From an uncultured Methanosarcinales archaeon (lineage in GTDB: Archaea > Nanobdellota > Nanobdellia > Woesearchaeales > GW2011-AR9): a DNA stretch of 64,000 nt. Shown piece by piece: positions 1-64,000 of this stretch. The translations under genes and the position numbers were made by a program. The stretch spans positions 12,907 through 76,906 of the forward strand of contig CAZWBB010000002.1 of assembly GCA_964632045.1 (NCBI GenBank), in the 5' to 3' direction. The first letter of the stretch is position 1. The number at the start of each line of letters is the position of its first letter. Below the pieces are notes generated by a model. That model did not search any database. It saw nothing but the letters and a program-made list of their open reading frames with translations, and had not been told where the DNA came from.

Positions 1-609
1 CCCACTTTCATCCGGGACGTAAATTATCTGGTAGAAATCGTCTGCCAGTACAGTCTCCATACCTCCTACATCTGGTCTGAATTGGGTGGCAAGTGATTTG
101 TCATTGCTTCTAAAAGCGTATACTTTTTGGCTGCTGGTGACATATATCCACGTCTCACCATTATTATGTTTGAGCAGATCAATATTGGTTTTTCCTTTTC
201 CAATTTCACCCTCTCCAAATACTTTTATTTTCGATAGATTTGGCAAAGAGAATACATTCACTCTCCTTTTTCCTGATTCGGTGACATAGAGCCTGTCAAC
301 TTCCTGATCTACAACAACGCCATTTACAGTTGAAGGAAACGTTATTTTGGGAAGTTCGTTCTCCTGGAAAGGGTATTTCCACACCTCCAGCAGATTATTG
401 TCTTTTGCAGTCACGAATAGTAAAGTCTCATTTAGGTTTGGTGCTTCCCAGATAGCAAGGGAATCTATGTTGACTCCCCTGCCTTGTAGTTCAAATGCTG
501 GGGCGACGGTAATGCTGGTCGAATTGTTGCAGCCAAGTATGAAAAGTAGGGATAATGTCAGAAAGATGGAGAAGGTGAGATTTTTTTGGTATGGGTATTT
601 TGTGTACAT
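1..609 (-). CDS. Secreted beta-propeller lipoprotein, phytase-like (3' end truncated by window edge)
   Basis: Not in ORF track; I translated 203 open codons from ATG at 609 (MYTKYPYQKNLTFSIFLTLSLLFILGC...). It has a lipobox-like LILGC-type signal (FILGC), IDSLAIWE...LLFVTAK resembling the DDPAIW...IGTDK start of beta-propeller phytases, and ETVLADD...IYVPDE resembling EGxVAD...LYxAEE. TATA-like TTTATAAC at 633-640. Confidence 0.6.
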   Translation of the reverse strand, partial: MYTKYPYQKNLTFSIFLTLSLLFILGCNNSTSITVAPAFELQGRGVNIDSLAIWEAPNLNETLLFVTAKDNNLLEVWKYPFQENELPKITFPSTVNGVVVDQEVDRLYVTESGKRRVNVFSLPNLSKIKVFGEGEIGKGKTNIDLLKHNNGETWIYVTSSQKVYAFRSNDKSLATQFRPDVGGMETVLADDFYQIIYVPDESG

Positions 610-632
610 TGAGAGCAGGCTATGAGATAGTG

Positions 633-640
633 GTTATAAA
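633..640 (-). promoter_or_regulatory. Archaeal TATA-like box for the phytase-like gene
   Basis: TTTATAAC on the minus strand about 24 nt upstream of ATG 609. Confidence 0.5.
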
Positions 641-665
641 TCTTATATCCTTTGCTCACATAAAC

Positions 666-673
666 TTTTTAAA
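666..673 (+). promoter_or_regulatory. Archaeal TATA-like box for aglB
   Basis: TTTTTAAA 25-30 nt upstream of the start (GTG 698 / ATG 704). Confidence 0.55.
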
Positions 674-697
674 CAGACCTCAATTCACCTGCAAAAG

Positions 698-3622
698 GTG
701 CTTATGGTGGTTGAGGGAAGTGAAAAGAGAATTGATGAAGAGGATGAAATAGCTATTGATTTTTCTAAGATAAAAAAGAATCTGAGAAGTATTTTTAGTA
801 AAAGGAAAACCGGCCAGGAAGACAAGGGCCACCATTCAGACGAAGATACTAGTTCGGAAGATGATGTTTCAGTTGATATCACAAAAGCTACCTCTTTCGC
901 AAAGGAAAATGCAAAGTGGTTAATCCCTCTTCTATTCATCTTGCTGGCCATTGGAGTATCGACTTACTTCAGGATGATGCCCTCTCATCTGCCGATTACT
1001 GATGGCTGGGCAGAGAATACAGTCTCTGATTTCTATAGGAGCAACATTGTTAATCAAATTAACCAGCAATATCCGCACCTTCCAGAACAAAACCGTAATG
1101 TTCTCGTCCAGAAAGAGTGGGATAAGTTCCTGGAGCAGAATCAGGAACAGATTGACAGGGATATTAGTCAGCTGTCACAACAATATAAGACACAATTCCA
1201 GGATGAGAATGGAGATACATATCTTTTGGCGATTGATCCCTATCTTTGGTGGAGTCAGGCCAGGAATGTTGTCCGGCATGGACATCAGGGTGACAAGTTT
1301 GTTGATGGAGAATCTCGTTTCTCTTTACGTGACGGAAGGCTGGACAAAGGGTCCACTTTTCAATTGCATCCTTATTTTGCTGCTTACCTGTACAAGTTTC
1401 TTCGCATTTTTGACAGAAACATCTCCTTGATGCGAGCTTTGTTTCTGCTGCCAGCCATAATTATTGGCTTGTCGCTTATTCCAGCTTTCTTTATCGGACG
1501 TAGGATAAGCGGGAACGTTGGAGGTCTTTTTGCGGCAGTGTTCCTGGCTATCAACGGTCCACTGTTGAGCAGGACTCCTGCAGGATTTGCTGATACTGAT
1601 CCTTACAACATCCTGATGCCGCTGCTCATCTTCTGGCTTGCATTAGAAGCTTATTGCTCGGAAAAGAACGGCCTTCGATGGCTCTTATCAGCAGCTTCTG
1701 GGTTTCTGGTGGGCGTATATTCTGCCCTCTGGACCTATTCCTATATTTTCTTCTTCGTAATTATCACAATTGTTGGGAGTTTGTTCTTGTCGCTGCTTGT
1801 TACGTTGTACAAGACTAAATTCAAATTCAGTGTGAGCCTGATTAAGAGAATCGGTCTATGGGAAAGCATGTTAATTCTGATAACCTTTTTTGTTAGTTCC
1901 ACAGTTTTTGTCACTGTGTTCAGAGATTTTGCTGCTTTTCAGCGCAGTTTCAGCAGAATCATCCGTTTTACTGCTCTTAAAGAAGTGGGGATAAAAAATA
2001 TTTGGCCTAATGTCCTGACTACCGTCGCAGAGTTTAACACAAGCCCATTTTCTAGTATTGTTGATCAGATGGGCGGAAACCTCTTTTTTGTGATAGCTTT
2101 ATTGGGGGTTGTCATAGCTTTGTTCAGACGTGATAGGAAAGGGAGAAATGATTTTGCCTTTTTTTGTTTCTTAACCGTCTGGTTTGTAGGAAGTGCTTAT
2201 GCTTTTACCAAAGGGATGAGGTTTTCTATTTTGATGGCGCCACCTTTTGCTATCGCTCTTGGTTCGGCTTTTGGCTGGGCTTATGGAAAGCTGAGCCTTT
2301 GGATAAACAAAGGGGTCAAGCTTAATCTGCGTATCAGTCAAGCCCTGGTTATTGGAGTAATGGCCATGTTCTTGATAAGTCCTTTCACAACAGCTGGAGG
2401 GATTGCCAGGAATGAGGTTCCAACCATGAATGATGCCTGGTATGATGCCCTGATTAAGATACGTAATGATGGTACTGATGGGATAATCACAAGTTGGTGG
2501 GACTTTGGCCATTGGTTCCAGTCAATCTCAGAAAGGAGGGTCACTTTTGACGGTGGTGATCAAGGACAAAGGATTCACTGGGTTGGTCGTACTTTGCTTA
2601 CTGATGATGAGGCGCAGGCCGTGGGAATTCTGAGAATGCTCAACTGCGTCCAGGAGACAGCTCCAAAAAAATTGGATGAATTCACGGGGGACAGCTTGAA
2701 GTCGGTCCAGATACTCTACCAAGTTTTTCCGATCTCTGATAGAAGTAATGCATACCAGAAGTACAGAGAACTGGGATTAAGCAAAGAGCAAGCTGCCATT
2801 ATGCTTGATTACACCCACTGTGAGAATCTTATTCCAAATTATTACATCACTTCTGAGGATATGGTAGGTAAAGCAGGGGTGTGGGGTCATTTTGGCAGCT
2901 GGGACTTTGAGAAAGCTACTATGTATCAGACAACAAAGAAACTTCCCCGAGCCGAGGCTGTCGCTTACCTGACTGAAAATTTTGGGCTTACAGAGGAGCA
3001 AGCAGACAGCATTCACAATGAAATTCAAGCTACTAAAGGAGACCGGTGGATTGCTCCCTGGCCTGGATACGGTTCAGGTTTCAAAGGCTGTGAGAAGCTC
3101 TCTGATGAGGATATTCGGTGCGTAAATTTCCTGCAGGGCAAACCTATTTCCATTAGGATAAACCTGAATTCTATGACTGCTGAAGTGGAAGGGAGTCAGG
3201 GTATTGTTCCGGACACGTTGGTATATGCTACTTTGGAGGGTATGCAGAAGAAAGAACTGGAAGGGAAACATCTTGGAATCTCAGCAGTAATTGCACCAGC
3301 TGGAGACAGTTATAAGCTAATGCTGACTGACCCTTTACATGCAGCAGGAACATTTACAAAACTTTTCTTCCTGGAAGGGCATGGCATGAAATGTTTCAGT
3401 AAATTTGACGATCGCAGAGCAATCAATACTGGAAGAATAATCACCTGGAAGGTAGATTATGAATGTCAGCAGGGAAACAATGTTTTCTTCCAGGAACCTG
3501 AAACTGTACCAAGCATAGGAGAATCCAGGGATGAGACTACTGAACCTGAAGATGATCCGACTGGAATGGGGGATGAAACAACGGAACCTGGAGATGGTAC
3601 AACTGAAACTGGTATTCCATAA
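698..3622 (+). CDS. aglB: Oligosaccharyltransferase AglB (STT3 family)
   Basis: DPY motif in the first external loop, DTD, TVAE, multiple TM helices, WWDFG catalytic motif, DK-type motif (EDMVGK). Acidic N- and C-terminal tails. Confidence 0.95.
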   Translation: MLMVVEGSEKRIDEEDEIAIDFSKIKKNLRSIFSKRKTGQEDKGHHSDEDTSSEDDVSVDITKATSFAKENAKWLIPLLFILLAIGVSTYFRMMPSHLPITDGWAENTVSDFYRSNIVNQINQQYPHLPEQNRNVLVQKEWDKFLEQNQEQIDRDISQLSQQYKTQFQDENGDTYLLAIDPYLWWSQARNVVRHGHQGDKFVDGESRFSLRDGRLDKGSTFQLHPYFAAYLYKFLRIFDRNISLMRALFLLPAIIIGLSLIPAFFIGRRISGNVGGLFAAVFLAINGPLLSRTPAGFADTDPYNILMPLLIFWLALEAYCSEKNGLRWLLSAASGFLVGVYSALWTYSYIFFFVIITIVGSLFLSLLVTLYKTKFKFSVSLIKRIGLWESMLILITFFVSSTVFVTVFRDFAAFQRSFSRIIRFTALKEVGIKNIWPNVLTTVAEFNTSPFSSIVDQMGGNLFFVIALLGVVIALFRRDRKGRNDFAFFCFLTVWFVGSAYAFTKGMRFSILMAPPFAIALGSAFGWAYGKLSLWINKGVKLNLRISQALVIGVMAMFLISPFTTAGGIARNEVPTMNDAWYDALIKIRNDGTDGIITSWWDFGHWFQSISERRVTFDGGDQGQRIHWVGRTLLTDDEAQAVGILRMLNCVQETAPKKLDEFTGDSLKSVQILYQVFPISDRSNAYQKYRELGLSKEQAAIMLDYTHCENLIPNYYITSEDMVGKAGVWGHFGSWDFEKATMYQTTKKLPRAEAVAYLTENFGLTEEQADSIHNEIQATKGDRWIAPWPGYGSGFKGCEKLSDEDIRCVNFLQGKPISIRINLNSMTAEVEGSQGIVPDTLVYATLEGMQKKELEGKHLGISAVIAPAGDSYKLMLTDPLHAAGTFTKLFFLEGHGMKCFSKFDDRRAINTGRIITWKVDYECQQGNNVFFQEPETVPSIGESRDETTEPEDDPTGMGDETTEPGDGTTETGIP

Positions 3623-3624
3623 TT

Positions 3625-3632
3625 TTTATAAA
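3625..3632 (+). promoter_or_regulatory. Archaeal TATA-like box
   Basis: TTTATAAA about 28 nt upstream of ATG 3660. Confidence 0.55.
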
Positions 3633-3659
3633 GCAATTTCTTAGTCCCTTTCTGAAAAG

Positions 3660-4313
3660 ATGAGTAATTATGTAATAATACCTGCCCATAATGAAAGTGA
3701 AAATATTGAGCCAGTTATCACAGCTGCAAAGGAACATTGTGCTAATGTTATCGTAGTTGATGATGGTTCCGTGGATGATACTTTAAGGAGAGCAGAAGAG
3801 AGAGGGGCGGTCGTATTGAGGCATACTGTAAACCTGGGCAAAGGGGCTGCTTTGAAAACAGGTTGTGACTATGCTCTAACATTGGGTGCGGATAAGTTGG
3901 TTGTGATGGATGCAGATGGGCAGCACGAGGCAAAGGAGATTCCAAAATTTCTGGAAGCTTTACAGAATAGGGATATTGTTTTTGGATATCGCAAAAAGTC
4001 AAGTTCAATGCCCTTAGTGCTAAGATTTGGAAATGGGTTCATAAATACTGCTATGAATTCCCTGTTTGGCGTTAAGCTAACAGATACACAATGTGGTTAC
4101 CGGGCTTTCACAGCCGATGCTTACAGAAAGGTTCGCTGGTCAGCAAGCGATTATTACATGGAAACAGAAATGATAATAAAGACAGGGAAGAATCATCTCA
4201 AATACGTTGAAATGCCAACTGAGACGATTTACTCTGACCGATACAAAGGAACAACCGTGATTGACGGGATGAAGATTGTTCTAAGCATTGCACTATGGAG
4301 GTTCTTCAAATGA
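3660..4313 (+). CDS. GT2 polyprenol-phosphate glycosyltransferase (DPM1-like)
   Basis: IPAHNE, VVDDGSVD, NLGKGAAL, MDADGQH, DTQCGYRA motifs. Confidence 0.92.
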   Translation: MSNYVIIPAHNESENIEPVITAAKEHCANVIVVDDGSVDDTLRRAEERGAVVLRHTVNLGKGAALKTGCDYALTLGADKLVVMDADGQHEAKEIPKFLEALQNRDIVFGYRKKSSSMPLVLRFGNGFINTAMNSLFGVKLTDTQCGYRAFTADAYRKVRWSASDYYMETEMIIKTGKNHLKYVEMPTETIYSDRYKGTTVIDGMKIVLSIALWRFFK

Positions 4314-4681
4314 GACTTAGCACTACATTTTGGATACAGCTTCTTGGAATGATATTTGGAGCAGGTATGATGTACTTTACTTATGTGAGGTATAAGAGGA
4401 AAGAGCTGAGCAATTTTGAATTGTTATTATGGTTCTCGGGGTGGGTTGCCCTTATCCTGGTGGCGATTATCCCTTCCATCCTTGATTTTGTCATCGAACC
4501 GCTGAATTTTTATCGAAGGCTTGACTTCTTTGTAGTCTTAGGATTTTTTGTTCTGCTACTACTGGGTTTCTATAATTATGGTTTGGTTAAAGGAATGGAG
4601 AAGAAACTGGAGAAGTTCGTTAGACGTGAGGCGATGAGAAGACATAGGGAAGAAGTGGAAAAAGAGCACGAAATACGATGA
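4310..4681 (+). CDS. DUF2304-like small membrane protein
   Basis: 3 TM helices plus a C-terminal helical tail; typical partner of GT2s. ATG 4310 overlaps the GT2 stop (ATGA), so I prefer it to 4295. Confidence 0.75.
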   Translation: MRLSTTFWIQLLGMIFGAGMMYFTYVRYKRKELSNFELLLWFSGWVALILVAIIPSILDFVIEPLNFYRRLDFFVVLGFFVLLLLGFYNYGLVKGMEKKLEKFVRREAMRRHREEVEKEHEIR

Positions 4682-5829
4682 AAATTCTTTTTATTTGCGA
4701 GAATTATCTCCCGCACTATGGTGGGGCGGAGGTGGTATTCAAGAACCTGGCGGAGAATTTCGTAAAGAAGGATCATAAGGTCTCTCTGATCACCCATCGC
4801 CTTAAAGGAACAAGAGAGAAAGAAAATATTGGGGGGGTAAATGTTCATCGAGTAAATTCGTTCTTTTCCCGTTACATCTTTACATTCTTCTCTATACCTA
4901 AAGCACTTAAGTTGGCTCGGCAGCACGATATAGTTCAGACTACCACATTCAACGGTGCTTTTCCTGCCTGGCTGGCGGCAAAGCTTACCGGTAAACCGGT
5001 AGTACTAACCGTTCATGAAGTATGGGTAGGAAAGTGGAAGCAGGTCACCGGCTTCAATTGGTGGAAGAGTATGATGCACGATCTGTTGGAGAGATGCATC
5101 TATATGCTACCATTTGATAAGTATGTGTGCGTTTCGAATGCGACTAGGAAAGATTTGGCCGGGGTTGGCATCTCCGGAGACCGGGCGGTCACCATACACA
5201 ACGGAATGGATTACCAAGTGTGGGATACAGCTAATTTTAAAGAAGAAAGAATAAAAGAGATTCGGACAAGACTGGGATTAAATGAAAAGTTTGTTTATTT
5301 CTCTTGGGGTCGGCCTGGTGCATCGAAAGGATTTGAGTATGTAATCAAGGCTGTGCCCATAATTAAGATGAAGCTGCCAAATTCGCTTTTTCTCTTAATG
5401 TTGGGCTCTGCAAACAAATACAAAAAGAAATATAATCAGTTGATTAGACTCGTTAAAGAATTAAGGTTGGATGACTCCATAAAAATTATTCCATCAGTTC
5501 CATATGGGGAATTGGGAAATTACCTTTCGGCCGTTGACTGCGTAGTGGTCCCTTCCGTAGCTGAGGGTTTTGGCTACACAACTGTAGAGGCAGTGACTAT
5601 GGGAAAACCGGTAGTAGCAAGCGACGCGGGATCTATTCCGGAAGTCATTGGTGGTAGACATCTTCTGTTCAGGAGTAAGGATGTAATTGGGCTTGCTGAT
5701 GGGGTTGTAAAAGCTGCAAAAGGGGAATGTCGTAAAACTGCCATCAAGCGTTTTGACTGGGAGACGAGTGTACAAAGATATTTGGACATATATTTGGATT
5801 TTTTTGGTAATAATTATGTAACTCAATAA
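4678..5829 (+). CDS. GT4 glycosyltransferase
   Basis: GGAE N-terminus, EGFGYTTVEAVTMGKPVVAS C-terminal motif. Confidence 0.93.
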   Translation: MKILFICENYLPHYGGAEVVFKNLAENFVKKDHKVSLITHRLKGTREKENIGGVNVHRVNSFFSRYIFTFFSIPKALKLARQHDIVQTTTFNGAFPAWLAAKLTGKPVVLTVHEVWVGKWKQVTGFNWWKSMMHDLLERCIYMLPFDKYVCVSNATRKDLAGVGISGDRAVTIHNGMDYQVWDTANFKEERIKEIRTRLGLNEKFVYFSWGRPGASKGFEYVIKAVPIIKMKLPNSLFLLMLGSANKYKKKYNQLIRLVKELRLDDSIKIIPSVPYGELGNYLSAVDCVVVPSVAEGFGYTTVEAVTMGKPVVASDAGSIPEVIGGRHLLFRSKDVIGLADGVVKAAKGECRKTAIKRFDWETSVQRYLDIYLDFFGNNYVTQ

Positions 5830-5885
5830 AAAATAGGTAATTAAGTATCATAAACATTATATACCATATTTGGGAATCCTACTTT

Positions 5886-7109
5886 ATGAATGTTCTTTTT
5901 GTATCCGAGTATTATCCTCCAAAGATAATGGGTGGTGGGGAAATTAACTTGTCTCTTCTAGCTAACTCTCTTGCAGCCAAAGGATTAACTGTTTCTGTGC
6001 TTACTTCTTTCCATAAGGGGTTGAACCGTTATGAAATGAAGAAGGGAGTGCATATTTACCGTAGGCTGAAGACGGGGGCACGTGCAGATGGAATAATTGA
6101 TAATCTGAAACGGAGTCTACTTTTTCCTCAATCAGTGGAAAGAGAAGTGAAGAGGCTTAATCAAGAGATCAAGTTTGATCTGGTACATTTCATTGGTACA
6201 AGCGTTATTGCGGCGGCTGGATTGAAGCAAATTCGGAAACCCTTCTGTGCAACCATTGAAAGTTATCCTTCTCTCTGTCCTAAGGGGGATCGGATATATT
6301 TTGGAAAAAGAGAATGCAGATTCATTTGCTCATTTTCCAGGTTCATAGGATGTCAGGCATCATCAACTGAAATAGGTAAGATGAAGAATAAGTGGTATTT
6401 GAAGTATAATCCTTTATTCCTGATGTTTGTATATCAATATTGTCGTAGGCTTAATTGTGCGTTAAAAGAATGTAACTTGATCGCCATAAGTGAATATGTA
6501 AAGAAAGTATTGCGGCAGCATGGTCTTTCCAGTATGGTGGTAGGTAATGCCATCAATGTGGGAAAGTTTCGACCAGATAAGAAGAAAGAGAGGGGGAATA
6601 AGCCGAAGGTAATCTATCTGGGAAGCATAACAAAGTTCAAAGGTCCTCAAATCCTGCTGAATGCAGTCCGTGGAATCGATTGCAGGTGCGACCTGTATGG
6701 GGAGGGAGAGATGAAAGAGGAGCTGCAAGGGATGATTGACAGATTTTGTCTTGATGCAGAGATTCATCCTCCCGTTCCTTATGAAAAAGTGCCTTGCCTA
6801 TACGCTGGAAGCGACATTGTCGTTTTCCCTTCGATATGGCCGGAACCGTTTGGCAGGATTGCTATAGAAGCGATAGCTGCTGGGAAGCCAGTGATTGGCT
6901 CTGCAATAGGGGGAATTAAGGAGACGATAGCTGCTAGTTCGGGTATCCTTGTAGCACCGGGAAATGTTGAAGAGTTAAGAAAGGCAATCATCGCGGCAAA
7001 TGAAGTGGCCCATAAAGATGGTGGGAAGTATGTAGAGCAGAGATATGGTGAGCAGGTAATCACCAAAAAAATAATTGGATTCTATGAGAAAATACTGAAT
7101 AGTGGATAG
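5886..7109 (+). CDS. GT4 glycosyltransferase
   Basis: MGGGE N-terminus, EPFGRIAIEAIAAGKPVI motif, Cys-rich insert (CPKG...C...C...C). Confidence 0.93.
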   Translation: MNVLFVSEYYPPKIMGGGEINLSLLANSLAAKGLTVSVLTSFHKGLNRYEMKKGVHIYRRLKTGARADGIIDNLKRSLLFPQSVEREVKRLNQEIKFDLVHFIGTSVIAAAGLKQIRKPFCATIESYPSLCPKGDRIYFGKRECRFICSFSRFIGCQASSTEIGKMKNKWYLKYNPLFLMFVYQYCRRLNCALKECNLIAISEYVKKVLRQHGLSSMVVGNAINVGKFRPDKKKERGNKPKVIYLGSITKFKGPQILLNAVRGIDCRCDLYGEGEMKEELQGMIDRFCLDAEIHPPVPYEKVPCLYAGSDIVVFPSIWPEPFGRIAIEAIAAGKPVIGSAIGGIKETIAASSGILVAPGNVEELRKAIIAANEVAHKDGGKYVEQRYGEQVITKKIIGFYEKILNSG

Positions 7110-7117
7110 CTCTCCCA

Positions 7118-8572
7118 TTAATCATCCTGTATCTTCATCTTCGGATTTCCGTAGGGGAGTAGTGGATTAAGCAATTGTAATTTCTGGTCCATGTAAGAAA
7201 TATCTTCCTGGCTGAAGTGTTCTTTATAACCTCCCACTATTCCACGTCTCATCTTGTAGCTCTGTCTATCATTTGGATCCACAGCTTGTAGTCGGTGGTC
7301 TCCTTTGAATCTATTTCCTTTCTCCATAGCCAGCATATTCTTGAATGAGCTGTTTTCAACGGCTTTGTCGATGATTTCGTCGCTTATTGATATCCCTAGA
7401 AAATCTACCACTTTCCGTAATTCACGGCTTGGGTCATTGTGCAAATCTTCGTAAGTGATAAAGACAAAATCATCTTTCCTTTTTTGCATCTCGGCAGTCC
7501 AGAGATTCATGAACCCGATTGCCTGCTTGAGTGTGGATTCTTCTCTAATAAAAGAGGAGATGCCTTTCTGATAACGAAAGTTACGTCGTCTAGTCCATTC
7601 AAAGTAGAATGAGGCCATCACATCGCGTGGGTCCCTGGCCAGAAAGATTATTTTCTTGTTCCTGAACTTTCTCTCGATCTCCAGAGATCTTGGTCTTAAC
7701 TTTTTGCTTATTGCAGTTCTGGGGTCGGTAGCAATGTTGGGAAGGGATTTATCTCCAAGAGTTGTCTTGTAAAGATCAAGGTTTAATTTTGTTCCTTTTT
7801 TGAGGGATATGGTCTGAGCCAGCAACATCCTTATCCAAGTTCGTCCACTTTTTGGGAAGGATATTATATATGCATCAGCAATTTTACTGACAGCATAGTG
7901 ATAGGATTTCTGAACCAGTGCGGCGGTTAATATGCGACTGCGAATTTTTCCAATGGTTTTATTGTTGACTGGAGTTGGGTTATCACTATGCCTTCCCCCA
8001 GACTTTTCATTATGTTTTTTGCTTACAGGTTTCCCGCTTGGGATGACCGTAGACTGATATTGCATGATGTGGGTAAGAATCTGTTGCACATTTTCCTCCT
8101 CTTTATTTGATAGTGTATCAATTTTCAAGTCTGGATTTAAAGGCATTTGGTAAGGATTACTTTCAGAAAGTCCGATGTAATTCTCGATTTCTCCCCTCAG
8201 AGCTTTCTTGTACAGCCCTTTTGGGTCTCTCCGGATACATTCTACTAGTGGGGTGTTTATGAACAGTTCGGTGAACTCTGTACCGATAATTGAACGAGCC
8301 ATCTGTCGGTCCTCTGTATAAGGAGAAATGATAGGGACCAGGATGACATCAAATTCAGCTGATTTTTCTTTTGCCATCTCAGCAATCAACTGGTTGTTCT
8401 TTCTAATATCCTCACGAGAGAATCCAAGAGTTGTATGTAATGTTTCCCTAACCACATCACCATCTATAATCGAAACTCTCTTTCCCTGGTTCTCCAGCCT
8501 TTCCTTCACTTGAAGAGCTAAGGTGGTTTTTCCTGAGCCACTGAGGCCCGTGAACCATACTGTTTGGCCTAT
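7118..8572 (-). CDS. APS kinase (CysC)-sulfotransferase fusion; start non-canonical (ATA 8572) or via readthrough
   Basis: The ORF-track start (GTG 8509) omits the in-frame P-loop GQTVWFTGLSGSGKTT at about 8569-8522. DGDVVR and RDPKGLY are CysC motifs. The C-terminal domain has the sulfotransferase PAPS-binding motifs FPKSGRTW, RDPRDVMAS and RRGIVG. Confidence 0.85.
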   Translation of the reverse strand: MGQTVWFTGLSGSGKTTLALQVKERLENQGKRVSIIDGDVVRETLHTTLGFSREDIRKNNQLIAEMAKEKSAEFDVILVPIISPYTEDRQMARSIIGTEFTELFINTPLVECIRRDPKGLYKKALRGEIENYIGLSESNPYQMPLNPDLKIDTLSNKEEENVQQILTHIMQYQSTVIPSGKPVSKKHNEKSGGRHSDNPTPVNNKTIGKIRSRILTAALVQKSYHYAVSKIADAYIISFPKSGRTWIRMLLAQTISLKKGTKLNLDLYKTTLGDKSLPNIATDPRTAISKKLRPRSLEIERKFRNKKIIFLARDPRDVMASFYFEWTRRRNFRYQKGISSFIREESTLKQAIGFMNLWTAEMQKRKDDFVFITYEDLHNDPSRELRKVVDFLGISISDEIIDKAVENSSFKNMLAMEKGNRFKGDHRLQAVDPNDRQSYKMRRGIVGGYKEHFSQEDISYMDQKLQLLNPLLPYGNPKMKIQDD

Positions 8573-8578
8573 CTTATG

Positions 8579-10828
8579 TCACCTCACAAACACTTCTTCT
8601 CCTTTTTTTATCGCTTCCACAATAATCTTTGATATCTCAGGATGCATGAACCACTCTGGTAGGAACTCTCCTTTGTTTAATGTTTCTCTTGCCTGGGTGC
8701 CGCTGATGTGCATCTTTTCAAGTTCCTCTCCCTCCTCTGTTTCCGGCCCATGGATGTATTCTTTCTTCTTGTTTGAATAGAATACATTGCCGAATCTTAC
8801 CGGTTTAATTCCTATCTCTGGGAACTTGTCAAATATCTGGTGGGAGGCATTAGGGTGGTAGTAGTTGCCCACTCCTGTATGGTCTCTCCCCACAATAAAA
8901 TGGCTGCAGCCAAAATTCTTCCGGCAAAGAGCTGTGAAAATTGCTTCTCTTGGCCCAGCATATCTGGAAAAAGTTGAGAAAGTGGCAAATACGACCTTGT
9001 TCTTAGGATAGATATCCTTCACCATTTTCTCATAACTTTGGATGATATACTTTGAATTGAAATCCCCAGATTTTTTCTTGCCGATTATCGGGTGGACGAA
9101 CAGCCCATCACAGTTCTCTTTTTCCATCGCCTGAAGCTGGATGAATTCGTGACCTTTGTGGATAACATTCCTCGTATGGAAACCAACTACTTTTACCCAC
9201 CCTCGGTCTTCAAAAAGTCTTCTTACTTGTTTTGGAGCAAGCTCATATTCTTTGTAGGAGGAATCGTTTCTTTTTAGCAGGTCAATCTTACCTCCTAACA
9301 AAACAGGCTTCATCTCTGTAACCATTTTGACTCCGGGATGGTTTTGATCATTGGTGCAATAGAGTTTGTTGGCCATCTCTGTTTTGTCGAAATGATACCT
9401 GTCTTCAACATGCATGATAGCCATGATTTTGTCATTCTCATCAGTAAGAGCCACATCATCACCAACAGAAACCTTCATCTCCTCGGTAATATCAAGCACT
9501 AAGGGGATGGGCCAGACAATCCCATTGCTTAACCTAAGTTCATCCAACACTCCTTGGAAATCATCTCTACACATAAATCCTTCTAGCGGGCTGAAAGTGC
9601 CGATGGCAATCTGTTCGATATCCATCAGTTGTTCTTTTGTTAACTGGATTTTTGGAAAGCTACCGATCCCTTCCGGTAATGAGCCGATGAACCTGTCTAT
9701 CAGTTTTCCTCCATGGGGTTCGATCAGCGAATCAGATTCAAGATCTTCAGAAAGATAGTTCATATTGTCAATGCCTTGGAGCAGTTTTGAATGTTCAATC
9801 AGCTTGTTCATCATATTTATGCATCTCATGGGATACTTGCCGATGGCGGTCTCTGCTGACAAGATGAGGCCATCCGCTCCATCTAGTATAGTATTGATTA
9901 CGTCGTTAACTTCTGCTCTTGTGGGTTTCTTCTGTTTAATCATAGTCTCAAGAAGATTAGTCGCTACGAAAACGGGTGTTCCACTTTCTTTAGCTTTCTT
10001 GAGGATGATTTTCTGAATGAGGGGTACTTTCTCTACAGGTACTTCCTTACTCAGATCGCCTCGATCTAACAGGATACTATCTGACTTCTTGATAATATTG
10101 TCAATATCCCTGAGCGAATCCCGTGCTTCTACTTTTGAGATGATGTGCATGGCATTATTGGTCACCCTTCTCACTTCATCAATATCTTCTCCTTTTCGGA
10201 CAAAGGATACAGCAATGTGGCCTACTCCTTCGCTCAGACCGATGCGGATGGATTCTTTATCTTTCTCTGAAAGAACAGGAAGCTGGAAGTTGCTCTTTGC
10301 CGCAGACACTATAACTGTTGCTTTTTTATTTCCAAGATTTCCACTGGAGACGATCCTAGCTTGGATATATCCCTCTTTGATTGTGGAAACGTCGGACACT
10401 TTGAATATCAAAGTATCAAAATCTACAAAAATCAGATCACCGGGTTTCAATTGCTGCAAAATTGGGGGGGGCGTTAGACAGATTTTCTCTTTGTTGCCAA
10501 TTATTGGTGTATTGTAAACTCGTACGACATTTCCTTCATCAAACTGAATCTCATTTTTCTCAAGACTACCAGTCCGAATTTGAGACCCTTCAGTGTCGAT
10601 AATGAAAGGTATATTTGCTGCTTTTGCAAGATGGATGAAATGTCTTAAGTCTTCGGTGGAAGAATGGGACATATTTATTCGTACAAAATCAACTCCTTTG
10701 TCCTTGATTTTCTTAATATCAGCTTCAATGCTGGTAGCTGGACCCAGAGTCACAATTATTTTTGGTGTCATTTCACTCTTTTTTTGTCTATTATGACGTA
10801 CCTCACTGCCTACAGTAGGATTTTTCAC
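8579..10828 (-). CDS. Pyruvate kinase (barrel + B domain)-ATP sulfurylase (Sat) fusion; start GTG 10828 or ATG 10771
   Basis: PK motifs KIIVTLGP, RINMSH, SKVE, RGDL, PTRAEVND, LSAETAIGKYP, then Sat motifs PHGGKL, HTRNVIHKGHE, YAGPREA, FIVGRDH, ISGTQAR, in one uninterrupted frame. Confidence 0.92.
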   Translation of the reverse strand: MKNPTVGSEVRHNRQKKSEMTPKIIVTLGPATSIEADIKKIKDKGVDFVRINMSHSSTEDLRHFIHLAKAANIPFIIDTEGSQIRTGSLEKNEIQFDEGNVVRVYNTPIIGNKEKICLTPPPILQQLKPGDLIFVDFDTLIFKVSDVSTIKEGYIQARIVSSGNLGNKKATVIVSAAKSNFQLPVLSEKDKESIRIGLSEGVGHIAVSFVRKGEDIDEVRRVTNNAMHIISKVEARDSLRDIDNIIKKSDSILLDRGDLSKEVPVEKVPLIQKIILKKAKESGTPVFVATNLLETMIKQKKPTRAEVNDVINTILDGADGLILSAETAIGKYPMRCINMMNKLIEHSKLLQGIDNMNYLSEDLESDSLIEPHGGKLIDRFIGSLPEGIGSFPKIQLTKEQLMDIEQIAIGTFSPLEGFMCRDDFQGVLDELRLSNGIVWPIPLVLDITEEMKVSVGDDVALTDENDKIMAIMHVEDRYHFDKTEMANKLYCTNDQNHPGVKMVTEMKPVLLGGKIDLLKRNDSSYKEYELAPKQVRRLFEDRGWVKVVGFHTRNVIHKGHEFIQLQAMEKENCDGLFVHPIIGKKKSGDFNSKYIIQSYEKMVKDIYPKNKVVFATFSTFSRYAGPREAIFTALCRKNFGCSHFIVGRDHTGVGNYYHPNASHQIFDKFPEIGIKPVRFGNVFYSNKKKEYIHGPETEEGEELEKMHISGTQARETLNKGEFLPEWFMHPEISKIIVEAIKKGEEVFVR

Positions 10829-10998
10829 TGTGTCAAGCTGCTTAAAACCTTTTTAAAAACGTTGTGGAAGATAGGTATTGATGAGTAACTCCAAAAATGG
10901 TTTGGATTTCTTCGGCAATGTCAATTAAAGTGTTTAATTGTTTAATAATTAATATAGATGGAGTCTATGTTGTTCATTCTGGACAGCACTTTAGATTG

Positions 10999-11189
10999 GT
11001 ACGTATTAAGTTTCTTTGAGGAAAACATCACCTTGGCCGCTCACTCGGCATTTTCTAAAGTGTTTCCTTTCACGTATAAGAAGACGTGTTTTGGGAGGGA
11101 AAATGCATCTGACCTGCCTCTTACGAATGGCCTAGCTCGTTCGCCATTGGCCCAGGCGGTGTTGTTTTCCCACCCAACTTAATACGTAC
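10999..11189. mobile_element. MITE-like non-autonomous element, 191 bp
   Basis: Perfect 14-bp terminal inverted repeats GTACGTATTAAGTT (10999-11012) / AACTTAATACGTAC (11176-11189), directly flanked by an 8-bp direct repeat TTAGATTG (10991-10998, 11190-11197). No recognisable transposase inside. Confidence 0.8.
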
Positions 11190-11205
11190 TTAGATTGGCA
11201 AAGTA

Positions 11206-11213
11206 TTTAAATC
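11206..11213 (+). promoter_or_regulatory. Archaeal TATA-like box
   Basis: TTTAAATC 24 nt upstream of ATG 11238, the same spacing as other promoters here. Confidence 0.5.
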
Positions 11214-11237
11214 TCGCTCTTAATTGATCCTGATAGC

Positions 11238-11966
11238 ATGTTACCGACAATTAAGCAGATTCGTGAGAGTTCCAAGACACGACGTTAGGGTTATGAATAC
11301 GTTTTAGATTATTTCGCAAATTATATAGTTAGACTATCCTTATTTTTTGGGATTAGTCCAACAGAACTTAGCTTTTTCTGGGTATTTGCCCAATTCTTTT
11401 CATGTCTATTATTTCTTAAAGGAGATTATTATTATTCATTGTTTGGGATAATAATCTTTCAGTTCATGTTTATTGTGGATTTGTCTGATGGAAAACTTTT
11501 TAGATTCAGAAAGTCCGGCAAGACATATCTTAAGCCATTATTCCCAAAATACTTAGACCGTATGGGCCATTTTGTTAACAACCCGTTCCTATTCTTATGT
11601 CTAGGTTTTGGCTTACTTCATCACAGTCAAACAATTTTTTATTTTTCGCTAGTTGCAGCTTTTTTTTATTTATTGAACAAAGCACTCGCGCTGAATCCTT
11701 CCTGGTACAAATCTCAGGAAGAAAGAGAAATGATCTCTTTGTTAGGTAAATTTTCCAGTATTCGGGACGGAAAATCACTAATCAAAAAGTTGATTTTTGA
11801 TTTTATCAGGATTGAACACATGGGTAATCTTTTGTTTCTTTTGATATTATTTAATTTGGCACATTATGCTATTATGGCTTATGCAATTATTCATTCTTTA
11901 GAGTTTTTACGTAAATTAATCTCTCAAGGGGTTATCTTGTTTGAAGAAGACAAGAAGAGAGGATAA
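11238..11966 (+). pseudogene. CDP-alcohol phosphatidyltransferase-like gene interrupted by an in-frame TAG (11286-11288)
   Basis: Frame from ATG 11238 reads MLPTIKQIRESSKTRR*GYEYVLDYFANYIVRLSLFFGISPTELS... and continues into the 11439 ORF. DLSDGKLFR...YLDRMGH is a degenerate DxxDGxxAR...GxxxD motif. Region is visibly AT-rich. Confidence 0.7.
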
Positions 11967-12047
11967 TTTGAATGTAGTTCTATTGGTCGGTTCTCCCTGT
12001 TATCCAGAGAAAAAAACAGATTGTAGTACCATAATTTTTTATAATGG

Positions 12048-12782
12048 GTGCTTTCTATGGGGCATATGCGAGTCCGAAAAGAAGAATTACATCAAATCAA
12101 TAAGATCAAGTACCAAAAGAATGGGATAATTGGGATAATCACTCGCAGATACCTTTCGACAAGGATCAGCTCTTGGTTGGCATCGACCTCAATTACGCCT
12201 AACCAAGTCACTTTTTTCTCTTTGCTCGTAGGATTGACGGGTGTGTGTTTTCTTTCAACGGGTGGAAGAGTAAATCTGGTTATCGCGGGTGTACTCATCT
12301 TCATTTCTAAAATATTTGATGCAGTTGATGGTGAACTTGCCCGCCTCAAGAAGATGGAGACTGCACGGGGAGCATGGCTTGACGGGATCTCAGACCGTTT
12401 CAAGGAGAACCTGATTTTTTTTGGAATTGCGCTGGGTCTGTACAACCAGACTGGTAATGTGGTTGTCTGGTATTACGCTTTTATCGCTATCATCTCCATT
12501 CACATGCTTTCGATAGTCCTGGAACACACGGGGCGGATGGACAAGAAGATTCTGCAGAAAACGCAGGAAGATACCCTATTGGTAAAATTGGCCAGGAAGC
12601 TGGGAATTAAGCCGCAGTTTCTTGCTCTGCAGGCTGATACTTATCTTTTCATTACCTACATAGCAATCATGCTTAACCAGCTGATGTTCATCCTCTGGTT
12701 CTTCATGATTGTGATGAATCTTTACTGGCTTACTATTGTGGTCCTTGTGTATTTAAAAGGAAGTGGGATTGGGGAAAGATGA
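12048..12782 (+). CDS. CDP-alcohol phosphatidyltransferase family protein (start may be ATG 12057 or 12066)
   Basis: ITPNQVT and an intact DAVDGELAR...GAWLDGISD motif; TM helices. Confidence 0.9.
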   Translation: MLSMGHMRVRKEELHQINKIKYQKNGIIGIITRRYLSTRISSWLASTSITPNQVTFFSLLVGLTGVCFLSTGGRVNLVIAGVLIFISKIFDAVDGELARLKKMETARGAWLDGISDRFKENLIFFGIALGLYNQTGNVVVWYYAFIAIISIHMLSIVLEHTGRMDKKILQKTQEDTLLVKLARKLGIKPQFLALQADTYLFITYIAIMLNQLMFILWFFMIVMNLYWLTIVVLVYLKGSGIGER

Positions 12783-12792
12783 TTGAACACAG

Positions 12793-13815
12793 ATGATGGA
12801 TATAAGAATTTTTTATAATGCGGATGTTGAAGAAAGGAAGTATGAAGGTAGGTCGCAAACTTCTTTACTGCTCAAAGAGTTTCTTGAGAAGAAAGGATTC
12901 GTTTTTGTAGATCACCCAGCTAAAGCAGATATTATTAATTTTCATAGCAGCGGGATATTTGATTCATTCAAAGCTGCTAAATTGAAGAAAAAATATGGGG
13001 TTCCAGTAGTGTACTCATTATACTCACTTTCAAAGACAGAGCCATTCAACCATTTCAGGAACCATCTTGCTCAAAGATATTTTCTTAGACCAAGGAAGAC
13101 CAGTTTTGTTCTTAGTTATTCGGCCATATTGCCTCTAAGGTTGAGGGGATTCCGGTTGAATGAACTGGATGCAGTAGTTACCCCTTCCAATTTTGTCAAG
13201 GAAAGGCTGCATAACAATGCTTGTCTGATCCGGATTGGTATTGACACCAAGAAGTTTCGTCCTCTGCCTCGTGATTCTTTAGATGGGGGGAAGAAGCTGA
13301 GGGTAGGGTATTTTGGTCATCCCAGTGCCTATAAAGGGGTTCTTGATTTTGCCCGTGCTACAAGGTTGTTTCCAAAGCATTATGAGAGTCATATTCATAT
13401 ATCCGATACTTCTGTAAAAATGATCAGAAATCTAAAGAAGATTAATCCCAGCTTGCAGGTGCATGGACATATAGAAGACATGGCACATGCCTACAACTGG
13501 ATGGATGTCATCGTTCTTCCATACAGAAGCCATTTGGCAGGAGTAGCCAATCCTCTTGTACTTATTGAGGCAATGGCTTGTGGTAAAGCCATAGTGACTA
13601 CTGATTTTGATTATCTGAAAGAGATTGTAAAAGGTTCTGCGCTTATCATCAAGCCCTACTCTCCTGTGAAAATTGCTAAGGCCGTATCAATATTTGAGGA
13701 TGGGAGCATCAGGCAGAGATTTGGGGAGAGAGCCAGGAAAATAATCCTGGATGAATTTTGCCAGGAAAAGATGTTTGAGGATTACCTCAGTTTGTATAGG
13801 GACCTTACCATATGA
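12793..13815 (+). CDS. GT4 glycosyltransferase
   Basis: YFGHPSAYKG and PLVLIEAMACGKAIV motifs. Confidence 0.88.
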   Translation: MMDIRIFYNADVEERKYEGRSQTSLLLKEFLEKKGFVFVDHPAKADIINFHSSGIFDSFKAAKLKKKYGVPVVYSLYSLSKTEPFNHFRNHLAQRYFLRPRKTSFVLSYSAILPLRLRGFRLNELDAVVTPSNFVKERLHNNACLIRIGIDTKKFRPLPRDSLDGGKKLRVGYFGHPSAYKGVLDFARATRLFPKHYESHIHISDTSVKMIRNLKKINPSLQVHGHIEDMAHAYNWMDVIVLPYRSHLAGVANPLVLIEAMACGKAIVTTDFDYLKEIVKGSALIIKPYSPVKIAKAVSIFEDGSIRQRFGERARKIILDEFCQEKMFEDYLSLYRDLTI

Positions 13816-15296
13816 AATATCTAAATGCTCCTCCAGAGATTATGCAGGTAATATCTTTATTTCACGAGAATAATCTCTCCTACAATCTTTTCAAGTGCGA
13901 ACATATTTTTGCAGGTATGAATAAGAACCTTGATATCTTGTTTGCAAACAGGAAAGATTATGACAAAGCTGCTCTTCTGCTTGAGGGAGCAGGGTTTGTT
14001 CTCTATCTTCCAGAGAAAGTTGAAAAATATAAAGAGATGTATGTCCGCTTTGACCATGGACAGCTAACCAGAATCCATCTGCACAGGGAGATTGCCTGGC
14101 ATGGTCTGAAAGTGATGGATAAAAAGCACATTTTTGCTGGAGCTAAAGAGAAGAGCAAGGGTATCTTTGTCCCTTCAGATGAGGACCAGTTGTTGATTCA
14201 TGTTGCACATGTGATTTTTGAGAACTGGGAAATCAGCGATTACATAAAGAAGTTGATGGTTGGTCTCATGCAAAAGGATCTTGATTGGGATTACATAAGA
14301 AGGAGATTGCAGGAGTACGGATGGAAAGGCGTTTTTTATTATGTGCTAAAGTGCGCTAAGAAAGATCGGCATACTAGGAGAGGGACTTTCTTGCAGTGCT
14401 TTGTTCAAAGGGCCCTGCGAAGTCCTGTCAGCTGGCCCACTTTGTCAAAGAAATTCATTGATATCATTTTACGGAAGATCAGTTTGAGGAGGAAAGGGTG
14501 TTTGATAGCTTTGATTGGAGTCAATGGGAGTGGAAAAACGACGTTGGCAGGAGAAGTCTTGAAATCGTATCATCCACTGACTAAGCATTTTGGTGGGCAA
14601 ACAGGTTACTATTTTGGATGGTATCCCTTTTCATTTATCTCAAAATTGATTTCATCGCTTCTCAGAAAAAGTAACCGTAGGCTCTTTGAAGAGATGAACA
14701 AGGACAAAGAGGGTCAGGAGATGGATTCTACCAGGAAACAAAAGTTTAGTGTATTCCATGAATCAGTTCTATTTTACAATTATTTTGAGTATATGCTTCG
14801 GTTCTTCCTGCAAATTTATCCAAAATTGAGGGCAGGGGGGCTTGTTGTCACAGACAGATATTTCTATGACGTTTACGGACAATATAATTATTCACAGAAG
14901 AGTATTATCATCGGGACATTACTGCGTTTTTTCCCCAGGCCTGATTTTGTTTATGTGCTTGATGCTCCATTGGGGGTCATTTCTGGGAGGGCAAAAGAAC
15001 CAAATGTTTTGGAAAAGAAATGTGAAAGGGGGATAGATGTTGACGAAACTAATGTTGTTCCTGCTGAGAATAGAGTAATCAAGTCTAGAAAATATCTGGT
15101 GGGGCAGAGGAAGAGGTATCTTGAACTGCATGATCGGCTGAACAAAATGGTCGGTGATTCAAAACTGAATACAGAATCAAGATTGACTTTGTATTCAGAA
15201 TTATTAAATACTGATTGTGGTATTGAACATTCGGTAACGACAGTTATTAATTCGAGCTGGAAGTCGCTGGTGCAAAAGAAGAACTGTGGGGGATGA
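13812..15296 (+). CDS. Nucleotidyltransferase-fold + thymidylate-kinase-like P-loop fusion (copy 1)
   Basis: N-terminal KNLDILF...IHLH...PSDEDQLLIHVAH; C-terminal LIGVNGSGKTT, TDRY, PRPDFVYVLDAP. Confidence 0.7.
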   Translation: MKYLNAPPEIMQVISLFHENNLSYNLFKCEHIFAGMNKNLDILFANRKDYDKAALLLEGAGFVLYLPEKVEKYKEMYVRFDHGQLTRIHLHREIAWHGLKVMDKKHIFAGAKEKSKGIFVPSDEDQLLIHVAHVIFENWEISDYIKKLMVGLMQKDLDWDYIRRRLQEYGWKGVFYYVLKCAKKDRHTRRGTFLQCFVQRALRSPVSWPTLSKKFIDIILRKISLRRKGCLIALIGVNGSGKTTLAGEVLKSYHPLTKHFGGQTGYYFGWYPFSFISKLISSLLRKSNRRLFEEMNKDKEGQEMDSTRKQKFSVFHESVLFYNYFEYMLRFFLQIYPKLRAGGLVVTDRYFYDVYGQYNYSQKSIIIGTLLRFFPRPDFVYVLDAPLGVISGRAKEPNVLEKKCERGIDVDETNVVPAENRVIKSRKYLVGQRKRYLELHDRLNKMVGDSKLNTESRLTLYSELLNTDCGIEHSVTTVINSSWKSLVQKKNCGG

Positions 15297-16878
15297 AATG
15301 GATAAAGTAGATGAGTTTTTTTTGGGTGAATGGTCAAAAAGAAAGATTATTGATGGATCCTCTTTTGATGATCTCTTTAAGATCGGGGAAGTGCCCATGG
15401 GGTGGTTCTTTCAAAGAATCTTTGTGCCCCACATTGTCCCCAGATCATTAAATACTTTCGCTGAGATAGAAAAAGGTGATGAACTGAACTTACTACGTAG
15501 GACCAAGCTTGGGTCTACAGCAATCATTATGAAGCATTTTTTCTCATTTAATGAATTCAGGAAAATTAGATTTCTGCGAAAGAGTAGTTCGCGCTGTGAG
15601 GTTTCCCCCCGCGGCAACGTCCTTTTTTTAAGTTACACTAATCATATGCTTTCAGGCGGGAGAATTTTTCGAATACAGAATATTTTGAATGGTCTCATGA
15701 AACAGTCAGGATTGCAACCCGTAGTACTGTTTGCAGATCCTCTATCTAGCAGGGATTACAGGAAATTGGCCGGGTTTTATGCATTATATTGTCACTATGG
15801 AAAGTCTCTTGATAAAAAAGCGAAGATTTCAGCCAGTAGGCTACATAATCAATGGATAAATATCAAAGAGAGCACCAAATCGGATTTGTTCGTTAACAAA
15901 GGCAGGTCTCTCTGGCCATATCTCAAGCCGGCGTTTTCGTTTTTTTTCTCAAAGCAGTTTATTCACTTTCTTATACTGTACTTTGAGATGTCAAAGAAGG
16001 CCCTTGCTGATGGCAATATTAAAGTTGTGGTGACCACTTCACAGAATGGGATATTTGACCGGTGCATAATCGCTGCTGCCCAAGAAGTGGGTGTCCCTGT
16101 ACTAAGATTGCAACACGGGATTGGAGAAGAAATCGTACCACCAAGTAAATATGATAAATATTACAAACTGGTATTCAGTGATGATGTCCGTCAAAAACTT
16201 ATCGCAGCGGGCTGGGAGGAGAATAAGGTGATTGTTGTTGGTCCAACAATATTTGATGGGATCAGTACATATGTTGGCCAAAAGCAGAGAAAGGGTAGAA
16301 ACATATTGATCACAACCTCTCCTTTTGTGGAAACAAGTTTGCTGAGCAGAAAGAGGTATTTTTCTCTCATGGGCTCGTTGTTTAAGGCAATTGGAAGAAT
16401 AAAAGGTGCCAGGTTGATCGTCAAACTTCATCCTGTAGAGACTACCAATAGGGCAATAGATGGTTATCGTCAGATAATGGGAGAAGCTGGAGTAATGGAT
16501 GGGAAGATTGTGCTTGGGAGTTCTCCCAGAAAACAATACTATAGATTAGTACAATGGTGCGATGTTCTGATACATTTCGGCTCTACTACTGCATTGGAAG
16601 CGATGATTATTGATCGACCTACATTGATGATAAATCTGATGGATTGTAATTTCATGACGGGAGCCTTGGCAAACAAGGAATTGGGTGTGTTTGCCACCTA
16701 CAAAGATGATTTGAAAGCGGCAGTGGAAAAAGCATTGTTGGGAGAGGATAAATATCGAAGGAACAGCATTAGGTATGTGCAGAGAAAATGTGGAGTTGTT
16801 GATGGGAAAGCTTATCTAAATGTTGTGAAATTGATCAATGATTTTAAAGAGCACAAGCTCAATGATTCTCTGGCCTAA
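15286..16878 (+). CDS. GT-B-fold surface-carbohydrate transferase (capsule-synthesis / glycerophosphotransferase-like); candidate nonulosonate transferase
   Basis: LQHG, VVGPTIFD, VKLHPVE and STTALEAMIIDRP motifs. Confidence 0.6.
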   Translation: MGDEMDKVDEFFLGEWSKRKIIDGSSFDDLFKIGEVPMGWFFQRIFVPHIVPRSLNTFAEIEKGDELNLLRRTKLGSTAIIMKHFFSFNEFRKIRFLRKSSSRCEVSPRGNVLFLSYTNHMLSGGRIFRIQNILNGLMKQSGLQPVVLFADPLSSRDYRKLAGFYALYCHYGKSLDKKAKISASRLHNQWINIKESTKSDLFVNKGRSLWPYLKPAFSFFFSKQFIHFLILYFEMSKKALADGNIKVVVTTSQNGIFDRCIIAAAQEVGVPVLRLQHGIGEEIVPPSKYDKYYKLVFSDDVRQKLIAAGWEENKVIVVGPTIFDGISTYVGQKQRKGRNILITTSPFVETSLLSRKRYFSLMGSLFKAIGRIKGARLIVKLHPVETTNRAIDGYRQIMGEAGVMDGKIVLGSSPRKQYYRLVQWCDVLIHFGSTTALEAMIIDRPTLMINLMDCNFMTGALANKELGVFATYKDDLKAAVEKALLGEDKYRRNSIRYVQRKCGVVDGKAYLNVVKLINDFKEHKLNDSLA

Positions 16879-16898
16879 TATCTAGTGACATCGGCATT

Positions 16899-18281
16899 TC
16901 AAATATGCTCCCCTTTTTCTTCCAGGAACCGGACATTACTGTAGCGGAGATCTTTATAGTCTGAGATGACCCCTTCATCAAGGGCTTTTTTGATCTCTTG
17001 TATTCCGTCAACCAAGCTGTGATCAGGTTGGAAGCCAAGCGTTTCCCTGATTCTCTTGAAAGATACACGGTAGTTGCGCTTATCCACATCACGATCTTCA
17101 ATAAGTAATGATGCCGTTGGAATCTGCTGCTTCACCAATTCTCCAATTTGGTTGATAGTGTAGTTCTGTACTTCACTTCCCACATTGAAAACATTATTAG
17201 CAACTTTCTCCAACGGGGCTTCTAGAGATAAGATTATTGCTTTTGCCACATCGGCGACGTGGACGTTAGGTCTCCACTGGTCACCTCCAAAGATGGTGAT
17301 CTTACCTTCCTTAACCGCTTTTCCGGTAAGAGTATTAACTACTAAATCAAAACGTGCTCTAGGTGATAAACCATAGACTGTACTTAGCCTTAAAATAGTC
17401 GGAGAAAAATTTTCGTCACTCATCTCCCTGAGGATGTTTTCAGAGTTCAACTTCATCTTTGCATACAACGAAACCGGGTTCACGTGTGATTCTTCATCAA
17501 GAAGTTCTTCCCCTTTGGATGCCCCGTACACGCTGCAGGAAGAAAGGTATACCAAGCGATTGATTTGGTAATGTTTGCAGACTGAAGCTACAAGCATGGT
17601 TGCAAGATAGTTGACATCCTGTGTTGTTTTTGGATCTAGATCGCAAGCGGGGTCTCCTACAAGTTCGGCTAAATGTACTGCTGCATCAACATCTTTGACA
17701 CAGTTGGTCAGAGTTTCCACATGTCGTGTGTCCCCTTTGACGATCTCTAGGTTTGGATCACGAATGTCCTGCAGATGTTCCTTCCCGTAAATAAAAATGT
17801 CGAGTATTCTTACTTTGTATCCTTTTGACAGCAACTTCTTTACTAACACTGAACCAATGTATCCCCCACCTCCGATCACCAGGACTTTGTCTACCGGCTT
17901 GACTTTCAGAGTGCTCCTGGAGAGAAATGATAACCTGTTTACTTCCATCAATGCAAAATCTTGCACAACTTTATCTTTATTCACTATAGGGATACCCAGG
18001 AGCTTCTGTGCTTTGATAAGGTCAATTAGATAATTTTCTTCTGCATCGGTGAAACAGTATATTGGGTGATGGTTCATTATAGAGGATATTTCATCAGAGA
18101 TGTCATTCCCTTTGATGATTCCTCTTCTGATGTCTCCATCAGTGACTACACCAAGCAGTTTTCTATCATCATCTACGACCAGAGCAATTCTTAGCCCGGT
18201 TTTTCCAATGGTACGCATAACTTCTTTTATTGAAGCTTCTTTGTTTACAAGTAATTCATTCAAAGCTATCATTTTGTTCAC
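16899..18281 (-). CDS. CBS-pair + NAD-dependent epimerase/dehydratase (extended SDR) fusion
   Basis: N-terminal CBS (LVVD...GVVTDGDIRR), then GGGGYIG, SSCSVYG, YAKMK. Confidence 0.88.
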   Translation of the reverse strand: MNKMIALNELLVNKEASIKEVMRTIGKTGLRIALVVDDDRKLLGVVTDGDIRRGIIKGNDISDEISSIMNHHPIYCFTDAEENYLIDLIKAQKLLGIPIVNKDKVVQDFALMEVNRLSFLSRSTLKVKPVDKVLVIGGGGYIGSVLVKKLLSKGYKVRILDIFIYGKEHLQDIRDPNLEIVKGDTRHVETLTNCVKDVDAAVHLAELVGDPACDLDPKTTQDVNYLATMLVASVCKHYQINRLVYLSSCSVYGASKGEELLDEESHVNPVSLYAKMKLNSENILREMSDENFSPTILRLSTVYGLSPRARFDLVVNTLTGKAVKEGKITIFGGDQWRPNVHVADVAKAIILSLEAPLEKVANNVFNVGSEVQNYTINQIGELVKQQIPTASLLIEDRDVDKRNYRVSFKRIRETLGFQPDHSLVDGIQEIKKALDEGVISDYKDLRYSNVRFLEEKGEHI

Positions 18282-19863
18282 CTATCTTTTTAAAAAATTC
18301 TTTCACTGATCTGACAACATAATTATATTCCTCAAGATTTATTGCTGCGGACATGGGGAGAGTTAGGACCTTTTTTGATAGATTTTCAGTGATGGGCAAA
18401 TCGTTTTCTTTATAGCCAAATTTTGTCTGGTATAATGTTTTCAGATGCACCGGGTTGAAATAGACTTTTGTCATAATGCCTTTTTCACGCAGGAAATTTT
18501 GCAGAGCATATCTTGTGGCTTGATCCGGTAGGGTGATAGTGTACATCTGATACAGATGTTCATGGGGCGGTGGGGGAAAAGGACACTTTATCTCCCGGCA
18601 TCCAGATAGTTCTTGATTAAGAAACTCTGCCATTTTTTTCCTGATTGCAACAACCCTATCCAATTTATCTAACTGGGAAAAGCCCAGGGCCGCCGAAATT
18701 GTCGACATCCGAAAATTGTAGCCTGCTTCCAGGTAATCGGCATCTTGGGTTGAGGAAAAGTAATCACTATCAGACAGATCGAATCTTCCGTGAGAGCGCA
18801 ATAATTTAATCTTTTCGTATATTCTTTGGTCGTCGGTAACAACAATACCTCCCTCGCCACAGGAAATCACTTTATTCTGGCAGAGGCTAAACATGGCAGC
18901 ATCCCCAAATGTTCCAATTTTCTTTCCGTTGATACTAGCGCCAAGTGATTCAGCTGCATCGTCAAGAAATAACAGGTTATTTTCTACACAGAGTTTCACT
19001 ATCTCCACAGTGTCTCTGGCAGCACAACCGCCATAGTGGACGGGGATGACTGCTTTTGTCCGCGGGCCAATCTTTTTTCTAACATCTTCTACATCCAGTC
19101 CAAATGTATCTGGTTCACATTCAGCAAAAACCGGGATCCCTCCAGCTAAGACTACTGCATTTGCGGTAGCAATGAATGTGAATGAAGGGATTATCACTTC
19201 GTGTCCTTTCACATCACATGCTAGTAGAAGAGTGAGTAAAGCAGATGTTCCTGAACTGAAAGACAATGCATACTTGGTCCCGACCAATTTGATGATCTTC
19301 TTCTCAAATTCATCTATCTCCGGACCAGTTGCCCAAAATGTTCCCCTCTTCAGCACTTCTGTAACAGAGTCGATATCGTGCTGATCTGAGTAAGTTCTGA
19401 AAAGCGGCACTTTCCAGCTATTTGGGCCTATACTTTTTTGTTTCGTAGTAATGTCGGGATTCTCTTCCCTGATTTTTTTTACTACTCTTACTGGTGTTCC
19501 AAAAGCGACTACGTTATCGGGGATATCCTTGTTAACAAAGCTATGGGCGCCAATGATTGAATTTTCGCCGATAGTCACCCCCGGCATTATTGTACTGTGT
19601 GTACCGATGCGGCAATTCCTTTTTAGTGTGATCTTTCCTTTTTTGCAGTCGATGGTACTCTCGCTATAGATGGAACAGTGGCTACCAATCTGCACTTCAT
19701 CTTGGATCTCTACCCCAAATCTAGCATTTATGTAGCAAAGAGCCCCGATGTCAGTCTTCTTACCTAGATTGAGATTTTCTTTTCCTTGCACCATCCAGTT
19801 CCACTTAGTAAGTTTTCCTTCCTCAATTATTGGAGGATTCCAAGCATCAAATCTGTCTTTCAT
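18256..19863 (-). CDS. Hexapeptide-repeat (LbH) acyltransferase + DegT/DnrJ aminotransferase fusion
   Basis: IGTHSTIMPGVTIGENSIIGAHSFVNKD LbH repeats, then a DegT domain with DDAAESLG and the PLP lysine in FSLCQNKVISCGEGG. Confidence 0.9.
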   Translation of the reverse strand: MKDRFDAWNPPIIEEGKLTKWNWMVQGKENLNLGKKTDIGALCYINARFGVEIQDEVQIGSHCSIYSESTIDCKKGKITLKRNCRIGTHSTIMPGVTIGENSIIGAHSFVNKDIPDNVVAFGTPVRVVKKIREENPDITTKQKSIGPNSWKVPLFRTYSDQHDIDSVTEVLKRGTFWATGPEIDEFEKKIIKLVGTKYALSFSSGTSALLTLLLACDVKGHEVIIPSFTFIATANAVVLAGGIPVFAECEPDTFGLDVEDVRKKIGPRTKAVIPVHYGGCAARDTVEIVKLCVENNLLFLDDAAESLGASINGKKIGTFGDAAMFSLCQNKVISCGEGGIVVTDDQRIYEKIKLLRSHGRFDLSDSDYFSSTQDADYLEAGYNFRMSTISAALGFSQLDKLDRVVAIRKKMAEFLNQELSGCREIKCPFPPPPHEHLYQMYTITLPDQATRYALQNFLREKGIMTKVYFNPVHLKTLYQTKFGYKENDLPITENLSKKVLTLPMSAAINLEEYNYVVRSVKEFFKKIGEQNDSFE

Positions 19864-19960
19864 CGTTCTTCCGTCATTTGAATCATTATCATTTTATTAC
19901 GTCTTGGGTTTAATACCCCGTTGCTCTGCTGCGATTGGGATGGTGAATTTTTAGGTATTT

Positions 19961-21823
19961 TCATTTTATTTCTCTCACCGGAGAGAAAGCTTCTGCGAAA
20001 TGGACACCGCTCTCTGATCCCCGCTTCCTGGCGAGTGCTTTGACTATTTCTAATGAACGTGGGTGCGGCAGTTGCCTAATCTCTTGCTTATATAGTTTCA
20101 TGACTTCCAACTTCTTGTCAATGGTATCTGTAATGTCTACAAAGACGAGGGGCACGAATGTATCTAAATGTCTTCCCCATTCCGTTTCTGACAGTGTTTC
20201 ATAAGCAAGAATTTTCTTCACACTGCTTTGCATTGGTCTCATAGCAACTAGTGCGGACTCAAAAACTGATCGGTGGTCTCTATTTAGATCTCCTTTATGA
20301 GGAAGATAGACTTCATCCGGCTCTACTTCGTTGACTACTTTTTTGATTGCGCTATTCAGTTCTTTTTGAGGTACCGTGTCCAATTTGGCAGTAGGATAAT
20401 CCAAGAAGAAAACCTTGCGGATGCCCAAAGATTCTGCAACTCGGTACACTTCTTCTTTTCTTTCTTTTATCGATTCTCTAGACCATTCTGGAAGGTAGGC
20501 TTTAGTGACTACACAAAGGTGTATCTCGTGGCCTTCTTTCACTCTTCGGGCAATTGTTCCTCCACAACCAAGTACTTCATCATCAGGGTGAGGAGCAATC
20601 ACCAGAATTCTTCTAGGTTTTTTTGCATTTGGTTTTTTCTTAGAACTGATCGGTAGGTCATAGGACAGTTGCTTCTGCAACAAATCCAGGTTTGTTTCGA
20701 CCTTGCTTAGGGTATCAGCAATTTTCACGCCAGCGTTACCACCACCATAAGGGTTGACACAGTTCTGTAAAGTTTTTTTAAAATCGGGTGAAAAGGCTTT
20801 TTGTATGGCGGTTGTTATCTCATTATAATCATGATCTACATCAATCACGTTTTGTGCCCTCTCCCGTCCATCCTGTCGTATTCCTATATTCACTACAGGG
20901 AGTCCAAAAGATGAGGTTTCAATGATGGCACAACTTGAATTTCCTACCATTACATCAACATGTTTCAGGAGGCTTAGGAAAATTGAGTGTTCAAGGCTTT
21001 TGAAAAGATGGATTTTGTCTGATTGATTATTGTGTTGTTCTATCACTTCAACGATAGCTCTTCCACCAGCATCTGAGTTGGGGTAAACAACAATTATTTT
21101 TTTTCCAAGGGCAAGTGCTGCCCGCAGAGTTTCCTTCATCTGGTCGGCCGCCTTATCTGGCATTGTTGTGACAGAATGTTGAAGAACAAGAATTGTTGGA
21201 TGTTGCAGTTTGAATCCAAGTTTGTCTTCCAACTGGCTTTTACTAATTATTTCTTCATGTAGTATTGGATCTAGTCCTGGAGCACCAACCACCTGAATTC
21301 TCCAATCGTCTTCCCCCAGCATACGAATTCGTTCTGCGCTCAGTTCTGTTGCTGGGAAGTGGATGTTGGCAAATTTAGTGATGGCGTGTCTAGCTGACTC
21401 ATCAAGACCCCCTTTTGAAACATCTCCCCCATGTATGTGAGCGACGGGAATCCTCATATAAGACGCGGCTATCACTGCAGCTAGTGCTTCTGTCCTGTCT
21501 CCCAAAATCAAAACAAAATCTGGTCTTAGTTCTTCATAACAGCTGCTGAATTCAGTAACACCCTTACCGATGGAACTGGACATGGCGTACGAGGAATCGT
21601 CGTCAATTGGCATGAAAACTTTTTTATCTACATTAAAACCGTCCTGTTCAATTTCTCGATATGTAAGTCCAAACTGTTTATCCAAGTGCATACCTGCCAC
21701 AATGGTCTGAAGTTCCAGCAGCGGGTGCTCTCTAATAGCTTCCATTACCGGCTTAAGTAAACCATATTCTGCTCTTGTTCCAGTTACAACACCGATTCTT
21801 CTCATGATATGTCTCCTTGTCAA
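19961..21823 (-). CDS. neuC: Hydrolysing NDP-sugar 2-epimerase (NeuC/LegG) + PIG-L/LmbE deacetylase fusion
   Basis: VTGTRAEYG, LGDRTE, HIHGGD, GNSS, NIGIRQ; C-terminal APHPDDEVLGCGG...DLNRDH. Confidence 0.9.
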   Translation of the reverse strand: MTRRHIMRRIGVVTGTRAEYGLLKPVMEAIREHPLLELQTIVAGMHLDKQFGLTYREIEQDGFNVDKKVFMPIDDDSSYAMSSSIGKGVTEFSSCYEELRPDFVLILGDRTEALAAVIAASYMRIPVAHIHGGDVSKGGLDESARHAITKFANIHFPATELSAERIRMLGEDDWRIQVVGAPGLDPILHEEIISKSQLEDKLGFKLQHPTILVLQHSVTTMPDKAADQMKETLRAALALGKKIIVVYPNSDAGGRAIVEVIEQHNNQSDKIHLFKSLEHSIFLSLLKHVDVMVGNSSCAIIETSSFGLPVVNIGIRQDGRERAQNVIDVDHDYNEITTAIQKAFSPDFKKTLQNCVNPYGGGNAGVKIADTLSKVETNLDLLQKQLSYDLPISSKKKPNAKKPRRILVIAPHPDDEVLGCGGTIARRVKEGHEIHLCVVTKAYLPEWSRESIKERKEEVYRVAESLGIRKVFFLDYPTAKLDTVPQKELNSAIKKVVNEVEPDEVYLPHKGDLNRDHRSVFESALVAMRPMQSSVKKILAYETLSETEWGRHLDTFVPLVFVDITDTIDKKLEVMKLYKQEIRQLPHPRSLEIVKALARKRGSESGVHFAEAFSPVREIK

Positions 21824-21845
21824 CAGTTACGACTATTTGGGCCTG

Positions 21846-23657
21846 TTAAGAAGAGTCTTCTAACTCGGCCCTCCAAATCCTTAGCTTTTTCCCATTTCTT
21901 TCTATGTAAGCGCCTTTGTAAGGTTTGGATAAAGCTCGTATTTTGTTGTAAATTTGCTCAATGGATTCTTTTTCAAAATCTATTCTATTGCACTCCAGAC
22001 TTGGCTTTTCAAAAACCAAGACATTATTTTCACTCTGAGGAATGCGCTGAGCCTTTCCCAAAGCGATGAGGGGGAAATACTGGACAACCAACTTCTTGCC
22101 AGCTTCAATCACTTTATCATATATGTCCTGAGCATGGTCATTCTTTTCAATTGTAAAATGCTCCTGTCCAATAATATCGCCGTCATCTAACCCTTCGGAT
22201 ACATGGAACAGGGTCAGTCCGGATTTAGTGAAGTTACTAATTACTGAATTGATAATGGGGGCGGGGCCTCGGCCGATTGGCAGAAGAGTGGGATGAAATC
22301 CTATGAATCCGTCACTGGGAAAAGATAAGATCTCTTTGTTAATCACCTGCCGCCAGCCACACATCATAACAAGATCCGGCGTAAGTTGTGAAAGCAACTC
22401 TTTTTCACAATTAATATCTTCTATTTCGTAGACTGGAATACCAAATTCATTCCATTTTCCAACATCAATCCCATCATACATGACCGTTTTTGCTTTTGGA
22501 TTGAGAGTGATGATGGCGCTGATTTCTATCCCCTGCTTCACTGTTTCACTTAATAATTCTTGCCCCAGCTTGTTGGCGGATAGCCAGACTATTTTTTTTG
22601 AATTCTGTGTTTCTCCGATGTGCTCCCACCGCAATAATTGGTCTTTGAGGAGAGGTTTGACGAGCCTTTTCCCAATCAACCAACTAAAATACTTTGGAGG
22701 TAGGCCCGTGCCAGGTCTCTTGATCGTAATTGCTTCCTTTGTAACGATGCTCCCTTCAGGAAAATCATTTTTGGCGACAATACTTTTTCTTATCATTCTG
22801 ATCATGCTTTGTTCAGAATTGTTTGGCTTTTTTTCCGGAATCCCGTGTATTGAATGAATATTACGGATAGAAGTCACCATCTCTCTTAGCTCGTCAGGTT
22901 CTAACGATGCTGCGTGGTCAGGCCCTTTCATCGACTTGTCTAAAGTAAAATGCTTCTCAATACAGACCGCTCCTAAAGAAGCAGCCATTATTGGGACCTG
23001 AAGGCCCATTGTATGGTCTGAATAGCCGATCAAGCAATCTAATTCCTCTTGCATTGTCTTCATCGCTTTTAGGTTCACTTCATTTAATGGGCAGGGATAA
23101 TTGGTTGTACAATGCAACGCAATTACTTTTCTATTTCCAACATTATGGATGGTCTGTAATGCTTCCTTAATTTCCGGTAGCGTTGACATTCCTGTTGCTA
23201 GGATTATTGGTTTACCATAACGTGCAATTGTTTGCAGGAATGGAAGATTGGTCAAATCTCCTGATCCAATCTTATAACAAGGCATCAAATCGTTTAGAAA
23301 TTCAATTGCATCTGCAGTGTGAGGTGTTGACAAAAAAATAATGCCTTTGTAGTCGCAATATTCTTTAAGTTCAGCGAAGTGATGATAGCTGAGTTCTAGT
23401 TTTTTCAGCATTTCTAATTGTGATTCATTGCCCCCAAGATTTCTTTCCTGATATGAAGCCCGAGGAGCCCCTGTCGTGACAAGGTTCTCAGATTTAAATG
23501 TCTGGAATTTGACAGCATCTACTCCTGTCTCAGCAGCCGCATCCACCAGTTTCTTAGCTATTTCTATACTACCGTTGTGATTCACTCCTGCTTCTGCAAT
23601 GATAAAAATCGGTTTTTCTTTACCAACGATCCTATCAGCTATGTTTATTTGTTCCAT
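21846..23657 (-). CDS. neuB: Nonulosonate synthase (NeuB/LegI, with SAF domain) + formyltransferase fusion
   Basis: IAEAGVNHNG, KFQTF, KIGSGD, GYSDHT, EKHFTLD; C-terminal FHPTLLPIGRGPAP...GLDDGD. True start likely ATG 23657 (MEQINI), not 23768. Confidence 0.9.
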   Translation of the reverse strand: MEQINIADRIVGKEKPIFIIAEAGVNHNGSIEIAKKLVDAAAETGVDAVKFQTFKSENLVTTGAPRASYQERNLGGNESQLEMLKKLELSYHHFAELKEYCDYKGIIFLSTPHTADAIEFLNDLMPCYKIGSGDLTNLPFLQTIARYGKPIILATGMSTLPEIKEALQTIHNVGNRKVIALHCTTNYPCPLNEVNLKAMKTMQEELDCLIGYSDHTMGLQVPIMAASLGAVCIEKHFTLDKSMKGPDHAASLEPDELREMVTSIRNIHSIHGIPEKKPNNSEQSMIRMIRKSIVAKNDFPEGSIVTKEAITIKRPGTGLPPKYFSWLIGKRLVKPLLKDQLLRWEHIGETQNSKKIVWLSANKLGQELLSETVKQGIEISAIITLNPKAKTVMYDGIDVGKWNEFGIPVYEIEDINCEKELLSQLTPDLVMMCGWRQVINKEILSFPSDGFIGFHPTLLPIGRGPAPIINSVISNFTKSGLTLFHVSEGLDDGDIIGQEHFTIEKNDHAQDIYDKVIEAGKKLVVQYFPLIALGKAQRIPQSENNVLVFEKPSLECNRIDFEKESIEQIYNKIRALSKPYKGAYIERNGKKLRIWRAELEDSS

Positions 23658-25474
23658 GCCATTCCACCTGTCCCAGCTGTTTCTCTCCTGATCAACAATA
23701 AATCTCCAAAATACATCATGTCTAGCTTGGAATTGTCCATAACTTCTATCGCATCTTGAGCAGAACACACTACTGGGGACCCATGTATGTTTAGAGAAGT
23801 ATTTAATACAGCTCCAATACCAGTTAATTTTTCAAATTCTTTAATCAGGTCGTAGTATTGCGGATTAATCTCTTTCTTGACCATCTGGGGTCTTGCAGTT
23901 AAGTCGGCAGGATGCAATGAAGCTAGAATCTCCTTGCGGCCAAGTGGAGTAGAATCAAAGCCCAGAGTCATGAAAGGAGAATATAGGTTTTTTGGATTGA
24001 CGACATAATCGTTAACCCTTTCATGTAAAATTGAGGGAGTGAAAGGCATCCAGAAATCACGAAACTTAATTTGGCTGTTGATTTTTTGAATTATGTGTGG
24101 ATTTGCTGGATTGGCAAGGATGGACCTATTGCCAAGGGCTCTCGCTCCAAATTCCATTCTGCCCCGGCAAATACCTACCACTTTGCCTTCAACAAGTCTT
24201 TCTGCGATGTATCTGTGGTCAATATTCCTAAGTACCTCGTACCTATCCGCTGCACCCGTTTCCTGCAAAGCGCTAAGTATACTTGCTTCAGTAATATCCG
24301 GACCCAAATATGCGTCGCGCAAAGGTTGAATAGTACTTTTTTCGATGTTATTATCTTCACAATGCTTACTCATCATACGATAGCAAGCTCCCAGAGCATT
24401 GGATTCGTCAGCTGGACTGGCACTAACAAAAAATTCTTCGACTTCAGGCATATTAGAAATTGCCATGTTAAGCTTGATGTTCATAGCGACGCCACCACTG
24501 AAGACAACCCTGCGGATTCCCGTCCTGTTGATTGCATTACGGATCCATTGCACAAAGATTTCTTCAACCATCTTTTGTAGTGCACCTGCAATTCCGTCAA
24601 ATCGACATCCCTCTAACTTTTCTTTAAAGTGAAAGTAAAGGTCACTAGGTTTTTTGTTCCACTGAAATTCAAGGCCCTCCACTTTCATCAGTTCTGAAAA
24701 AACTTCATACGCTCGCTCCAGTTCTTTTACATTTGAATAAGGTGCGAGACCCATCACTTTGTACTCATGTTCAAATGGTTTCATCCCCAAAAGTAAGGTG
24801 ATGTACCGATAGATCCGTGCTATCTGGCAGTTATCGGTCTGGAAAATTCTGGTGATCTTGTTATCTCTGGCTACACTGACCGTAGCGTTGAGACCGTCAC
24901 CAAACCCATCAGCTGTAAGGATTAGGGTATCTGCTCTAAATGGAGAGCTAAAATAAGCATAGTTGCTGTGGCACTCGTGGTGGTCAATGAATTCCACCTT
25001 CTCCGGAGAGATGTTAAGATGACGGGTTGTCGCTACCGTCCGCATCTTTTTTGACAAATTGGGGTCGGAAAAGTTGTTTTCATTCATCAAACTGAAATCA
25101 TAGTCCATCTCTTGAACACCTTTTCTTTCTTCGATTCCTTTGATATGTTCCCATTCATTTACGGGCTTTTTATCAATGAGTAAAGGTTTGAAATACTCAT
25201 GCTGTTCCCTTACATGGTCGTTGATAGAGTATGTGCACATTTTCTTTATTCTGAGCCAGGCCATGTTTGTGTGGAGAGTCGAAAATGCTACTTTGTCTAT
25301 TTGATCTGGAGAGATGCCCGCAAGTTCCAAGCATTTTTCAACTGCTTGTTTTGAGTACCCCGTGTCGTTTTTCTTCCTAGAAAGACGTTCTCTACTGACT
25401 GCAGCGACAATCTTTCCATCTTTCATAATGGCGGCAGTAGAATTATGGCCTTCTTCAATCCCTAATATTATCAT
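23645..25474 (-). CDS. Carbamoyltransferase (NodU/CmcH family)
   Basis: GIEEGHNS, DHHECH, EYKVMGLAPY, SGGVAMN, EFGARALGNRS, KFRDFWMPF, LNTSLN. Confidence 0.92.
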   Translation of the reverse strand: MIILGIEEGHNSTAAIMKDGKIVAAVSRERLSRKKNDTGYSKQAVEKCLELAGISPDQIDKVAFSTLHTNMAWLRIKKMCTYSINDHVREQHEYFKPLLIDKKPVNEWEHIKGIEERKGVQEMDYDFSLMNENNFSDPNLSKKMRTVATTRHLNISPEKVEFIDHHECHSNYAYFSSPFRADTLILTADGFGDGLNATVSVARDNKITRIFQTDNCQIARIYRYITLLLGMKPFEHEYKVMGLAPYSNVKELERAYEVFSELMKVEGLEFQWNKKPSDLYFHFKEKLEGCRFDGIAGALQKMVEEIFVQWIRNAINRTGIRRVVFSGGVAMNIKLNMAISNMPEVEEFFVSASPADESNALGACYRMMSKHCEDNNIEKSTIQPLRDAYLGPDITEASILSALQETGAADRYEVLRNIDHRYIAERLVEGKVVGICRGRMEFGARALGNRSILANPANPHIIQKINSQIKFRDFWMPFTPSILHERVNDYVVNPKNLYSPFMTLGFDSTPLGRKEILASLHPADLTARPQMVKKEINPQYYDLIKEFEKLTGIGAVLNTSLNIHGSPVVCSAQDAIEVMDNSKLDMMYFGDLLLIRRETAGTGGMAWNK

Positions 25475-26825
25475 TTTTTATTACCTCCTCACTATCTAAT
25501 ATATTTGTTTGTTGGTTCTCCAATGGAGATGAACCAGGAGCATTGGTGACACTTGCTATTCTCACACTCTCAGGGAGACTCGATACATACGCCGGCAATT
25601 CATCACTGATCCCTCCTATATCGTAGACTGCTGACCTTAATCTCCACACTCCATTTACCTTTTTCCAAATATGGGGTGATCTAAATTTGTCGATGATTTT
25701 CCAGAATTCCACTTCTGTGATATTCAGGTAATCAAGGAAAAATTTGAAATGTCTGGCGGGAAACTCTCCATCATACCTTTTCACAAGAGAGACCCCTTCT
25801 TCTCGGGAGATGTGATCATCCCTAATCTCATGTGCGGCGTCTGAAGTGGCTCTGGCTATCCCAAACTTGATGAAAGCTAGATAGAAATGGAATCCATCCA
25901 TTTGGTCATCCAGGCTAGCGTATTTGGAATAGGTGCCTTCTGACCTCCCTTCAGGATTAGCTTCAAAGCCAGTATGTTCGGCAGCAAGATAATAATTCTC
26001 CTGAGGTACCCACTTCTTGTAGTAAGAAAACCAGTGGAATTCGATCCCCCTGTTCCGTAAGTCTTCAATATTTGGGGGACGGTAGAAAGTCAAGTCAGAT
26101 TCATCAAAATCATCCCTGGAGAAGTAGTCTGTCTCTTCCAGGCCATATCTTATCAAGTCATCTACTGTAACGCCTTTGAAGTATTGTTCTGTCCAGATTT
26201 CAAGGGGCATACCCCGGAGGTTATACACTCGCGGGTCGCCGCTGTATTCGGCCTCACCATTTTCTCCAAAAAATACTAGTTTGATATCAAACTTCTGGGC
26301 AATGTGAAACGCATAACAGACCTGACCGTAAGTGAATGGCTGCCAGGCATCTCCAATCGCTTCAAAGGCAATTCTAGACAATTTCCGGTGGAAACGTCCG
26401 TTCTGCCAGGCCATCAGATTATTGAAACCTCCAATTTTGAGGAATTGTCTGAAGTTCTTGTACCCAATGTTGGTGTACTCGAATGGAGCCCAGGTGATGG
26501 TAAGCGGATGCATGCCATATTTGTGTTTCAGTTCCCAGGCGACCCGGGCACTGTCCTTTTCCCCGCTTGCTGGAACGACAACATCGAATCTTCCGTCATT
26601 CCTACGATACTTATCACACAACTCCTTCAATTCCTGCTCTCGCTGAGTCCAATTGATAACTTGATCCTTAATGTGAGTGAAATTACAAGCACCGCATACG
26701 CCTTTATCATCCCACCTGATGCGTGGTCTTTGGTTGGAAACAACGCATCTTTTACAAAATTTGATCTCTTTGGGTAAGATTGGCAGCTGTTTATCCAATA
26801 TTTTTTGACTTACCATTATAGACAC
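25455..26825 (-). CDS. N-acetyl sugar amidotransferase (WbuX/PseA/PtmG type)
   Basis: CKRC...CGAC, PP-loop-like SGEKDS, GENGEAEY, YSKYASLDD; precedes nothing else but lies in an operon with HisH/HisF-like partners. Confidence 0.88.
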   Translation of the reverse strand: MSIMVSQKILDKQLPILPKEIKFCKRCVVSNQRPRIRWDDKGVCGACNFTHIKDQVINWTQREQELKELCDKYRRNDGRFDVVVPASGEKDSARVAWELKHKYGMHPLTITWAPFEYTNIGYKNFRQFLKIGGFNNLMAWQNGRFHRKLSRIAFEAIGDAWQPFTYGQVCYAFHIAQKFDIKLVFFGENGEAEYSGDPRVYNLRGMPLEIWTEQYFKGVTVDDLIRYGLEETDYFSRDDFDESDLTFYRPPNIEDLRNRGIEFHWFSYYKKWVPQENYYLAAEHTGFEANPEGRSEGTYSKYASLDDQMDGFHFYLAFIKFGIARATSDAAHEIRDDHISREEGVSLVKRYDGEFPARHFKFFLDYLNITEVEFWKIIDKFRSPHIWKKVNGVWRLRSAVYDIGGISDELPAYVSSLPESVRIASVTNAPGSSPLENQQTNILDSEEVIKNDNIRD

Positions 26826-26885
26826 ACCTCTTTCACTTTCGTGGCATTATCTTGTGTTTTCCCATCCTCTCTTGACACAGTGACG

Positions 26886-27602
26886 CTACACTCCGTTTTG
26901 TTCGCAAAAAACTTTAAGCATACCTAGCCCCACCGGGCCGCTTTTCTCTGGATGGAACTGAGTACCAGTTACGTTTGCTTTTTTCACAACAGCGCAGAAC
27001 TCTTGTTCTCCATATCTACACACTGCCACTGTCTCCTCCTGATTTCTTGGGATGGGAAAAAGGGAATGCACAAAGTAAACATTACTTCCTGGTTCTGTCT
27101 TCTCAAGCAGGTTGCCGGCCCATACACCAAGGGGAGGAGGATTGCTTTTGGAATGCAATTCATTCCAGCCCATATGAGGAATCTTATAGCCTTGGATTAG
27201 GGCTTCGTCCGGTGGTTTGAAGTGGACGACTTTCCCTGGTATCAGGTTAAGGCCTTCATGAGTTCCGAATTCTTCACTCTCAGAGAAGAGCATCTGCATA
27301 CCAAGGCATATTCCAAGTAGTGGCGTCCCGCAACGGATTTTCTCTTTAATCGGCTCCACTAATCCGCGTTGGCGGAGTCCGCTCATCCCATCTTTGAACG
27401 CTCCGATACCAGGTAGGATCAGGCAGCGGGCAGCATAAATCTCTTCAGGGGTAACAATAACCTTGGTTGTTTTCCCGAGTTTCTGGAATGCTTTGCTGAC
27501 GCTCTTTAGATTGTTGATACCGTAATCGATTATGCTAATGTCTGGGAGGCTGCTAGCTAGTGATCTTTCATGATTCTTATCTGTAATTTGGTTATTAATC
27601 AT
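26886..27602 (-). CDS. HisH-like glutamine amidotransferase (WbuY type)
   Basis: IIDYG, PGIGAF, GICLGMQ (catalytic Cys), HMGWN, QFHPEKS. Confidence 0.9.
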   Translation of the reverse strand: MINNQITDKNHERSLASSLPDISIIDYGINNLKSVSKAFQKLGKTTKVIVTPEEIYAARCLILPGIGAFKDGMSGLRQRGLVEPIKEKIRCGTPLLGICLGMQMLFSESEEFGTHEGLNLIPGKVVHFKPPDEALIQGYKIPHMGWNELHSKSNPPPLGVWAGNLLEKTEPGSNVYFVHSLFPIPRNQEETVAVCRYGEQEFCAVVKKANVTGTQFHPEKSGPVGLGMLKVFCEQNGV

Positions 27603-28375
27603 TTTCTAGATGCGATTCCCCTGGTTGATAAGTGGTTCTTTATTTCAGATATTGTGTTCTTGTTGTAATGTAGAAGGGAAGCGATAGCAATGGAGTCCAC
27701 GGAGCATTCTTTCATACACAGGGATATGTCCTCTAAGCAGCCTGCTCCTCCAGAGATAACTATGGGAATCGCGACTGCGGATGCAACCTGGTTGACTATT
27801 TCAAGGTCGAAGCCTTTCTGTGTGCCCTCCTGATCAATTGAGGTTAGAAGTATTTCACCAGCTCCCCTGCGCTCAATCTCTTTAGCCCACTGCACAACGT
27901 CCAAACCGGTCCTTTCTCTTCCATTGTCTGTATAAGCTTCCCACTTGCCATCAGCGACCTTTTTTGCTTCAATTGAAGCGACGATGCACTGCGAACCGAA
28001 CATCTGTGATGCTTCATCAACAAACTCTGGTTTTTTTGTCAGCGCCGTGTTGATGGCAACTTTATCTGCACCTGCTTTGAGGAACTCCCTGATATCGTCC
28101 AGTGTTCTAACTCCTCCACCTACGGTGAAAGGGATGAATATTTTATCTGAAGCCTCATGCACGACATTCAGCAGGTTGTCTCTCCCATAGAGGCTGGCGA
28201 CGATGTCAATATAGATAAGTTCATCTGCCCCTTCCAGGTAGTATTTCTCTGCAAGCATCCCTGGTTTTCCAACAATTCTCAAGCATTCTAGGTGTACACC
28301 TTTGATTACATTAGGTCCTTTGACGTCCAGTCTGGCGATCACCCGTGCTTTTTTCATCTTCAAATGCAGGTCCAA
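27599..28375 (-). CDS. HisF-like cyclase subunit (WbuZ type)
   Basis: ARLDVKGPNVIKG, PFTVGGG, AGADKV, GAGEILLTSID, SGGAG. Confidence 0.9.
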   Translation of the reverse strand: MDLHLKMKKARVIARLDVKGPNVIKGVHLECLRIVGKPGMLAEKYYLEGADELIYIDIVASLYGRDNLLNVVHEASDKIFIPFTVGGGVRTLDDIREFLKAGADKVAINTALTKKPEFVDEASQMFGSQCIVASIEAKKVADGKWEAYTDNGRERTGLDVVQWAKEIERRGAGEILLTSIDQEGTQKGFDLEIVNQVASAVAIPIVISGGAGCLEDISLCMKECSVDSIAIASLLHYNKNTISEIKNHLSTRGIASRK

Positions 28376-29169
28376 CCCCCATCGACCATGAAAGTGGTTC
28401 CCGTTATGTAGGACGCTGCGTCCGAAGCAAGAAAGAGAGCTGCTGCGGCAATCTCATCTGCTTTTCCCATTCTTCTCAAAGGAGTCCTCTGTTCGTAGCT
28501 TTTTACAAAAGTTGGATTTTGATTATCAAAGATACCCCCAGGACAAAGACAATTGACGCGAATACCATACTTCCCATAATACGATGCAGCGTAGCGGGAG
28601 AAGTTTATGGTTCCTCCTTTTACAGCGGCGTATGCTGCCGGGCAGGTCATTTCTGTTCCTGAATAAACTTCAAAATCCGGACCTACAACACCATAAGTTG
28701 AACCAAGGTTAATGATGCTCCCTTTTACATTATGCTCTTTCATAAGTTCAGCCACACGTACTGTGAGGAGACAATAGGAATTCATCTGGGTATTTACATT
28801 CTCCTGCCAGGAAGAAGCTCGGACATTTTCTACTTTATTACCCCAATCGTCAGTGCGGGGATAGGCCGTGTTCACCCAGACATCTATCAGGCCCACATCT
28901 CTGAAAATTGTGTCTAGGCGATTTTTGTATTCTTCTGTTTTTGTGACGTCAAAATGAATAAAAATGATGTTAAGACCTTCCGCCATAGATTCTTGTTGAA
29001 AGCGAGCCCCATTTTCCACTGAAATATCTAAAACTAACACTTTTGCACCAGCTTGAGCAAGGGCTACAGCAGTTTCTTTTCCTAGTAATCCCAAACCTCC
29101 AGCGACTACTGCTACTTTACCATCAAGTCTGAATTTTGTGAGATAATTGTGTCTGACGGTGCCGTTCAT
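28360..29169 (-). CDS. SDR oxidoreductase (PtmA-like)
   Basis: AGGLGLLG, NTAYP, STYG, YAAVK, NCLCPGG. Confidence 0.88.
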   Translation of the reverse strand: MNGTVRHNYLTKFRLDGKVAVVAGGLGLLGKETAVALAQAGAKVLVLDISVENGARFQQESMAEGLNIIFIHFDVTKTEEYKNRLDTIFRDVGLIDVWVNTAYPRTDDWGNKVENVRASSWQENVNTQMNSYCLLTVRVAELMKEHNVKGSIINLGSTYGVVGPDFEVYSGTEMTCPAAYAAVKGGTINFSRYAASYYGKYGIRVNCLCPGGIFDNQNPTFVKSYEQRTPLRRMGKADEIAAAALFLASDAASYITGTTFMVDGGWTCI

Positions 29170-30863
29170 GGTTGAAAAAATCCCCTCTCAGTTAAAAATT
29201 CAATGAATTTGAAATCCAGTTCGTTGTCAATATCTACCGCTGAAATTTGATCCATAATATGGATGGCAGTTTTTTTTGAGGATAATACTGAATCGTTTTT
29301 TTCATCAAGCAGAAACTTGCGGTCGAAGAAATAGATTGAAGCATTAAGGTCATATGTCTTCGGAGCATCCTGTCTCCTGAATACGCCCTCGGCCGGTTTT
29401 TTGGAGACTTCAGCATAACCTTCTTTGTTGAGTTCAACCATGTTGAAATACGGGTTCTTGCGTGCTTCTACTACTGAGAAGAGGACATCGGCTTGTTTCT
29501 CCAAAAAGGTTTTCATACATTTGTTCAGGTCTTCTATTGTTCTCACTGGGCTGGTCACATCAAGATCGATAATAATATCATATGTTTCTCCATACTTTTT
29601 TTCACATGAACGCAAAGCATGCCTAATCACGGGGACTTTTCCGATAGTGTCAGTAGCCAGTTCCACTGGGCGAATGAAGGGCACTTCTGCTCCATGCTTC
29701 AGTGCTGTATCTGCAATTCGGTTAGAATCAGTAGAACAGATGATTCTTTTTGCTTTTCCCCATCTCTTAGCTGTTTCGATCGTAAAAGAAATCAGGGGCT
29801 TACCAGATAACTCTCGGATATTCTTGTCTTTTACTCCTTTGGATCCTCCCCTGGCACAGATGGTGATCAGGATGTTCTTAGGGGCTACCATTGCAGTCTT
29901 TATTACATTTTCATTCACCAGCCCTTGTTCATTCACACTAGATACAATCTTAAAGACATCAAGTGCTTCATCCAGACCATTCATTATTGATTGATTTCCT
30001 AAGTTTGAAAAAAAGTACTTCAGTTGGGAGAGATACATCTCATCCCTCTCAAAGTCAAATTCAATCACTTCCTGGTTGTCAGGCTCCCGTATTATTGTGA
30101 TTTTGTTGGATATAAGGTCTGCAACTATTGTATGGTCCAAGAAATCCAATATGATCTCACGGCGGTTTAATCGGCTATGAAAATCTATATGCAGATTGCA
30201 TCTTGTTCCATTGGCATTGAATAGAACGTCGGCGAAGTCATTAGCATCTACAGTCACATCACTCAATTTCATTGCGTTCACTTTAGTATCTTCTATTTTT
30301 CCCAACAGAAAATGCAGATAGTCGAATTCATGGGACAGTTCCATTATGACCCCTCCCCCCCGACCTTTGTACGCGCTGTAATGTTGCAGATGGTCGATTC
30401 CAGGTCTCCAATCAGGTAGGTATGAGGATGCGTTCACTTTCACGTGAAGTGGCCTGTTCTTCTCCAAGTCCTCCTGCAAGTGTTCTTTCAACCAGCGGAT
30501 AACCGGATGAAACCTAAGGCAGTAAGCAACGTATACTGTTATTCCTTGCTCTTTGACAATCCTGGAAAAATCACTGATTTTTTCCATGGAGTGAGACAGT
30601 GGTTTCTCAATGAACAGATGAATCCCTTTTTTTGCACAGAAAGACGCATATTTGAGATGTTTATCCGTTGGGTTAGTTATGAAAGCGACGTCAGGAGATA
30701 TACTATCAATTTCTTCTAAAGCAAATATCTCCTTAATACCCAGCTGGTTTGGTTCAGCCTTTGGATCGGAGCGGAAAGCGTAGAGATCATAATCAAAGTG
30801 CTGCTGGAGCAGCCTGGCATGTCGTTGTCCGATGGATCCAAGCCCAAAAAACAGGATTTTCAT
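29166..30863 (-). CDS. Gfo/Idh/MocA oxidoreductase + CMP-nonulosonate synthetase (NeuA/LegF) fusion
   Basis: GLGSIG and FIEKP, then ICARGGSKGVKDKN, STD, TSPVR, DIDNELD. Confidence 0.9.
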   Translation of the reverse strand: MKILFFGLGSIGQRHARLLQQHFDYDLYAFRSDPKAEPNQLGIKEIFALEEIDSISPDVAFITNPTDKHLKYASFCAKKGIHLFIEKPLSHSMEKISDFSRIVKEQGITVYVAYCLRFHPVIRWLKEHLQEDLEKNRPLHVKVNASSYLPDWRPGIDHLQHYSAYKGRGGGVIMELSHEFDYLHFLLGKIEDTKVNAMKLSDVTVDANDFADVLFNANGTRCNLHIDFHSRLNRREIILDFLDHTIVADLISNKITIIREPDNQEVIEFDFERDEMYLSQLKYFFSNLGNQSIMNGLDEALDVFKIVSSVNEQGLVNENVIKTAMVAPKNILITICARGGSKGVKDKNIRELSGKPLISFTIETAKRWGKAKRIICSTDSNRIADTALKHGAEVPFIRPVELATDTIGKVPVIRHALRSCEKKYGETYDIIIDLDVTSPVRTIEDLNKCMKTFLEKQADVLFSVVEARKNPYFNMVELNKEGYAEVSKKPAEGVFRRQDAPKTYDLNASIYFFDRKFLLDEKNDSVLSSKKTAIHIMDQISAVDIDNELDFKFIEFLTERGFFQP

Positions 30864-30998
30864 CTAACGGTCCCTCTTTGATGATCGTGAAACATTTTGG
30901 CCATTTTGCATTATCAGCCCTATATAAACGTTGCTAAATTATTTTCTTTTTTGTATGACTGTGATAAATAGAAATGTGTACTGTTCTTGTGCATGGAT

Positions 30999-33842
30999 TT
31001 ATCCACTGAACAACACCCTGAAAAGCAGCTCAATATTTTCATCATCAATCAATTTGTGGATGACGGCTACCCGCTTGTCTGGAAGCAGCAGTTCTTGCCT
31101 ATTTGAATATTTGTCACTCCAGAAATCTTGCTCGTTGTCAGCATAGACGTTGCTCTCATGCTCATGGACAGTACTTCCTCCAAACAGAGGCTTTTTCTGA
31201 TATGCGCTCACAGCGATACTGCTCTTATGGTAGGTATTACCAAGCAAAAAAGCGTTTGATGCATCTTTTACAGCAGTGCTTATGTTATTATTGGTGAAGT
31301 AGTTGCTGGACAGTACAACATTGGTCCTTTCACCAATGCTTACTCCTTTGTCAGAGAAACCTTTAAACTGGTTATCTTTTACCAACAGTGTTGAGCCGCT
31401 CATATCTAGACCATCACCATTATTATCTTCGACTGATCCAACAAAAAACCCATTATCTTTCACTACTCCTTCTGTGTAATCTAAGTCGACCTGATCTGCG
31501 AAATTGTCATAAAATTTGTTACGGACAAGTTCGACTTGAGCATACTTGATGTTTAATCCATCATCAGCGTGATTATTACTGATCTCTGAATCGAACATCC
31601 GGGTATCGCACTGGTGAATTGATAAAGCGCCCAGGAAGTATATGCCCTCGATGAGTTTCTCATTTCCATGGGAGATCTCAAGCCAGTCTATGTTGCAGGA
31701 GTCACCTTTTTCGCCCATGACAGCGAATGTAGCAAAGGGCTTTTTTGGTTCGGAAGCGGTGATGATTACTTTATCATCGGCCAGACCCCGGATGTCCAGC
31801 GGGCTGTAGGAGACGACTGAGACGCCATCACCAAGAAGCAGAGTGGTACCACTTTCTATGATGAAGCGGGAGAAACGAGGTACGATGATGGTTTCTTTTA
31901 CTTCATAAGTTCCAGGCAGCAGAGTGAGTATGTTGTTTTGGAATTTCCACTTCAAATGAGGGTGTTTTGTGCTGAACTGCTCAAAACTCATCTCCTTGTG
32001 ACCAGGATAGTGGTTCTCTCCACTGGCAATCTGAAAATGGATCTCATCTTCTTGAAGAATATTTCCCGTCACGTCATTTCTGACTGAGGTGGACAGGTTG
32101 AGGAGTTGCACATCTTCTTTGTCAGCAAGGTGAACTTCTAAAGAATATACCCTTTTTGTGGGATAGAGAAGTTTGTCCAATCCTGCGGCAAACTGGGTAT
32201 CTTTAAAGAGTCCCACTGGTCTTTCTTTTCCATCGCCCAATGTAATGACATCTGAATTGTGTACTCTGAAACTTGATGAGGAGATGATGTTGCCATATTG
32301 GTCTTTTAGGATAGCATCCACCCGGCCAGAGTAGTTGGATGCAAGAGAAAGGTCCATCCGTTCAATTTTCAGCTGGGAGATAGAATCTGGGAGCAATTCA
32401 ATGTTGATCCTGTTTCTTTCAACAAGCACGTTCAGGTACATCTTAGAATATTCCAGATTCATCTTTAAGACTTTGATGTTGGACTTCACTGCTTTTTTTT
32501 CGTATTCGAGAAGGAAACGGGCATATTTGGAGCTGCGTTCTTTCATTTGATAAGAAACTGCATAGGGTGTGTATCGTGAATATGTACTATCCAGTTCTTT
32601 TGTGAATTCTTCTTTTCCATTCATGATGAAATCATACAATTTCTTATTTCTCGCAAATCTGAACTGGTCATTCCTATTTAGCAGGTAAAACAAAGGGATA
32701 GCTTCTTTGCGGTCAAAGTTCATGAAATGTTCAAAGCCTCCATTTAGCAGCCGTAGCTTTCTAATTTCTTCGTTTAGGGGAGCAAAGGAGAATTTACCGG
32801 TAGATGCACTATAAACCAATCGGGGGTTATCTCCCTCTGCGTCATGGATAAACCCCAATATTCGCCGCATCGCTTCATATGTAGCAATCTGTTCAATATC
32901 AAAATAACTTAACACTTCTTTATCATCACCTCTTTCGATAGCCTGAAATAGGTTCTCCAACCGAAAGAAGAGTGCTTGAGGGTTCAGTGAGGTTTTGGGT
33001 TCTTTGACGCTGCTAAGTTCATAGTCAAAATGGGTTATATGGCCAGCATTGTCTTTTACCAGACCATGGTCGCCACCTTTAGCATGATCAATTAGATATT
33101 CATCGCTGCGCATAAAGATCACACAGCTGGAACACTCATTATTTTCCAGGTAGGCGTTATCCAGAAATTCTTGCAGATAATACAGGCCCTGGGTGACTCC
33201 GTTTATCCTTAATACAACTACATCGTCTCTGATGTCGGGCAGACTGAAGTGCTTTGCCAACAACCTTGTTGTGGTTCCTCGAAGGAAGCGGTCTTCGAAC
33301 AGGATAAGGTTGAATTTTTTCATGTTGCTTATATACTTGCCAGTGGCTTTTACTCGGTAAGACTTTTCCTCATCTCTCCAGTGCGAGTTGCTGTCGCCAT
33401 GCAATTTGACTTCTATATCGTAATTTGTTTGTCCAATCCTTAGCTTGGCCGTTCTCCAGGTATTGGATTCGTCTCTATGCCCTTGAGCCACGAAATTATC
33501 TGAAATTTCTTCAAAATGGGCAAGGTCATTGGCAGAAAATTCCAAATCATATATTGGGAGCTCACCATCAAAGAGATTCCTCTTCAGACGGAAGATATTG
33601 ATCATGTCAAGGCGATCGTAATATCGGTCTACACCGTTGGCAAGCATATACCTGAGATCAAGGTCGGTTCTACTGGCGATGTTGTCTGAGAATGAGTATA
33701 TGGAATTGAAGATAGCATAATACTGGAAATTGGTTGTTGTCAGGAAAAGGATCACAAAAAGAAGGCTCAAGTATGCTTTCTTGTGCTTTATTTGTTTGAC
33801 ATATTTGAAAAATGGTCTGATCAACTTCATTTGTTCCCTCAT
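30999..33842 (-). CDS. Membrane-anchored CotH-kinase-like protein with a C-terminal right-handed beta-helix
   Basis: N-terminal TM; KLHGDSNSHW...KSYRVK and INGVTQGLYYLQE are CotH-like. C-terminal repeats DDGLNIKY / DQVDLDY / DGLDMSGS / DKGVSIGE. Confidence 0.75.
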   Translation of the reverse strand: MREQMKLIRPFFKYVKQIKHKKAYLSLLFVILFLTTTNFQYYAIFNSIYSFSDNIASRTDLDLRYMLANGVDRYYDRLDMINIFRLKRNLFDGELPIYDLEFSANDLAHFEEISDNFVAQGHRDESNTWRTAKLRIGQTNYDIEVKLHGDSNSHWRDEEKSYRVKATGKYISNMKKFNLILFEDRFLRGTTTRLLAKHFSLPDIRDDVVVLRINGVTQGLYYLQEFLDNAYLENNECSSCVIFMRSDEYLIDHAKGGDHGLVKDNAGHITHFDYELSSVKEPKTSLNPQALFFRLENLFQAIERGDDKEVLSYFDIEQIATYEAMRRILGFIHDAEGDNPRLVYSASTGKFSFAPLNEEIRKLRLLNGGFEHFMNFDRKEAIPLFYLLNRNDQFRFARNKKLYDFIMNGKEEFTKELDSTYSRYTPYAVSYQMKERSSKYARFLLEYEKKAVKSNIKVLKMNLEYSKMYLNVLVERNRINIELLPDSISQLKIERMDLSLASNYSGRVDAILKDQYGNIISSSSFRVHNSDVITLGDGKERPVGLFKDTQFAAGLDKLLYPTKRVYSLEVHLADKEDVQLLNLSTSVRNDVTGNILQEDEIHFQIASGENHYPGHKEMSFEQFSTKHPHLKWKFQNNILTLLPGTYEVKETIIVPRFSRFIIESGTTLLLGDGVSVVSYSPLDIRGLADDKVIITASEPKKPFATFAVMGEKGDSCNIDWLEISHGNEKLIEGIYFLGALSIHQCDTRMFDSEISNNHADDGLNIKYAQVELVRNKFYDNFADQVDLDYTEGVVKDNGFFVGSVEDNNGDGLDMSGSTLLVKDNQFKGFSDKGVSIGERTNVVLSSNYFTNNNISTAVKDASNAFLLGNTYHKSSIAVSAYQKKPLFGGSTVHEHESNVYADNEQDFWSDKYSNRQELLLPDKRVAVIHKLIDDENIELLFRVLFSG

Positions 33843-33879
33843 TTCTCGTGAGTGATGTGGAGATAAATTGAAAAAAAGC

Positions 33880-34563
33880 TTAATCTCCCAGCTGGCCTGT
33901 GAAAGAAAACATGTTTACTCTACTCACTCCTTTTATTTGCTTCAGTTCTTTCATCAGTTCGTTTTCTTTGCCTCGTTTCATTTTCAGCTCAATTGTAACC
34001 TCGTTTCCGTCATCTGTGGAAAGCATGTTTCTTACTTTGTGTTTCTTGCAGTATCGGTTCAAGATCCTGTCAAAAGTAGCATTCTCCGTTCTTTCTTCAA
34101 ATTTCAATATGAGCATAAATGGGGGACTGAGAGCTAGTTTCTTGCAGAGAACGATGAGTAACAGGCCAATGACTATAGAAGATATTATTGAGAGCTTGTA
34201 AAGCTGAACTCCATTTACAATACCTACGGAAATCGACCAAAAAAGGAAAGTGATGTCCTTAGGGTCTTTGATGGCGCTTCTAAAGCGCACGATGGACAAT
34301 GCTCCAATCATCCCCAGAGACAAAGCAAGGTTGCGACTTATTCCAAGCATGATGACTGCTACGACCATGGAGACGATAATCAATGTCACATTGAATTCTC
34401 GGGAGTAGAGTACCCCGGCATAGGTTTTACGGTAGACAAGGAAAATGAAAAGTGCCGTCAGAAATGTTATGAAAAGGCACAGCAAGATGTCCTGGGTTGT
34501 CAGACTGCTCCTTGTTAGAGAGTTGATCCCTTCCAGGAAATCATTCACAGTGAATTTTTGCAT
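33880..34563 (-). CDS. DUF4956 membrane protein
   Basis: NLALSLGMIGALSIVRFRSAIKDPKD signature, TM helices, C-terminal ACT-like soluble domain. Confidence 0.88.
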   Translation of the reverse strand: MQKFTVNDFLEGINSLTRSSLTTQDILLCLFITFLTALFIFLVYRKTYAGVLYSREFNVTLIIVSMVVAVIMLGISRNLALSLGMIGALSIVRFRSAIKDPKDITFLFWSISVGIVNGVQLYKLSIISSIVIGLLLIVLCKKLALSPPFMLILKFEERTENATFDRILNRYCKKHKVRNMLSTDDGNEVTIELKMKRGKENELMKELKQIKGVSRVNMFSFTGQLGD

Positions 34564-34611
34564 TTTTCAATCCCTCCTTTGTATATCTTGCAGTACTGAC
34601 TCTCCCTGGTC

Positions 34612-35310
34612 CTATGCGGCATATGAATCGCCTCCTGTCTCGATCCTAGAGAGACAGTATTTGCTGATAGCGCTTCTGGTCGAAGTCACAATCCCCAGCG
34701 CATCTTTTATCCAATCAGGAAGATAATCATTATATTTTACTTCCATGATCACAAGACCTGCTTTTAATATGCTTTTTGGATTGATGGGTTTGCGGAAAAT
34801 GTCAAAGTTACTTATATCGCTGGACAATTCCTGATCAAAAGTTATCCTTATCCGGTTGATGTCGTAAGTGAAGGCTTTTCTAAGGTAATCTACCATGACG
34901 ACCGGCCTGAATGGGTCCCTCTTGAAGTCGCAGTAGATTTTGTTGAGAATCTTGTTGTTGTATTTCAAAAGGGGATCAGCATCACCGTTGATTACGCTGA
35001 GTGCATCCTCTCTGGAGATGATTGCTGTTTCTTTGTTGATTTTTTCTTTAACTTTATTTTTTATTTCGAACTTCACTTTCTGGTCGTCTACAGAGTAGAT
35101 CCTTAACCTATATTTTTTTCTCCGACCTACTCCATACATCTTTTCATAGAAAGCCTTATCATGAAGAGTATCAAAGTAGAGACTTCGTACATGGTAGCAG
35201 CCATTTTGTGAGTACTTATCTGGGGGCAGAAGTGAATCAAGGACATTTACCAATAGTCGATACTCGGGTTGTGAAATATAATATTTTAGTTCGTTACGTA
35301 ATACTTCCAT
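34612..35310 (-). CDS. VTC-domain (polyphosphate-polymerase-like, TTM/CYTH fold) protein
   Basis: RNELKY, RSLYFDT, RKKYRLRIY, FEIK, RITFD, MEVKY, SKY. Confidence 0.88.
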   Translation of the reverse strand: MEVLRNELKYYISQPEYRLLVNVLDSLLPPDKYSQNGCYHVRSLYFDTLHDKAFYEKMYGVGRRKKYRLRIYSVDDQKVKFEIKNKVKEKINKETAIISREDALSVINGDADPLLKYNNKILNKIYCDFKRDPFRPVVMVDYLRKAFTYDINRIRITFDQELSSDISNFDIFRKPINPKSILKAGLVIMEVKYNDYLPDWIKDALGIVTSTRSAISKYCLSRIETGGDSYAA

Positions 35311-35451
35311 TTTATACTATGAATGTCAGCGTACAATTATTGTGTTTCAAAATTGTAGTCTGAAATTTGTAGCTTGAGGTCACCAAACAGCACAGTTTAG
35401 TGCTTATATATTTTATGGAGGTTTAGTTCTGTTTGTTATGGTTTCAATAGT

Positions 35452-35459
35452 TTTAAATA
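35452..35459 (+). promoter_or_regulatory. Archaeal TATA-like box
   Basis: TTTAAATA about 22 nt upstream of ATG 35482. Confidence 0.5.
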
Positions 35460-35481
35460 ATTTCTAGAGTTACGTCGTTGG

Positions 35482-36672
35482 ATGCATATTGTTCTCATTG
35501 TATCGGCACTCCAGCCTAGCAACAAGGAATCGCTTGCTATCACTACTCTCAACTTTGCTCGTAAGTTAATACAGGGCGGTCATGAAGTGACAATCGTATC
35601 CCGCAATAAGTGGGGTCTTCCTGCTTGTGAAAAGAAGGAAGGTATTACTTTCCTGCGCACAAAAAGAATTGGCAGGTCTGCTGTATTCAACAAGCTTCTA
35701 GCTTTTCCTTGGGCGATAAGAAAGCTTGCTAAGAGGAGTAAAATTGATGTGATTCACGGCTTCAGTGCGGCACCGCTCTTGGTATTGAGGAGCCTTTTGG
35801 CAGCGAAGTTGTTTGTTCCAAATGCCTCTATTGTACACAGCCTGAAATCTTATCCTATCAAGAGAGACGTATCAGTGAAAAGTGGGAGCAAGCTGTGGAG
35901 CAGGCTTGGAGATATTTCATACCGGTTGTTAAATCATGTTGATGCTGTCACTGTCCCAACACGAATCTTTGCAGAAAAGTTGTGTCAGAAGAGAGTGAAG
36001 AGAGAAAAAGTACATCTGGTAAGGTCGCACATAGATTTGAGTAAGTTTTTTCCCCAGCAGAAAGAAGGGCTTAGGCAGAAACATGGTTATTCTGGGAAAA
36101 AGATTGTTTTTAATTATGGGGCAATGTGGGAGATTAAAGGGACAGACTGCCTGATAAAGAGCATTCCTTATGTTATCAAAGAGCATCCAGATACACTGTT
36201 TGTATTTGCTCCCAGGAACTTCGCCCAGGCAAAGCAAAAGTACTTTCCTTTGCTTCAGGAGTTGGGGGTCAGTGAATATGTTCATTTCATTGAAGAAGAT
36301 ATCCCTATCGAGGAATATGTCAACATGGCTGATGTTGTAGCTATCCCTTATCCACATTTAGAAGGAACAGAAGGGAACCCTTCCTGCCTCCTTGAGGCGA
36401 TCGCTTGTGGCACCCCCGTCGTGACCACTTCCATCGCTGAAATAATGGAGGTCTTTGCGGGATGTGCTTTGTTGGTTGAACCGAACGATCCTAAGGCTCT
36501 TGCCCAAGCCGTAAATGTGGTTCTGAGTTGTGAAAGAATGGGGGGGGGAGAGGATCCAAAAAGCGACGGGGTTTGTGTTGAGAAACTTGTAAGTAACGGG
36601 TTGGAGATGGTTGGAGAATATGGTGTAGGTAAAATTACTGATAAGTGTCTGGCAATCTATCGGAGAGTATGA
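35482..36672 (+). CDS. GT4 glycosyltransferase
   Basis: NYGAMWEIKG and EGNPSCLLEAIACGTPVV motifs. Confidence 0.9.
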   Translation: MHIVLIVSALQPSNKESLAITTLNFARKLIQGGHEVTIVSRNKWGLPACEKKEGITFLRTKRIGRSAVFNKLLAFPWAIRKLAKRSKIDVIHGFSAAPLLVLRSLLAAKLFVPNASIVHSLKSYPIKRDVSVKSGSKLWSRLGDISYRLLNHVDAVTVPTRIFAEKLCQKRVKREKVHLVRSHIDLSKFFPQQKEGLRQKHGYSGKKIVFNYGAMWEIKGTDCLIKSIPYVIKEHPDTLFVFAPRNFAQAKQKYFPLLQELGVSEYVHFIEEDIPIEEYVNMADVVAIPYPHLEGTEGNPSCLLEAIACGTPVVTTSIAEIMEVFAGCALLVEPNDPKALAQAVNVVLSCERMGGGEDPKSDGVCVEKLVSNGLEMVGEYGVGKITDKCLAIYRRV

Positions 36673-36725
36673 TGTATTGTCAAATCTTTAAGTGTTTCTA
36701 TACTGTTCTAGAGAAGAATAAAATA

Positions 36726-36733
36726 TTTAAATA
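36726..36733 (+). promoter_or_regulatory. Archaeal TATA-like box
   Basis: TTTAAATA about 30 nt upstream of ATG 36764. Confidence 0.5.
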
Positions 36734-36763
36734 AACGACCTTTCACAAGAGGGGAGTTTTTTA

Positions 36764-37450
36764 ATGGAAAATACTAAGCATAAGGTGACGGTGGTAATAC
36801 CTGCATTCAATGAGGAAGAGGTTATCGGTGAGACTATTGAAAGGGTGAAACCATTTTGTGATGATATCATTGTTGCCTTGGCAAAACGGTCCAGCGATGG
36901 TACTGCGGATGTTGCCCGTTCTTATGGTGTCAGAGTCATCAGAGATCATGGGAAAGGGAAAGGGGATGGGATGAGGTGTGCAATAAGCTGTATTACGGAA
37001 GGAATTATCGTGTTCATTGATGCTGATGGTTCCCATATTCCGGAAGATATCCCAAAAATTGTCCAGCCTCTTCAGGAAGGAAAAGCTGAGATGGTAATTG
37101 CCTCCCGATTCTTGGGAGGATCAGAGGAGTTGCATGGGGATTTTGAGAAATTCCTCAGGATGTTCTTTTCGATGTGTATTGCGCAGATCATCAACTGGAG
37201 ATTTAAGACTGCAATAATGGACACACAAAATGGCTTTCGGGCAATAAGGGCGGATGTGGCCAGGAAATTGCCGTTAAAGTCTAAGCATACTGAAGTTGAG
37301 ACTGAGATGGACATGAAGTGCTTCCAGAGGGGATACAGGATATTGGAGGTGCCTAGTATGGAACTGTCAAGAGCAGCAGGTGCTTCTAACATTTCTTTAT
37401 GGAAGCATGGCTGGCGTTATGCTTGGACCGTGTTTGAGAATTTATTTTAA
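36764..37450 (+). CDS. GT2 polyprenol-phosphate glycosyltransferase (DPM1-like)
   Basis: IPAFNEE, SSDGT, GKGDG, IDADGSH, ASRF, DTQNGFRA. Confidence 0.9.
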   Translation: MENTKHKVTVVIPAFNEEEVIGETIERVKPFCDDIIVALAKRSSDGTADVARSYGVRVIRDHGKGKGDGMRCAISCITEGIIVFIDADGSHIPEDIPKIVQPLQEGKAEMVIASRFLGGSEELHGDFEKFLRMFFSMCIAQIINWRFKTAIMDTQNGFRAIRADVARKLPLKSKHTEVETEMDMKCFQRGYRILEVPSMELSRAAGASNISLWKHGWRYAWTVFENLF

Positions 37451-37457
37451 TGTGACA

Positions 37458-38834
37458 ATGAAAGTCTTAATATTGAATCCACCTACAGAGGATGTGCGCT
37501 TTAGTAGGGATGGGAGATGCCAGAGCGAGGAAAATACATGGCTGGATACCTTCCCCCCGACTACTTTTGCCAGCATAGCTGGTGTGGTAAGGGAAAAATA
37601 TCCCATCAAAGTGATTGATTGTATGGGAGATAAGATTTCTTTTGATAAGTGTATGAGGATGGTCGAGTTCTTTCAGCCGAATTTTACCATAATCAATACT
37701 TCCACTCCAACGATAGTGAACGACATGAATGTCGCTCAGGCTATCAAAGATAGGACCGGGTCTAAGATTATAAGTTATGGGGAACATATCACTGCCCGGT
37801 ATGAGAAGATGATAGAAGAGTTTCCCCAATTGGATTTTGCGGTTCTGGGTGAACCTGAAACTCCTATTATGAGCATACTATCCGGTAAATCTGAAGTGAA
37901 AGGTGTTGCTACGAGAGATTTTTGTGGTGGGATCTGGCAGGAACCGGACCTGGATAAACTCCCTTTCCCCGCTTATGATCTATTACCGGCCTACCAATAT
38001 CCTATGACTGGAGAGAAATGGACTTTTATGAGGAGCGGCAGGGGATGTCCTTATCGTTGCACATATTGTGTAATGTCAATGATGTCAAACCGGAATGTCC
38101 GATATCATTCTGTTGATTATATGATAAAGCAGATAAACTGGCTGGTGCATGATCTGGACATAAAGTTATATATGTTCTGGGATGAATTGTCAACTTTTGA
38201 TAAGCAGAGGATGTTGGACCTTTGCCAGAAGATGATTAATACGGGCTTGCATAAGAAGTGTAAGTGGTTCTGTACTACTCGGGTGGATTGTTTTGATGAT
38301 GAGCTTGCCAAATGGATGAGTGCTGCTGGGTGCAGGATGATCAGTTTTGGTGTTGAGTCTGGTTCGCAGGAAGTGTTGAACAGGAATAAGAAAGGTATTA
38401 GAATTGAGCAGTCGATCAATGCGGTCAAGTCTGCGAAAAAGTATGGCCTGAAGACAATCGGCCATTTTGTTGTTGGCTTACCAGGGTCAACCCCCGAATC
38501 AGAGAAGGAGACGATCAGGCTATCAAAAAAGCTTAAGCTGAATTTTGCGCAGTTTTATGTGGCAACTCCCTTTCCAGGAAGTGAGTTCTACAAAGATGCT
38601 GTCAAAGAAGGCTGGTTTGTCAATAAAGGGTGGGACAAAGTTGAACAAGGGACCGTTGCTGTATCCTATCCGGGTTTTTCTGCGGAAGACATCAAAAGGT
38701 GGAAAGACAAGGCCTACGTTAATTTCTATTTCAGGCCGTACGCTGTTTACTCTTTACTCACTAACATTTCATTGCAGAGATTATTAAGTGTCCCAAAGTA
38801 TGTCATAAATTTCTTTGGTTGGATGAAAAAATGA
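37458..38834 (+). CDS. B12-binding radical SAM protein
   Basis: MKVLILNPP N-terminus, B12-binding-like region, GRGCPYRCTYC (CxxxCxxC), FGVESG. Start ATG 37458 preferred to 37380. Confidence 0.88.
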   Translation: MKVLILNPPTEDVRFSRDGRCQSEENTWLDTFPPTTFASIAGVVREKYPIKVIDCMGDKISFDKCMRMVEFFQPNFTIINTSTPTIVNDMNVAQAIKDRTGSKIISYGEHITARYEKMIEEFPQLDFAVLGEPETPIMSILSGKSEVKGVATRDFCGGIWQEPDLDKLPFPAYDLLPAYQYPMTGEKWTFMRSGRGCPYRCTYCVMSMMSNRNVRYHSVDYMIKQINWLVHDLDIKLYMFWDELSTFDKQRMLDLCQKMINTGLHKKCKWFCTTRVDCFDDELAKWMSAAGCRMISFGVESGSQEVLNRNKKGIRIEQSINAVKSAKKYGLKTIGHFVVGLPGSTPESEKETIRLSKKLKLNFAQFYVATPFPGSEFYKDAVKEGWFVNKGWDKVEQGTVAVSYPGFSAEDIKRWKDKAYVNFYFRPYAVYSLLTNISLQRLLSVPKYVINFFGWMKK

Positions 38835-39529
38835 CTGACTTGATTGAGGAGCATTTCGATTGCATTGCTAAAGAGTATGATAGTTATAAAAAGAAGAATT
38901 GGTACTATTACTCCTGGCTCAAGAAGCTTTATGGAGATCTGATTCCAGATGCGAGCAAGGTGAATATCTTGGAGATTGGATGTGGTACGGGAGATATTCT
39001 GGCTTCACTCAATCCTTTGCAGGGTGTAGGGGTAGACGTAAGTGCAAAGATGATAGAGATTGCGAAAGAGAAGCATGGAAATAGTCCTAATCTTGAATTC
39101 TTCAAAATGGCTGCCGAGGATCTCACGCTCAAGCAGAAATTTGATTATATCATTTTGGTGGATGTGATTGAGCATCTGCGGAGTGTAGAAGATACGGTAA
39201 GGGCGTTACGCAAAATCTCGGGGGAAGGTACAAGGATAATCATATCCATGGCCAATCCCTTTTGGGAGCCTTTGCTGCTCGTTGCAGAAAAACTGAAGTT
39301 GAAGATGCCCGAAGGCGAACATTACAGGATCGAATATGAAGAGTTGAAAAGGATTTTGAAAAAGAACGGATTTCGGATCCGCTTTCGAGGTCACAGATTA
39401 TTGGTCCCAAAGAAAGTTGTATTCAGTGATGCAGTTAATCAATCATTCTACAAAATCCCTTTCATCCGTAAGATGGGCCTGGTGGAGTTTATGGCTATCC
39501 AAAGGGATGTTACTGGAGAAAATGGATGA
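38831..39529 (+). CDS. Class I SAM-dependent methyltransferase
   Basis: LEIGCGTG, GVDVS, DVIEHL; ATG overlaps the upstream stop (ATGA). Confidence 0.88.
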   Translation: MTDLIEEHFDCIAKEYDSYKKKNWYYYSWLKKLYGDLIPDASKVNILEIGCGTGDILASLNPLQGVGVDVSAKMIEIAKEKHGNSPNLEFFKMAAEDLTLKQKFDYIILVDVIEHLRSVEDTVRALRKISGEGTRIIISMANPFWEPLLLVAEKLKLKMPEGEHYRIEYEELKRILKKNGFRIRFRGHRLLVPKKVVFSDAVNQSFYKIPFIRKMGLVEFMAIQRDVTGENG

Positions 39530-39544
39530 GTAGCATTAGTCCTG

Positions 39545-41518
39545 GTGAAAATAAACATGAACATTAGGAAAGTATTTTTGGTAATTTGTTTTTTGTTACT
39601 GTTGTTGATCAGGTTGGTATACCTAGATGCAGACCCTTCTTTTGTAAAGAGAGTGGGAGATCTGGCTGATGAGGGAGTGTGGGCTCACAATGCCAGAAAT
39701 TTTGTTCTATTTGGTCAGCCTATTATTGATGACTTCACCCAACCCCTCTTTGCCGTTCCGCTAAATACTCTATCTCACATTTTTTCCTTTAAGCTCTTCG
39801 GAGTGGGTTTGGCCCAGGCCAGAATCACTTCTGTTCTTGCCGGATGGCTGACATTGGTGTTCCTATTTGTTTTCCTTTCCAAAGCCTGGAACAGGAAAGC
39901 AGCTATAATCTGTGTATTAATTTTGGGATTGAACAATGCTTTTTTTACCTATAACCGGCTGGCAATAAATGTTTCCTTACTTAGCTTGTTCCTCTTGTTG
40001 AGTTTTATTTGTTGGCACAAAGGCAGAGATAATCGTTTTTTCTTTCTGCTGTCAGGAATATGTTTTGGTCTTGCTGTCCTTTCTAAGGTAACTGCAATAT
40101 ATTCTGGACTAGCTTTTCTGCTTTTGTGGTTGTTTGAATACGTAAGGAAAGAGATCAAGCTACGGAACATATTTTTATTCTGTTTCGCAGCACCGATTCC
40201 GATTATACCTTATTTGTTGTATCTCCATAAGAACTGGGGGTTGATATCAATCAACTTCAATGCATTGAGTAATTATGGTATCTTACACAAAGTAATCCCC
40301 AATTTTTTTCGGTTATTGGCGAACAATTTTTTTGGGCTACCTACGGTCTGGATCCTGATAGTCTTAACCGTCCTTTTCTTGATCAAGAAGAATAGGTTTG
40401 ATGTAAAATCTCTTGATTTTGTCAGTATGATGTCAATAAGCTGGCTGTTTGGCATATTGGTTTCGCTCATTTTCAGCGACCTTCACGATAGAAGATTCTT
40501 CAGTCTGGTCATCCCGTTGGCTATTTTGAGCACAAAACTGATACTGGAGAGAGATGCAATCGACTTCACTTTGGTATTTAGCAGATTTAAACAGAAGATT
40601 GCGAGAATACGGTTCTGGGGAAAACTGATGTACGCATTACTTCTGTCCGTACCCGTGGTTAGCCTAGTTATCCCTATCACAACTCTGGCTTCCGGCCAAT
40701 CGATTGAAAAATATGGGGGGATTAATGGAATAGCAATAACTCTGTTTTTTGGAACAGCGATGTCAATACTGTTTTTATTTTATCTGTTCAAAAACGATTC
40801 GCAAGGAAGATTTATCCATTTTCTCATTCTGTCTAATGTCTTATTGCTTATGGTCATACCTGCATTGACTTTAGTACGAAATTTCTCTACACACCTGGCA
40901 ATCATCACTTCTACGATGGACAAAGAACTGTTTTATATGTTTACTTTTGCTTTAGTTCTGATGTTAATCATGTTCTTCTATTTATTCTCTACTTTTGTGA
41001 AAAGAGAATTATTGGTTATAGGGCCTCATTTGATCTTTCTGATTGCAGTTTTCTATTTTATAGTTACTATCTCACTCATCGGATTGACTTTAGTTGCTCC
41101 TTCATACAGCGTCATTGAAGAATCCCATTCTCTTGATCTGATAATAGGACCTGACCGGTATCTAGCTAGTTCTGCTCCACATTACCTGTCCATGGAGAGT
41201 AGGTATTTCCCTGTTTTTCTGGCAAAGGACAGATACGTACCGATTAACCGGAATTTTGATAAGAATAAGATCAACTATGTAACAACCAGAGAAACAGTTA
41301 ATGGCAGACCAGTCTCTGGAAAACCTTATGTGGATCCAGAAGATTTCCAGAATGTTAAGCTGGTGAAAAGAATTAAATTGTTCCCATACCCATTTACCGA
41401 CAAATATCGGAAGACCATGCTACTTTTCAGCGTGGAGGGATACGGGGGGAACGTTCCTTCAGGAAGGAAAAACACGATTTTCAGCAGTAAGTATTCTGTA
41501 TTTAGTGATGAAAGATGA
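39545..41518 (+). CDS. GT-C membrane glycosyltransferase (ArnT/PMT-like)
   Basis: DEGVWAHNAR in the first loop, ARITS, LAVLSK, many TM helices. Confidence 0.78.
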   Translation: MKINMNIRKVFLVICFLLLLLIRLVYLDADPSFVKRVGDLADEGVWAHNARNFVLFGQPIIDDFTQPLFAVPLNTLSHIFSFKLFGVGLAQARITSVLAGWLTLVFLFVFLSKAWNRKAAIICVLILGLNNAFFTYNRLAINVSLLSLFLLLSFICWHKGRDNRFFFLLSGICFGLAVLSKVTAIYSGLAFLLLWLFEYVRKEIKLRNIFLFCFAAPIPIIPYLLYLHKNWGLISINFNALSNYGILHKVIPNFFRLLANNFFGLPTVWILIVLTVLFLIKKNRFDVKSLDFVSMMSISWLFGILVSLIFSDLHDRRFFSLVIPLAILSTKLILERDAIDFTLVFSRFKQKIARIRFWGKLMYALLLSVPVVSLVIPITTLASGQSIEKYGGINGIAITLFFGTAMSILFLFYLFKNDSQGRFIHFLILSNVLLLMVIPALTLVRNFSTHLAIITSTMDKELFYMFTFALVLMLIMFFYLFSTFVKRELLVIGPHLIFLIAVFYFIVTISLIGLTLVAPSYSVIEESHSLDLIIGPDRYLASSAPHYLSMESRYFPVFLAKDRYVPINRNFDKNKINYVTTRETVNGRPVSGKPYVDPEDFQNVKLVKRIKLFPYPFTDKYRKTMLLFSVEGYGGNVPSGRKNTIFSSKYSVFSDER

Positions 41519-41521
41519 TAG

Positions 41522-42835
41522 TCATTGCCAGTTGCGAAGGAGGTGAGTTGTGACAAACTCAACGGTTGTTGTAGAATCCTTTTTTTCATCAGTTGATTTA
41601 AGTTCCAGTGAATAATCAAATTTTCTGAATATCTTCATTTGCCTTTCTAGTTCGTTCACTGATTCTTCTGGTCGTCTGTTGTGAAGGATTTCGGGAGAGT
41701 TGTACAGGAAAATTGATATTGAAGGTTTTGGGAAGAGGGACAAAAAGATTCGCTTGAGCCAAAAAGGAGCATTCTCCATCAGGATAATGTCAGAGCAGTA
41801 GCGGTCTGTGATTACAATATTTCTATGAAACCTTTTAGGTAGGATGCGGAAGATATAGCGTAAGTACAGGTCCAAGGTAAATATGGGAGCGGCGAGTGTG
41901 TACAGCAGTTTCCTTCTGTTACTTTTACCCTTTTTTTTCCGTTCATCTTTCTTTCTTTCTAGTCCTTCTCCCCGTAAGCCGTCGCGTATTTTCTCTCTTC
42001 TTTTGTATTTCCGGCCAATTACAGTGATGGGTAAGATGTGGTCCCTTCCCCGACCGGTGTAGATGATGTGCGTTTTTCTCCCACTCTTGACCAGATGGCT
42101 GTTCAACGCATTTACCATCGTAGATTTTCCAGCTCCGTCTGGTCCCACGATACTAATCAGGGGGCCTAGATCAAAAGGATTCTTCCTTTGTCTCATCCAA
42201 CGGAAGAAGAGTGGAATGAAAATAAACAGGCGTCCACGTTTAAGAATGTATCTAGTTAGAATTGGGTACGGTTTTATTTTTGAGTATTCATTATTCCTGA
42301 CGGCGATCATCAGATCTTTGGCTGTTCTGTTATTGAATATTTTTGTAAGCTTTTTGTAGACAACTTTCTCATCAACTTTTAGTGAAGACAAGATCTTTTG
42401 GTATTTAGGTTTGAAGAACCTCTTGCCTAAGATAGAATGGACAAGGAGCATGACATAAGTGTCATTGTCTGAGGGGACATAGAAAAATTCTTTCTTGGTC
42501 CTATTGGTTAGGATGCATTCACCAAGGTAACGCATATCATTCCAGTGAACTCCTCCCACCTGGATGTCAAAACTGACTTTTTCCAAGTTGACAAGGGTGA
42601 AGTATGCTTTGTGTGTCAGCGAGAACTGCTGTGTTCTTTGAGTGAATCCCATTCCATTAAGAATCTTGTCAACTTCAGGCAAATCTTCTTTGGCAATCAA
42701 AGTGTCCATGCTTTCAATGTCTTCAGGAATTCCTTCCCTAAGGAGGAATTCATAGTTCCGCAAGATGCAATATTGAATTCCTTGTTTGTTGAATTCTGTA
42801 AGCACTTGTCTAATGAATTCAATTCTTTGTGTCAT
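41522..42835 (-). CDS. Nucleotidyltransferase-fold + thymidylate-kinase-like P-loop fusion (copy 2)
   Basis: YCILRNY...SMDTLI...FDIQ...PSDNDTYVMLLVH; IVGPDGAGKST, TDRY, PKPSISIFL. Confidence 0.72.
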   Translation of the reverse strand: MTQRIEFIRQVLTEFNKQGIQYCILRNYEFLLREGIPEDIESMDTLIAKEDLPEVDKILNGMGFTQRTQQFSLTHKAYFTLVNLEKVSFDIQVGGVHWNDMRYLGECILTNRTKKEFFYVPSDNDTYVMLLVHSILGKRFFKPKYQKILSSLKVDEKVVYKKLTKIFNNRTAKDLMIAVRNNEYSKIKPYPILTRYILKRGRLFIFIPLFFRWMRQRKNPFDLGPLISIVGPDGAGKSTMVNALNSHLVKSGRKTHIIYTGRGRDHILPITVIGRKYKRREKIRDGLRGEGLERKKDERKKKGKSNRRKLLYTLAAPIFTLDLYLRYIFRILPKRFHRNIVITDRYCSDIILMENAPFWLKRIFLSLFPKPSISIFLYNSPEILHNRRPEESVNELERQMKIFRKFDYSLELKSTDEKKDSTTTVEFVTTHLLRNWQ

Positions 42836-43338
42836 TTTCTCTGGTGGTTTGCAGTCTGTATAAAAGGTTTGTTAAGCCGTGAGTTGAAATGTTTTTTCAA
42901 CAATACTATTCCCATATAGAACAATACTGCAGGGATCAGGATATAATAAGATTGTTCCGGCCAGACCAAGCTAAGGCCGATCCTCTGGGTTGAGAATGGA
43001 TAAAGCCACCTGATACCGCTGGGTTGCAAGTGGCGTAGCAGGCTGTCAGCGATGAAATGGGAGAGTGTACCAAGATTCAGGAGCAAGACGACTTTTTTAT
43101 AATCATATCTGAATAATGGGGCTACAATAAGCGTCAGCAAGAAAAGGACGAAAGGGATGTGCGAGGCCTTGAACAGTGAAAGATTGAGATCAGGTAAGGG
43201 GATGAGCAAGCGTAGCAGGACCAGTTTGGGAAGTATGTCTGGAAGCAATGTTCCAAGAAGCACAAGACTGCCTTTGCGGATGCTGAACAACTCTATCAGC
43301 ACCAGACCGATTACTACATGAGTGAGCCAGTCAGGCAC
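42832..43338 (-). CDS. Membrane metal-dependent hydrolase (YdjM-like)
   Basis: TH, LPDI, SHFIAD, LYPF motifs with TM helices. Confidence 0.75.
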   Translation of the reverse strand: MPDWLTHVVIGLVLIELFSIRKGSLVLLGTLLPDILPKLVLLRLLIPLPDLNLSLFKASHIPFVLFLLTLIVAPLFRYDYKKVVLLLNLGTLSHFIADSLLRHLQPSGIRWLYPFSTQRIGLSLVWPEQSYYILIPAVLFYMGIVLLKKHFNSRLNKPFIQTANHQRK

Positions 43339-43768
43339 TTTCGATTCCCCTCCTGGTTATTTTCCATTCTTTCAGGAAACATGCCAGGACAAAGATACCC
43401 GCCAAAAAAGAAAGGATGTAGATGACATAATTATAATCATAATTGTGTACTGCTAATGCTTGGATATGGCCTTCCTTTTTTACAACTCCATGCACACCAA
43501 TCTCTCCAAACCGTGGAGGCTCATGTTCTTTCTGGTAATGGACGGAAATCTTTTGTTTATTGTAGATGATAGAGAAACCTTCTTCTGATGGTTCCCCATA
43601 AGGGGCCAGGAATGTCTTTATAACACCATCTAGTTTCTCTGGCTGCTGAGAGAATTTTTTGGTGAAAAATTTTTTTGTTTCTGTCCCGGACTGGAAATGA
43701 AGAAGAGTGAGGACAAAAAGGCAGATCACTAGTATGTACCAAATCCTCTTGAGCGTTTTTGTGTTCAT
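43331..43768 (-). CDS. Hypothetical membrane protein (2 TM flanking a small beta-rich domain)
   Basis: Operonic overlap with both neighbours; hydrophobic N- and C-terminal segments. Confidence 0.65.
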   Translation of the reverse strand: MNTKTLKRIWYILVICLFVLTLLHFQSGTETKKFFTKKFSQQPEKLDGVIKTFLAPYGEPSEEGFSIIYNKQKISVHYQKEHEPPRFGEIGVHGVVKKEGHIQALAVHNYDYNYVIYILSFLAGIFVLACFLKEWKITRRGIESA

Positions 43769-43786
43769 GGTCCAAATTTATTTATC

Positions 43787-45268
43787 CTATCTAGCAAGCT
43801 TTAAATAATGTTTAATCTCTCTGTAATCCACCACTTTCAGTATTGATACTAACAAAAAGTATACTATCCCGGCGATCAGTGCAGAGATGGATATCTCTAG
43901 CCAGGTGTTAAGATGAAGTGATTTCTCAACAAGCCAGAGCATCCCTAGGAAAGCCAAGGCTGGAAACAGCAGCGTCAACCATTCTTTGATGGGAAATTTT
44001 GATCCAATGTAACCCGTGGCTTTATAGGTGGATGTAATCAGCATAATTAAGTAGCTGATGGAGGTAGAAAAGGCTGCTCCGAGGATTCCAAAACGGGGAA
44101 TGAGTAGGAGATTGAGCAGAACGTTGAAAAGTGCAGCGGATAGAATAATTGCTGTGACTGTTTTTGGTTTGCCAATTCCTGCGATTAAGTTGTTGTTTAC
44201 TGCAGCAACTACATAGAATGTTACTCCCACCAACAGGATCTGAAAAGCCGGAGTCCCTGAAGAATAGTTTGACCCAAACAGGGTGGAGATAAGGAACTTA
44301 GCAAAGAATATTGCTGTGACCATTATGGGGATGATCGTCACGAAAACGTACCGGTGCAGTAAATTCAGTCCTTGGGAAAGCCTTTTCTTCTCATTCTTTG
44401 CCCATAATTCAGAGGACATGGGAAAAAGGATGGAACTGAGGGCCCTGCTGAAAAAGAGAAATATCAATGCAGAGGGCAGGACGACATTGTAGACGCCCAC
44501 TTCGGTGAGGGTACCAAAATAGGTGAGGATCAATGTATCAATGTATCCAATAATCTTCCCTCCTACTGATGTTGCAAATACAGGAATCCCAAAAGTGAAC
44601 ATTTTTTTTGTAATTCCTGAGAAATTGTTTACTTTGTACTTGAAGAACCTGAACTTGCGTAGAACAAAAGGTAGGTATATGAGAAATAGGAGTGGGCATA
44701 CAAGAGCGTAAGCGAATACTGGTGCAAATACAGTGTACCCTAAGTAGAAAAAGAGCAAAAGCAGCAGGAGGACGATAAGGTTCTTTAACAATTCAACAGA
44801 GGAGAACAAGACCATCAATTGTAAGCCCTGGAAGATTTGCCTGGCCAGGATGAAGAGGATACTGAACAGAACATAAACTATGAGAATCTTAAGGATGATT
44901 GATGCTAGGGGGCTATCAAAGTAGTGTTGGCCAAGATATCTTGAAAAGATGAAAAAGAATGCTCCAAAGATCAATGAACTTCCGAATTGGAACAAGAATG
45001 CTGAGGTGATGGCTGTCTTTATTTCATTATACTTTTTTTGAACTTTGAATTCGGGGATGTATTTGGCTAAAGCCTGTCCCAGTCCAAGATCTCTGAAGAA
45101 CAGGAAGAAAATTACGAAAGTAAACACTGCAAAGAACAACCCATACTCCTCCGGAGACATGTTCCTTGCAAGCACAATTCTTGTTAGGTAAGCTACTACG
45201 GATGCCAGAACACTTATAATTAAAGTAATGCCTGCTCCTCTGACAGCTCTTCTGAAATATTTGGACAT
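43787..45268 (-). CDS. Flippase (Wzx/MOP-family polysaccharide exporter)
   Basis: About 12-14 TM, EEYGLF, DLGLGQAL, YIDTLIL, EVGVYN, GILGAAFST. Confidence 0.9.
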   Translation of the reverse strand: MSKYFRRAVRGAGITLIISVLASVVAYLTRIVLARNMSPEEYGLFFAVFTFVIFFLFFRDLGLGQALAKYIPEFKVQKKYNEIKTAITSAFLFQFGSSLIFGAFFFIFSRYLGQHYFDSPLASIILKILIVYVLFSILFILARQIFQGLQLMVLFSSVELLKNLIVLLLLLLFFYLGYTVFAPVFAYALVCPLLFLIYLPFVLRKFRFFKYKVNNFSGITKKMFTFGIPVFATSVGGKIIGYIDTLILTYFGTLTEVGVYNVVLPSALIFLFFSRALSSILFPMSSELWAKNEKKRLSQGLNLLHRYVFVTIIPIMVTAIFFAKFLISTLFGSNYSSGTPAFQILLVGVTFYVVAAVNNNLIAGIGKPKTVTAIILSAALFNVLLNLLLIPRFGILGAAFSTSISYLIMLITSTYKATGYIGSKFPIKEWLTLLFPALAFLGMLWLVEKSLHLNTWLEISISALIAGIVYFLLVSILKVVDYREIKHYLKLAR

Positions 45269-45364
45269 ATGGAGATTTCTCGATAATTCTGCTTTTAAAA
45301 TTAATGCAATACAGATATTCTTCCATCCGTGGATAGAACTCTCTTATATTGACGAATACAAAAA

Positions 45365-45372
45365 TTTATATA
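45365..45372 (+). promoter_or_regulatory. Archaeal TATA-like box
   Basis: TTTATATA 23 nt upstream of ATG 45396. Confidence 0.55.
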
Positions 45373-45395
45373 GTAGGCACTGCAGGAATCAACCC

Positions 45396-46508
45396 ATGAT
45401 AAAGATACCCGTTGGGGCGCCATATTTTGACGAAGAAGAGGTACAGCAGGCAACAGGAGTGATGAGATCTGGTTGGATTGCGCGGGGCAAAGAGGTTGGG
45501 TTGTTTGAAGAGGGATTATCTCGTTACCTGGGAGTCAAACAGGTTGTAACTGTGAACTCAGGGACCGCTGCATTGGAAGTTGCCTTGAGAGCATTAGGAA
45601 TCAAGGGTAAAGAGGTCATTACAACCGCCACGTCCTGTTCCCCAACAGCGAATGCAATCATCCATTCGGGTAACAGGCCAGTGATGGTAGATGTTTCTAT
45701 GAAGGATTATAACATTGATGTTGAGCAGATTGGAAAAGCGATTACTCCCGCTACTGGAGCAATACTTCCAGTACACATATATGGTCGGCCGGCGGAGATG
45801 GACAAGATTTTGCAGTTGGCTGATACGCATGAATTACCTGTTGTGGAGGATTGCGCTCAGTCAATGGGAGCAAAATTTAAGGGAAAACTGACTGGGACAT
45901 TCGGTAAAGCTGGCTGTTTCTCTTTGAATATTAACAAAATCATCACTACGGGGGAAGGGGGTTTTATCGCTACAAATGATGATGAAGTGGCAGAAAATAT
46001 TAAGATCATCCGTAACTATGGCCGGGACCCTTCAGGGTCAGACTACTGTTATACTCTCTTTGGACACAATTTCAAGTTCACCAATCTTCAGGCTGCTATC
46101 GGACTGGCTCAGCTAGAGAAGATAAGTGATCTGATAAAAGCAAGACGTGAAAATGTGAGCTTCATGTGTGGCCTTCTGCGTGAGGTTGAGGGGATTGTCC
46201 TGCCTGGCGAGACTGAGAATGAATTTGCGGTTTTCTTCAGCTTTACTGTACTGCTGAGGAACCCGGGGATACGTGATCGATTGAAAGAATTCTTGGAAAA
46301 TAAATGTATAGAAGTTCGTACCATGTTCCGGCCGATGTGTGATCAACCTTATTATAAGCGATTGTATGGAGAAAGACAGATTCCTCTTCCAAACGCTGAA
46401 TTCCTTGGAGAAAATGGGCTATATGTGGGTTGCTACCCAGGTATGAACAGAGAGCAGATGGAACATATTGCAGTAAGTATAAAGGGGGGATTAAATGCCA
46501 TTAGGTAA
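45396..46508 (+). CDS. DegT/DnrJ/EryC1/StrS aminotransferase
   Basis: NSGTAAL, EDCAQSMG, FSLNINKIITTGEGG. Start ATG 45396; the 45228 extension overlaps the divergent flippase. Confidence 0.9.
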   Translation: MIKIPVGAPYFDEEEVQQATGVMRSGWIARGKEVGLFEEGLSRYLGVKQVVTVNSGTAALEVALRALGIKGKEVITTATSCSPTANAIIHSGNRPVMVDVSMKDYNIDVEQIGKAITPATGAILPVHIYGRPAEMDKILQLADTHELPVVEDCAQSMGAKFKGKLTGTFGKAGCFSLNINKIITTGEGGFIATNDDEVAENIKIIRNYGRDPSGSDYCYTLFGHNFKFTNLQAAIGLAQLEKISDLIKARRENVSFMCGLLREVEGIVLPGETENEFAVFFSFTVLLRNPGIRDRLKEFLENKCIEVRTMFRPMCDQPYYKRLYGERQIPLPNAEFLGENGLYVGCYPGMNREQMEHIAVSIKGGLNAIR

Positions 46509-47310
46509 AAGTGTTGAATGTGGGGATATCGGGAAGGATGATGGAACAAAGGCGGGTGACTCGGCTGAGGTTGAGAAGATTAATTTAAGCGTTGTCACAG
46601 CGACCTACAATGAGCGGGAGAACATTCTAATTCTAATCACAGAGTTGAATCGCATCTTTCAAGAGAATGGCATTCTGGGAGAGGTTGTGGTTGTTGATGA
46701 CAGCTCTCCTGACGGGACTTCCGATGTCGTTCTTGAGATGAAGAGGAAATTTCCTAACACCGTACTCGTTAAGCGTCCGGGAAGATTGGGTATTGGCAGT
46801 GCTTACAAAGATGGTATCAAAGCTTCCCGTGGAGAAGTAGTCACTTTGATGGATGCTGATTTCAGCCAACCGCCAAGTTCTTTGGCCGAGATGTACAAAG
46901 TTACCCGGCAGGGAAAGATAGGTTGGGGTAGCAGATATTACAATAATGTGAAATTTGAATCGGATCTTGCCCACCGGATTGGTACGAAACTTCTCAATAA
47001 GTGGATCTCTTTGTGGCTAAGGACAGAGATAAATGACCACACTCTTGGTTATTTCGCCATTAGAAGGGAGCACTTGGACAAAATAATGGAGTGTGCAGCG
47101 AGAAAGAAGATTTATCCTTTCAGCAATATTCTTTATGGTCTCCCCATTGCTGCAGTCGCTTTCAAGCTGGGACTTACTATCGTAGAAGTTGACGCACCTT
47201 ATCAAGAGAGGAAATTCGGGGAGTCAAAGATTGGTTTTTTCAGCGGTGTTTCAGTTGTAGGACATGATATGATTTACACGTTGGCTCTTCATGCAAGACT
47301 GCGCCGCTAG
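46495..47310 (+). CDS. GT2 polyprenol-phosphate glycosyltransferase (DPM1-like)
   Basis: ATYNERENI, VDDSSPDGT, GIGSAY, MDADFS, GSRY. Confidence 0.88.
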   Translation: MPLGKSVECGDIGKDDGTKAGDSAEVEKINLSVVTATYNERENILILITELNRIFQENGILGEVVVVDDSSPDGTSDVVLEMKRKFPNTVLVKRPGRLGIGSAYKDGIKASRGEVVTLMDADFSQPPSSLAEMYKVTRQGKIGWGSRYYNNVKFESDLAHRIGTKLLNKWISLWLRTEINDHTLGYFAIRREHLDKIMECAARKKIYPFSNILYGLPIAAVAFKLGLTIVEVDAPYQERKFGESKIGFFSGVSVVGHDMIYTLALHARLRR

Positions 47311-47360
47311 GGAGAGTATCGTATGAAATAGTGTTTCCAAGTTGGGAATAGAAGAACAGA

Positions 47361-48077
47361 ATGGATGTAGAAAAGTTCTATGATGGGCTCTGGAGTTCGG
47401 ACCCAGAAGCTGACAAAGATAGAGAGTTGCAGAGAATGCGCTCAGAAGCGATAGGTTTCTCTTACCAGCTGATTCCTACAGATAAGAAGATCTTGGAGGT
47501 AGGTTGCGGCGCTGGTTTCCAGACGATGCAGCTGGCCGGAATAGGCAATTCAGTAGTGGCCATCGACTTTTCTGAACAGAGCGTTAGGCGTACTGGTGAG
47601 GCGTTGAAAATTCACCGAATTGATAATGTGAAAACAATGAAATGCAATGCAGAGTCAATGCAATTTGAAGACAACATTTTTGATGTGATTTACATAAATT
47701 CTGTACTGATGCATGTGAGACATGAAAAAGTGCTTTGTGAGTGTTCTAGGGTGCTGAAGAAAGGGGGAAAAGTCATTATTGTCGAACCACTTGCGTATAA
47801 TTTCCTTCTGCCGTACCGCCTCTTATTCTCAGATTACCAGAAGACAGGGCCGAGATATATGACTCTGGGTAAGTTTAGGAAGTATCAATATTTTTTTTCG
47901 GAGATGAAGCACCGTGAATTTTACTTTTTCTCTATCCTGCTACTGCCTCTTTTTAAGCAAAAGGGAATGATCAGCAGATTGTGTGTCTTAGTAAAGTCAC
48001 TTGATAGGTATATTCTGAGTAAGTGCAGTTTTTTGAGGAATTTTTCCTGGATTGCAGTTGTTGAATATAGGAAGTAG
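47361..48077 (+). CDS. Class I SAM-dependent methyltransferase
   Basis: LEVGCGAG, AIDFS, CNAESMQF...FD, LKKGG. Confidence 0.88.
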   Translation: MDVEKFYDGLWSSDPEADKDRELQRMRSEAIGFSYQLIPTDKKILEVGCGAGFQTMQLAGIGNSVVAIDFSEQSVRRTGEALKIHRIDNVKTMKCNAESMQFEDNIFDVIYINSVLMHVRHEKVLCECSRVLKKGGKVIIVEPLAYNFLLPYRLLFSDYQKTGPRYMTLGKFRKYQYFFSEMKHREFYFFSILLLPLFKQKGMISRLCVLVKSLDRYILSKCSFLRNFSWIAVVEYRK

Positions 48078-48144
48078 ATGCCACTGTCCCATTTTTTGCA
48101 GATTCATAAAATCTATAAATGACAACAATTAACTGCGACTGCTG

Positions 48145-49311
48145 ATGAAAATAAAATTAATGGAAGATAGTATAACTGAAGAGGAGATTAATGCTGTCAA
48201 CGAATGTATGCGTTCCGGTCAGTATACACAATGGGACAAAGTGGATGAATTTGAGCGTGAAGTGGCAAAATGGAATGGTTCTAAGTATGGGGTGATGGTA
48301 AACAGTGGTAGCAGTGCTAATCTACTGATGGTTGACATCCTGAAAAAGAAATTTGGGTTAAGAAGCGGAGATGAAGTATTAGTTCCAGCTGTCACCTGGC
48401 CGACAACAGTTTTTCCGCTGATTCAGAATGATTTGGTTCCTGTATTCTGTGATGTGGATAAGAGTTTTAATATTTGTATCGATTCAATGCGCAGGGTTCT
48501 CAATGAGAAGACAAAAGCGGTTTTCATTGTCCATTTGCTTGGGCAGAGTGCAGACATCACTGAAATCAAACATTTTTGTTCCGAGAATGGGTTGGTAATG
48601 ATAGAGGATTGTTGTGAAAGCATGGGTGCGAGGCATAATGGGACTAAAATTGGTAATTTTGGGGTCATGGGGAGTTTCAGTTTCTATTTTGGGCATCACA
48701 TGACCACTATTGAGGGGGGTATGATTGTCACAGACGATTTTGAAACTTATGACCTCCTCAAGTCTATTCGCTCACATGGCTGGGTGAAAAGGACAGCCCG
48801 GGAGGAGAAGTATCAGAACCTACCAAATCGTAATTTTATATTTGATGTGACTGGGTACAACCTACGCAGCACAGACATGAATGCTTCCATTGGTCTGATT
48901 CAACTGAAGAAGCTTGACCAATGGATAGAGATTAGAAAGAGGAACCATCAACATTTTTTAAAGGGAATTGAAAATATTGGATTGACATCCCAGAAAGTTA
49001 ATTTTAGTGAGACCAGTTCTTTTTGTCTGCCTGTTCTTTTCAGGAGCAAAGGAGAGAGAGACTTTGTTCTCAGAAATCTTTCCGCTAAGGGGGTGGAAAC
49101 TAGACCTATTGTGGCGGGGAACCTTCTGAAGCAGCCAGTTTTCCAAGCAATGCAGGTGAAAGCAGACCAAACTCCAATGGCTGACAGGATAGATGAATAT
49201 GGGATTTATCTGCCAAATAATCAGTATGTAACACCTGAGAAAGTTGATTTTATGATACATTGCATCAGGGAGTTGTTGGTAGAATTGCAGAATCCATTCG
49301 ATGGTCACTAA
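48145..49311 (+). CDS. colD: ColD/RfbH-type PLP-dependent NDP-4-keto-6-deoxyhexose 3-dehydratase
   Basis: DegT fold (VNSGSSANL, EDCCES) with His in place of the PLP Lys (FSFYFGHHMTTIEGG); adjacent to gmd. Confidence 0.75.
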   Translation: MKIKLMEDSITEEEINAVNECMRSGQYTQWDKVDEFEREVAKWNGSKYGVMVNSGSSANLLMVDILKKKFGLRSGDEVLVPAVTWPTTVFPLIQNDLVPVFCDVDKSFNICIDSMRRVLNEKTKAVFIVHLLGQSADITEIKHFCSENGLVMIEDCCESMGARHNGTKIGNFGVMGSFSFYFGHHMTTIEGGMIVTDDFETYDLLKSIRSHGWVKRTAREEKYQNLPNRNFIFDVTGYNLRSTDMNASIGLIQLKKLDQWIEIRKRNHQHFLKGIENIGLTSQKVNFSETSSFCLPVLFRSKGERDFVLRNLSAKGVETRPIVAGNLLKQPVFQAMQVKADQTPMADRIDEYGIYLPNNQYVTPEKVDFMIHCIRELLVELQNPFDGH

Positions 49312-49331
49312 GCGAATACTCAGAGAAACGG

Positions 49332-50384
49332 TTATCTATCTTTCTTATAATGCAATGATAATGGTTGATCGTGATCTGGATGCTGATGCGCATCCCAGGG
49401 GAACATCTCGCCCTGTTGCACCCTCTTCCACTTTTCCAGGTCATCACGTACCATCATCTTGACTAGTTCTTTGAAAGTCACTGTTGGCTGCCATCCCAGT
49501 TGTTGTTTGGCCTTGCTGCAATCCCCCAGTAAGATATTTACTTCGGCAGGGCGCATAAATCGCTCGTCAACTACGACGTAATCTTCGTAGTTCAGGCCAA
49601 CTTCTTCAAAAGCGAGTTGTACGAATTCCCGGACAGAATGTGTCTCACCAGTTGCTAAGATATAATCATCTGGTTTATCCTGTTGCAGCATCATCCACAT
49701 CCCTATTACATAATCGGGAGCGAAACCCCAATCCCTCTTTGCATCAAGATTTCCCAAAACTAACTTATCTTGCATCCCCAACTTTATCCGGGCAACTGAA
49801 TTTGATATTTTGCGGGTAACAAATTCTAGTCCGCGTAACGGACTTTCATGATTGAAAAGTATTCCAGAGCAGGTGAAAAGCTCATGTGCTTCCCGGTAAT
49901 TCACAGTAATCCAGTGTCCATACACTTTAGCTGCGGCATAAGGGCTTTTTGGGTAGAATGGTGTTTTCTCTGTCTGGGGCATCTCTTGTACTTCTCCAAA
50001 CATCTCACTTGAAGAAGCTTGGTAAAATTTTGTATTAGGAGAGATCATATGAAGGGTGTTGATCACCCTGGTGACCCCTAATCCTGTAACTTCTCCCGCG
50101 CCGATGGGCTGGTCGAAGGAAGCGCCGACAAAACTCTGAGCAGCCAGGTTATAGAACTCATGTGGATTTGTCTTTTGGAAGAGATTGATGATTGAACTTT
50201 GATCCATCAGGTCGAAGGAAATTAGTTTGACTTTATCCAATACGTTTAGGTGCTGCAACCGCCAGAAATTAGGGGTGCTGAGTCTTCTGTATGTACCGTA
50301 TACTTTATAGCCTTTGTCCAAAAGAAGTTTGGCGAGATAAGCTCCATCCTGTCCAGTAATGCCGGTAATCACCGCTGTTTTCAT
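49332..50384 (-). CDS. gmd: GDP-mannose 4,6-dehydratase
   Basis: [47 protein letters not shown]. Confidence 0.97.
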
Positions 50385-50449
50385 AATAACCGTGTCTGGC
50401 AGGAAAATCGTTTAAATAACTTCTGGAACTGAGAACTGTTTCATCATAT

Positions 50450-51625
50450 CTAGGAATAAGAATTCCATGAGCTGTTCTCTTCAGGATGAGCGCAGCTAGG
50501 CGAGATGTTCTCCTGATGGATATTCCTGATAGAATCAACAACCTGCTTGATTTCACTCTCGCTAAGATGACTGGATGAAGGCAGATATAATCCTCTTCTT
50601 TCTAACTGGTCAGAAATAGGGAAGAGGCGACCAGCATCTGGGAGCCGGGACTTTTCATCAAGTCTGGCCAATTGTTTATGCATTCCGATAAAGAAGGTCC
50701 TTGTGTCAATTCCTTTCTTGAGCAACTCTTCACGTAGCCGGGGCATATCCATGCTGAACTTCTCTTCATCAATAAGAATCCCATACATCCAGTAGACATT
50801 TTTTGCCCATTCTTTTTCAGGGGGGGTAGTTATGCCGGGGACGGGCCGTAACAGTTCGTTGTATAACTGAGCATTGCGGCGTCTTGCTTCAACAAGTTCG
50901 TCAATCTTTTCCAGTTGCGCCAAACCAATCGCCGCTTGCATATTTGTCAGACGATAATTGTAACCTAGTTCTTTATGCAAGAATCTTGGCTGGCCAAAAA
51001 AGTGGTTCCTCAATTTTCTGGCTCGTTCTGCCCAATGATCATTGTTCGTCACCACTATCCCACCTTCTCCTGTGGTAATGATTTTGTTTGCATAGAAACT
51101 GAAGCAGGCAATATCACCCAGGCTGCCAGCCATCCTTCCTTTGTATTCTGCTCCATGTGCTTCAGCGGCATCTTCAATGACAAATAAATTGTATCTCCTG
51201 GCTATATCACTCACTTTGTCCATGTCCACGGGGTGGCCATAGGTGTGAACAATCATGATCGCTTTTGTTTTTTGGGTGATTTTCTCTTCGATCTTGCTCA
51301 CGTCCATATTCCAGGTATCAAGCTCGGAATCTACCAGTATGGGCGTGGCTCCGGCGTAGATCACAGCATTGCAGGAGGCAATCATGGTAAAAGTAGGAAT
51401 GATCACTTCATCTCCTTCACCTATCCCCATAGCTTCAATGGCCAGATGAAGAGCAGTCGTTCCATTGGAACAGCTAATACCATGTTTCACTCCGCAATAT
51501 GCACTGAACTTGTCTTCGAATTCTTTGATAAACTTGCCAGCGGAAGAAATCCAGCCGGTCTTAACTGCTTCAGTCACGTATTTAAGTTCGTTCCCTTGCA
51601 ATGTAGGTTCACAAACTGGAATCAT
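50450..51625 (-). CDS. per: GDP-perosamine-synthase-like DegT aminotransferase
   Basis: GWISSAG, NGTTALHLA, EDAAEAHG, FSFYANKIITTGEGG, GYNYRLTN; next to gmd. Confidence 0.8.
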   Translation of the reverse strand: MIPVCEPTLQGNELKYVTEAVKTGWISSAGKFIKEFEDKFSAYCGVKHGISCSNGTTALHLAIEAMGIGEGDEVIIPTFTMIASCNAVIYAGATPILVDSELDTWNMDVSKIEEKITQKTKAIMIVHTYGHPVDMDKVSDIARRYNLFVIEDAAEAHGAEYKGRMAGSLGDIACFSFYANKIITTGEGGIVVTNNDHWAERARKLRNHFFGQPRFLHKELGYNYRLTNMQAAIGLAQLEKIDELVEARRRNAQLYNELLRPVPGITTPPEKEWAKNVYWMYGILIDEEKFSMDMPRLREELLKKGIDTRTFFIGMHKQLARLDEKSRLPDAGRLFPISDQLERRGLYLPSSSHLSESEIKQVVDSIRNIHQENISPSCAHPEENSSWNSYS

Positions 51626-52082
51626 TGTGCACCGGTTCTGTTTTTTCTTTCTCTAGAAATCTTTTCTCTCTTTCCCTTCCCCTGTATGGGCCTTGTTTCA
51701 ACTCGATAAGTTTCGCTTCCTCAAGAAAGGTGAAGCTGTGCCCTGTATTTAGGACGATAACATCGCCTTCTTCTAAAGTCACTTCTGAGACTCTGGCATC
51801 ATCTTCTCTCTCGTCAAATAGGTCTATCTTCACTTTTCCAGATATCAGATAAAAGAATTCCTGTACTGGGAGGTTTTTAAGTTCGGGGAACGGGAGATGG
51901 ACATGGGGCTTTACCATGTCTCCTTGCTGCCTGCTATGAATTGCTACCTGGAGAGGGAAATCCTCCGGTGTAACAAAGAGCATTTTTTCAGGAGAAGAGT
52001 CGAGTTCTTGCAGTGCCCTGGCCCTAACTATGATGGCTAGAATTTTGTTGTTATGGATGACCTTCTCTATAGGCGACTGCAT
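51609..52082 (-). CDS. Cupin-fold sugar-modifying protein (hypothetical)
   Basis: PHVH...QEFFYLISG...L(N)TGHSF...ELKQGPY cupin-like motifs. Start ATG 52082 follows a TATA-like TTTTATAC. Confidence 0.65.
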   Translation of the reverse strand: MQSPIEKVIHNNKILAIIVRARALQELDSSPEKMLFVTPEDFPLQVAIHSRQQGDMVKPHVHLPFPELKNLPVQEFFYLISGKVKIDLFDEREDDARVSEVTLEEGDVIVLNTGHSFTFLEEAKLIELKQGPYRGREREKRFLEKEKTEPVHNDSSL

Positions 52083-52207
52083 AATTACAAGTATGCGGGA
52101 GCAGTATAAAAATGTTATGCATTCATGGCTGCACTGAAACAATATCGCTGGCTCCCTCCCCAAGCGCTATGTTGTACATGCGCACCGAAGACCCTCTCGA
52201 AGAGGGG

Positions 52208-53656
52208 CTAGTTCTTGATGGGTATGTTTGTATCATGCTTAGGAGTCTCATCTTTGTCAGTTTGACTAAGCATGTTTTTTATATTAGAAAAGATCCTTTG
52301 GGCAGCTAATTTTGGTGAAATGTACTTGAACATGTAGGGGATATTCGTCGGTTGGCTGAGGGCCAAATGCATGTACTCTCTTAGTACAAAGCGTGGAAAA
52401 TTGAATCCTTTTAAACCATCGGGAACATATACTCTTTTACCTTTAGAATAATGTGTTGGGAGTAGACCGTCAGTTATCTCTCCACTTTCAACCAATTCAT
52501 CATAAACAGGCGTACCAGGTAATGGTTGGAAATTACTTAGAAAGAAAAAGTTGAATTTGCATTTCCGTATAAGCTTAACTGTCTTTTGAATATCCTCCTC
52601 TGTCTCGCCAGGATATCCGATAATAAATAATCCGTGTACTTTTAGCCCGGTTTTTCTTATTTCTTTCACTTTCTGCGGAATGATCGACGGGTCAAGGTCT
52701 TTCCTCATTCTTTTAAGTACGTCTACAGAACCACTTTCTGGGGCGACACACACATATTCCCATCCAGCTTTTTTCATCAGTCGTATCAATTCTATATCAG
52801 TCCGCTGTATCCGAACTCCTCCGGGTGTTCCAAATTGCAGATCTTTTAGGTTCAAGTCTATCACAGATTGGCAGAACTCTTTGGCATAATCAATATGAAA
52901 CGTGAAATTGTCGTCAATGATGTTGATGAATCGTATTCCCTTGTCATAGTACAGGTGTTTAATCCACCTCATCATGTATTCTACTGAGTGTTTTCTAATA
53001 ATTTTGCCATTGATTAAAGGTCCTGAACAAAATGCACAACGGTAAGGACAACCGCGAGTTACCCAGATGGGAGCGTTCATTTCATTTTCAGTATAAAATC
53101 TGTATCCTTGTGCGATACACTCTTGGAGGCCAATTGCGTCGTAATCAGGGATATTAATTTTGTCTAAATCCGGTTCTCTTTCCAATTCGTTCAGAGATAG
53201 GTTGTCCTCGTCAGAACGGTACCCTAAACCCATAACCTTAGGCCAGTCTGGTTCGTCCCTTTGCAGTTCCTCAAGGAAAGTCGGGAATGACAATTCGGAC
53301 TCTCCCCGAAAAATGAAATCTACGCAACTGTTCTTCATCACAGAAGCGGGGTATGAGGTAACATGACATCCCCCCATTACTGTAATGATTTTTTCATTGA
53401 TTCTTTTGGTCTCTTTTAAAACCTGAAGACATTCTTTGAATACTGGGGACCAGCAGGAAACACCAACGATGTCTGGGTCCAATCTTCGAATTTTTTCTTC
53501 AAATTCTGGTGATTTTGCATCAATCCCTAATAGAGAACAGTTGATAATGCTAATATCGTGTTTTGTGTTGTCAAGGTTACTTTTCAAATAGGCAAGGGAG
53601 ATGGGAATTGTATAGTTAGTATCAAACCCATTTGGCCAGACCAATACTATTTTCAT
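52208..53656 (-). CDS. B12-binding radical SAM protein
   Basis: PISLAYL, VMGGCH, RGESE, TRGCPYRCAFC, DDNF, APESGS. Confidence 0.88.
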   Translation of the reverse strand: MKIVLVWPNGFDTNYTIPISLAYLKSNLDNTKHDISIINCSLLGIDAKSPEFEEKIRRLDPDIVGVSCWSPVFKECLQVLKETKRINEKIITVMGGCHVTSYPASVMKNSCVDFIFRGESELSFPTFLEELQRDEPDWPKVMGLGYRSDEDNLSLNELEREPDLDKINIPDYDAIGLQECIAQGYRFYTENEMNAPIWVTRGCPYRCAFCSGPLINGKIIRKHSVEYMMRWIKHLYYDKGIRFINIIDDNFTFHIDYAKEFCQSVIDLNLKDLQFGTPGGVRIQRTDIELIRLMKKAGWEYVCVAPESGSVDVLKRMRKDLDPSIIPQKVKEIRKTGLKVHGLFIIGYPGETEEDIQKTVKLIRKCKFNFFFLSNFQPLPGTPVYDELVESGEITDGLLPTHYSKGKRVYVPDGLKGFNFPRFVLREYMHLALSQPTNIPYMFKYISPKLAAQRIFSNIKNMLSQTDKDETPKHDTNIPIKN

Positions 53657-53728
53657 TTTATCACCAGCGGAAATCCTATTTAATATAAGTATTTCGGTTC
53701 ATTTTGGTAACGGTAGTCCTTGATGCTG

Positions 53729-55447
53729 TTAGTTCCGGATAGTCCAATATAGGACCAAAGGGACGGTGGCGAGAGCGAATAGCAGATCGATGTATAAGAT
53801 CAGAAGTCCAAACAAATTAAGCAGTTTCGCCGGGCCTTCTGGTCTATAATGGTCTACGGCCATCTCGGGGTATTTCCAGCCTACTGGGCATCCCCAGAAT
53901 GAGTGGCTGCGGTCGATAATTGCATAGACTTCCGAAGGGATTTCGATTGATCCAGCATGGATCGCAAAGTGATGTTCAACATTCACCTCACCCACTTTTT
54001 GAGTACCTTTCTTGAAGTATGAACTTACCTGTTCGCCGACATCAAAAATCCTCTTGAAATCTTCAGGTTTCCACCCGCAGTTGGTATCGGGGATGCATTC
54101 AACATAATAGAAAGGGACATTTGTGGTCTGGGCTTGGGTTTTCCCAATCTCGCTTAGCAAGGCAAGGAATCCGTCACCTTGTACATAATGCTTATCATGG
54201 AACACCCAGGCATGTACTCCATTGAATATTCTGGGATCAATGGCTACAATTGCATTGTCGGGGATGTTTTCACGTGTGAATTCTCTTAATACCAAAGTAA
54301 TTGAGTCTCCTCTGGATTCCATGACATCTTTTATTACGAAGATGCTAGATACGGATGCAATAATCAATAGTAAAGGTATAAGATGTTTGACTCTCAACTT
54401 TGAAAAGTATCTGCAGCCTTGCACTATCCCTTCTCCAGCAAGTAAGCTGAGGACAATCGGGATAGCCAGATGGTGTTGTGTCCCCCCGACTTTCCCACCC
54501 AGATAGATGGCCCCCAGTAGGGGAGGCAGGACGAAAGCAGCAAATATATACTTGTCTTTCCTGAAGAGGAAAAGTCCACCAAATAGTCCAAAGATTAGAA
54601 GTACGGTGTCTTTGTACAATAACAAAGGAATAACCTGCCGTAGGAAACTTTTGAATCTGGGGAAATTCCAGTTCTGACTACTGACTCCTCCAATGGGATA
54701 TTTGCCTATGCTCAAGATCGAGGAAAAATAGTAATCGGTAGTCCCTTCTTCAGTATAAGTGAAATAGTTATAGATAAGCACAGGAGAGGTGACCAGCACA
54801 AAAACTAGAAAGCAGGTCAGTATTATCTTTAGTGGTTTCTTACGGAAAGTGACGGCCCCCTGTTGTTGCAGGAAAATTGAGTTCTCCCGCCAGCCATGGA
54901 GAAAGAGGACCGGAATGTAACATACGCCGAAAATTAGGACGAGGGGCTGAGCCAGGGCGCCCAGAGCTAGGAACAAAGATGAAGGGACCAGGTTAATTAG
55001 ATTTCTTTTGAGAGCCCGTGCGAAGAAGAGCATACTCATAGCAGCGAAGAAAAAGGCAGTCATATCCATCTCGACAAGACGGGTGATTGCAAATCCGGAT
55101 ACTGCAAAGAGGAAAGCAGAAAGCAAAGCACTTTTTTTTGATGTGAATATCTGCCTGCTGATTAAGAAGATGACCAGGGAGGTGAGTGAACCAAACACAA
55201 TTGAAGGGAGTCTTGCCGATATGGCGGTGATACCACCCATTAACCAATATCCTACATCGGCCAAATATGCAAATAGGGGGGACTGTATGTGTGTACCCAG
55301 GATACCAGAGCCCAAAATATTGAATGGAACCAGAGAATAAAGCATCTCATCGGTACCAATATCCGTGTAATGGGCGGCAATGGTCCGTAGGACCAGCCCT
55401 AGGGCCAGGATGAGAGTAAGATAAATACCTTTTTTTGTTAGTTTCAT
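53729..55447 (-). CDS. GT-C membrane glycosyltransferase (ArnT/PMT-like)
   Basis: TDEMLY, SARLPS, EMD, many TM helices, soluble C-terminal domain. ATG 55447 overlaps the upstream stop (ATGA). Confidence 0.78.
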   Translation of the reverse strand: MKLTKKGIYLTLILALGLVLRTIAAHYTDIGTDEMLYSLVPFNILGSGILGTHIQSPLFAYLADVGYWLMGGITAISARLPSIVFGSLTSLVIFLISRQIFTSKKSALLSAFLFAVSGFAITRLVEMDMTAFFFAAMSMLFFARALKRNLINLVPSSLFLALGALAQPLVLIFGVCYIPVLFLHGWRENSIFLQQQGAVTFRKKPLKIILTCFLVFVLVTSPVLIYNYFTYTEEGTTDYYFSSILSIGKYPIGGVSSQNWNFPRFKSFLRQVIPLLLYKDTVLLIFGLFGGLFLFRKDKYIFAAFVLPPLLGAIYLGGKVGGTQHHLAIPIVLSLLAGEGIVQGCRYFSKLRVKHLIPLLLIIASVSSIFVIKDVMESRGDSITLVLREFTRENIPDNAIVAIDPRIFNGVHAWVFHDKHYVQGDGFLALLSEIGKTQAQTTNVPFYYVECIPDTNCGWKPEDFKRIFDVGEQVSSYFKKGTQKVGEVNVEHHFAIHAGSIEIPSEVYAIIDRSHSFWGCPVGWKYPEMAVDHYRPEGPAKLLNLFGLLILYIDLLFALATVPLVLYWTIRN

Positions 55448-55698
55448 GATTTGAACGTGCAAATATACCGCCCATCAGAGAAAGCTATCTGTCCTCCTGC
55501 GCCCAGGCAACAATTGTTCACTTCCCTGAATTTGGTGCAGTACTGCTCACCTTGTGTTTCACATTTCTCTTGTATACAATTCTGGTATCCCTCATTTCCT
55601 AGATTTTTTAATGCTTGGAAACTGAAAAATACCATCAGAACAATCAGTAGATACAAAATCACTACAAGCGCTTTCTGGCTAATGGATAGTCGTTTCAT
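55444..55698 (-). CDS. Small single-TM protein with a 6-Cys C-terminal domain
   Basis: Operonic coupling on both sides; TM helix then C-x4-C-x7-C-x8-CC-x15-C. Confidence 0.65.
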   Translation of the reverse strand: MKRLSISQKALVVILYLLIVLMVFFSFQALKNLGNEGYQNCIQEKCETQGEQYCTKFREVNNCCLGAGGQIAFSDGRYICTFKS

Positions 55699-55705
55699 TT
55701 TCGAA

Positions 55706-57661
55706 TTATGCTACTTTGAGTATAGCAAAGAGTCCTTCTTTTTGGTAAGCCACACTGAACAATCCCGAGGAGGATATTTCGTTATATCTCTGTGTGAGCA
55801 AATTGCTTGTTTCATTATCCCCATACCTCTTCCTAAGCTGTCGATGGTCCATGGATGGATTTATGACCAGATATTCATAGCCCCTATTCCTCAGAAAAGA
55901 GTGAAGTTCAACCACATTTTTGGTAAGATATTCCTTCCTGAAGTCGAGTTCCTCCTGGCACCAGTTGCAACCATACCTGCCCAGTCCAACTACAATTTTT
56001 GGTCTAGGGGTGTATAGGAAAACTTTTGCATTCAAAGGGAGGGTGTTGAAGCCTACTGCAATTTCATAGGCTTCCTGTATGCTGCCAAAAGCGCTTGATG
56101 TGGGCCAAATCGCCGTGTTAAGTTCATATTTCTGTTGTGCTGATGTTAATATGACTCCGAAGAGGATGAGAGCGACCACCACGAACTGAATTGGCTTTAA
56201 TTTCCGAAAAAATCTTTTGATGAAAAAGAAACCTTCGGTGGCGATCAAAGATACGGGTATGGCAAGTAACATCCAAGTTCTGAAAGCTCCTCTGGCCACC
56301 GATATTGGGAATGTCATTCCATTAACTCCCCAAAATGTAAATATCAGCCAAAACAAAGTAACACAGAGCCAGGTGTTCTTCTTTTCCGCTATGGAGGATT
56401 TGTATTTCCATAGCACAAAGACAAATCCGATCGTAGTCAAGATTGATATGACTACCCCTATTCCAATTGGGTTGTTTATCATGTTCTGACCATGAGCCAC
56501 AAAGAATTCTTCAATTGTATAAGCGCGGGAAGCAGTACCACCAGGATTTACCAAGGCCCTGAGGAAACCAATTAATTTGCTACCTGCAGGGGTACTTACA
56601 GAATTAACTGCAGCACTCACGGTTGCAGCAGTCTTTGCAGGAGTTGTATGATAATAATTTAGTATCGTATCGATCTTATGTTTGTAGAGTATTGTACCAA
56701 ACCAGACAAATGAAACAGCAAAACCTCCCAGCAGGGCTGCAACATGATCTTTGAGAACCTGTCGGTGGGTAACTGAAGCCACTATGATATATATGATAAG
56801 CAAGCTTGTCAGCTTGATCGGCTGGGAAATATTCTGGCTGACCCAGATACTTGCCACCATCAGCATTGCTAGCCAGGTCCATCTCCTATCCTTCTTGATC
56901 ATTTCAAAGGCATACATTGTTGGGAAAAAGAGGGTTATGACCAGAGAATGAGCCCAGATGAAATGGCTAAGATAGCAGGGAATTGCTGCCAAGACAAATG
57001 TTGCAAAGAGCGCTTTGTTAGTATTTTTCATGAACCGTCTGGCAAACAGAAAGAAAAAAAGGAATCCAAGTGAGATTATCAAAGCATTAAAGAATTTCAT
57101 GGTCCAGGTAAGATTGGGTGACGTCTGGTGTAAGATTCCTATTAGAACATCGTAGGCGGGAGGATATGGATCCATGTATGAAAGCACGGCGTCAATCTCT
57201 TTTACGTCTTTTAGAGGGGGATCATAGGCTGTTTTCTCTAAGGAAACATACTTTATCCCTTCTGAATGTCCCCAAGGGTCCTCGTTCTCGAGGTAGGGAT
57301 AACTAAAAGCCCCTTTTGTGTAGATGTAGAGAGAAAGGAGAGAGATGAGCAAGACAACAATGATGACCAGATTAGTTTTTGTAAGTCTGGGAGTTGGAAT
57401 GGTTACATCACCTTTCTTTATCGCCTTTGCTGCTTGATATATCGGAAAAGCTAAGGTGACAAAGAGTAGGATTTTCCAGTCCAATGGTATGTGCAGAAAA
57501 TTTAGTAGAATCAGCAGTATTGGCATAATTCCAAAACCGACAGCAAGGCGAACTAAGTTTCTCAGCATGAAATTCTTGGGCAATGTCACCAAATAGGCAG
57601 CAGTGAAACCTAAGCTCCACATATAGACAAAGAACAAGAATATTGTCGTTATGCTAGTCAT
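55706..57661 (-). CDS. Large polytopic membrane protein, probable GT-C
   Basis: More than 12 TM; EDPWGH and YPPAYD loop motifs; own TATA-like TTTAAATA at 57689-57696. Confidence 0.6.
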   Translation of the reverse strand: MTSITTIFLFFVYMWSLGFTAAYLVTLPKNFMLRNLVRLAVGFGIMPILLILLNFLHIPLDWKILLFVTLAFPIYQAAKAIKKGDVTIPTPRLTKTNLVIIVVLLISLLSLYIYTKGAFSYPYLENEDPWGHSEGIKYVSLEKTAYDPPLKDVKEIDAVLSYMDPYPPAYDVLIGILHQTSPNLTWTMKFFNALIISLGFLFFFLFARRFMKNTNKALFATFVLAAIPCYLSHFIWAHSLVITLFFPTMYAFEMIKKDRRWTWLAMLMVASIWVSQNISQPIKLTSLLIIYIIVASVTHRQVLKDHVAALLGGFAVSFVWFGTILYKHKIDTILNYYHTTPAKTAATVSAAVNSVSTPAGSKLIGFLRALVNPGGTASRAYTIEEFFVAHGQNMINNPIGIGVVISILTTIGFVFVLWKYKSSIAEKKNTWLCVTLFWLIFTFWGVNGMTFPISVARGAFRTWMLLAIPVSLIATEGFFFIKRFFRKLKPIQFVVVALILFGVILTSAQQKYELNTAIWPTSSAFGSIQEAYEIAVGFNTLPLNAKVFLYTPRPKIVVGLGRYGCNWCQEELDFRKEYLTKNVVELHSFLRNRGYEYLVINPSMDHRQLRKRYGDNETSNLLTQRYNEISSSGLFSVAYQKEGLFAILKVA

Positions 57662-57698
57662 AGGTAAAGAACATGAAGTTAACCTCACTATTTAAAGT

Positions 57699-59171
57699 TT
57701 ATCTAACTGCATAATAATATAGTGCCAATTCTGGATATTGCTGGGCTGAAATTAACCTGTATTGATCATTCAAAAGTTCTCTGTAATAATCCGTGGTCTT
57801 AATGTTACGTGAGGAGATCAGCCAAAAGGAGTTCTCCTGCTCTACTGTTCTGAAAAGTTTTTTCTCGTCGATCGTCCTGAATTTCCTGTTTTCCATCCAA
57901 GTCAGGTTGATGTGACTAAACTCACTCCCCAATGGTCGGTTCTCTTCATCATAAGATTTCTCTTGGTAATATGTGAAAAGTCTGAGATTGGAACCAGATC
58001 TATCAAAGAGGACAAGAGTCCCTGGCGGAGAGTTGTCCTGGATGTGGCTGACGGCTTCTTCCCAGGGAGCTTTTGTGGTTTTGTCATAGTACACATGCAA
58101 AGTCAAAGAATTAAATAAAATGATGATCAGCATGATGGCAATTGTTGATTTTCTTGAGTTGACCATAGTGATAACTTTAGCACTTACAATATAAACAAAG
58201 AGAACAATGAAAAATGAGTGTCTGATGAAAGAGAAAGAACGTAGTGTTGTTGGTAGGATACAAAGATGGCCGATTCCTGCAAAGAGTAGCAAAGTCAGAG
58301 TGCCACAAATAATTTTATTGTTGGATATTCTGATATTTTTCAGTATGAAGAAGCATAGAATTGCAATTATCAGTAGTAAGGTCAAGGGGAATATCCAGAA
58401 AAGCACTCCCAGGTTTGCTAGGAAAGCTGGAATCCCTCTGAGAAGAAATCCTTCTTGCAGCAGGGGGTGTCTCAGCAGGGCTTGGATATAGAGAATTCGT
58501 ATTCCTGGGATGAAAAGAATAATGACAATAGCAATTGAGAGCAGATACTCTTTAGCAATATGCCGATTCTTTACATAGATCCAAAAGAAATGTAATACTA
58601 TCAGAAAGACGGCCATGTATCCCACGTAGAGCGTGAGAGCTGTTACTAGTGTATATGCAGCAAAATACCATTTTCTGGGGGTTGGCTCTTTTGCATTATG
58701 GCAGAATTGGAGCAGTAGGAGAGATGATAGAAGCACTAGGAAGCCGAATAGGGCAAATGGTCGTGCTTCCTGAGCGTAGACAATCTGTAGCATTGTTGTG
58801 GCTAGGAAAAATGCACTTAGCAGTCCAATTTTGGTATTGAACAATTTCTTCCCAAGAAAGAAGATGAGGATTATGGATCCAAGATCGAAAAGAGTGGACA
58901 ACAGGCGGATAGAAAATTCTGAGTCCCCAAAGAGATCAACCCATTTCCATAAGAGCAAGAAGTAACCAGCAGGAGTGAGTTCAATTTCAATTACATCTGT
59001 GATAATCGATGAGAATGTTGCTTTTGTCACATGCGTAAGAGAGATGATTTCATCAGTCCATAATGATTCTTCCGCCAGGTCGTGGAGGCGCAGACCGGCT
59101 CCGAGAATAATTATGACTGACACCAATAAGAATATTTTTCTTTTATGCATAATTTCATCTCTCTTTGTCAT
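57699..59171 (-). CDS. GT-C (GT39/PMT-like) membrane glycosyltransferase
   Basis: ESLWTDE, SEFSIRLLS, YAQEARPFA motifs. Confidence 0.85.
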   Translation of the reverse strand: MTKRDEIMHKRKIFLLVSVIIILGAGLRLHDLAEESLWTDEIISLTHVTKATFSSIITDVIEIELTPAGYFLLLWKWVDLFGDSEFSIRLLSTLFDLGSIILIFFLGKKLFNTKIGLLSAFFLATTMLQIVYAQEARPFALFGFLVLLSSLLLLQFCHNAKEPTPRKWYFAAYTLVTALTLYVGYMAVFLIVLHFFWIYVKNRHIAKEYLLSIAIVIILFIPGIRILYIQALLRHPLLQEGFLLRGIPAFLANLGVLFWIFPLTLLLIIAILCFFILKNIRISNNKIICGTLTLLLFAGIGHLCILPTTLRSFSFIRHSFFIVLFVYIVSAKVITMVNSRKSTIAIMLIIILFNSLTLHVYYDKTTKAPWEEAVSHIQDNSPPGTLVLFDRSGSNLRLFTYYQEKSYDEENRPLGSEFSHINLTWMENRKFRTIDEKKLFRTVEQENSFWLISSRNIKTTDYYRELLNDQYRLISAQQYPELALYYYAVR

Positions 59172-59998
59172 CAGATACTGCGGAGGAAATCTTTTGTTGA
59201 AATCATTTTCTTCCCTTCCACCCTGAAAGAGCGAACATCTTCTCTGTTGGGCATACTGGCTACGGTAGCATTTTCTTCTTCCTGTTTATAAGCAATTATG
59301 TCCTGATCAGCGTAATCATCAATGAACTCGTTGAGCATCCTCCCAAAGCACTTTGCAATCATGTAATGCAGTCGATAAGCAGTGCAATTCTGGTTGTATC
59401 TGAATCTCTTCTGAAAGATAATGTCTCCAGTATCCAGGCCAGCCTCCATGAAGTGTATTGTTATACCAAACTGCTCTTCGTTATTCTGTAAATACCAGAA
59501 ATATTGGGCTGCTCCCCGATATTCGGGCAAGTAGGACCCATGGGCATTGATTAGTTTGTTGCCCAGCATTTCAAATACTTTCTTCTTCAGTATCTGTGCA
59601 ACTATGCAAAGAACATAATCTGGGCGCAGGGTATTGATCTCTTCCAGGAAAGTTGGATTACTTAAGTCATTTGTCCTGATGACCGGAATGTTATACTTTG
59701 TTGCAAGTTCGGAGATGGAAGACGCTTTTCCTTGCTTGTATCTCCGGCTTCGAAGTATTTTGTGGGTTGAGAGCAGTAGGTTATACAGTTTTGATTCAAT
59801 AATCTTGTATGCAAAGAAACCGTATGAGGATCTCTTTATCAGTTTACGGGCCACTTTCAATTGATCAAGCGTGGAGTCTCCTCTCAACTGGCTGGCTATT
59901 ACAACTGCTTTGATCTTATGGTGGTGCTTCTGGAGGATCTCACGTGTGGCTACCACTGAAGCCATAGTATTTTGCGTAAATATTATGAATTCACCCAT
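59171..59998 (-). CDS. 10-formyl-THF-dependent (sugar) N-formyltransferase
   Basis: NAHGSYLPEYRG, GITIHFM, GLDTGD. Confidence 0.88.
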   Translation of the reverse strand: MGEFIIFTQNTMASVVATREILQKHHHKIKAVVIASQLRGDSTLDQLKVARKLIKRSSYGFFAYKIIESKLYNLLLSTHKILRSRRYKQGKASSISELATKYNIPVIRTNDLSNPTFLEEINTLRPDYVLCIVAQILKKKVFEMLGNKLINAHGSYLPEYRGAAQYFWYLQNNEEQFGITIHFMEAGLDTGDIIFQKRFRYNQNCTAYRLHYMIAKCFGRMLNEFIDDYADQDIIAYKQEEENATVASMPNREDVRSFRVEGKKMISTKDFLRSI

Positions 59999-60016
59999 TA
60001 TTGACCATCCAAAAAA

Positions 60017-60778
60017 TCAGCTTTTCAGCCGCAGCTTGATAATGCCTTTCAGATACAGCATGCCAAACTTAAACAACCCATACAGGCTATCTGCTGTCTT
60101 AGACTCGCCTGCTCTTCTGTCGATGAAAGAGTAGGGGACTTCCTTGATGCGATGTCCTTTCTTGCCTGCTTTGTATAAGAACTCAATACAATATTCACCG
60201 TAACCGGAGGATGTCTGCAGACGGATCTGCTGCAGGACGTCTCTTCTGGCTGCTACAAAGCCGCTGTCATAATCCAGCACTTTAAAGTTGAGAGCAATAT
60301 TTGCTACAAGATTGATGAACCTGCTGGAGGCGACTCTAAGCAGCGGTCTCTTATCCTTTCCTCCTTTTACGTAGCGGGAGCCGACAACAACGGGATATCT
60401 TTGCAGTTCATGTAGCATACGGGGAATAAGTTCAGGGGGCATCGAGCAGTCAGCATCCATCCAGACGACGTGCTTTCCCCGCGCTTCGTCAATCCCCCTT
60501 TGGATCGCTGTTACCAGTCTTTTTTCTTCCATCCTGCGGATCACTTTCACATCGGGTTGCTTAAGATCCTCAGCGATTTTCCAGGTCAGATCAGGACTGT
60601 CATCATCGACGACTATGATCTCTCTGGAATAATCACGAAGGGCCTGCTGGTTCCTTCTGATAAGACTGGTGATGTTACTGGATTCATTAAAAGTAGGCAG
60701 TACAACGGAGACGTCAATGTTTTTTTTTCCATCTGCGTCATTTTCTGCTACGTTCTCATTTACGTCTGACATTATCAA
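60017..60778 (-). CDS. GT2 polyprenol-phosphate glycosyltransferase (DPM1/ArnC-like)
   Basis: LPTFNE, VDDDSPD, WMDADCS, GSRY, DYDSGF. Confidence 0.9.
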   Translation of the reverse strand: MIMSDVNENVAENDADGKKNIDVSVVLPTFNESSNITSLIRRNQQALRDYSREIIVVDDDSPDLTWKIAEDLKQPDVKVIRRMEEKRLVTAIQRGIDEARGKHVVWMDADCSMPPELIPRMLHELQRYPVVVGSRYVKGGKDKRPLLRVASSRFINLVANIALNFKVLDYDSGFVAARRDVLQQIRLQTSSGYGEYCIEFLYKAGKKGHRIKEVPYSFIDRRAGESKTADSLYGLFKFGMLYLKGIIKLRLKS

Positions 60779-60845
60779 CTCAGGCTAACATAGTCTTTTT
60801 ATATAATTTTTGGAAGAGAGGTAAACAGATTCCAATTCCACTAAA

Positions 60846-60853
60846 TTTTTAAA
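60846..60853 (+). promoter_or_regulatory. Archaeal TATA-like box
   Basis: TTTTTAAA 25 nt upstream of ATG 60879. Confidence 0.55.
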
Positions 60854-60878
60854 TCAACAATCTGCTGCAGTAGCCTGA

Positions 60879-61592
60879 ATGAACTTTCCAAAAATTTCCC
60901 AAAAAGGAATATTCTTTTTCATACTATTTGTTACCTTAGTTTTAGTTGGAAAAAAAATAAATTTTTCACCGGTGGTCGGAGCAGATAGCCAGTTCTTTAC
61001 CCTATTTCAGTTTTTTGGTCCGGTGGCAGGAGCTTTCCTGGGACCGGTTGTGGGGATCGTCTCAGTGCTCTTCGCGCAGCTGGCTGATTTCTTTATTGTA
61101 GGAAAAGAGTGGCAGCTGATAAATGTCATACGGCTGCTGCCCATGCTCTTCGCGGCATACTATTTTGGTAGTAAAAAGAAATATCTCGGAGCGATTATCC
61201 CGATCATCTGCATGGCTCTTTTCATCGCCCATCCTGTGGGTAGGGAAGCCTGGTTCTTCTCTTTGTATTGGTTTATCCCAATCTTTGGTAAAGTCCTGCC
61301 AGACAAAGCACCTGGGAAATTGATCTTCCGTAGTTTAGGGGCGACTTTCACTGCCCACGCCATCGGCAGTACGATCTGGCTGTATACTGTGCCAATGCCG
61401 GCGACAGCTTGGGCGGCCTTGATACCGATTGTCCTGTATGAAAGAGTGCTGTTTGCAGCAGGGATCGCTGTTTCGTATGTTGTGATGAACACAGTGTTGG
61501 ATAAAGTTGCTCAGAAAGTGTCGATTCCGCTGTCTGCGGTTCGTATTGATAAGAGATATGTTCTTTCAAGGAGAATGCTGAAAACTAGGTAA
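60879..61592 (+). CDS. Polytopic membrane protein resembling an ECF-transporter S-component
   Basis: About 6-7 TM; TLFQFFGPVAGAFLGPVVG resembles the S-component helix 1-2 pattern. Confidence 0.5.
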   Translation: MNFPKISQKGIFFFILFVTLVLVGKKINFSPVVGADSQFFTLFQFFGPVAGAFLGPVVGIVSVLFAQLADFFIVGKEWQLINVIRLLPMLFAAYYFGSKKKYLGAIIPIICMALFIAHPVGREAWFFSLYWFIPIFGKVLPDKAPGKLIFRSLGATFTAHAIGSTIWLYTVPMPATAWAALIPIVLYERVLFAAGIAVSYVVMNTVLDKVAQKVSIPLSAVRIDKRYVLSRRMLKTR

Positions 61593-61650
61593 ACTGACTT
61601 TCATCTCCACCCCCTTCAATGAGTACTGGCCAGTAGAAACTTACGAAACA

Positions 61651-61658
61651 TTTATAAA
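61651..61658 (+). promoter_or_regulatory. Archaeal TATA-like box with purine-rich BRE-like sequence upstream
   Basis: CGAAACA-TTTATAAA, 22 nt upstream of ATG 61681. Confidence 0.55.
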
Positions 61659-61680
61659 TCACAGTGTCTCTAACCATCCA

Positions 61681-62310
61681 ATGGAAAGTGAACGGATATT
61701 ATTGGAGGGAATTTGTTCCCAGGTTGATGATAAGTTGGATAATGGTGAATTAGTCGATACTACATCTTTATCTGATTATGTGAGTGGGTTAGAATTGGCT
61801 TACAGGGATTTTGCCCAGGATTATATTACTTTGGCAAATGGTTATCATGGTAAGCTGCAAGATCTGAAAGCTTCTGGCAAGAAAGAGTTGATTCGCGGCA
61901 TCAGTGATATGAGCTTAGGCAGAGTTTTTTGGAATACTCTTTTTGGTGGAGTTGCAGGAGGAGCAGTTGGGCAAGACCCTTATAATGCAACAGCAGGAGC
62001 GATAGTAGGAGCATCTCTTACAGTAGCGGATGAAGTGACAAGATCGGGGTTGAATTTAACTTATGCTTTTTGGGGTGTGATTCTTGGATCCTTGATAGGT
62101 GATGCTTATCTTGGGGCCTATGTTGGGGCAGGAATTGGTGGTGGGCTTGGCTTAGCAAAAGGAGTTGCAGACGTAATGAAAAACAAGAGGAAAGGCAACA
62201 AAATGTTGGCTCAGTCTAAAATAACTCAATTAGAGTTAGATTTTAAAACACGTAGAAATAATCTTATTGAGGGAACACTTCCAAAGTTATTGGGCGATGG
62301 TAGTGATTGA
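61681..62310 (+). CDS. Hypothetical glycine-zipper membrane protein
   Basis: GGVAGGAVG, GAIVGA, GAYVGAGIGGGLG repeats between helical segments. Confidence 0.7.
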   Translation: MESERILLEGICSQVDDKLDNGELVDTTSLSDYVSGLELAYRDFAQDYITLANGYHGKLQDLKASGKKELIRGISDMSLGRVFWNTLFGGVAGGAVGQDPYNATAGAIVGASLTVADEVTRSGLNLTYAFWGVILGSLIGDAYLGAYVGAGIGGGLGLAKGVADVMKNKRKGNKMLAQSKITQLELDFKTRRNNLIEGTLPKLLGDGSD

Positions 62311-62382
62311 AGTCTTAAAGTACAATTATTTCTTCCTGACTTTCAAGAAAACTTAACTAATGTACTCAAATCTGATGTTTTC

Positions 62383-63609
62383 TCATCTAATGGACCCCAA
62401 CCATTTTCTTGCTTCCCCAACCATAAAGATTGAACCGGTGATTAGGATAAGATCATCCTCACTGGCTTCTTTGAGAGCCCTTTTCACGGCTTTCACCACA
62501 TTCCTTTCAACAATTTTTGTTTCTGCATCCATCGCTTCACTTAACAGTTGGGGGTCCATACCCCGGTACTTCGCCTGTGTGATGATGGCAATATCAGAGA
62601 TAAGAGAAAGCATCTTTGCCATCTTTTGGTAATCCTTATTATCTGCAATACCCAAAACAAGTATCAGACGATGATAATCTGATTCTCGCAGAGAGCTGAC
62701 CAACTGCTCAACCGCAGGGGGGTTATGGGCACAATCTAACAGAACTGTGGGCTGGCTCTGAATAATCTCAAAACGGCCAGGCCACTTGACTGAGGCAAGC
62801 CCTTCTCTGATCGCCTTCTTGGATACTTTGAAGCCTTTCTTCCGCAGAACTTCCATCACATCTACTGCTACAGCGGCATTTGCTTTTTGGAATTTTCCTT
62901 GGAGAGATGTTTTTATCTTATCCTCATTCTCAAAATTATTCTCAGAAACATTAACCAAAATTGCACATCTCTTCTGGCAGGTTTCCTCAAAAAAACTCAA
63001 AACATCTGTATCTCTCTCTGCTGTCACCAGAACACAATCTTTCTTGATGATACCTGCTTTTTCTCTGGCGATAGAGATTAAATCCTGGCCCAGGACATGT
63101 GTGTGTTCCAGTCCGATGTTTGTAATCACGCAAACCTCTGGTTTGACTAAGTTAGTGGCGTCCAGTCTTCCTCCTAAGCCCACTTCCACTACTACAAAAT
63201 CTACTTTTTTCTTCTTGAAGTGGAGAAAGGCGAGAGCAGTGATGAACTCAAAATGAGTAACGATAATCCCCTCCTTTTTCAGACACTCAGCGTGTTTTCG
63301 GACTTCCTTGAAGCAAGAGTACAATTCTTTCAGAGAGATCTCTTTGCCATCAATCATCATCCTTTCAGTCAGTCGCATCAGGTGGGGGGATGTGTACATC
63401 CCTGTTTTGTAGCCAGCTTTCTGTAGAATGGAAGAGCACATCGCTGTTACTGAACCTTTACCATTAGTCCCGGCAACATGGATGGTCTTGTAGGTATACT
63501 GCGGATTTCCCAGCCTGGTGAGAAGTTGCCTTACATTTGTCAGACCTAGTTTCATGCCAAAATGTTCTAGTTTCTTCAGGTAGGCAAGTACTTGTTGGTA
63601 GTCCCCCAT
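62383..63609 (-). CDS. folC: Folylpolyglutamate synthase / dihydrofolate synthase
   Basis: HVAGTNGKGS, YTSPHL, THFE, EVGLGGRLDATN, EKAGI, WPGRFE, LDCAHN. Confidence 0.96.
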   Translation of the reverse strand: MGDYQQVLAYLKKLEHFGMKLGLTNVRQLLTRLGNPQYTYKTIHVAGTNGKGSVTAMCSSILQKAGYKTGMYTSPHLMRLTERMMIDGKEISLKELYSCFKEVRKHAECLKKEGIIVTHFEFITALAFLHFKKKKVDFVVVEVGLGGRLDATNLVKPEVCVITNIGLEHTHVLGQDLISIAREKAGIIKKDCVLVTAERDTDVLSFFEETCQKRCAILVNVSENNFENEDKIKTSLQGKFQKANAAVAVDVMEVLRKKGFKVSKKAIREGLASVKWPGRFEIIQSQPTVLLDCAHNPPAVEQLVSSLRESDYHRLILVLGIADNKDYQKMAKMLSLISDIAIITQAKYRGMDPQLLSEAMDAETKIVERNVVKAVKRALKEASEDDLILITGSIFMVGEARKWLGSIR

Positions 63610-63705
63610 ATATTCTAATATCTAAAACCAGTATTTAATTTTTATCCACCTAAATGACTTAAAGAATCATAAACCTTTTAAGTTGAATCAGAGCTTTGGA
63701 AAGAG

Positions 63706-64000
63706 ATGGCTGAGCAGAAGCATTCCATAAAAGAGGAGCTGCGCAGGAAAATAATTATGCGGCGGAAGGAGATGCATTGTGGAGAAGCTGAGGGTAAGAG
63801 CAAGGCCATAGTCGCTCACTTGGTTTCCTTTGAACCATTCCGAAAAGCTGAACATAGATTATTCTATTCTTCAAAAGGCAATGAGGTCTGTCTTAGAGAA
63901 ATAATTGCCCACTCCCTGGAAAAAAAAGGAACTGTCCTTCTGCCGACATTAAATCAGGAAAAATTGGACATCTATTCCATTAGTGACCTGAAAGAAGATT
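63706..64000 (+). CDS. 5-formyltetrahydrofolate cyclo-ligase (partial, runs off window)
   Basis: Not in ORF track; open frame MAEQKHSIKEELRRKIIMRRK...SKAI...F...YSSKGNEV...VLLP matches the N-terminus of the family; divergent from folC. Confidence 0.8.
   Translation, partial: MAEQKHSIKEELRRKIIMRRKEMHCGEAEGKSKAIVAHLVSFEPFRKAEHRLFYSSKGNEVCLREIIAHSLEKKGTVLLPTLNQEKLDIYSISDLKED

Follow-up and report, generated by a model that had tools for sequence, protein, structure and literature searches.

Paired NeuC-deacetylase and NeuB-formyltransferase fusions in an archaeal operon of probable legionaminic-acid type and a candidate N-acetyl to N-formyl exchange cassette

Halorubrum sp. PV6 makes 5-N-formyl-legionaminic acid and has the gene order legC-legB-legF-legG-FMT HrrPV6_1050-neuD-...-legI (PMC6137143); N-formyl-legionaminic acid in a Halorubrum N-glycan, to which the first-pass annotation of the present locus had appealed, is thus a published precedent. 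For Ca. Kuenenia stuttgartiensis, formylated and free-amine CMP-nonulosonates were described together with deacetylase and formyltransferase genes in a Leg-like cluster, and since the CMP-activated nonulosonate already carries the modifications, tailoring there is on-pathway (SugarBase preprint, bioRxiv 10.64898/2026.04.20.719630).

The locus described here was analysed within a stretch of archaeal DNA of 64,000 nucleotides (the window). N-acyl decoration of sialic-acid-like sugars determines surface charge as well as recognition by viruses, phages and the immune system, and the N5 acetyl group of nonulosonates is inherited from GlcNAc. The sugar N-formyltransferases known to us carry Asn-His-Asp and have no deacetylase partner, and all those characterised act on an NDP-sugar amine from a DegT-type aminotransferase; we know of none acting on an amine unmasked by deacetylation.

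Two fusion genes in an operon of probable legionaminic-acid type

Two consecutive minus-strand open reading frames were found at 19961-21823 and 21846-23657, exactly at the coordinates first assigned to them. The former is a single ORF of 620 aa combining NeuC/LegG with PIG-L. Its hydrolysing NDP-sugar 2-epimerase domain (aa 8-372; 20708..21802, minus strand) aligned with the full TIGR03568 (NeuC_NnaA) model, positions 1-365, at 453.4 bits (cut-off 235.9), which places it in NeuC/LegG, and with Pfam Epimerase_2 at aa 29-372 (E = 4.6e-82). The remainder is a PIG-L/LmbE-family zinc deacetylase domain (aa 405-620; 19964..20611, minus strand), assigned to that family by Pfam PIG-L (PF02585) at aa 407-526 (E = 8e-28; 97.9 bits against a gathering score of 28.2). 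Its metal and base residues are intact: the H-P-D-D-E and D-H motifs (H27, D29, D30, E31, D131 and H132 in domain-segment numbering) were invariant in 53 homologues. The nearest solved structures were diacetylchitobiose deacetylase (8bgn), BshB (6p2t) and TT1542.

The second gene (21846..23657, minus strand) is a single ORF of 603 aa, read from the ATG at 23657; a longer GTG frame extends to 23768, but NeuB homologues align from the ATG. Nonulosonate synthase and SAF domains occupy aa 17-347 (22617..23609, minus strand), and membership of NeuB/LegI was indicated by TIGR03569 (NeuB_NnaB) at aa 17-341 (448.6 bits, cut-off 399.65), Pfam NeuB at aa 37-272 (E = 7.6e-95) and Pfam SAF at aa 291-347. 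A PseI identity was rejected (288 against a cut-off of 340). The formyl-THF transferase (FMT) domain, of a clade with the motif G-F-H-P-T-L-L-P, follows at aa 354-603 (21849..22598, minus strand) and belongs to the Pfam families Formyl_trans_N (aa 420-526; E = 1.8e-18; 67.4 bits, cut-off 26.1) and Formyl_trans_C (aa 557-602; 36.8 bits, cut-off 21.1). Its matches in the PDB were Fmt 4iqf (104 bits, about 1e-28), ArnA (93 bits, 2e-25) and, more weakly, PseJ (60 bits). Identity with methionyl-tRNA formyltransferase was rejected on TIGR00460 (127 bits, cut-off 201.5; the genome is archaeal), as was identity with ArnA on NF005998 (131 bits, cut-off 777). The domain-match scores of both fusion ORFs are far above chance.

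The paired fusions proposed in the first-pass annotation were confirmed by the ORFs, the domain profiles and Logan contigs. At the junctions the window reads RRILVIAPHPDDE and KKIVWLSANK, against MKILVIAP... and MGLLWLSANK at the starts of unfused homologues; the Met that opens the latter is absent at both junctions, so these are true fusions. The linkers are short, of ~30 aa in NeuC-PIG-L and ~8 aa in NeuB-FMT. Logan contigs from two other samples matched the sequence across both junctions without a gap or a difference (0 of each), at a depth of only ~3-6x.

Both genes lie within a 10-gene operon (16899-30863, minus strand) that forms part of an archaeal N-glycosylation locus and is the sole nonulosonic-acid pathway of the genome, whose host is a small marine archaeon of DPANN type. 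The operon appears to be of legionaminic-acid type as judged from its predicted functions: dehydratase, aminotransferase and acyltransferase, hydrolysing 2-epimerase NeuC, synthase NeuB and CMP-synthetase. A CBS-domain and SDR nucleotide-sugar dehydratase/epimerase (16899..18281; Pfam CBS, Epimerase), presumed to serve the 4,6-dehydratase step, matched the LegB model weakly (84 bits, cut-off 475). An aminotransferase and an acyltransferase are both encoded, as one 535-aa protein (18256..19863; Pfam Hexapep, DegT) in which a hexapeptide (left-handed-helix) small acyltransferase is fused to a DegT/LegC-type aminotransferase scoring 228 on the LegC model (cut-off 420). The other genes, also on the minus strand, encode a NodU/CmcH-type carbamoyltransferase (23645..25474; Pfam Carbam_trans_N, Carbam_trans_C), an acetamido-to-acetamidino set of WbuX amidotransferase, HisH-like and HisF/WbuZ-like proteins (25455..28375; TIGR03573, 324 bits; TIGR01855; TIGR03572, 276 bits), and, by domain and family profile matches, a PtmA-like SDR and a Gfo/Idh/MocA oxidoreductase fused to the CMP-nonulosonate synthetase NeuA/LegF (28360..30863). 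STT3, PAPS-synthesis and sulfotransferase genes are also encoded in the window. The genome search returned a single copy each of NeuB, hydrolysing NeuC and NeuA, so that all flux passes through the fusions, and two FolD genes and FolC, so that formyl-THF is available. None of the window sequence was found in the metatranscriptomes searched.

Pairing of FMT with PIG-L and the proposed exchange

Gene neighbourhoods were compared over 57 species, comprising a close clade of 31 species-representative loci (FMT at least 45% identical) and a distant set of 26 G-F-H FMTs (27-36% identity). In all loci of these species that were open to assessment, the FMT had a PIG-L gene as its neighbour. In the close clade, PIG-L was present in 27/31 loci (within 1.5 kb in 26), NeuC in 24/31, NeuB in 23/31, DegT in 22/31, a small acyltransferase in 20/31 and FolD in 10/31; in the four loci lacking PIG-L the FMT lay at a contig end. 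The pair sits inside NeuB-PIGL-FMT-NeuC modules, often together with FolD. As FMT and PIG-L flank or separate NeuB and NeuC in 23-27 of 31 loci, the earlier assignment of the tailoring domains to the nonulosonate pathway, and not to unrelated substrates, was upheld. A plasmid of Halorussus caseinilyticus carries neuC, PIG-L and neuB with a G-M-H FMT. In the distant set (Planctomycetota, Colwellia and others), PIG-L was found in 22/26 loci, adjacent in 20, and NeuB or NeuC near 0/26; some of these loci have no nearby aminotransferase, or unrelated genes around the pair. Since distant pairs are kept without NeuB or NeuC, FMT and PIG-L behave as a self-contained unit, and their staying together outside nonulosonate clusters fits a putative acetyl-to-formyl swap cassette. 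FolD, the source of 10-formyl-THF, is fused to or adjoins the FMT in many relatives, which points to 10-formyl-THF as the probable donor.

The FMT motif reads I-G-F-H-P-T-L-L-P in the window against i-N-v-H-a-S-L-L-P in Fmt and ArnA. Another FMT of the window, at 59171-59998, keeps N-A-H. The fused domain retains the catalytic His and Asp but has Gly in the position of the catalytic Asn, so that the Asn-His-Asp triad is incomplete. Gly replaces Asn in all clade members aligned, a constancy that holds by construction for the distant set, whose loci were partly retrieved via the GFHP motif. Conservation is strong, with G104, F105, H106 and D142 among 50 invariant columns of the FMT alignment (A1). 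Lacking the catalytic Asn, the domain may differ in activity or mechanism.

As a whole explanation we favour, with a probability of about 0.6, an N-acyl exchange cassette in a legionaminic-type operon that gives a 5-N-formyl product, the fusions being merged neighbours. A two-enzyme cassette, conserved over many phyla and embedded in the operon, would act in two steps: the PIG-L zinc deacetylase would free an amine by taking off an N-acetyl, most probably the 2-N-acetyl that comes from GlcNAc and ends up at N5, and a dedicated 'G-x-H' 10-formyl-THF transferase would then formylate this amine, the Gly variant being presumed active. The resulting activated sugar would be a 5-N-formyl, 7-N-acyl legionaminic-type acid, to which WbuX/HisH/HisF and the carbamoyltransferase may add further modifications. 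The fusions and their domain-shuffled relatives constitute strong genomic evidence that PIG-L and the Asn-less FMT would perform N5 acetyl-to-formyl exchange. On-pathway deacetylation followed by formylation, as first proposed, thus appears well supported by comparative genomics (domains in the pathway, a conserved pair, and the Halorubrum and Kuenenia precedents), and the interpretation overall partly supported; the channelling between the two fusion proteins that went with it was not retained, as set out below. More tentatively, G-x-H FMT plus PIG-L may represent a general, portable N-acetyl to N-formyl cassette for 2-acetamido sugars, ranging from DPANN and haloarchaea to CPR bacteria and Planctomycetota. 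The FMT would then be the first class of sugar N-formyltransferase to use a deacetylation-unmasked amine and to lack the canonical Asn. In nonulosonate pathways its substrate may be a non-nucleotide intermediate that arises after the NeuC step and precedes that of NeuB, in which case the window fusions would mark the real step order.

It is rather unlikely that the two enzymes serve different nitrogens without a swap, the FMT formylating the aminotransferase-made 4-amine (future N7) in the manner of PseJ, VioF and ArnA, and PIG-L separately stripping the GlcNAc-derived 2-N-acetyl (future N5), which is left free or re-acylated by the hexapeptide acyltransferase. Such a division would agree with the matched solved enzymes (PseJ 6ci2, WlaRD, VioF, ArnA), all of which we take to use aminotransferase-derived amines, with the Kuenenia CMP-nonulosonates bearing one free amine and one formyl, and with the Colwellia pair, whose neighbours DegT, a PglD-type acyltransferase and a MaoC dehydratase suggest another acyl on one nitrogen. 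A NeuC-PIGL fusion with no FMT nearby (L002) also favours it and indicates that a PIG-L need not deliver to an FMT. The near-obligate adjacency of FMT and PIG-L, even in loci without an aminotransferase within 10 kb, would however be left unexplained; acyltransferase and aminotransferase form one protein in the window and in a collinear relative (L010), and among comparable archaeal clusters the sole product with a determined structure bears its formyl at N5 (PMC6137143).

Origin of the fusions

The L010 operon is collinear with that of the window over all 10 genes at 47-76% identity (CBS-SDR gene 61%, carbamoyltransferase 65%). The small acyltransferase is fused there as in the window and is a separate gene in 20/31 related modules; in L010 the PtmA-like SDR, Gfo/Idh/MocA oxidoreductase and NeuA genes are unfused. 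FMT is joined to NeuC in L010, NeuB and PIG-L being separate, and its NeuB/FMT junction reads in frame NeuB-TGA-AGA-ATG-FMT where the window reads through, a difference of a single TGA. Rosetta-stone fusions among relatives include FMT-NeuC (P0242, P0245 and L010), NeuA-NeuB-PIGL with FMT-NeuC, that is, with domains paired opposite to the window (L001/L029), FolD-FMT (P0247-9), and a distant N-x-H FMT fused to NeuB (P0260). In most relatives NeuB, FMT, NeuC and PIG-L are four separate genes, and those that are fused are always immediate gene neighbours. The FMT tree needs seven architecture changes and places the window FMT as sister to an unfused Woesearchaeota gene. When the same fusions were sought elsewhere, as the first-pass annotation had suggested, NeuC-PIGL was recovered (P0123, P0127), and the NeuB-SAF-FMT order was found in the window genome only: among the best 120 matches of a collection of 5.8 billion proteins, and likewise among the best 150 from 1.84 billion representatives, the window's own protein alone had it. 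Further neighbour fusions in this genome (AcT-DegT, Gfo-NeuA, PK-Sat, APS kinase-sulfotransferase, FolD-PurN-like) point to a lineage habit of merging adjacent genes.

The window fusions therefore look like merged neighbouring genes and not like a purpose-built channel. From an ancestral order NeuB|FMT|NeuC|PIGL, the cassette genes would have merged with their direct neighbours through loss of a stop/start junction, giving NeuB-FMT and NeuC-PIGL and enforcing co-expression and equal stoichiometry. That a NeuC-PIGL/NeuB-FMT complex passes free sugar from NeuC through PIG-L and FMT to NeuB, and that the fusions were selected for this, is improbable. The pairing of NeuC with PIG-L and of FMT with NeuB would fit linear steps if the swap took place on the free hexose between NeuC and NeuB, and the short linkers and recurrence of fusions in the module agree with it. 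Against it stand the opposite pairing in L001/L029, the FMT-NeuC of L010 and the four-gene relatives, the immediate adjacency of all fused genes, the one stop codon at the NeuB/FMT junction, the habit of fusing neighbours, and the distant FMT/PIG-L pairs, which work without NeuB or NeuC; channelling was accordingly dropped from the earlier proposal. Least probable is that the FMT-like domain is no formyl donor enzyme (but inactive or structural, a hydrolase of formyl-THF, or an enzyme transferring some other group), for although G-F-H stands in the clade against N-x-H in Fmt and ArnA and the window's second FMT retains N-A-H, the His, Asp and (S/T)LLP folate motif are invariant in a strongly conserved clade, repeated fusion or adjacency to FolD and 5-formyl-THF cyclo-ligase points to formyl-THF use, and the Halorussus cluster has a G-M-H FMT while the related Halorubrum sp. 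PV6 makes N-formyl legionaminic acid.

Comparison with known systems

The window PIG-L domain has its fold and H-P-D-D-E...D-H motifs in common with archaeal diacetylchitobiose deacetylase (8bgn, 3we7), BshB (6p2t) and TT1542 (1uan), at E-values of just 1e-19 to 1e-12. To our knowledge these enzymes all take off the 2-N-acetyl from a GlcNAc-type residue; none of these solved PIG-L/LmbE relatives is known to serve nonulosonate or bacillosamine synthesis, nor is any joined to NeuC or NeuB. The FMT domain has the Formyl_trans_N fold, the His and Asp residues, the folate-binding (S/T)LLP motif and an amino-sugar tailoring role in common with PseJ from a pseudaminic acid pathway (PDB 6ci2/6ci4), ArnA, WlaRD, VioF and Rv3404c, and differs from PseJ-type sugar N-formyltransferases in its Gly for Asn and its near-obligate PIG-L partner. 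NeuA-NeuB, NeuB-NeuC and methyltransferase-NeuB fusions, frequent in DPANN, CPR and other uncultured lineages, likewise merge nonulosonate genes with neighbours; those fusions link core pathway steps, whereas the fusion partners in the window are tailoring enzymes.

The comparison defines a NeuB-PIGL-FMT-NeuC module that is conserved across numerous uncultured archaea and bacteria, and it indicates culturable carriers among haloarchaea such as Halorussus caseinilyticus. The fusions offer compact two-protein constructs, and the enzymes would be useful for chemo-enzymatic N-formyl nonulosonate synthesis.

As compared by published description, Halorubrum sp. PV6 and the window both have an archaeal N-glycan locus, a Leg pathway, a formyltransferase (adjoining legG in PV6) and a small NeuD-like acyltransferase; the PV6 glycan contains sulfated/phosphorylated hexuronic acid, and the window has PAPS-synthesis, sulfotransferase and STT3 genes. 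The PV6 genes are unfused, the role of its FMT is putative, and the paper discusses no deacetylase and leaves HrrPV6_1052 undescribed (PMC6137143), whereas the related Halorussus plasmid does carry PIG-L beside neuC, neuB and the G-M-H FMT. Kuenenia, compared by preprint description, resembles the window in having deacetylase and formyltransferase genes amid leg/neu genes, and differs in that the genes, encoding predicted enzymes, are separate, and in that the preprint names no acyltransferase and describes a product with one formyl group and one free amine (bioRxiv 10.64898/2026.04.20.719630). Set beside these systems, the paired fusions represent a partly known tailoring pair in a new fused form.

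Two fusion genes and their active sites

The minus-strand open reading frame at 19961-21823 encodes 620 aa and matches TIGR03568, the model for hydrolysing NDP-sugar 2-epimerases (NeuC), over the model's full length (453 bits against a cut-off of 236); after a linker of about 30 residues it continues into a PIG-L/LmbE zinc deacetylase domain (Pfam E 8e-28). The adjoining frame at 21846-23657(-), 603 aa when counted from the ATG where NeuB homologues start aligning, matches TIGR03569, the model for nonulosonate synthases (NeuB; 449 bits, cut-off 400), and carries a SAF domain, with Formyl_trans_N and a short Formyl_trans_C (together the formyl-THF transferase domain, FMT) some 8 residues past the NeuB/SAF part. 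The start Met codons of unfused homologues are missing at the NeuC/PIG-L and NeuB/FMT junctions, and both junctions are identical (0 differences) in Logan contigs from two further seawater samples, at low depth. An assembly artefact or frameshift was excluded as the source on these grounds, and both fusions are real; the pair of consecutive fusion genes first described is thus borne out in its frames, domains and junctions by profile matches and Logan contigs.

In the PIG-L domain, H-P-D-D-E and D-H are intact, and neither motif varies across 53 homologues. Among solved structures, diacetylchitobiose deacetylases, BshB and TT1542 are closest to it, all of them enzymes that cleave the 2-N-acetyl group from GlcNAc-type residues. 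The FMT domain was best aligned with Fmt (4iqf, 9e-29) and ArnA, its match to the pseudaminic-acid formyltransferase PseJ (6ci2) being weak (60 bits). Asn, His and Asp form the catalytic triad of formyltransferases, in agreement with the alignments to solved structures; here the His, the Asp and (S/T)LLP are kept, but Gly takes the place of the catalytic Asn of Fmt and ArnA. All members of the FMT clade share the motif G-F-H-P-T-L-L-P-x-G-R-G, and a haloarchaeal homologue has G-M-H. An invariant S-A-N loop close to the N-terminus is similar to the G-S-N loop with which PurN binds phosphate. A role as the cell's Met-tRNA formyltransferase was excluded, the genome being archaeal and the score lying under the Fmt cut-off. 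A second formyltransferase of the window (59171-59998(-), 275 aa) has a canonical N-A-H/D triad and lies directly upstream of a GT2 gene resembling ArnC/AglJ, which are polyprenyl-phosphate formamido-sugar or hexose transferases; judged by these likenesses, the pair (59171-60778(-)) could give this archaeal glycan locus another N-formyl sugar branch, one that is ArnA/ArnC-like.

Operon, locus and source genome

Ten genes are packed on the minus strand from 30863 down to 16899. Besides the two fusions, profile matches identified a CBS-SDR dehydratase, a fusion of a small hexapeptide acyltransferase (AcT) to a DegT aminotransferase, a NodU-type carbamoyltransferase, a WbuX/HisH/HisF acetamidino set, a PtmA-like SDR and a Gfo/Idh/MocA oxidoreductase-CMP-nonulosonate synthetase fusion, all within 16899-30863(-). 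The operon is surrounded by genes for an STT3 oligosaccharyltransferase, several glycosyltransferases, a flippase-like protein, PAPS synthesis, sulfotransferases and FolC, and the locus is an archaeal N-glycosylation locus. It also contains three more DegT-family aminotransferases (45228-46508, 48145-49311 and 50450-51625) and two radical SAM genes (37380-38834 and 52208-53656), which make several other amino-sugar branches likely.

The source genome is a seawater MAG of 2.2 Mb, 89% complete, with archaeal ribosomal protein S3Ae; genomes of its relatives measure 0.7-1.7 Mb. No 16S was found in the MAG, no Rfam match within the window, and none of the sequence in metatranscriptomes of the same studies. 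The whole genome has single genes for NeuB, hydrolysing NeuC and NeuA, and two for FolD; all nonulosonate synthesis must therefore run via this pair of fusions, and the cell can produce formyl-THF. One FolD gene is a 520-aa open frame (C13:23670-25229(+)) that joins FolD to a PurN-like Formyl_trans_N domain, and the other is plain (C13:16092-16979). Vertical inheritance of the module was ruled out: a related FMT occurs in just 1 of 40 relatives, so the module was laterally acquired.

Fusions as probable merged neighbours

A search for the same fusions elsewhere succeeded for one of them. NeuC-PIG-L was seen again in a protein of a Deltaproteobacteria MAG (P0123, 41% identity over 99%) and in P0127. 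For the NeuB-FMT order, the window's own protein was the only case among the best 120 word-indexed hits in a collection of 5.8 billion proteins, and no second case was present among the best 150 of 1.84 billion representatives. The reversed order, FMT-NeuB, was found once (P0260), with an FMT that is 24% identical and has the canonical Asn (N-x-H), which marks it as an independent event. NeuB is a fusion hub in uncultured lineages (P0263, P0265, P0256/P0259/P0271, P0252/P0284), the types seen being a double NeuB-NeuA (963 aa), methyltransferase-NeuB, NeuB-NeuC and NeuA-NeuB in both orders. Loci L002/L003 of Deltaproteobacteria MAG GCA_016180855.1 have the NeuC-PIG-L fusion and no formyltransferase within 10 kb, so the freed amine must meet another fate there; they also encode a second NeuC, a PglD-type acyltransferase, two WbuX paralogues, HisF/HisH, WbqC, a B12-radical SAM enzyme and a methyltransferase.

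All ten operon genes recur in window order, at 47-76% protein identity, in a MAG labelled Methanosarcinales (L010, 1900-15700), which points to the operon having passed as a whole between distant archaeal lineages by lateral transfer, unless the contig is mis-binned. There the NeuB gene ends in TGA and the ATG of an FMT-NeuC fusion follows 3 bases on, in frame; PIG-L is separate, as are Gfo and NeuA, and AcT-DegT is fused. A Woesearchaeota relative (L001/L029), whose locus has VTC-DUF4956-CotH neighbours in common with the window locus, carries NeuA-NeuB-PIG-L and FMT-NeuC fusions and then a 5-formyl-THF cyclo-ligase-FolD fusion. In L001 (12046-20371) the latter is followed by genes for an ACP synthase, an AMP-binding enzyme, Fe-ADH and LuxE/LuxC-like acyl-protein synthetase/reductase, which may supply an unusual N-acyl group. 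At locus L007, NeuC and PIG-L share a frame with a single TAA between them.

In relatives that lack the fusion, the partners of every fusion seen lie directly side by side. Mapped on the FMT tree, the seven architectures require seven changes, and the window FMT branches beside an unfused Woesearchaeota gene. The source genome has further fusions (AcT-DegT, Gfo-NeuA, pyruvate kinase-ATP sulfurylase, APS kinase-sulfotransferase and FolD-PurN-like). Merging of adjacent genes is the best reading of these fusions, which therefore show neither step order nor a selected channel; the argument that a fusion partner marks the consecutive reaction step was discarded, as partners swap among relatives. 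They are nonetheless excellent evidence for a joint pathway role, in which the four activities would work together. The on-pathway swap by channelling proposed in the first-pass annotation is thus supported in part: the shuffled fusions bear out the membership of the tailoring domains in the pathway, but lend no support to channelling.

A deacetylase-formyltransferase cassette and its precedents

With the FMT domain alone as query, relatives were retrieved at 47-59% identity, fused to NeuC (P0242, P0245), FolD (P0247-9), GT2, GNAT or a second Formyl_trans_N. Loci were surveyed with one genome per species (57 loci), partners being scored with purpose-built HMMs. In the close clade (FMT at least 45% identical, 31 loci), PIG-L was present in 27, within 1.5 kb in 26, together with NeuB (23), NeuC (24), DegT (22), small acyltransferase (20) and FolD (10); in all 4 loci of 31 without PIG-L the contig breaks off at the FMT. 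Genes are mostly arranged as NeuB-PIGL-FMT-NeuC or NeuB-FMT-NeuC-PIGL, and the hosts include Woesearchaeota, Nanoarchaeia, Iainarchaeota, Hadarchaeota and methanogens among archaea, and also CPR phyla, Margulisiibacteriota, WOR-3 and Omnitrophota. Distant G-F-H FMTs (27-36% identical, 26 loci; Planctomycetota, Colwellia, Bacteroidota and others) were partly retrieved via the GFHP motif, so that the constancy of the motif is by construction and the adjacency of PIG-L is not: PIG-L occurred in 22 (20 within 1.5 kb), DegT in 9, small acyltransferase in 4, FolD in 1, and NeuB and NeuC in 0.

The Colwellia pair is accompanied by PglD, DegT and a phosphoglycosyl transferase, which gives it a bacillosamine-type setting, and in WOR-3 and one Planctomycete the pair is surrounded by unrelated genes. 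In WOR-3 (L030, L032, L035, about 9995-12450) it forms a triad with a GNAT acetyltransferase beside housekeeping genes (BirA-like, pantothenate kinase, TsaB, FBPase), and no glycan gene lies close by; P0250, an FMT-GNAT fusion, belongs to the same subclade. The triad's substrate may be a small molecule, deacetylase plus GNAT recalling mycothiol/bacillithiol-type routes. Stand-alone Planctomycetota pairs (L041-L047, L053, L056 and others) lack NeuB, NeuC and aminotransferase genes up to 10 kb away; the L053 pair is adjoined by a TIM-barrel AP_endonuc_2 protein and a C39-like peptidase.

We favour, with a probability of roughly 0.6, an acetyl-to-formyl exchange by PIG-L and the G-x-H FMT leading to a CMP-5-formamido-7-acylamido product. 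NDP-GlcNAc would undergo dehydration, transamination and N4-acylation; PIG-L would strip the 2-N-acetyl and the FMT put formyl on the freed amine, whereupon NeuC, NeuB and NeuA would give a CMP-5-formamido-7-acylamido legionaminic-type acid, which the amidotransferase set and carbamoyltransferase may alter further. NDP-hexose, free hexose, nonulosonate and CMP-nonulosonate are candidate stages for the swap; FMT/PIG-L pairs without NeuB and NeuC make a hexose the likelier substrate, probably one linked to a nucleotide.

The main rival, in which the FMT formylates an aminotransferase-made amine and PIG-L separately frees N5, accords with every characterised sugar N-formyltransferase to our knowledge, but leaves the obligate FMT/PIG-L pairing unexplained and is considered unlikely. 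Less probable still is a channelling complex of the two fusion proteins. That the FMT, with its replaced Asn, is inactive or re-purposed is very improbable; recurrent FolD fusion or adjacency argues that the G-x-H clade still uses formyl-THF.

The S-layer N-glycan of Halorubrum sp. PV6 carries 5-N-formyl-legionaminic acid, and a co-transcribed formyltransferase gene (HrrPV6_1050, in CP030064) lies between legG and a neuD-like acyltransferase gene; the paper discusses neither a deacetylase nor HrrPV6_1052, which separates neuD from legI (PMC6137143). On a Halorussus caseinilyticus DT72 plasmid (NZ_CP119810.1, 344396-363136), neuC, PIG-L (P2T60_RS19250) and neuB adjoin the G-M-H formyltransferase (P2T60_RS19240), accompanied by a second, canonical N-L-H formyltransferase, Gfo, SDR, NeuA, a polysaccharide deacetylase and DegT; this cultured species is a tractable host for testing the cassette. 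CMP-nonulosonates of Ca. Kuenenia stuttgartiensis bear one free amine and one N-formyl, and its Leg-like cluster (in NZ_LT934425.1) contains deacetylase and formyltransferase genes (2026 preprint, bioRxiv 10.64898/2026.04.20.719630). The tailoring pair was thus already suspected in Leg-type clusters, as separate genes, and the window carries it in a new, fused form. What is added is a conserved, portable FMT/PIG-L cassette, a formyltransferase within it that lacks the canonical Asn, and natural domain shuffling as strong Rosetta-stone evidence for pathway membership.
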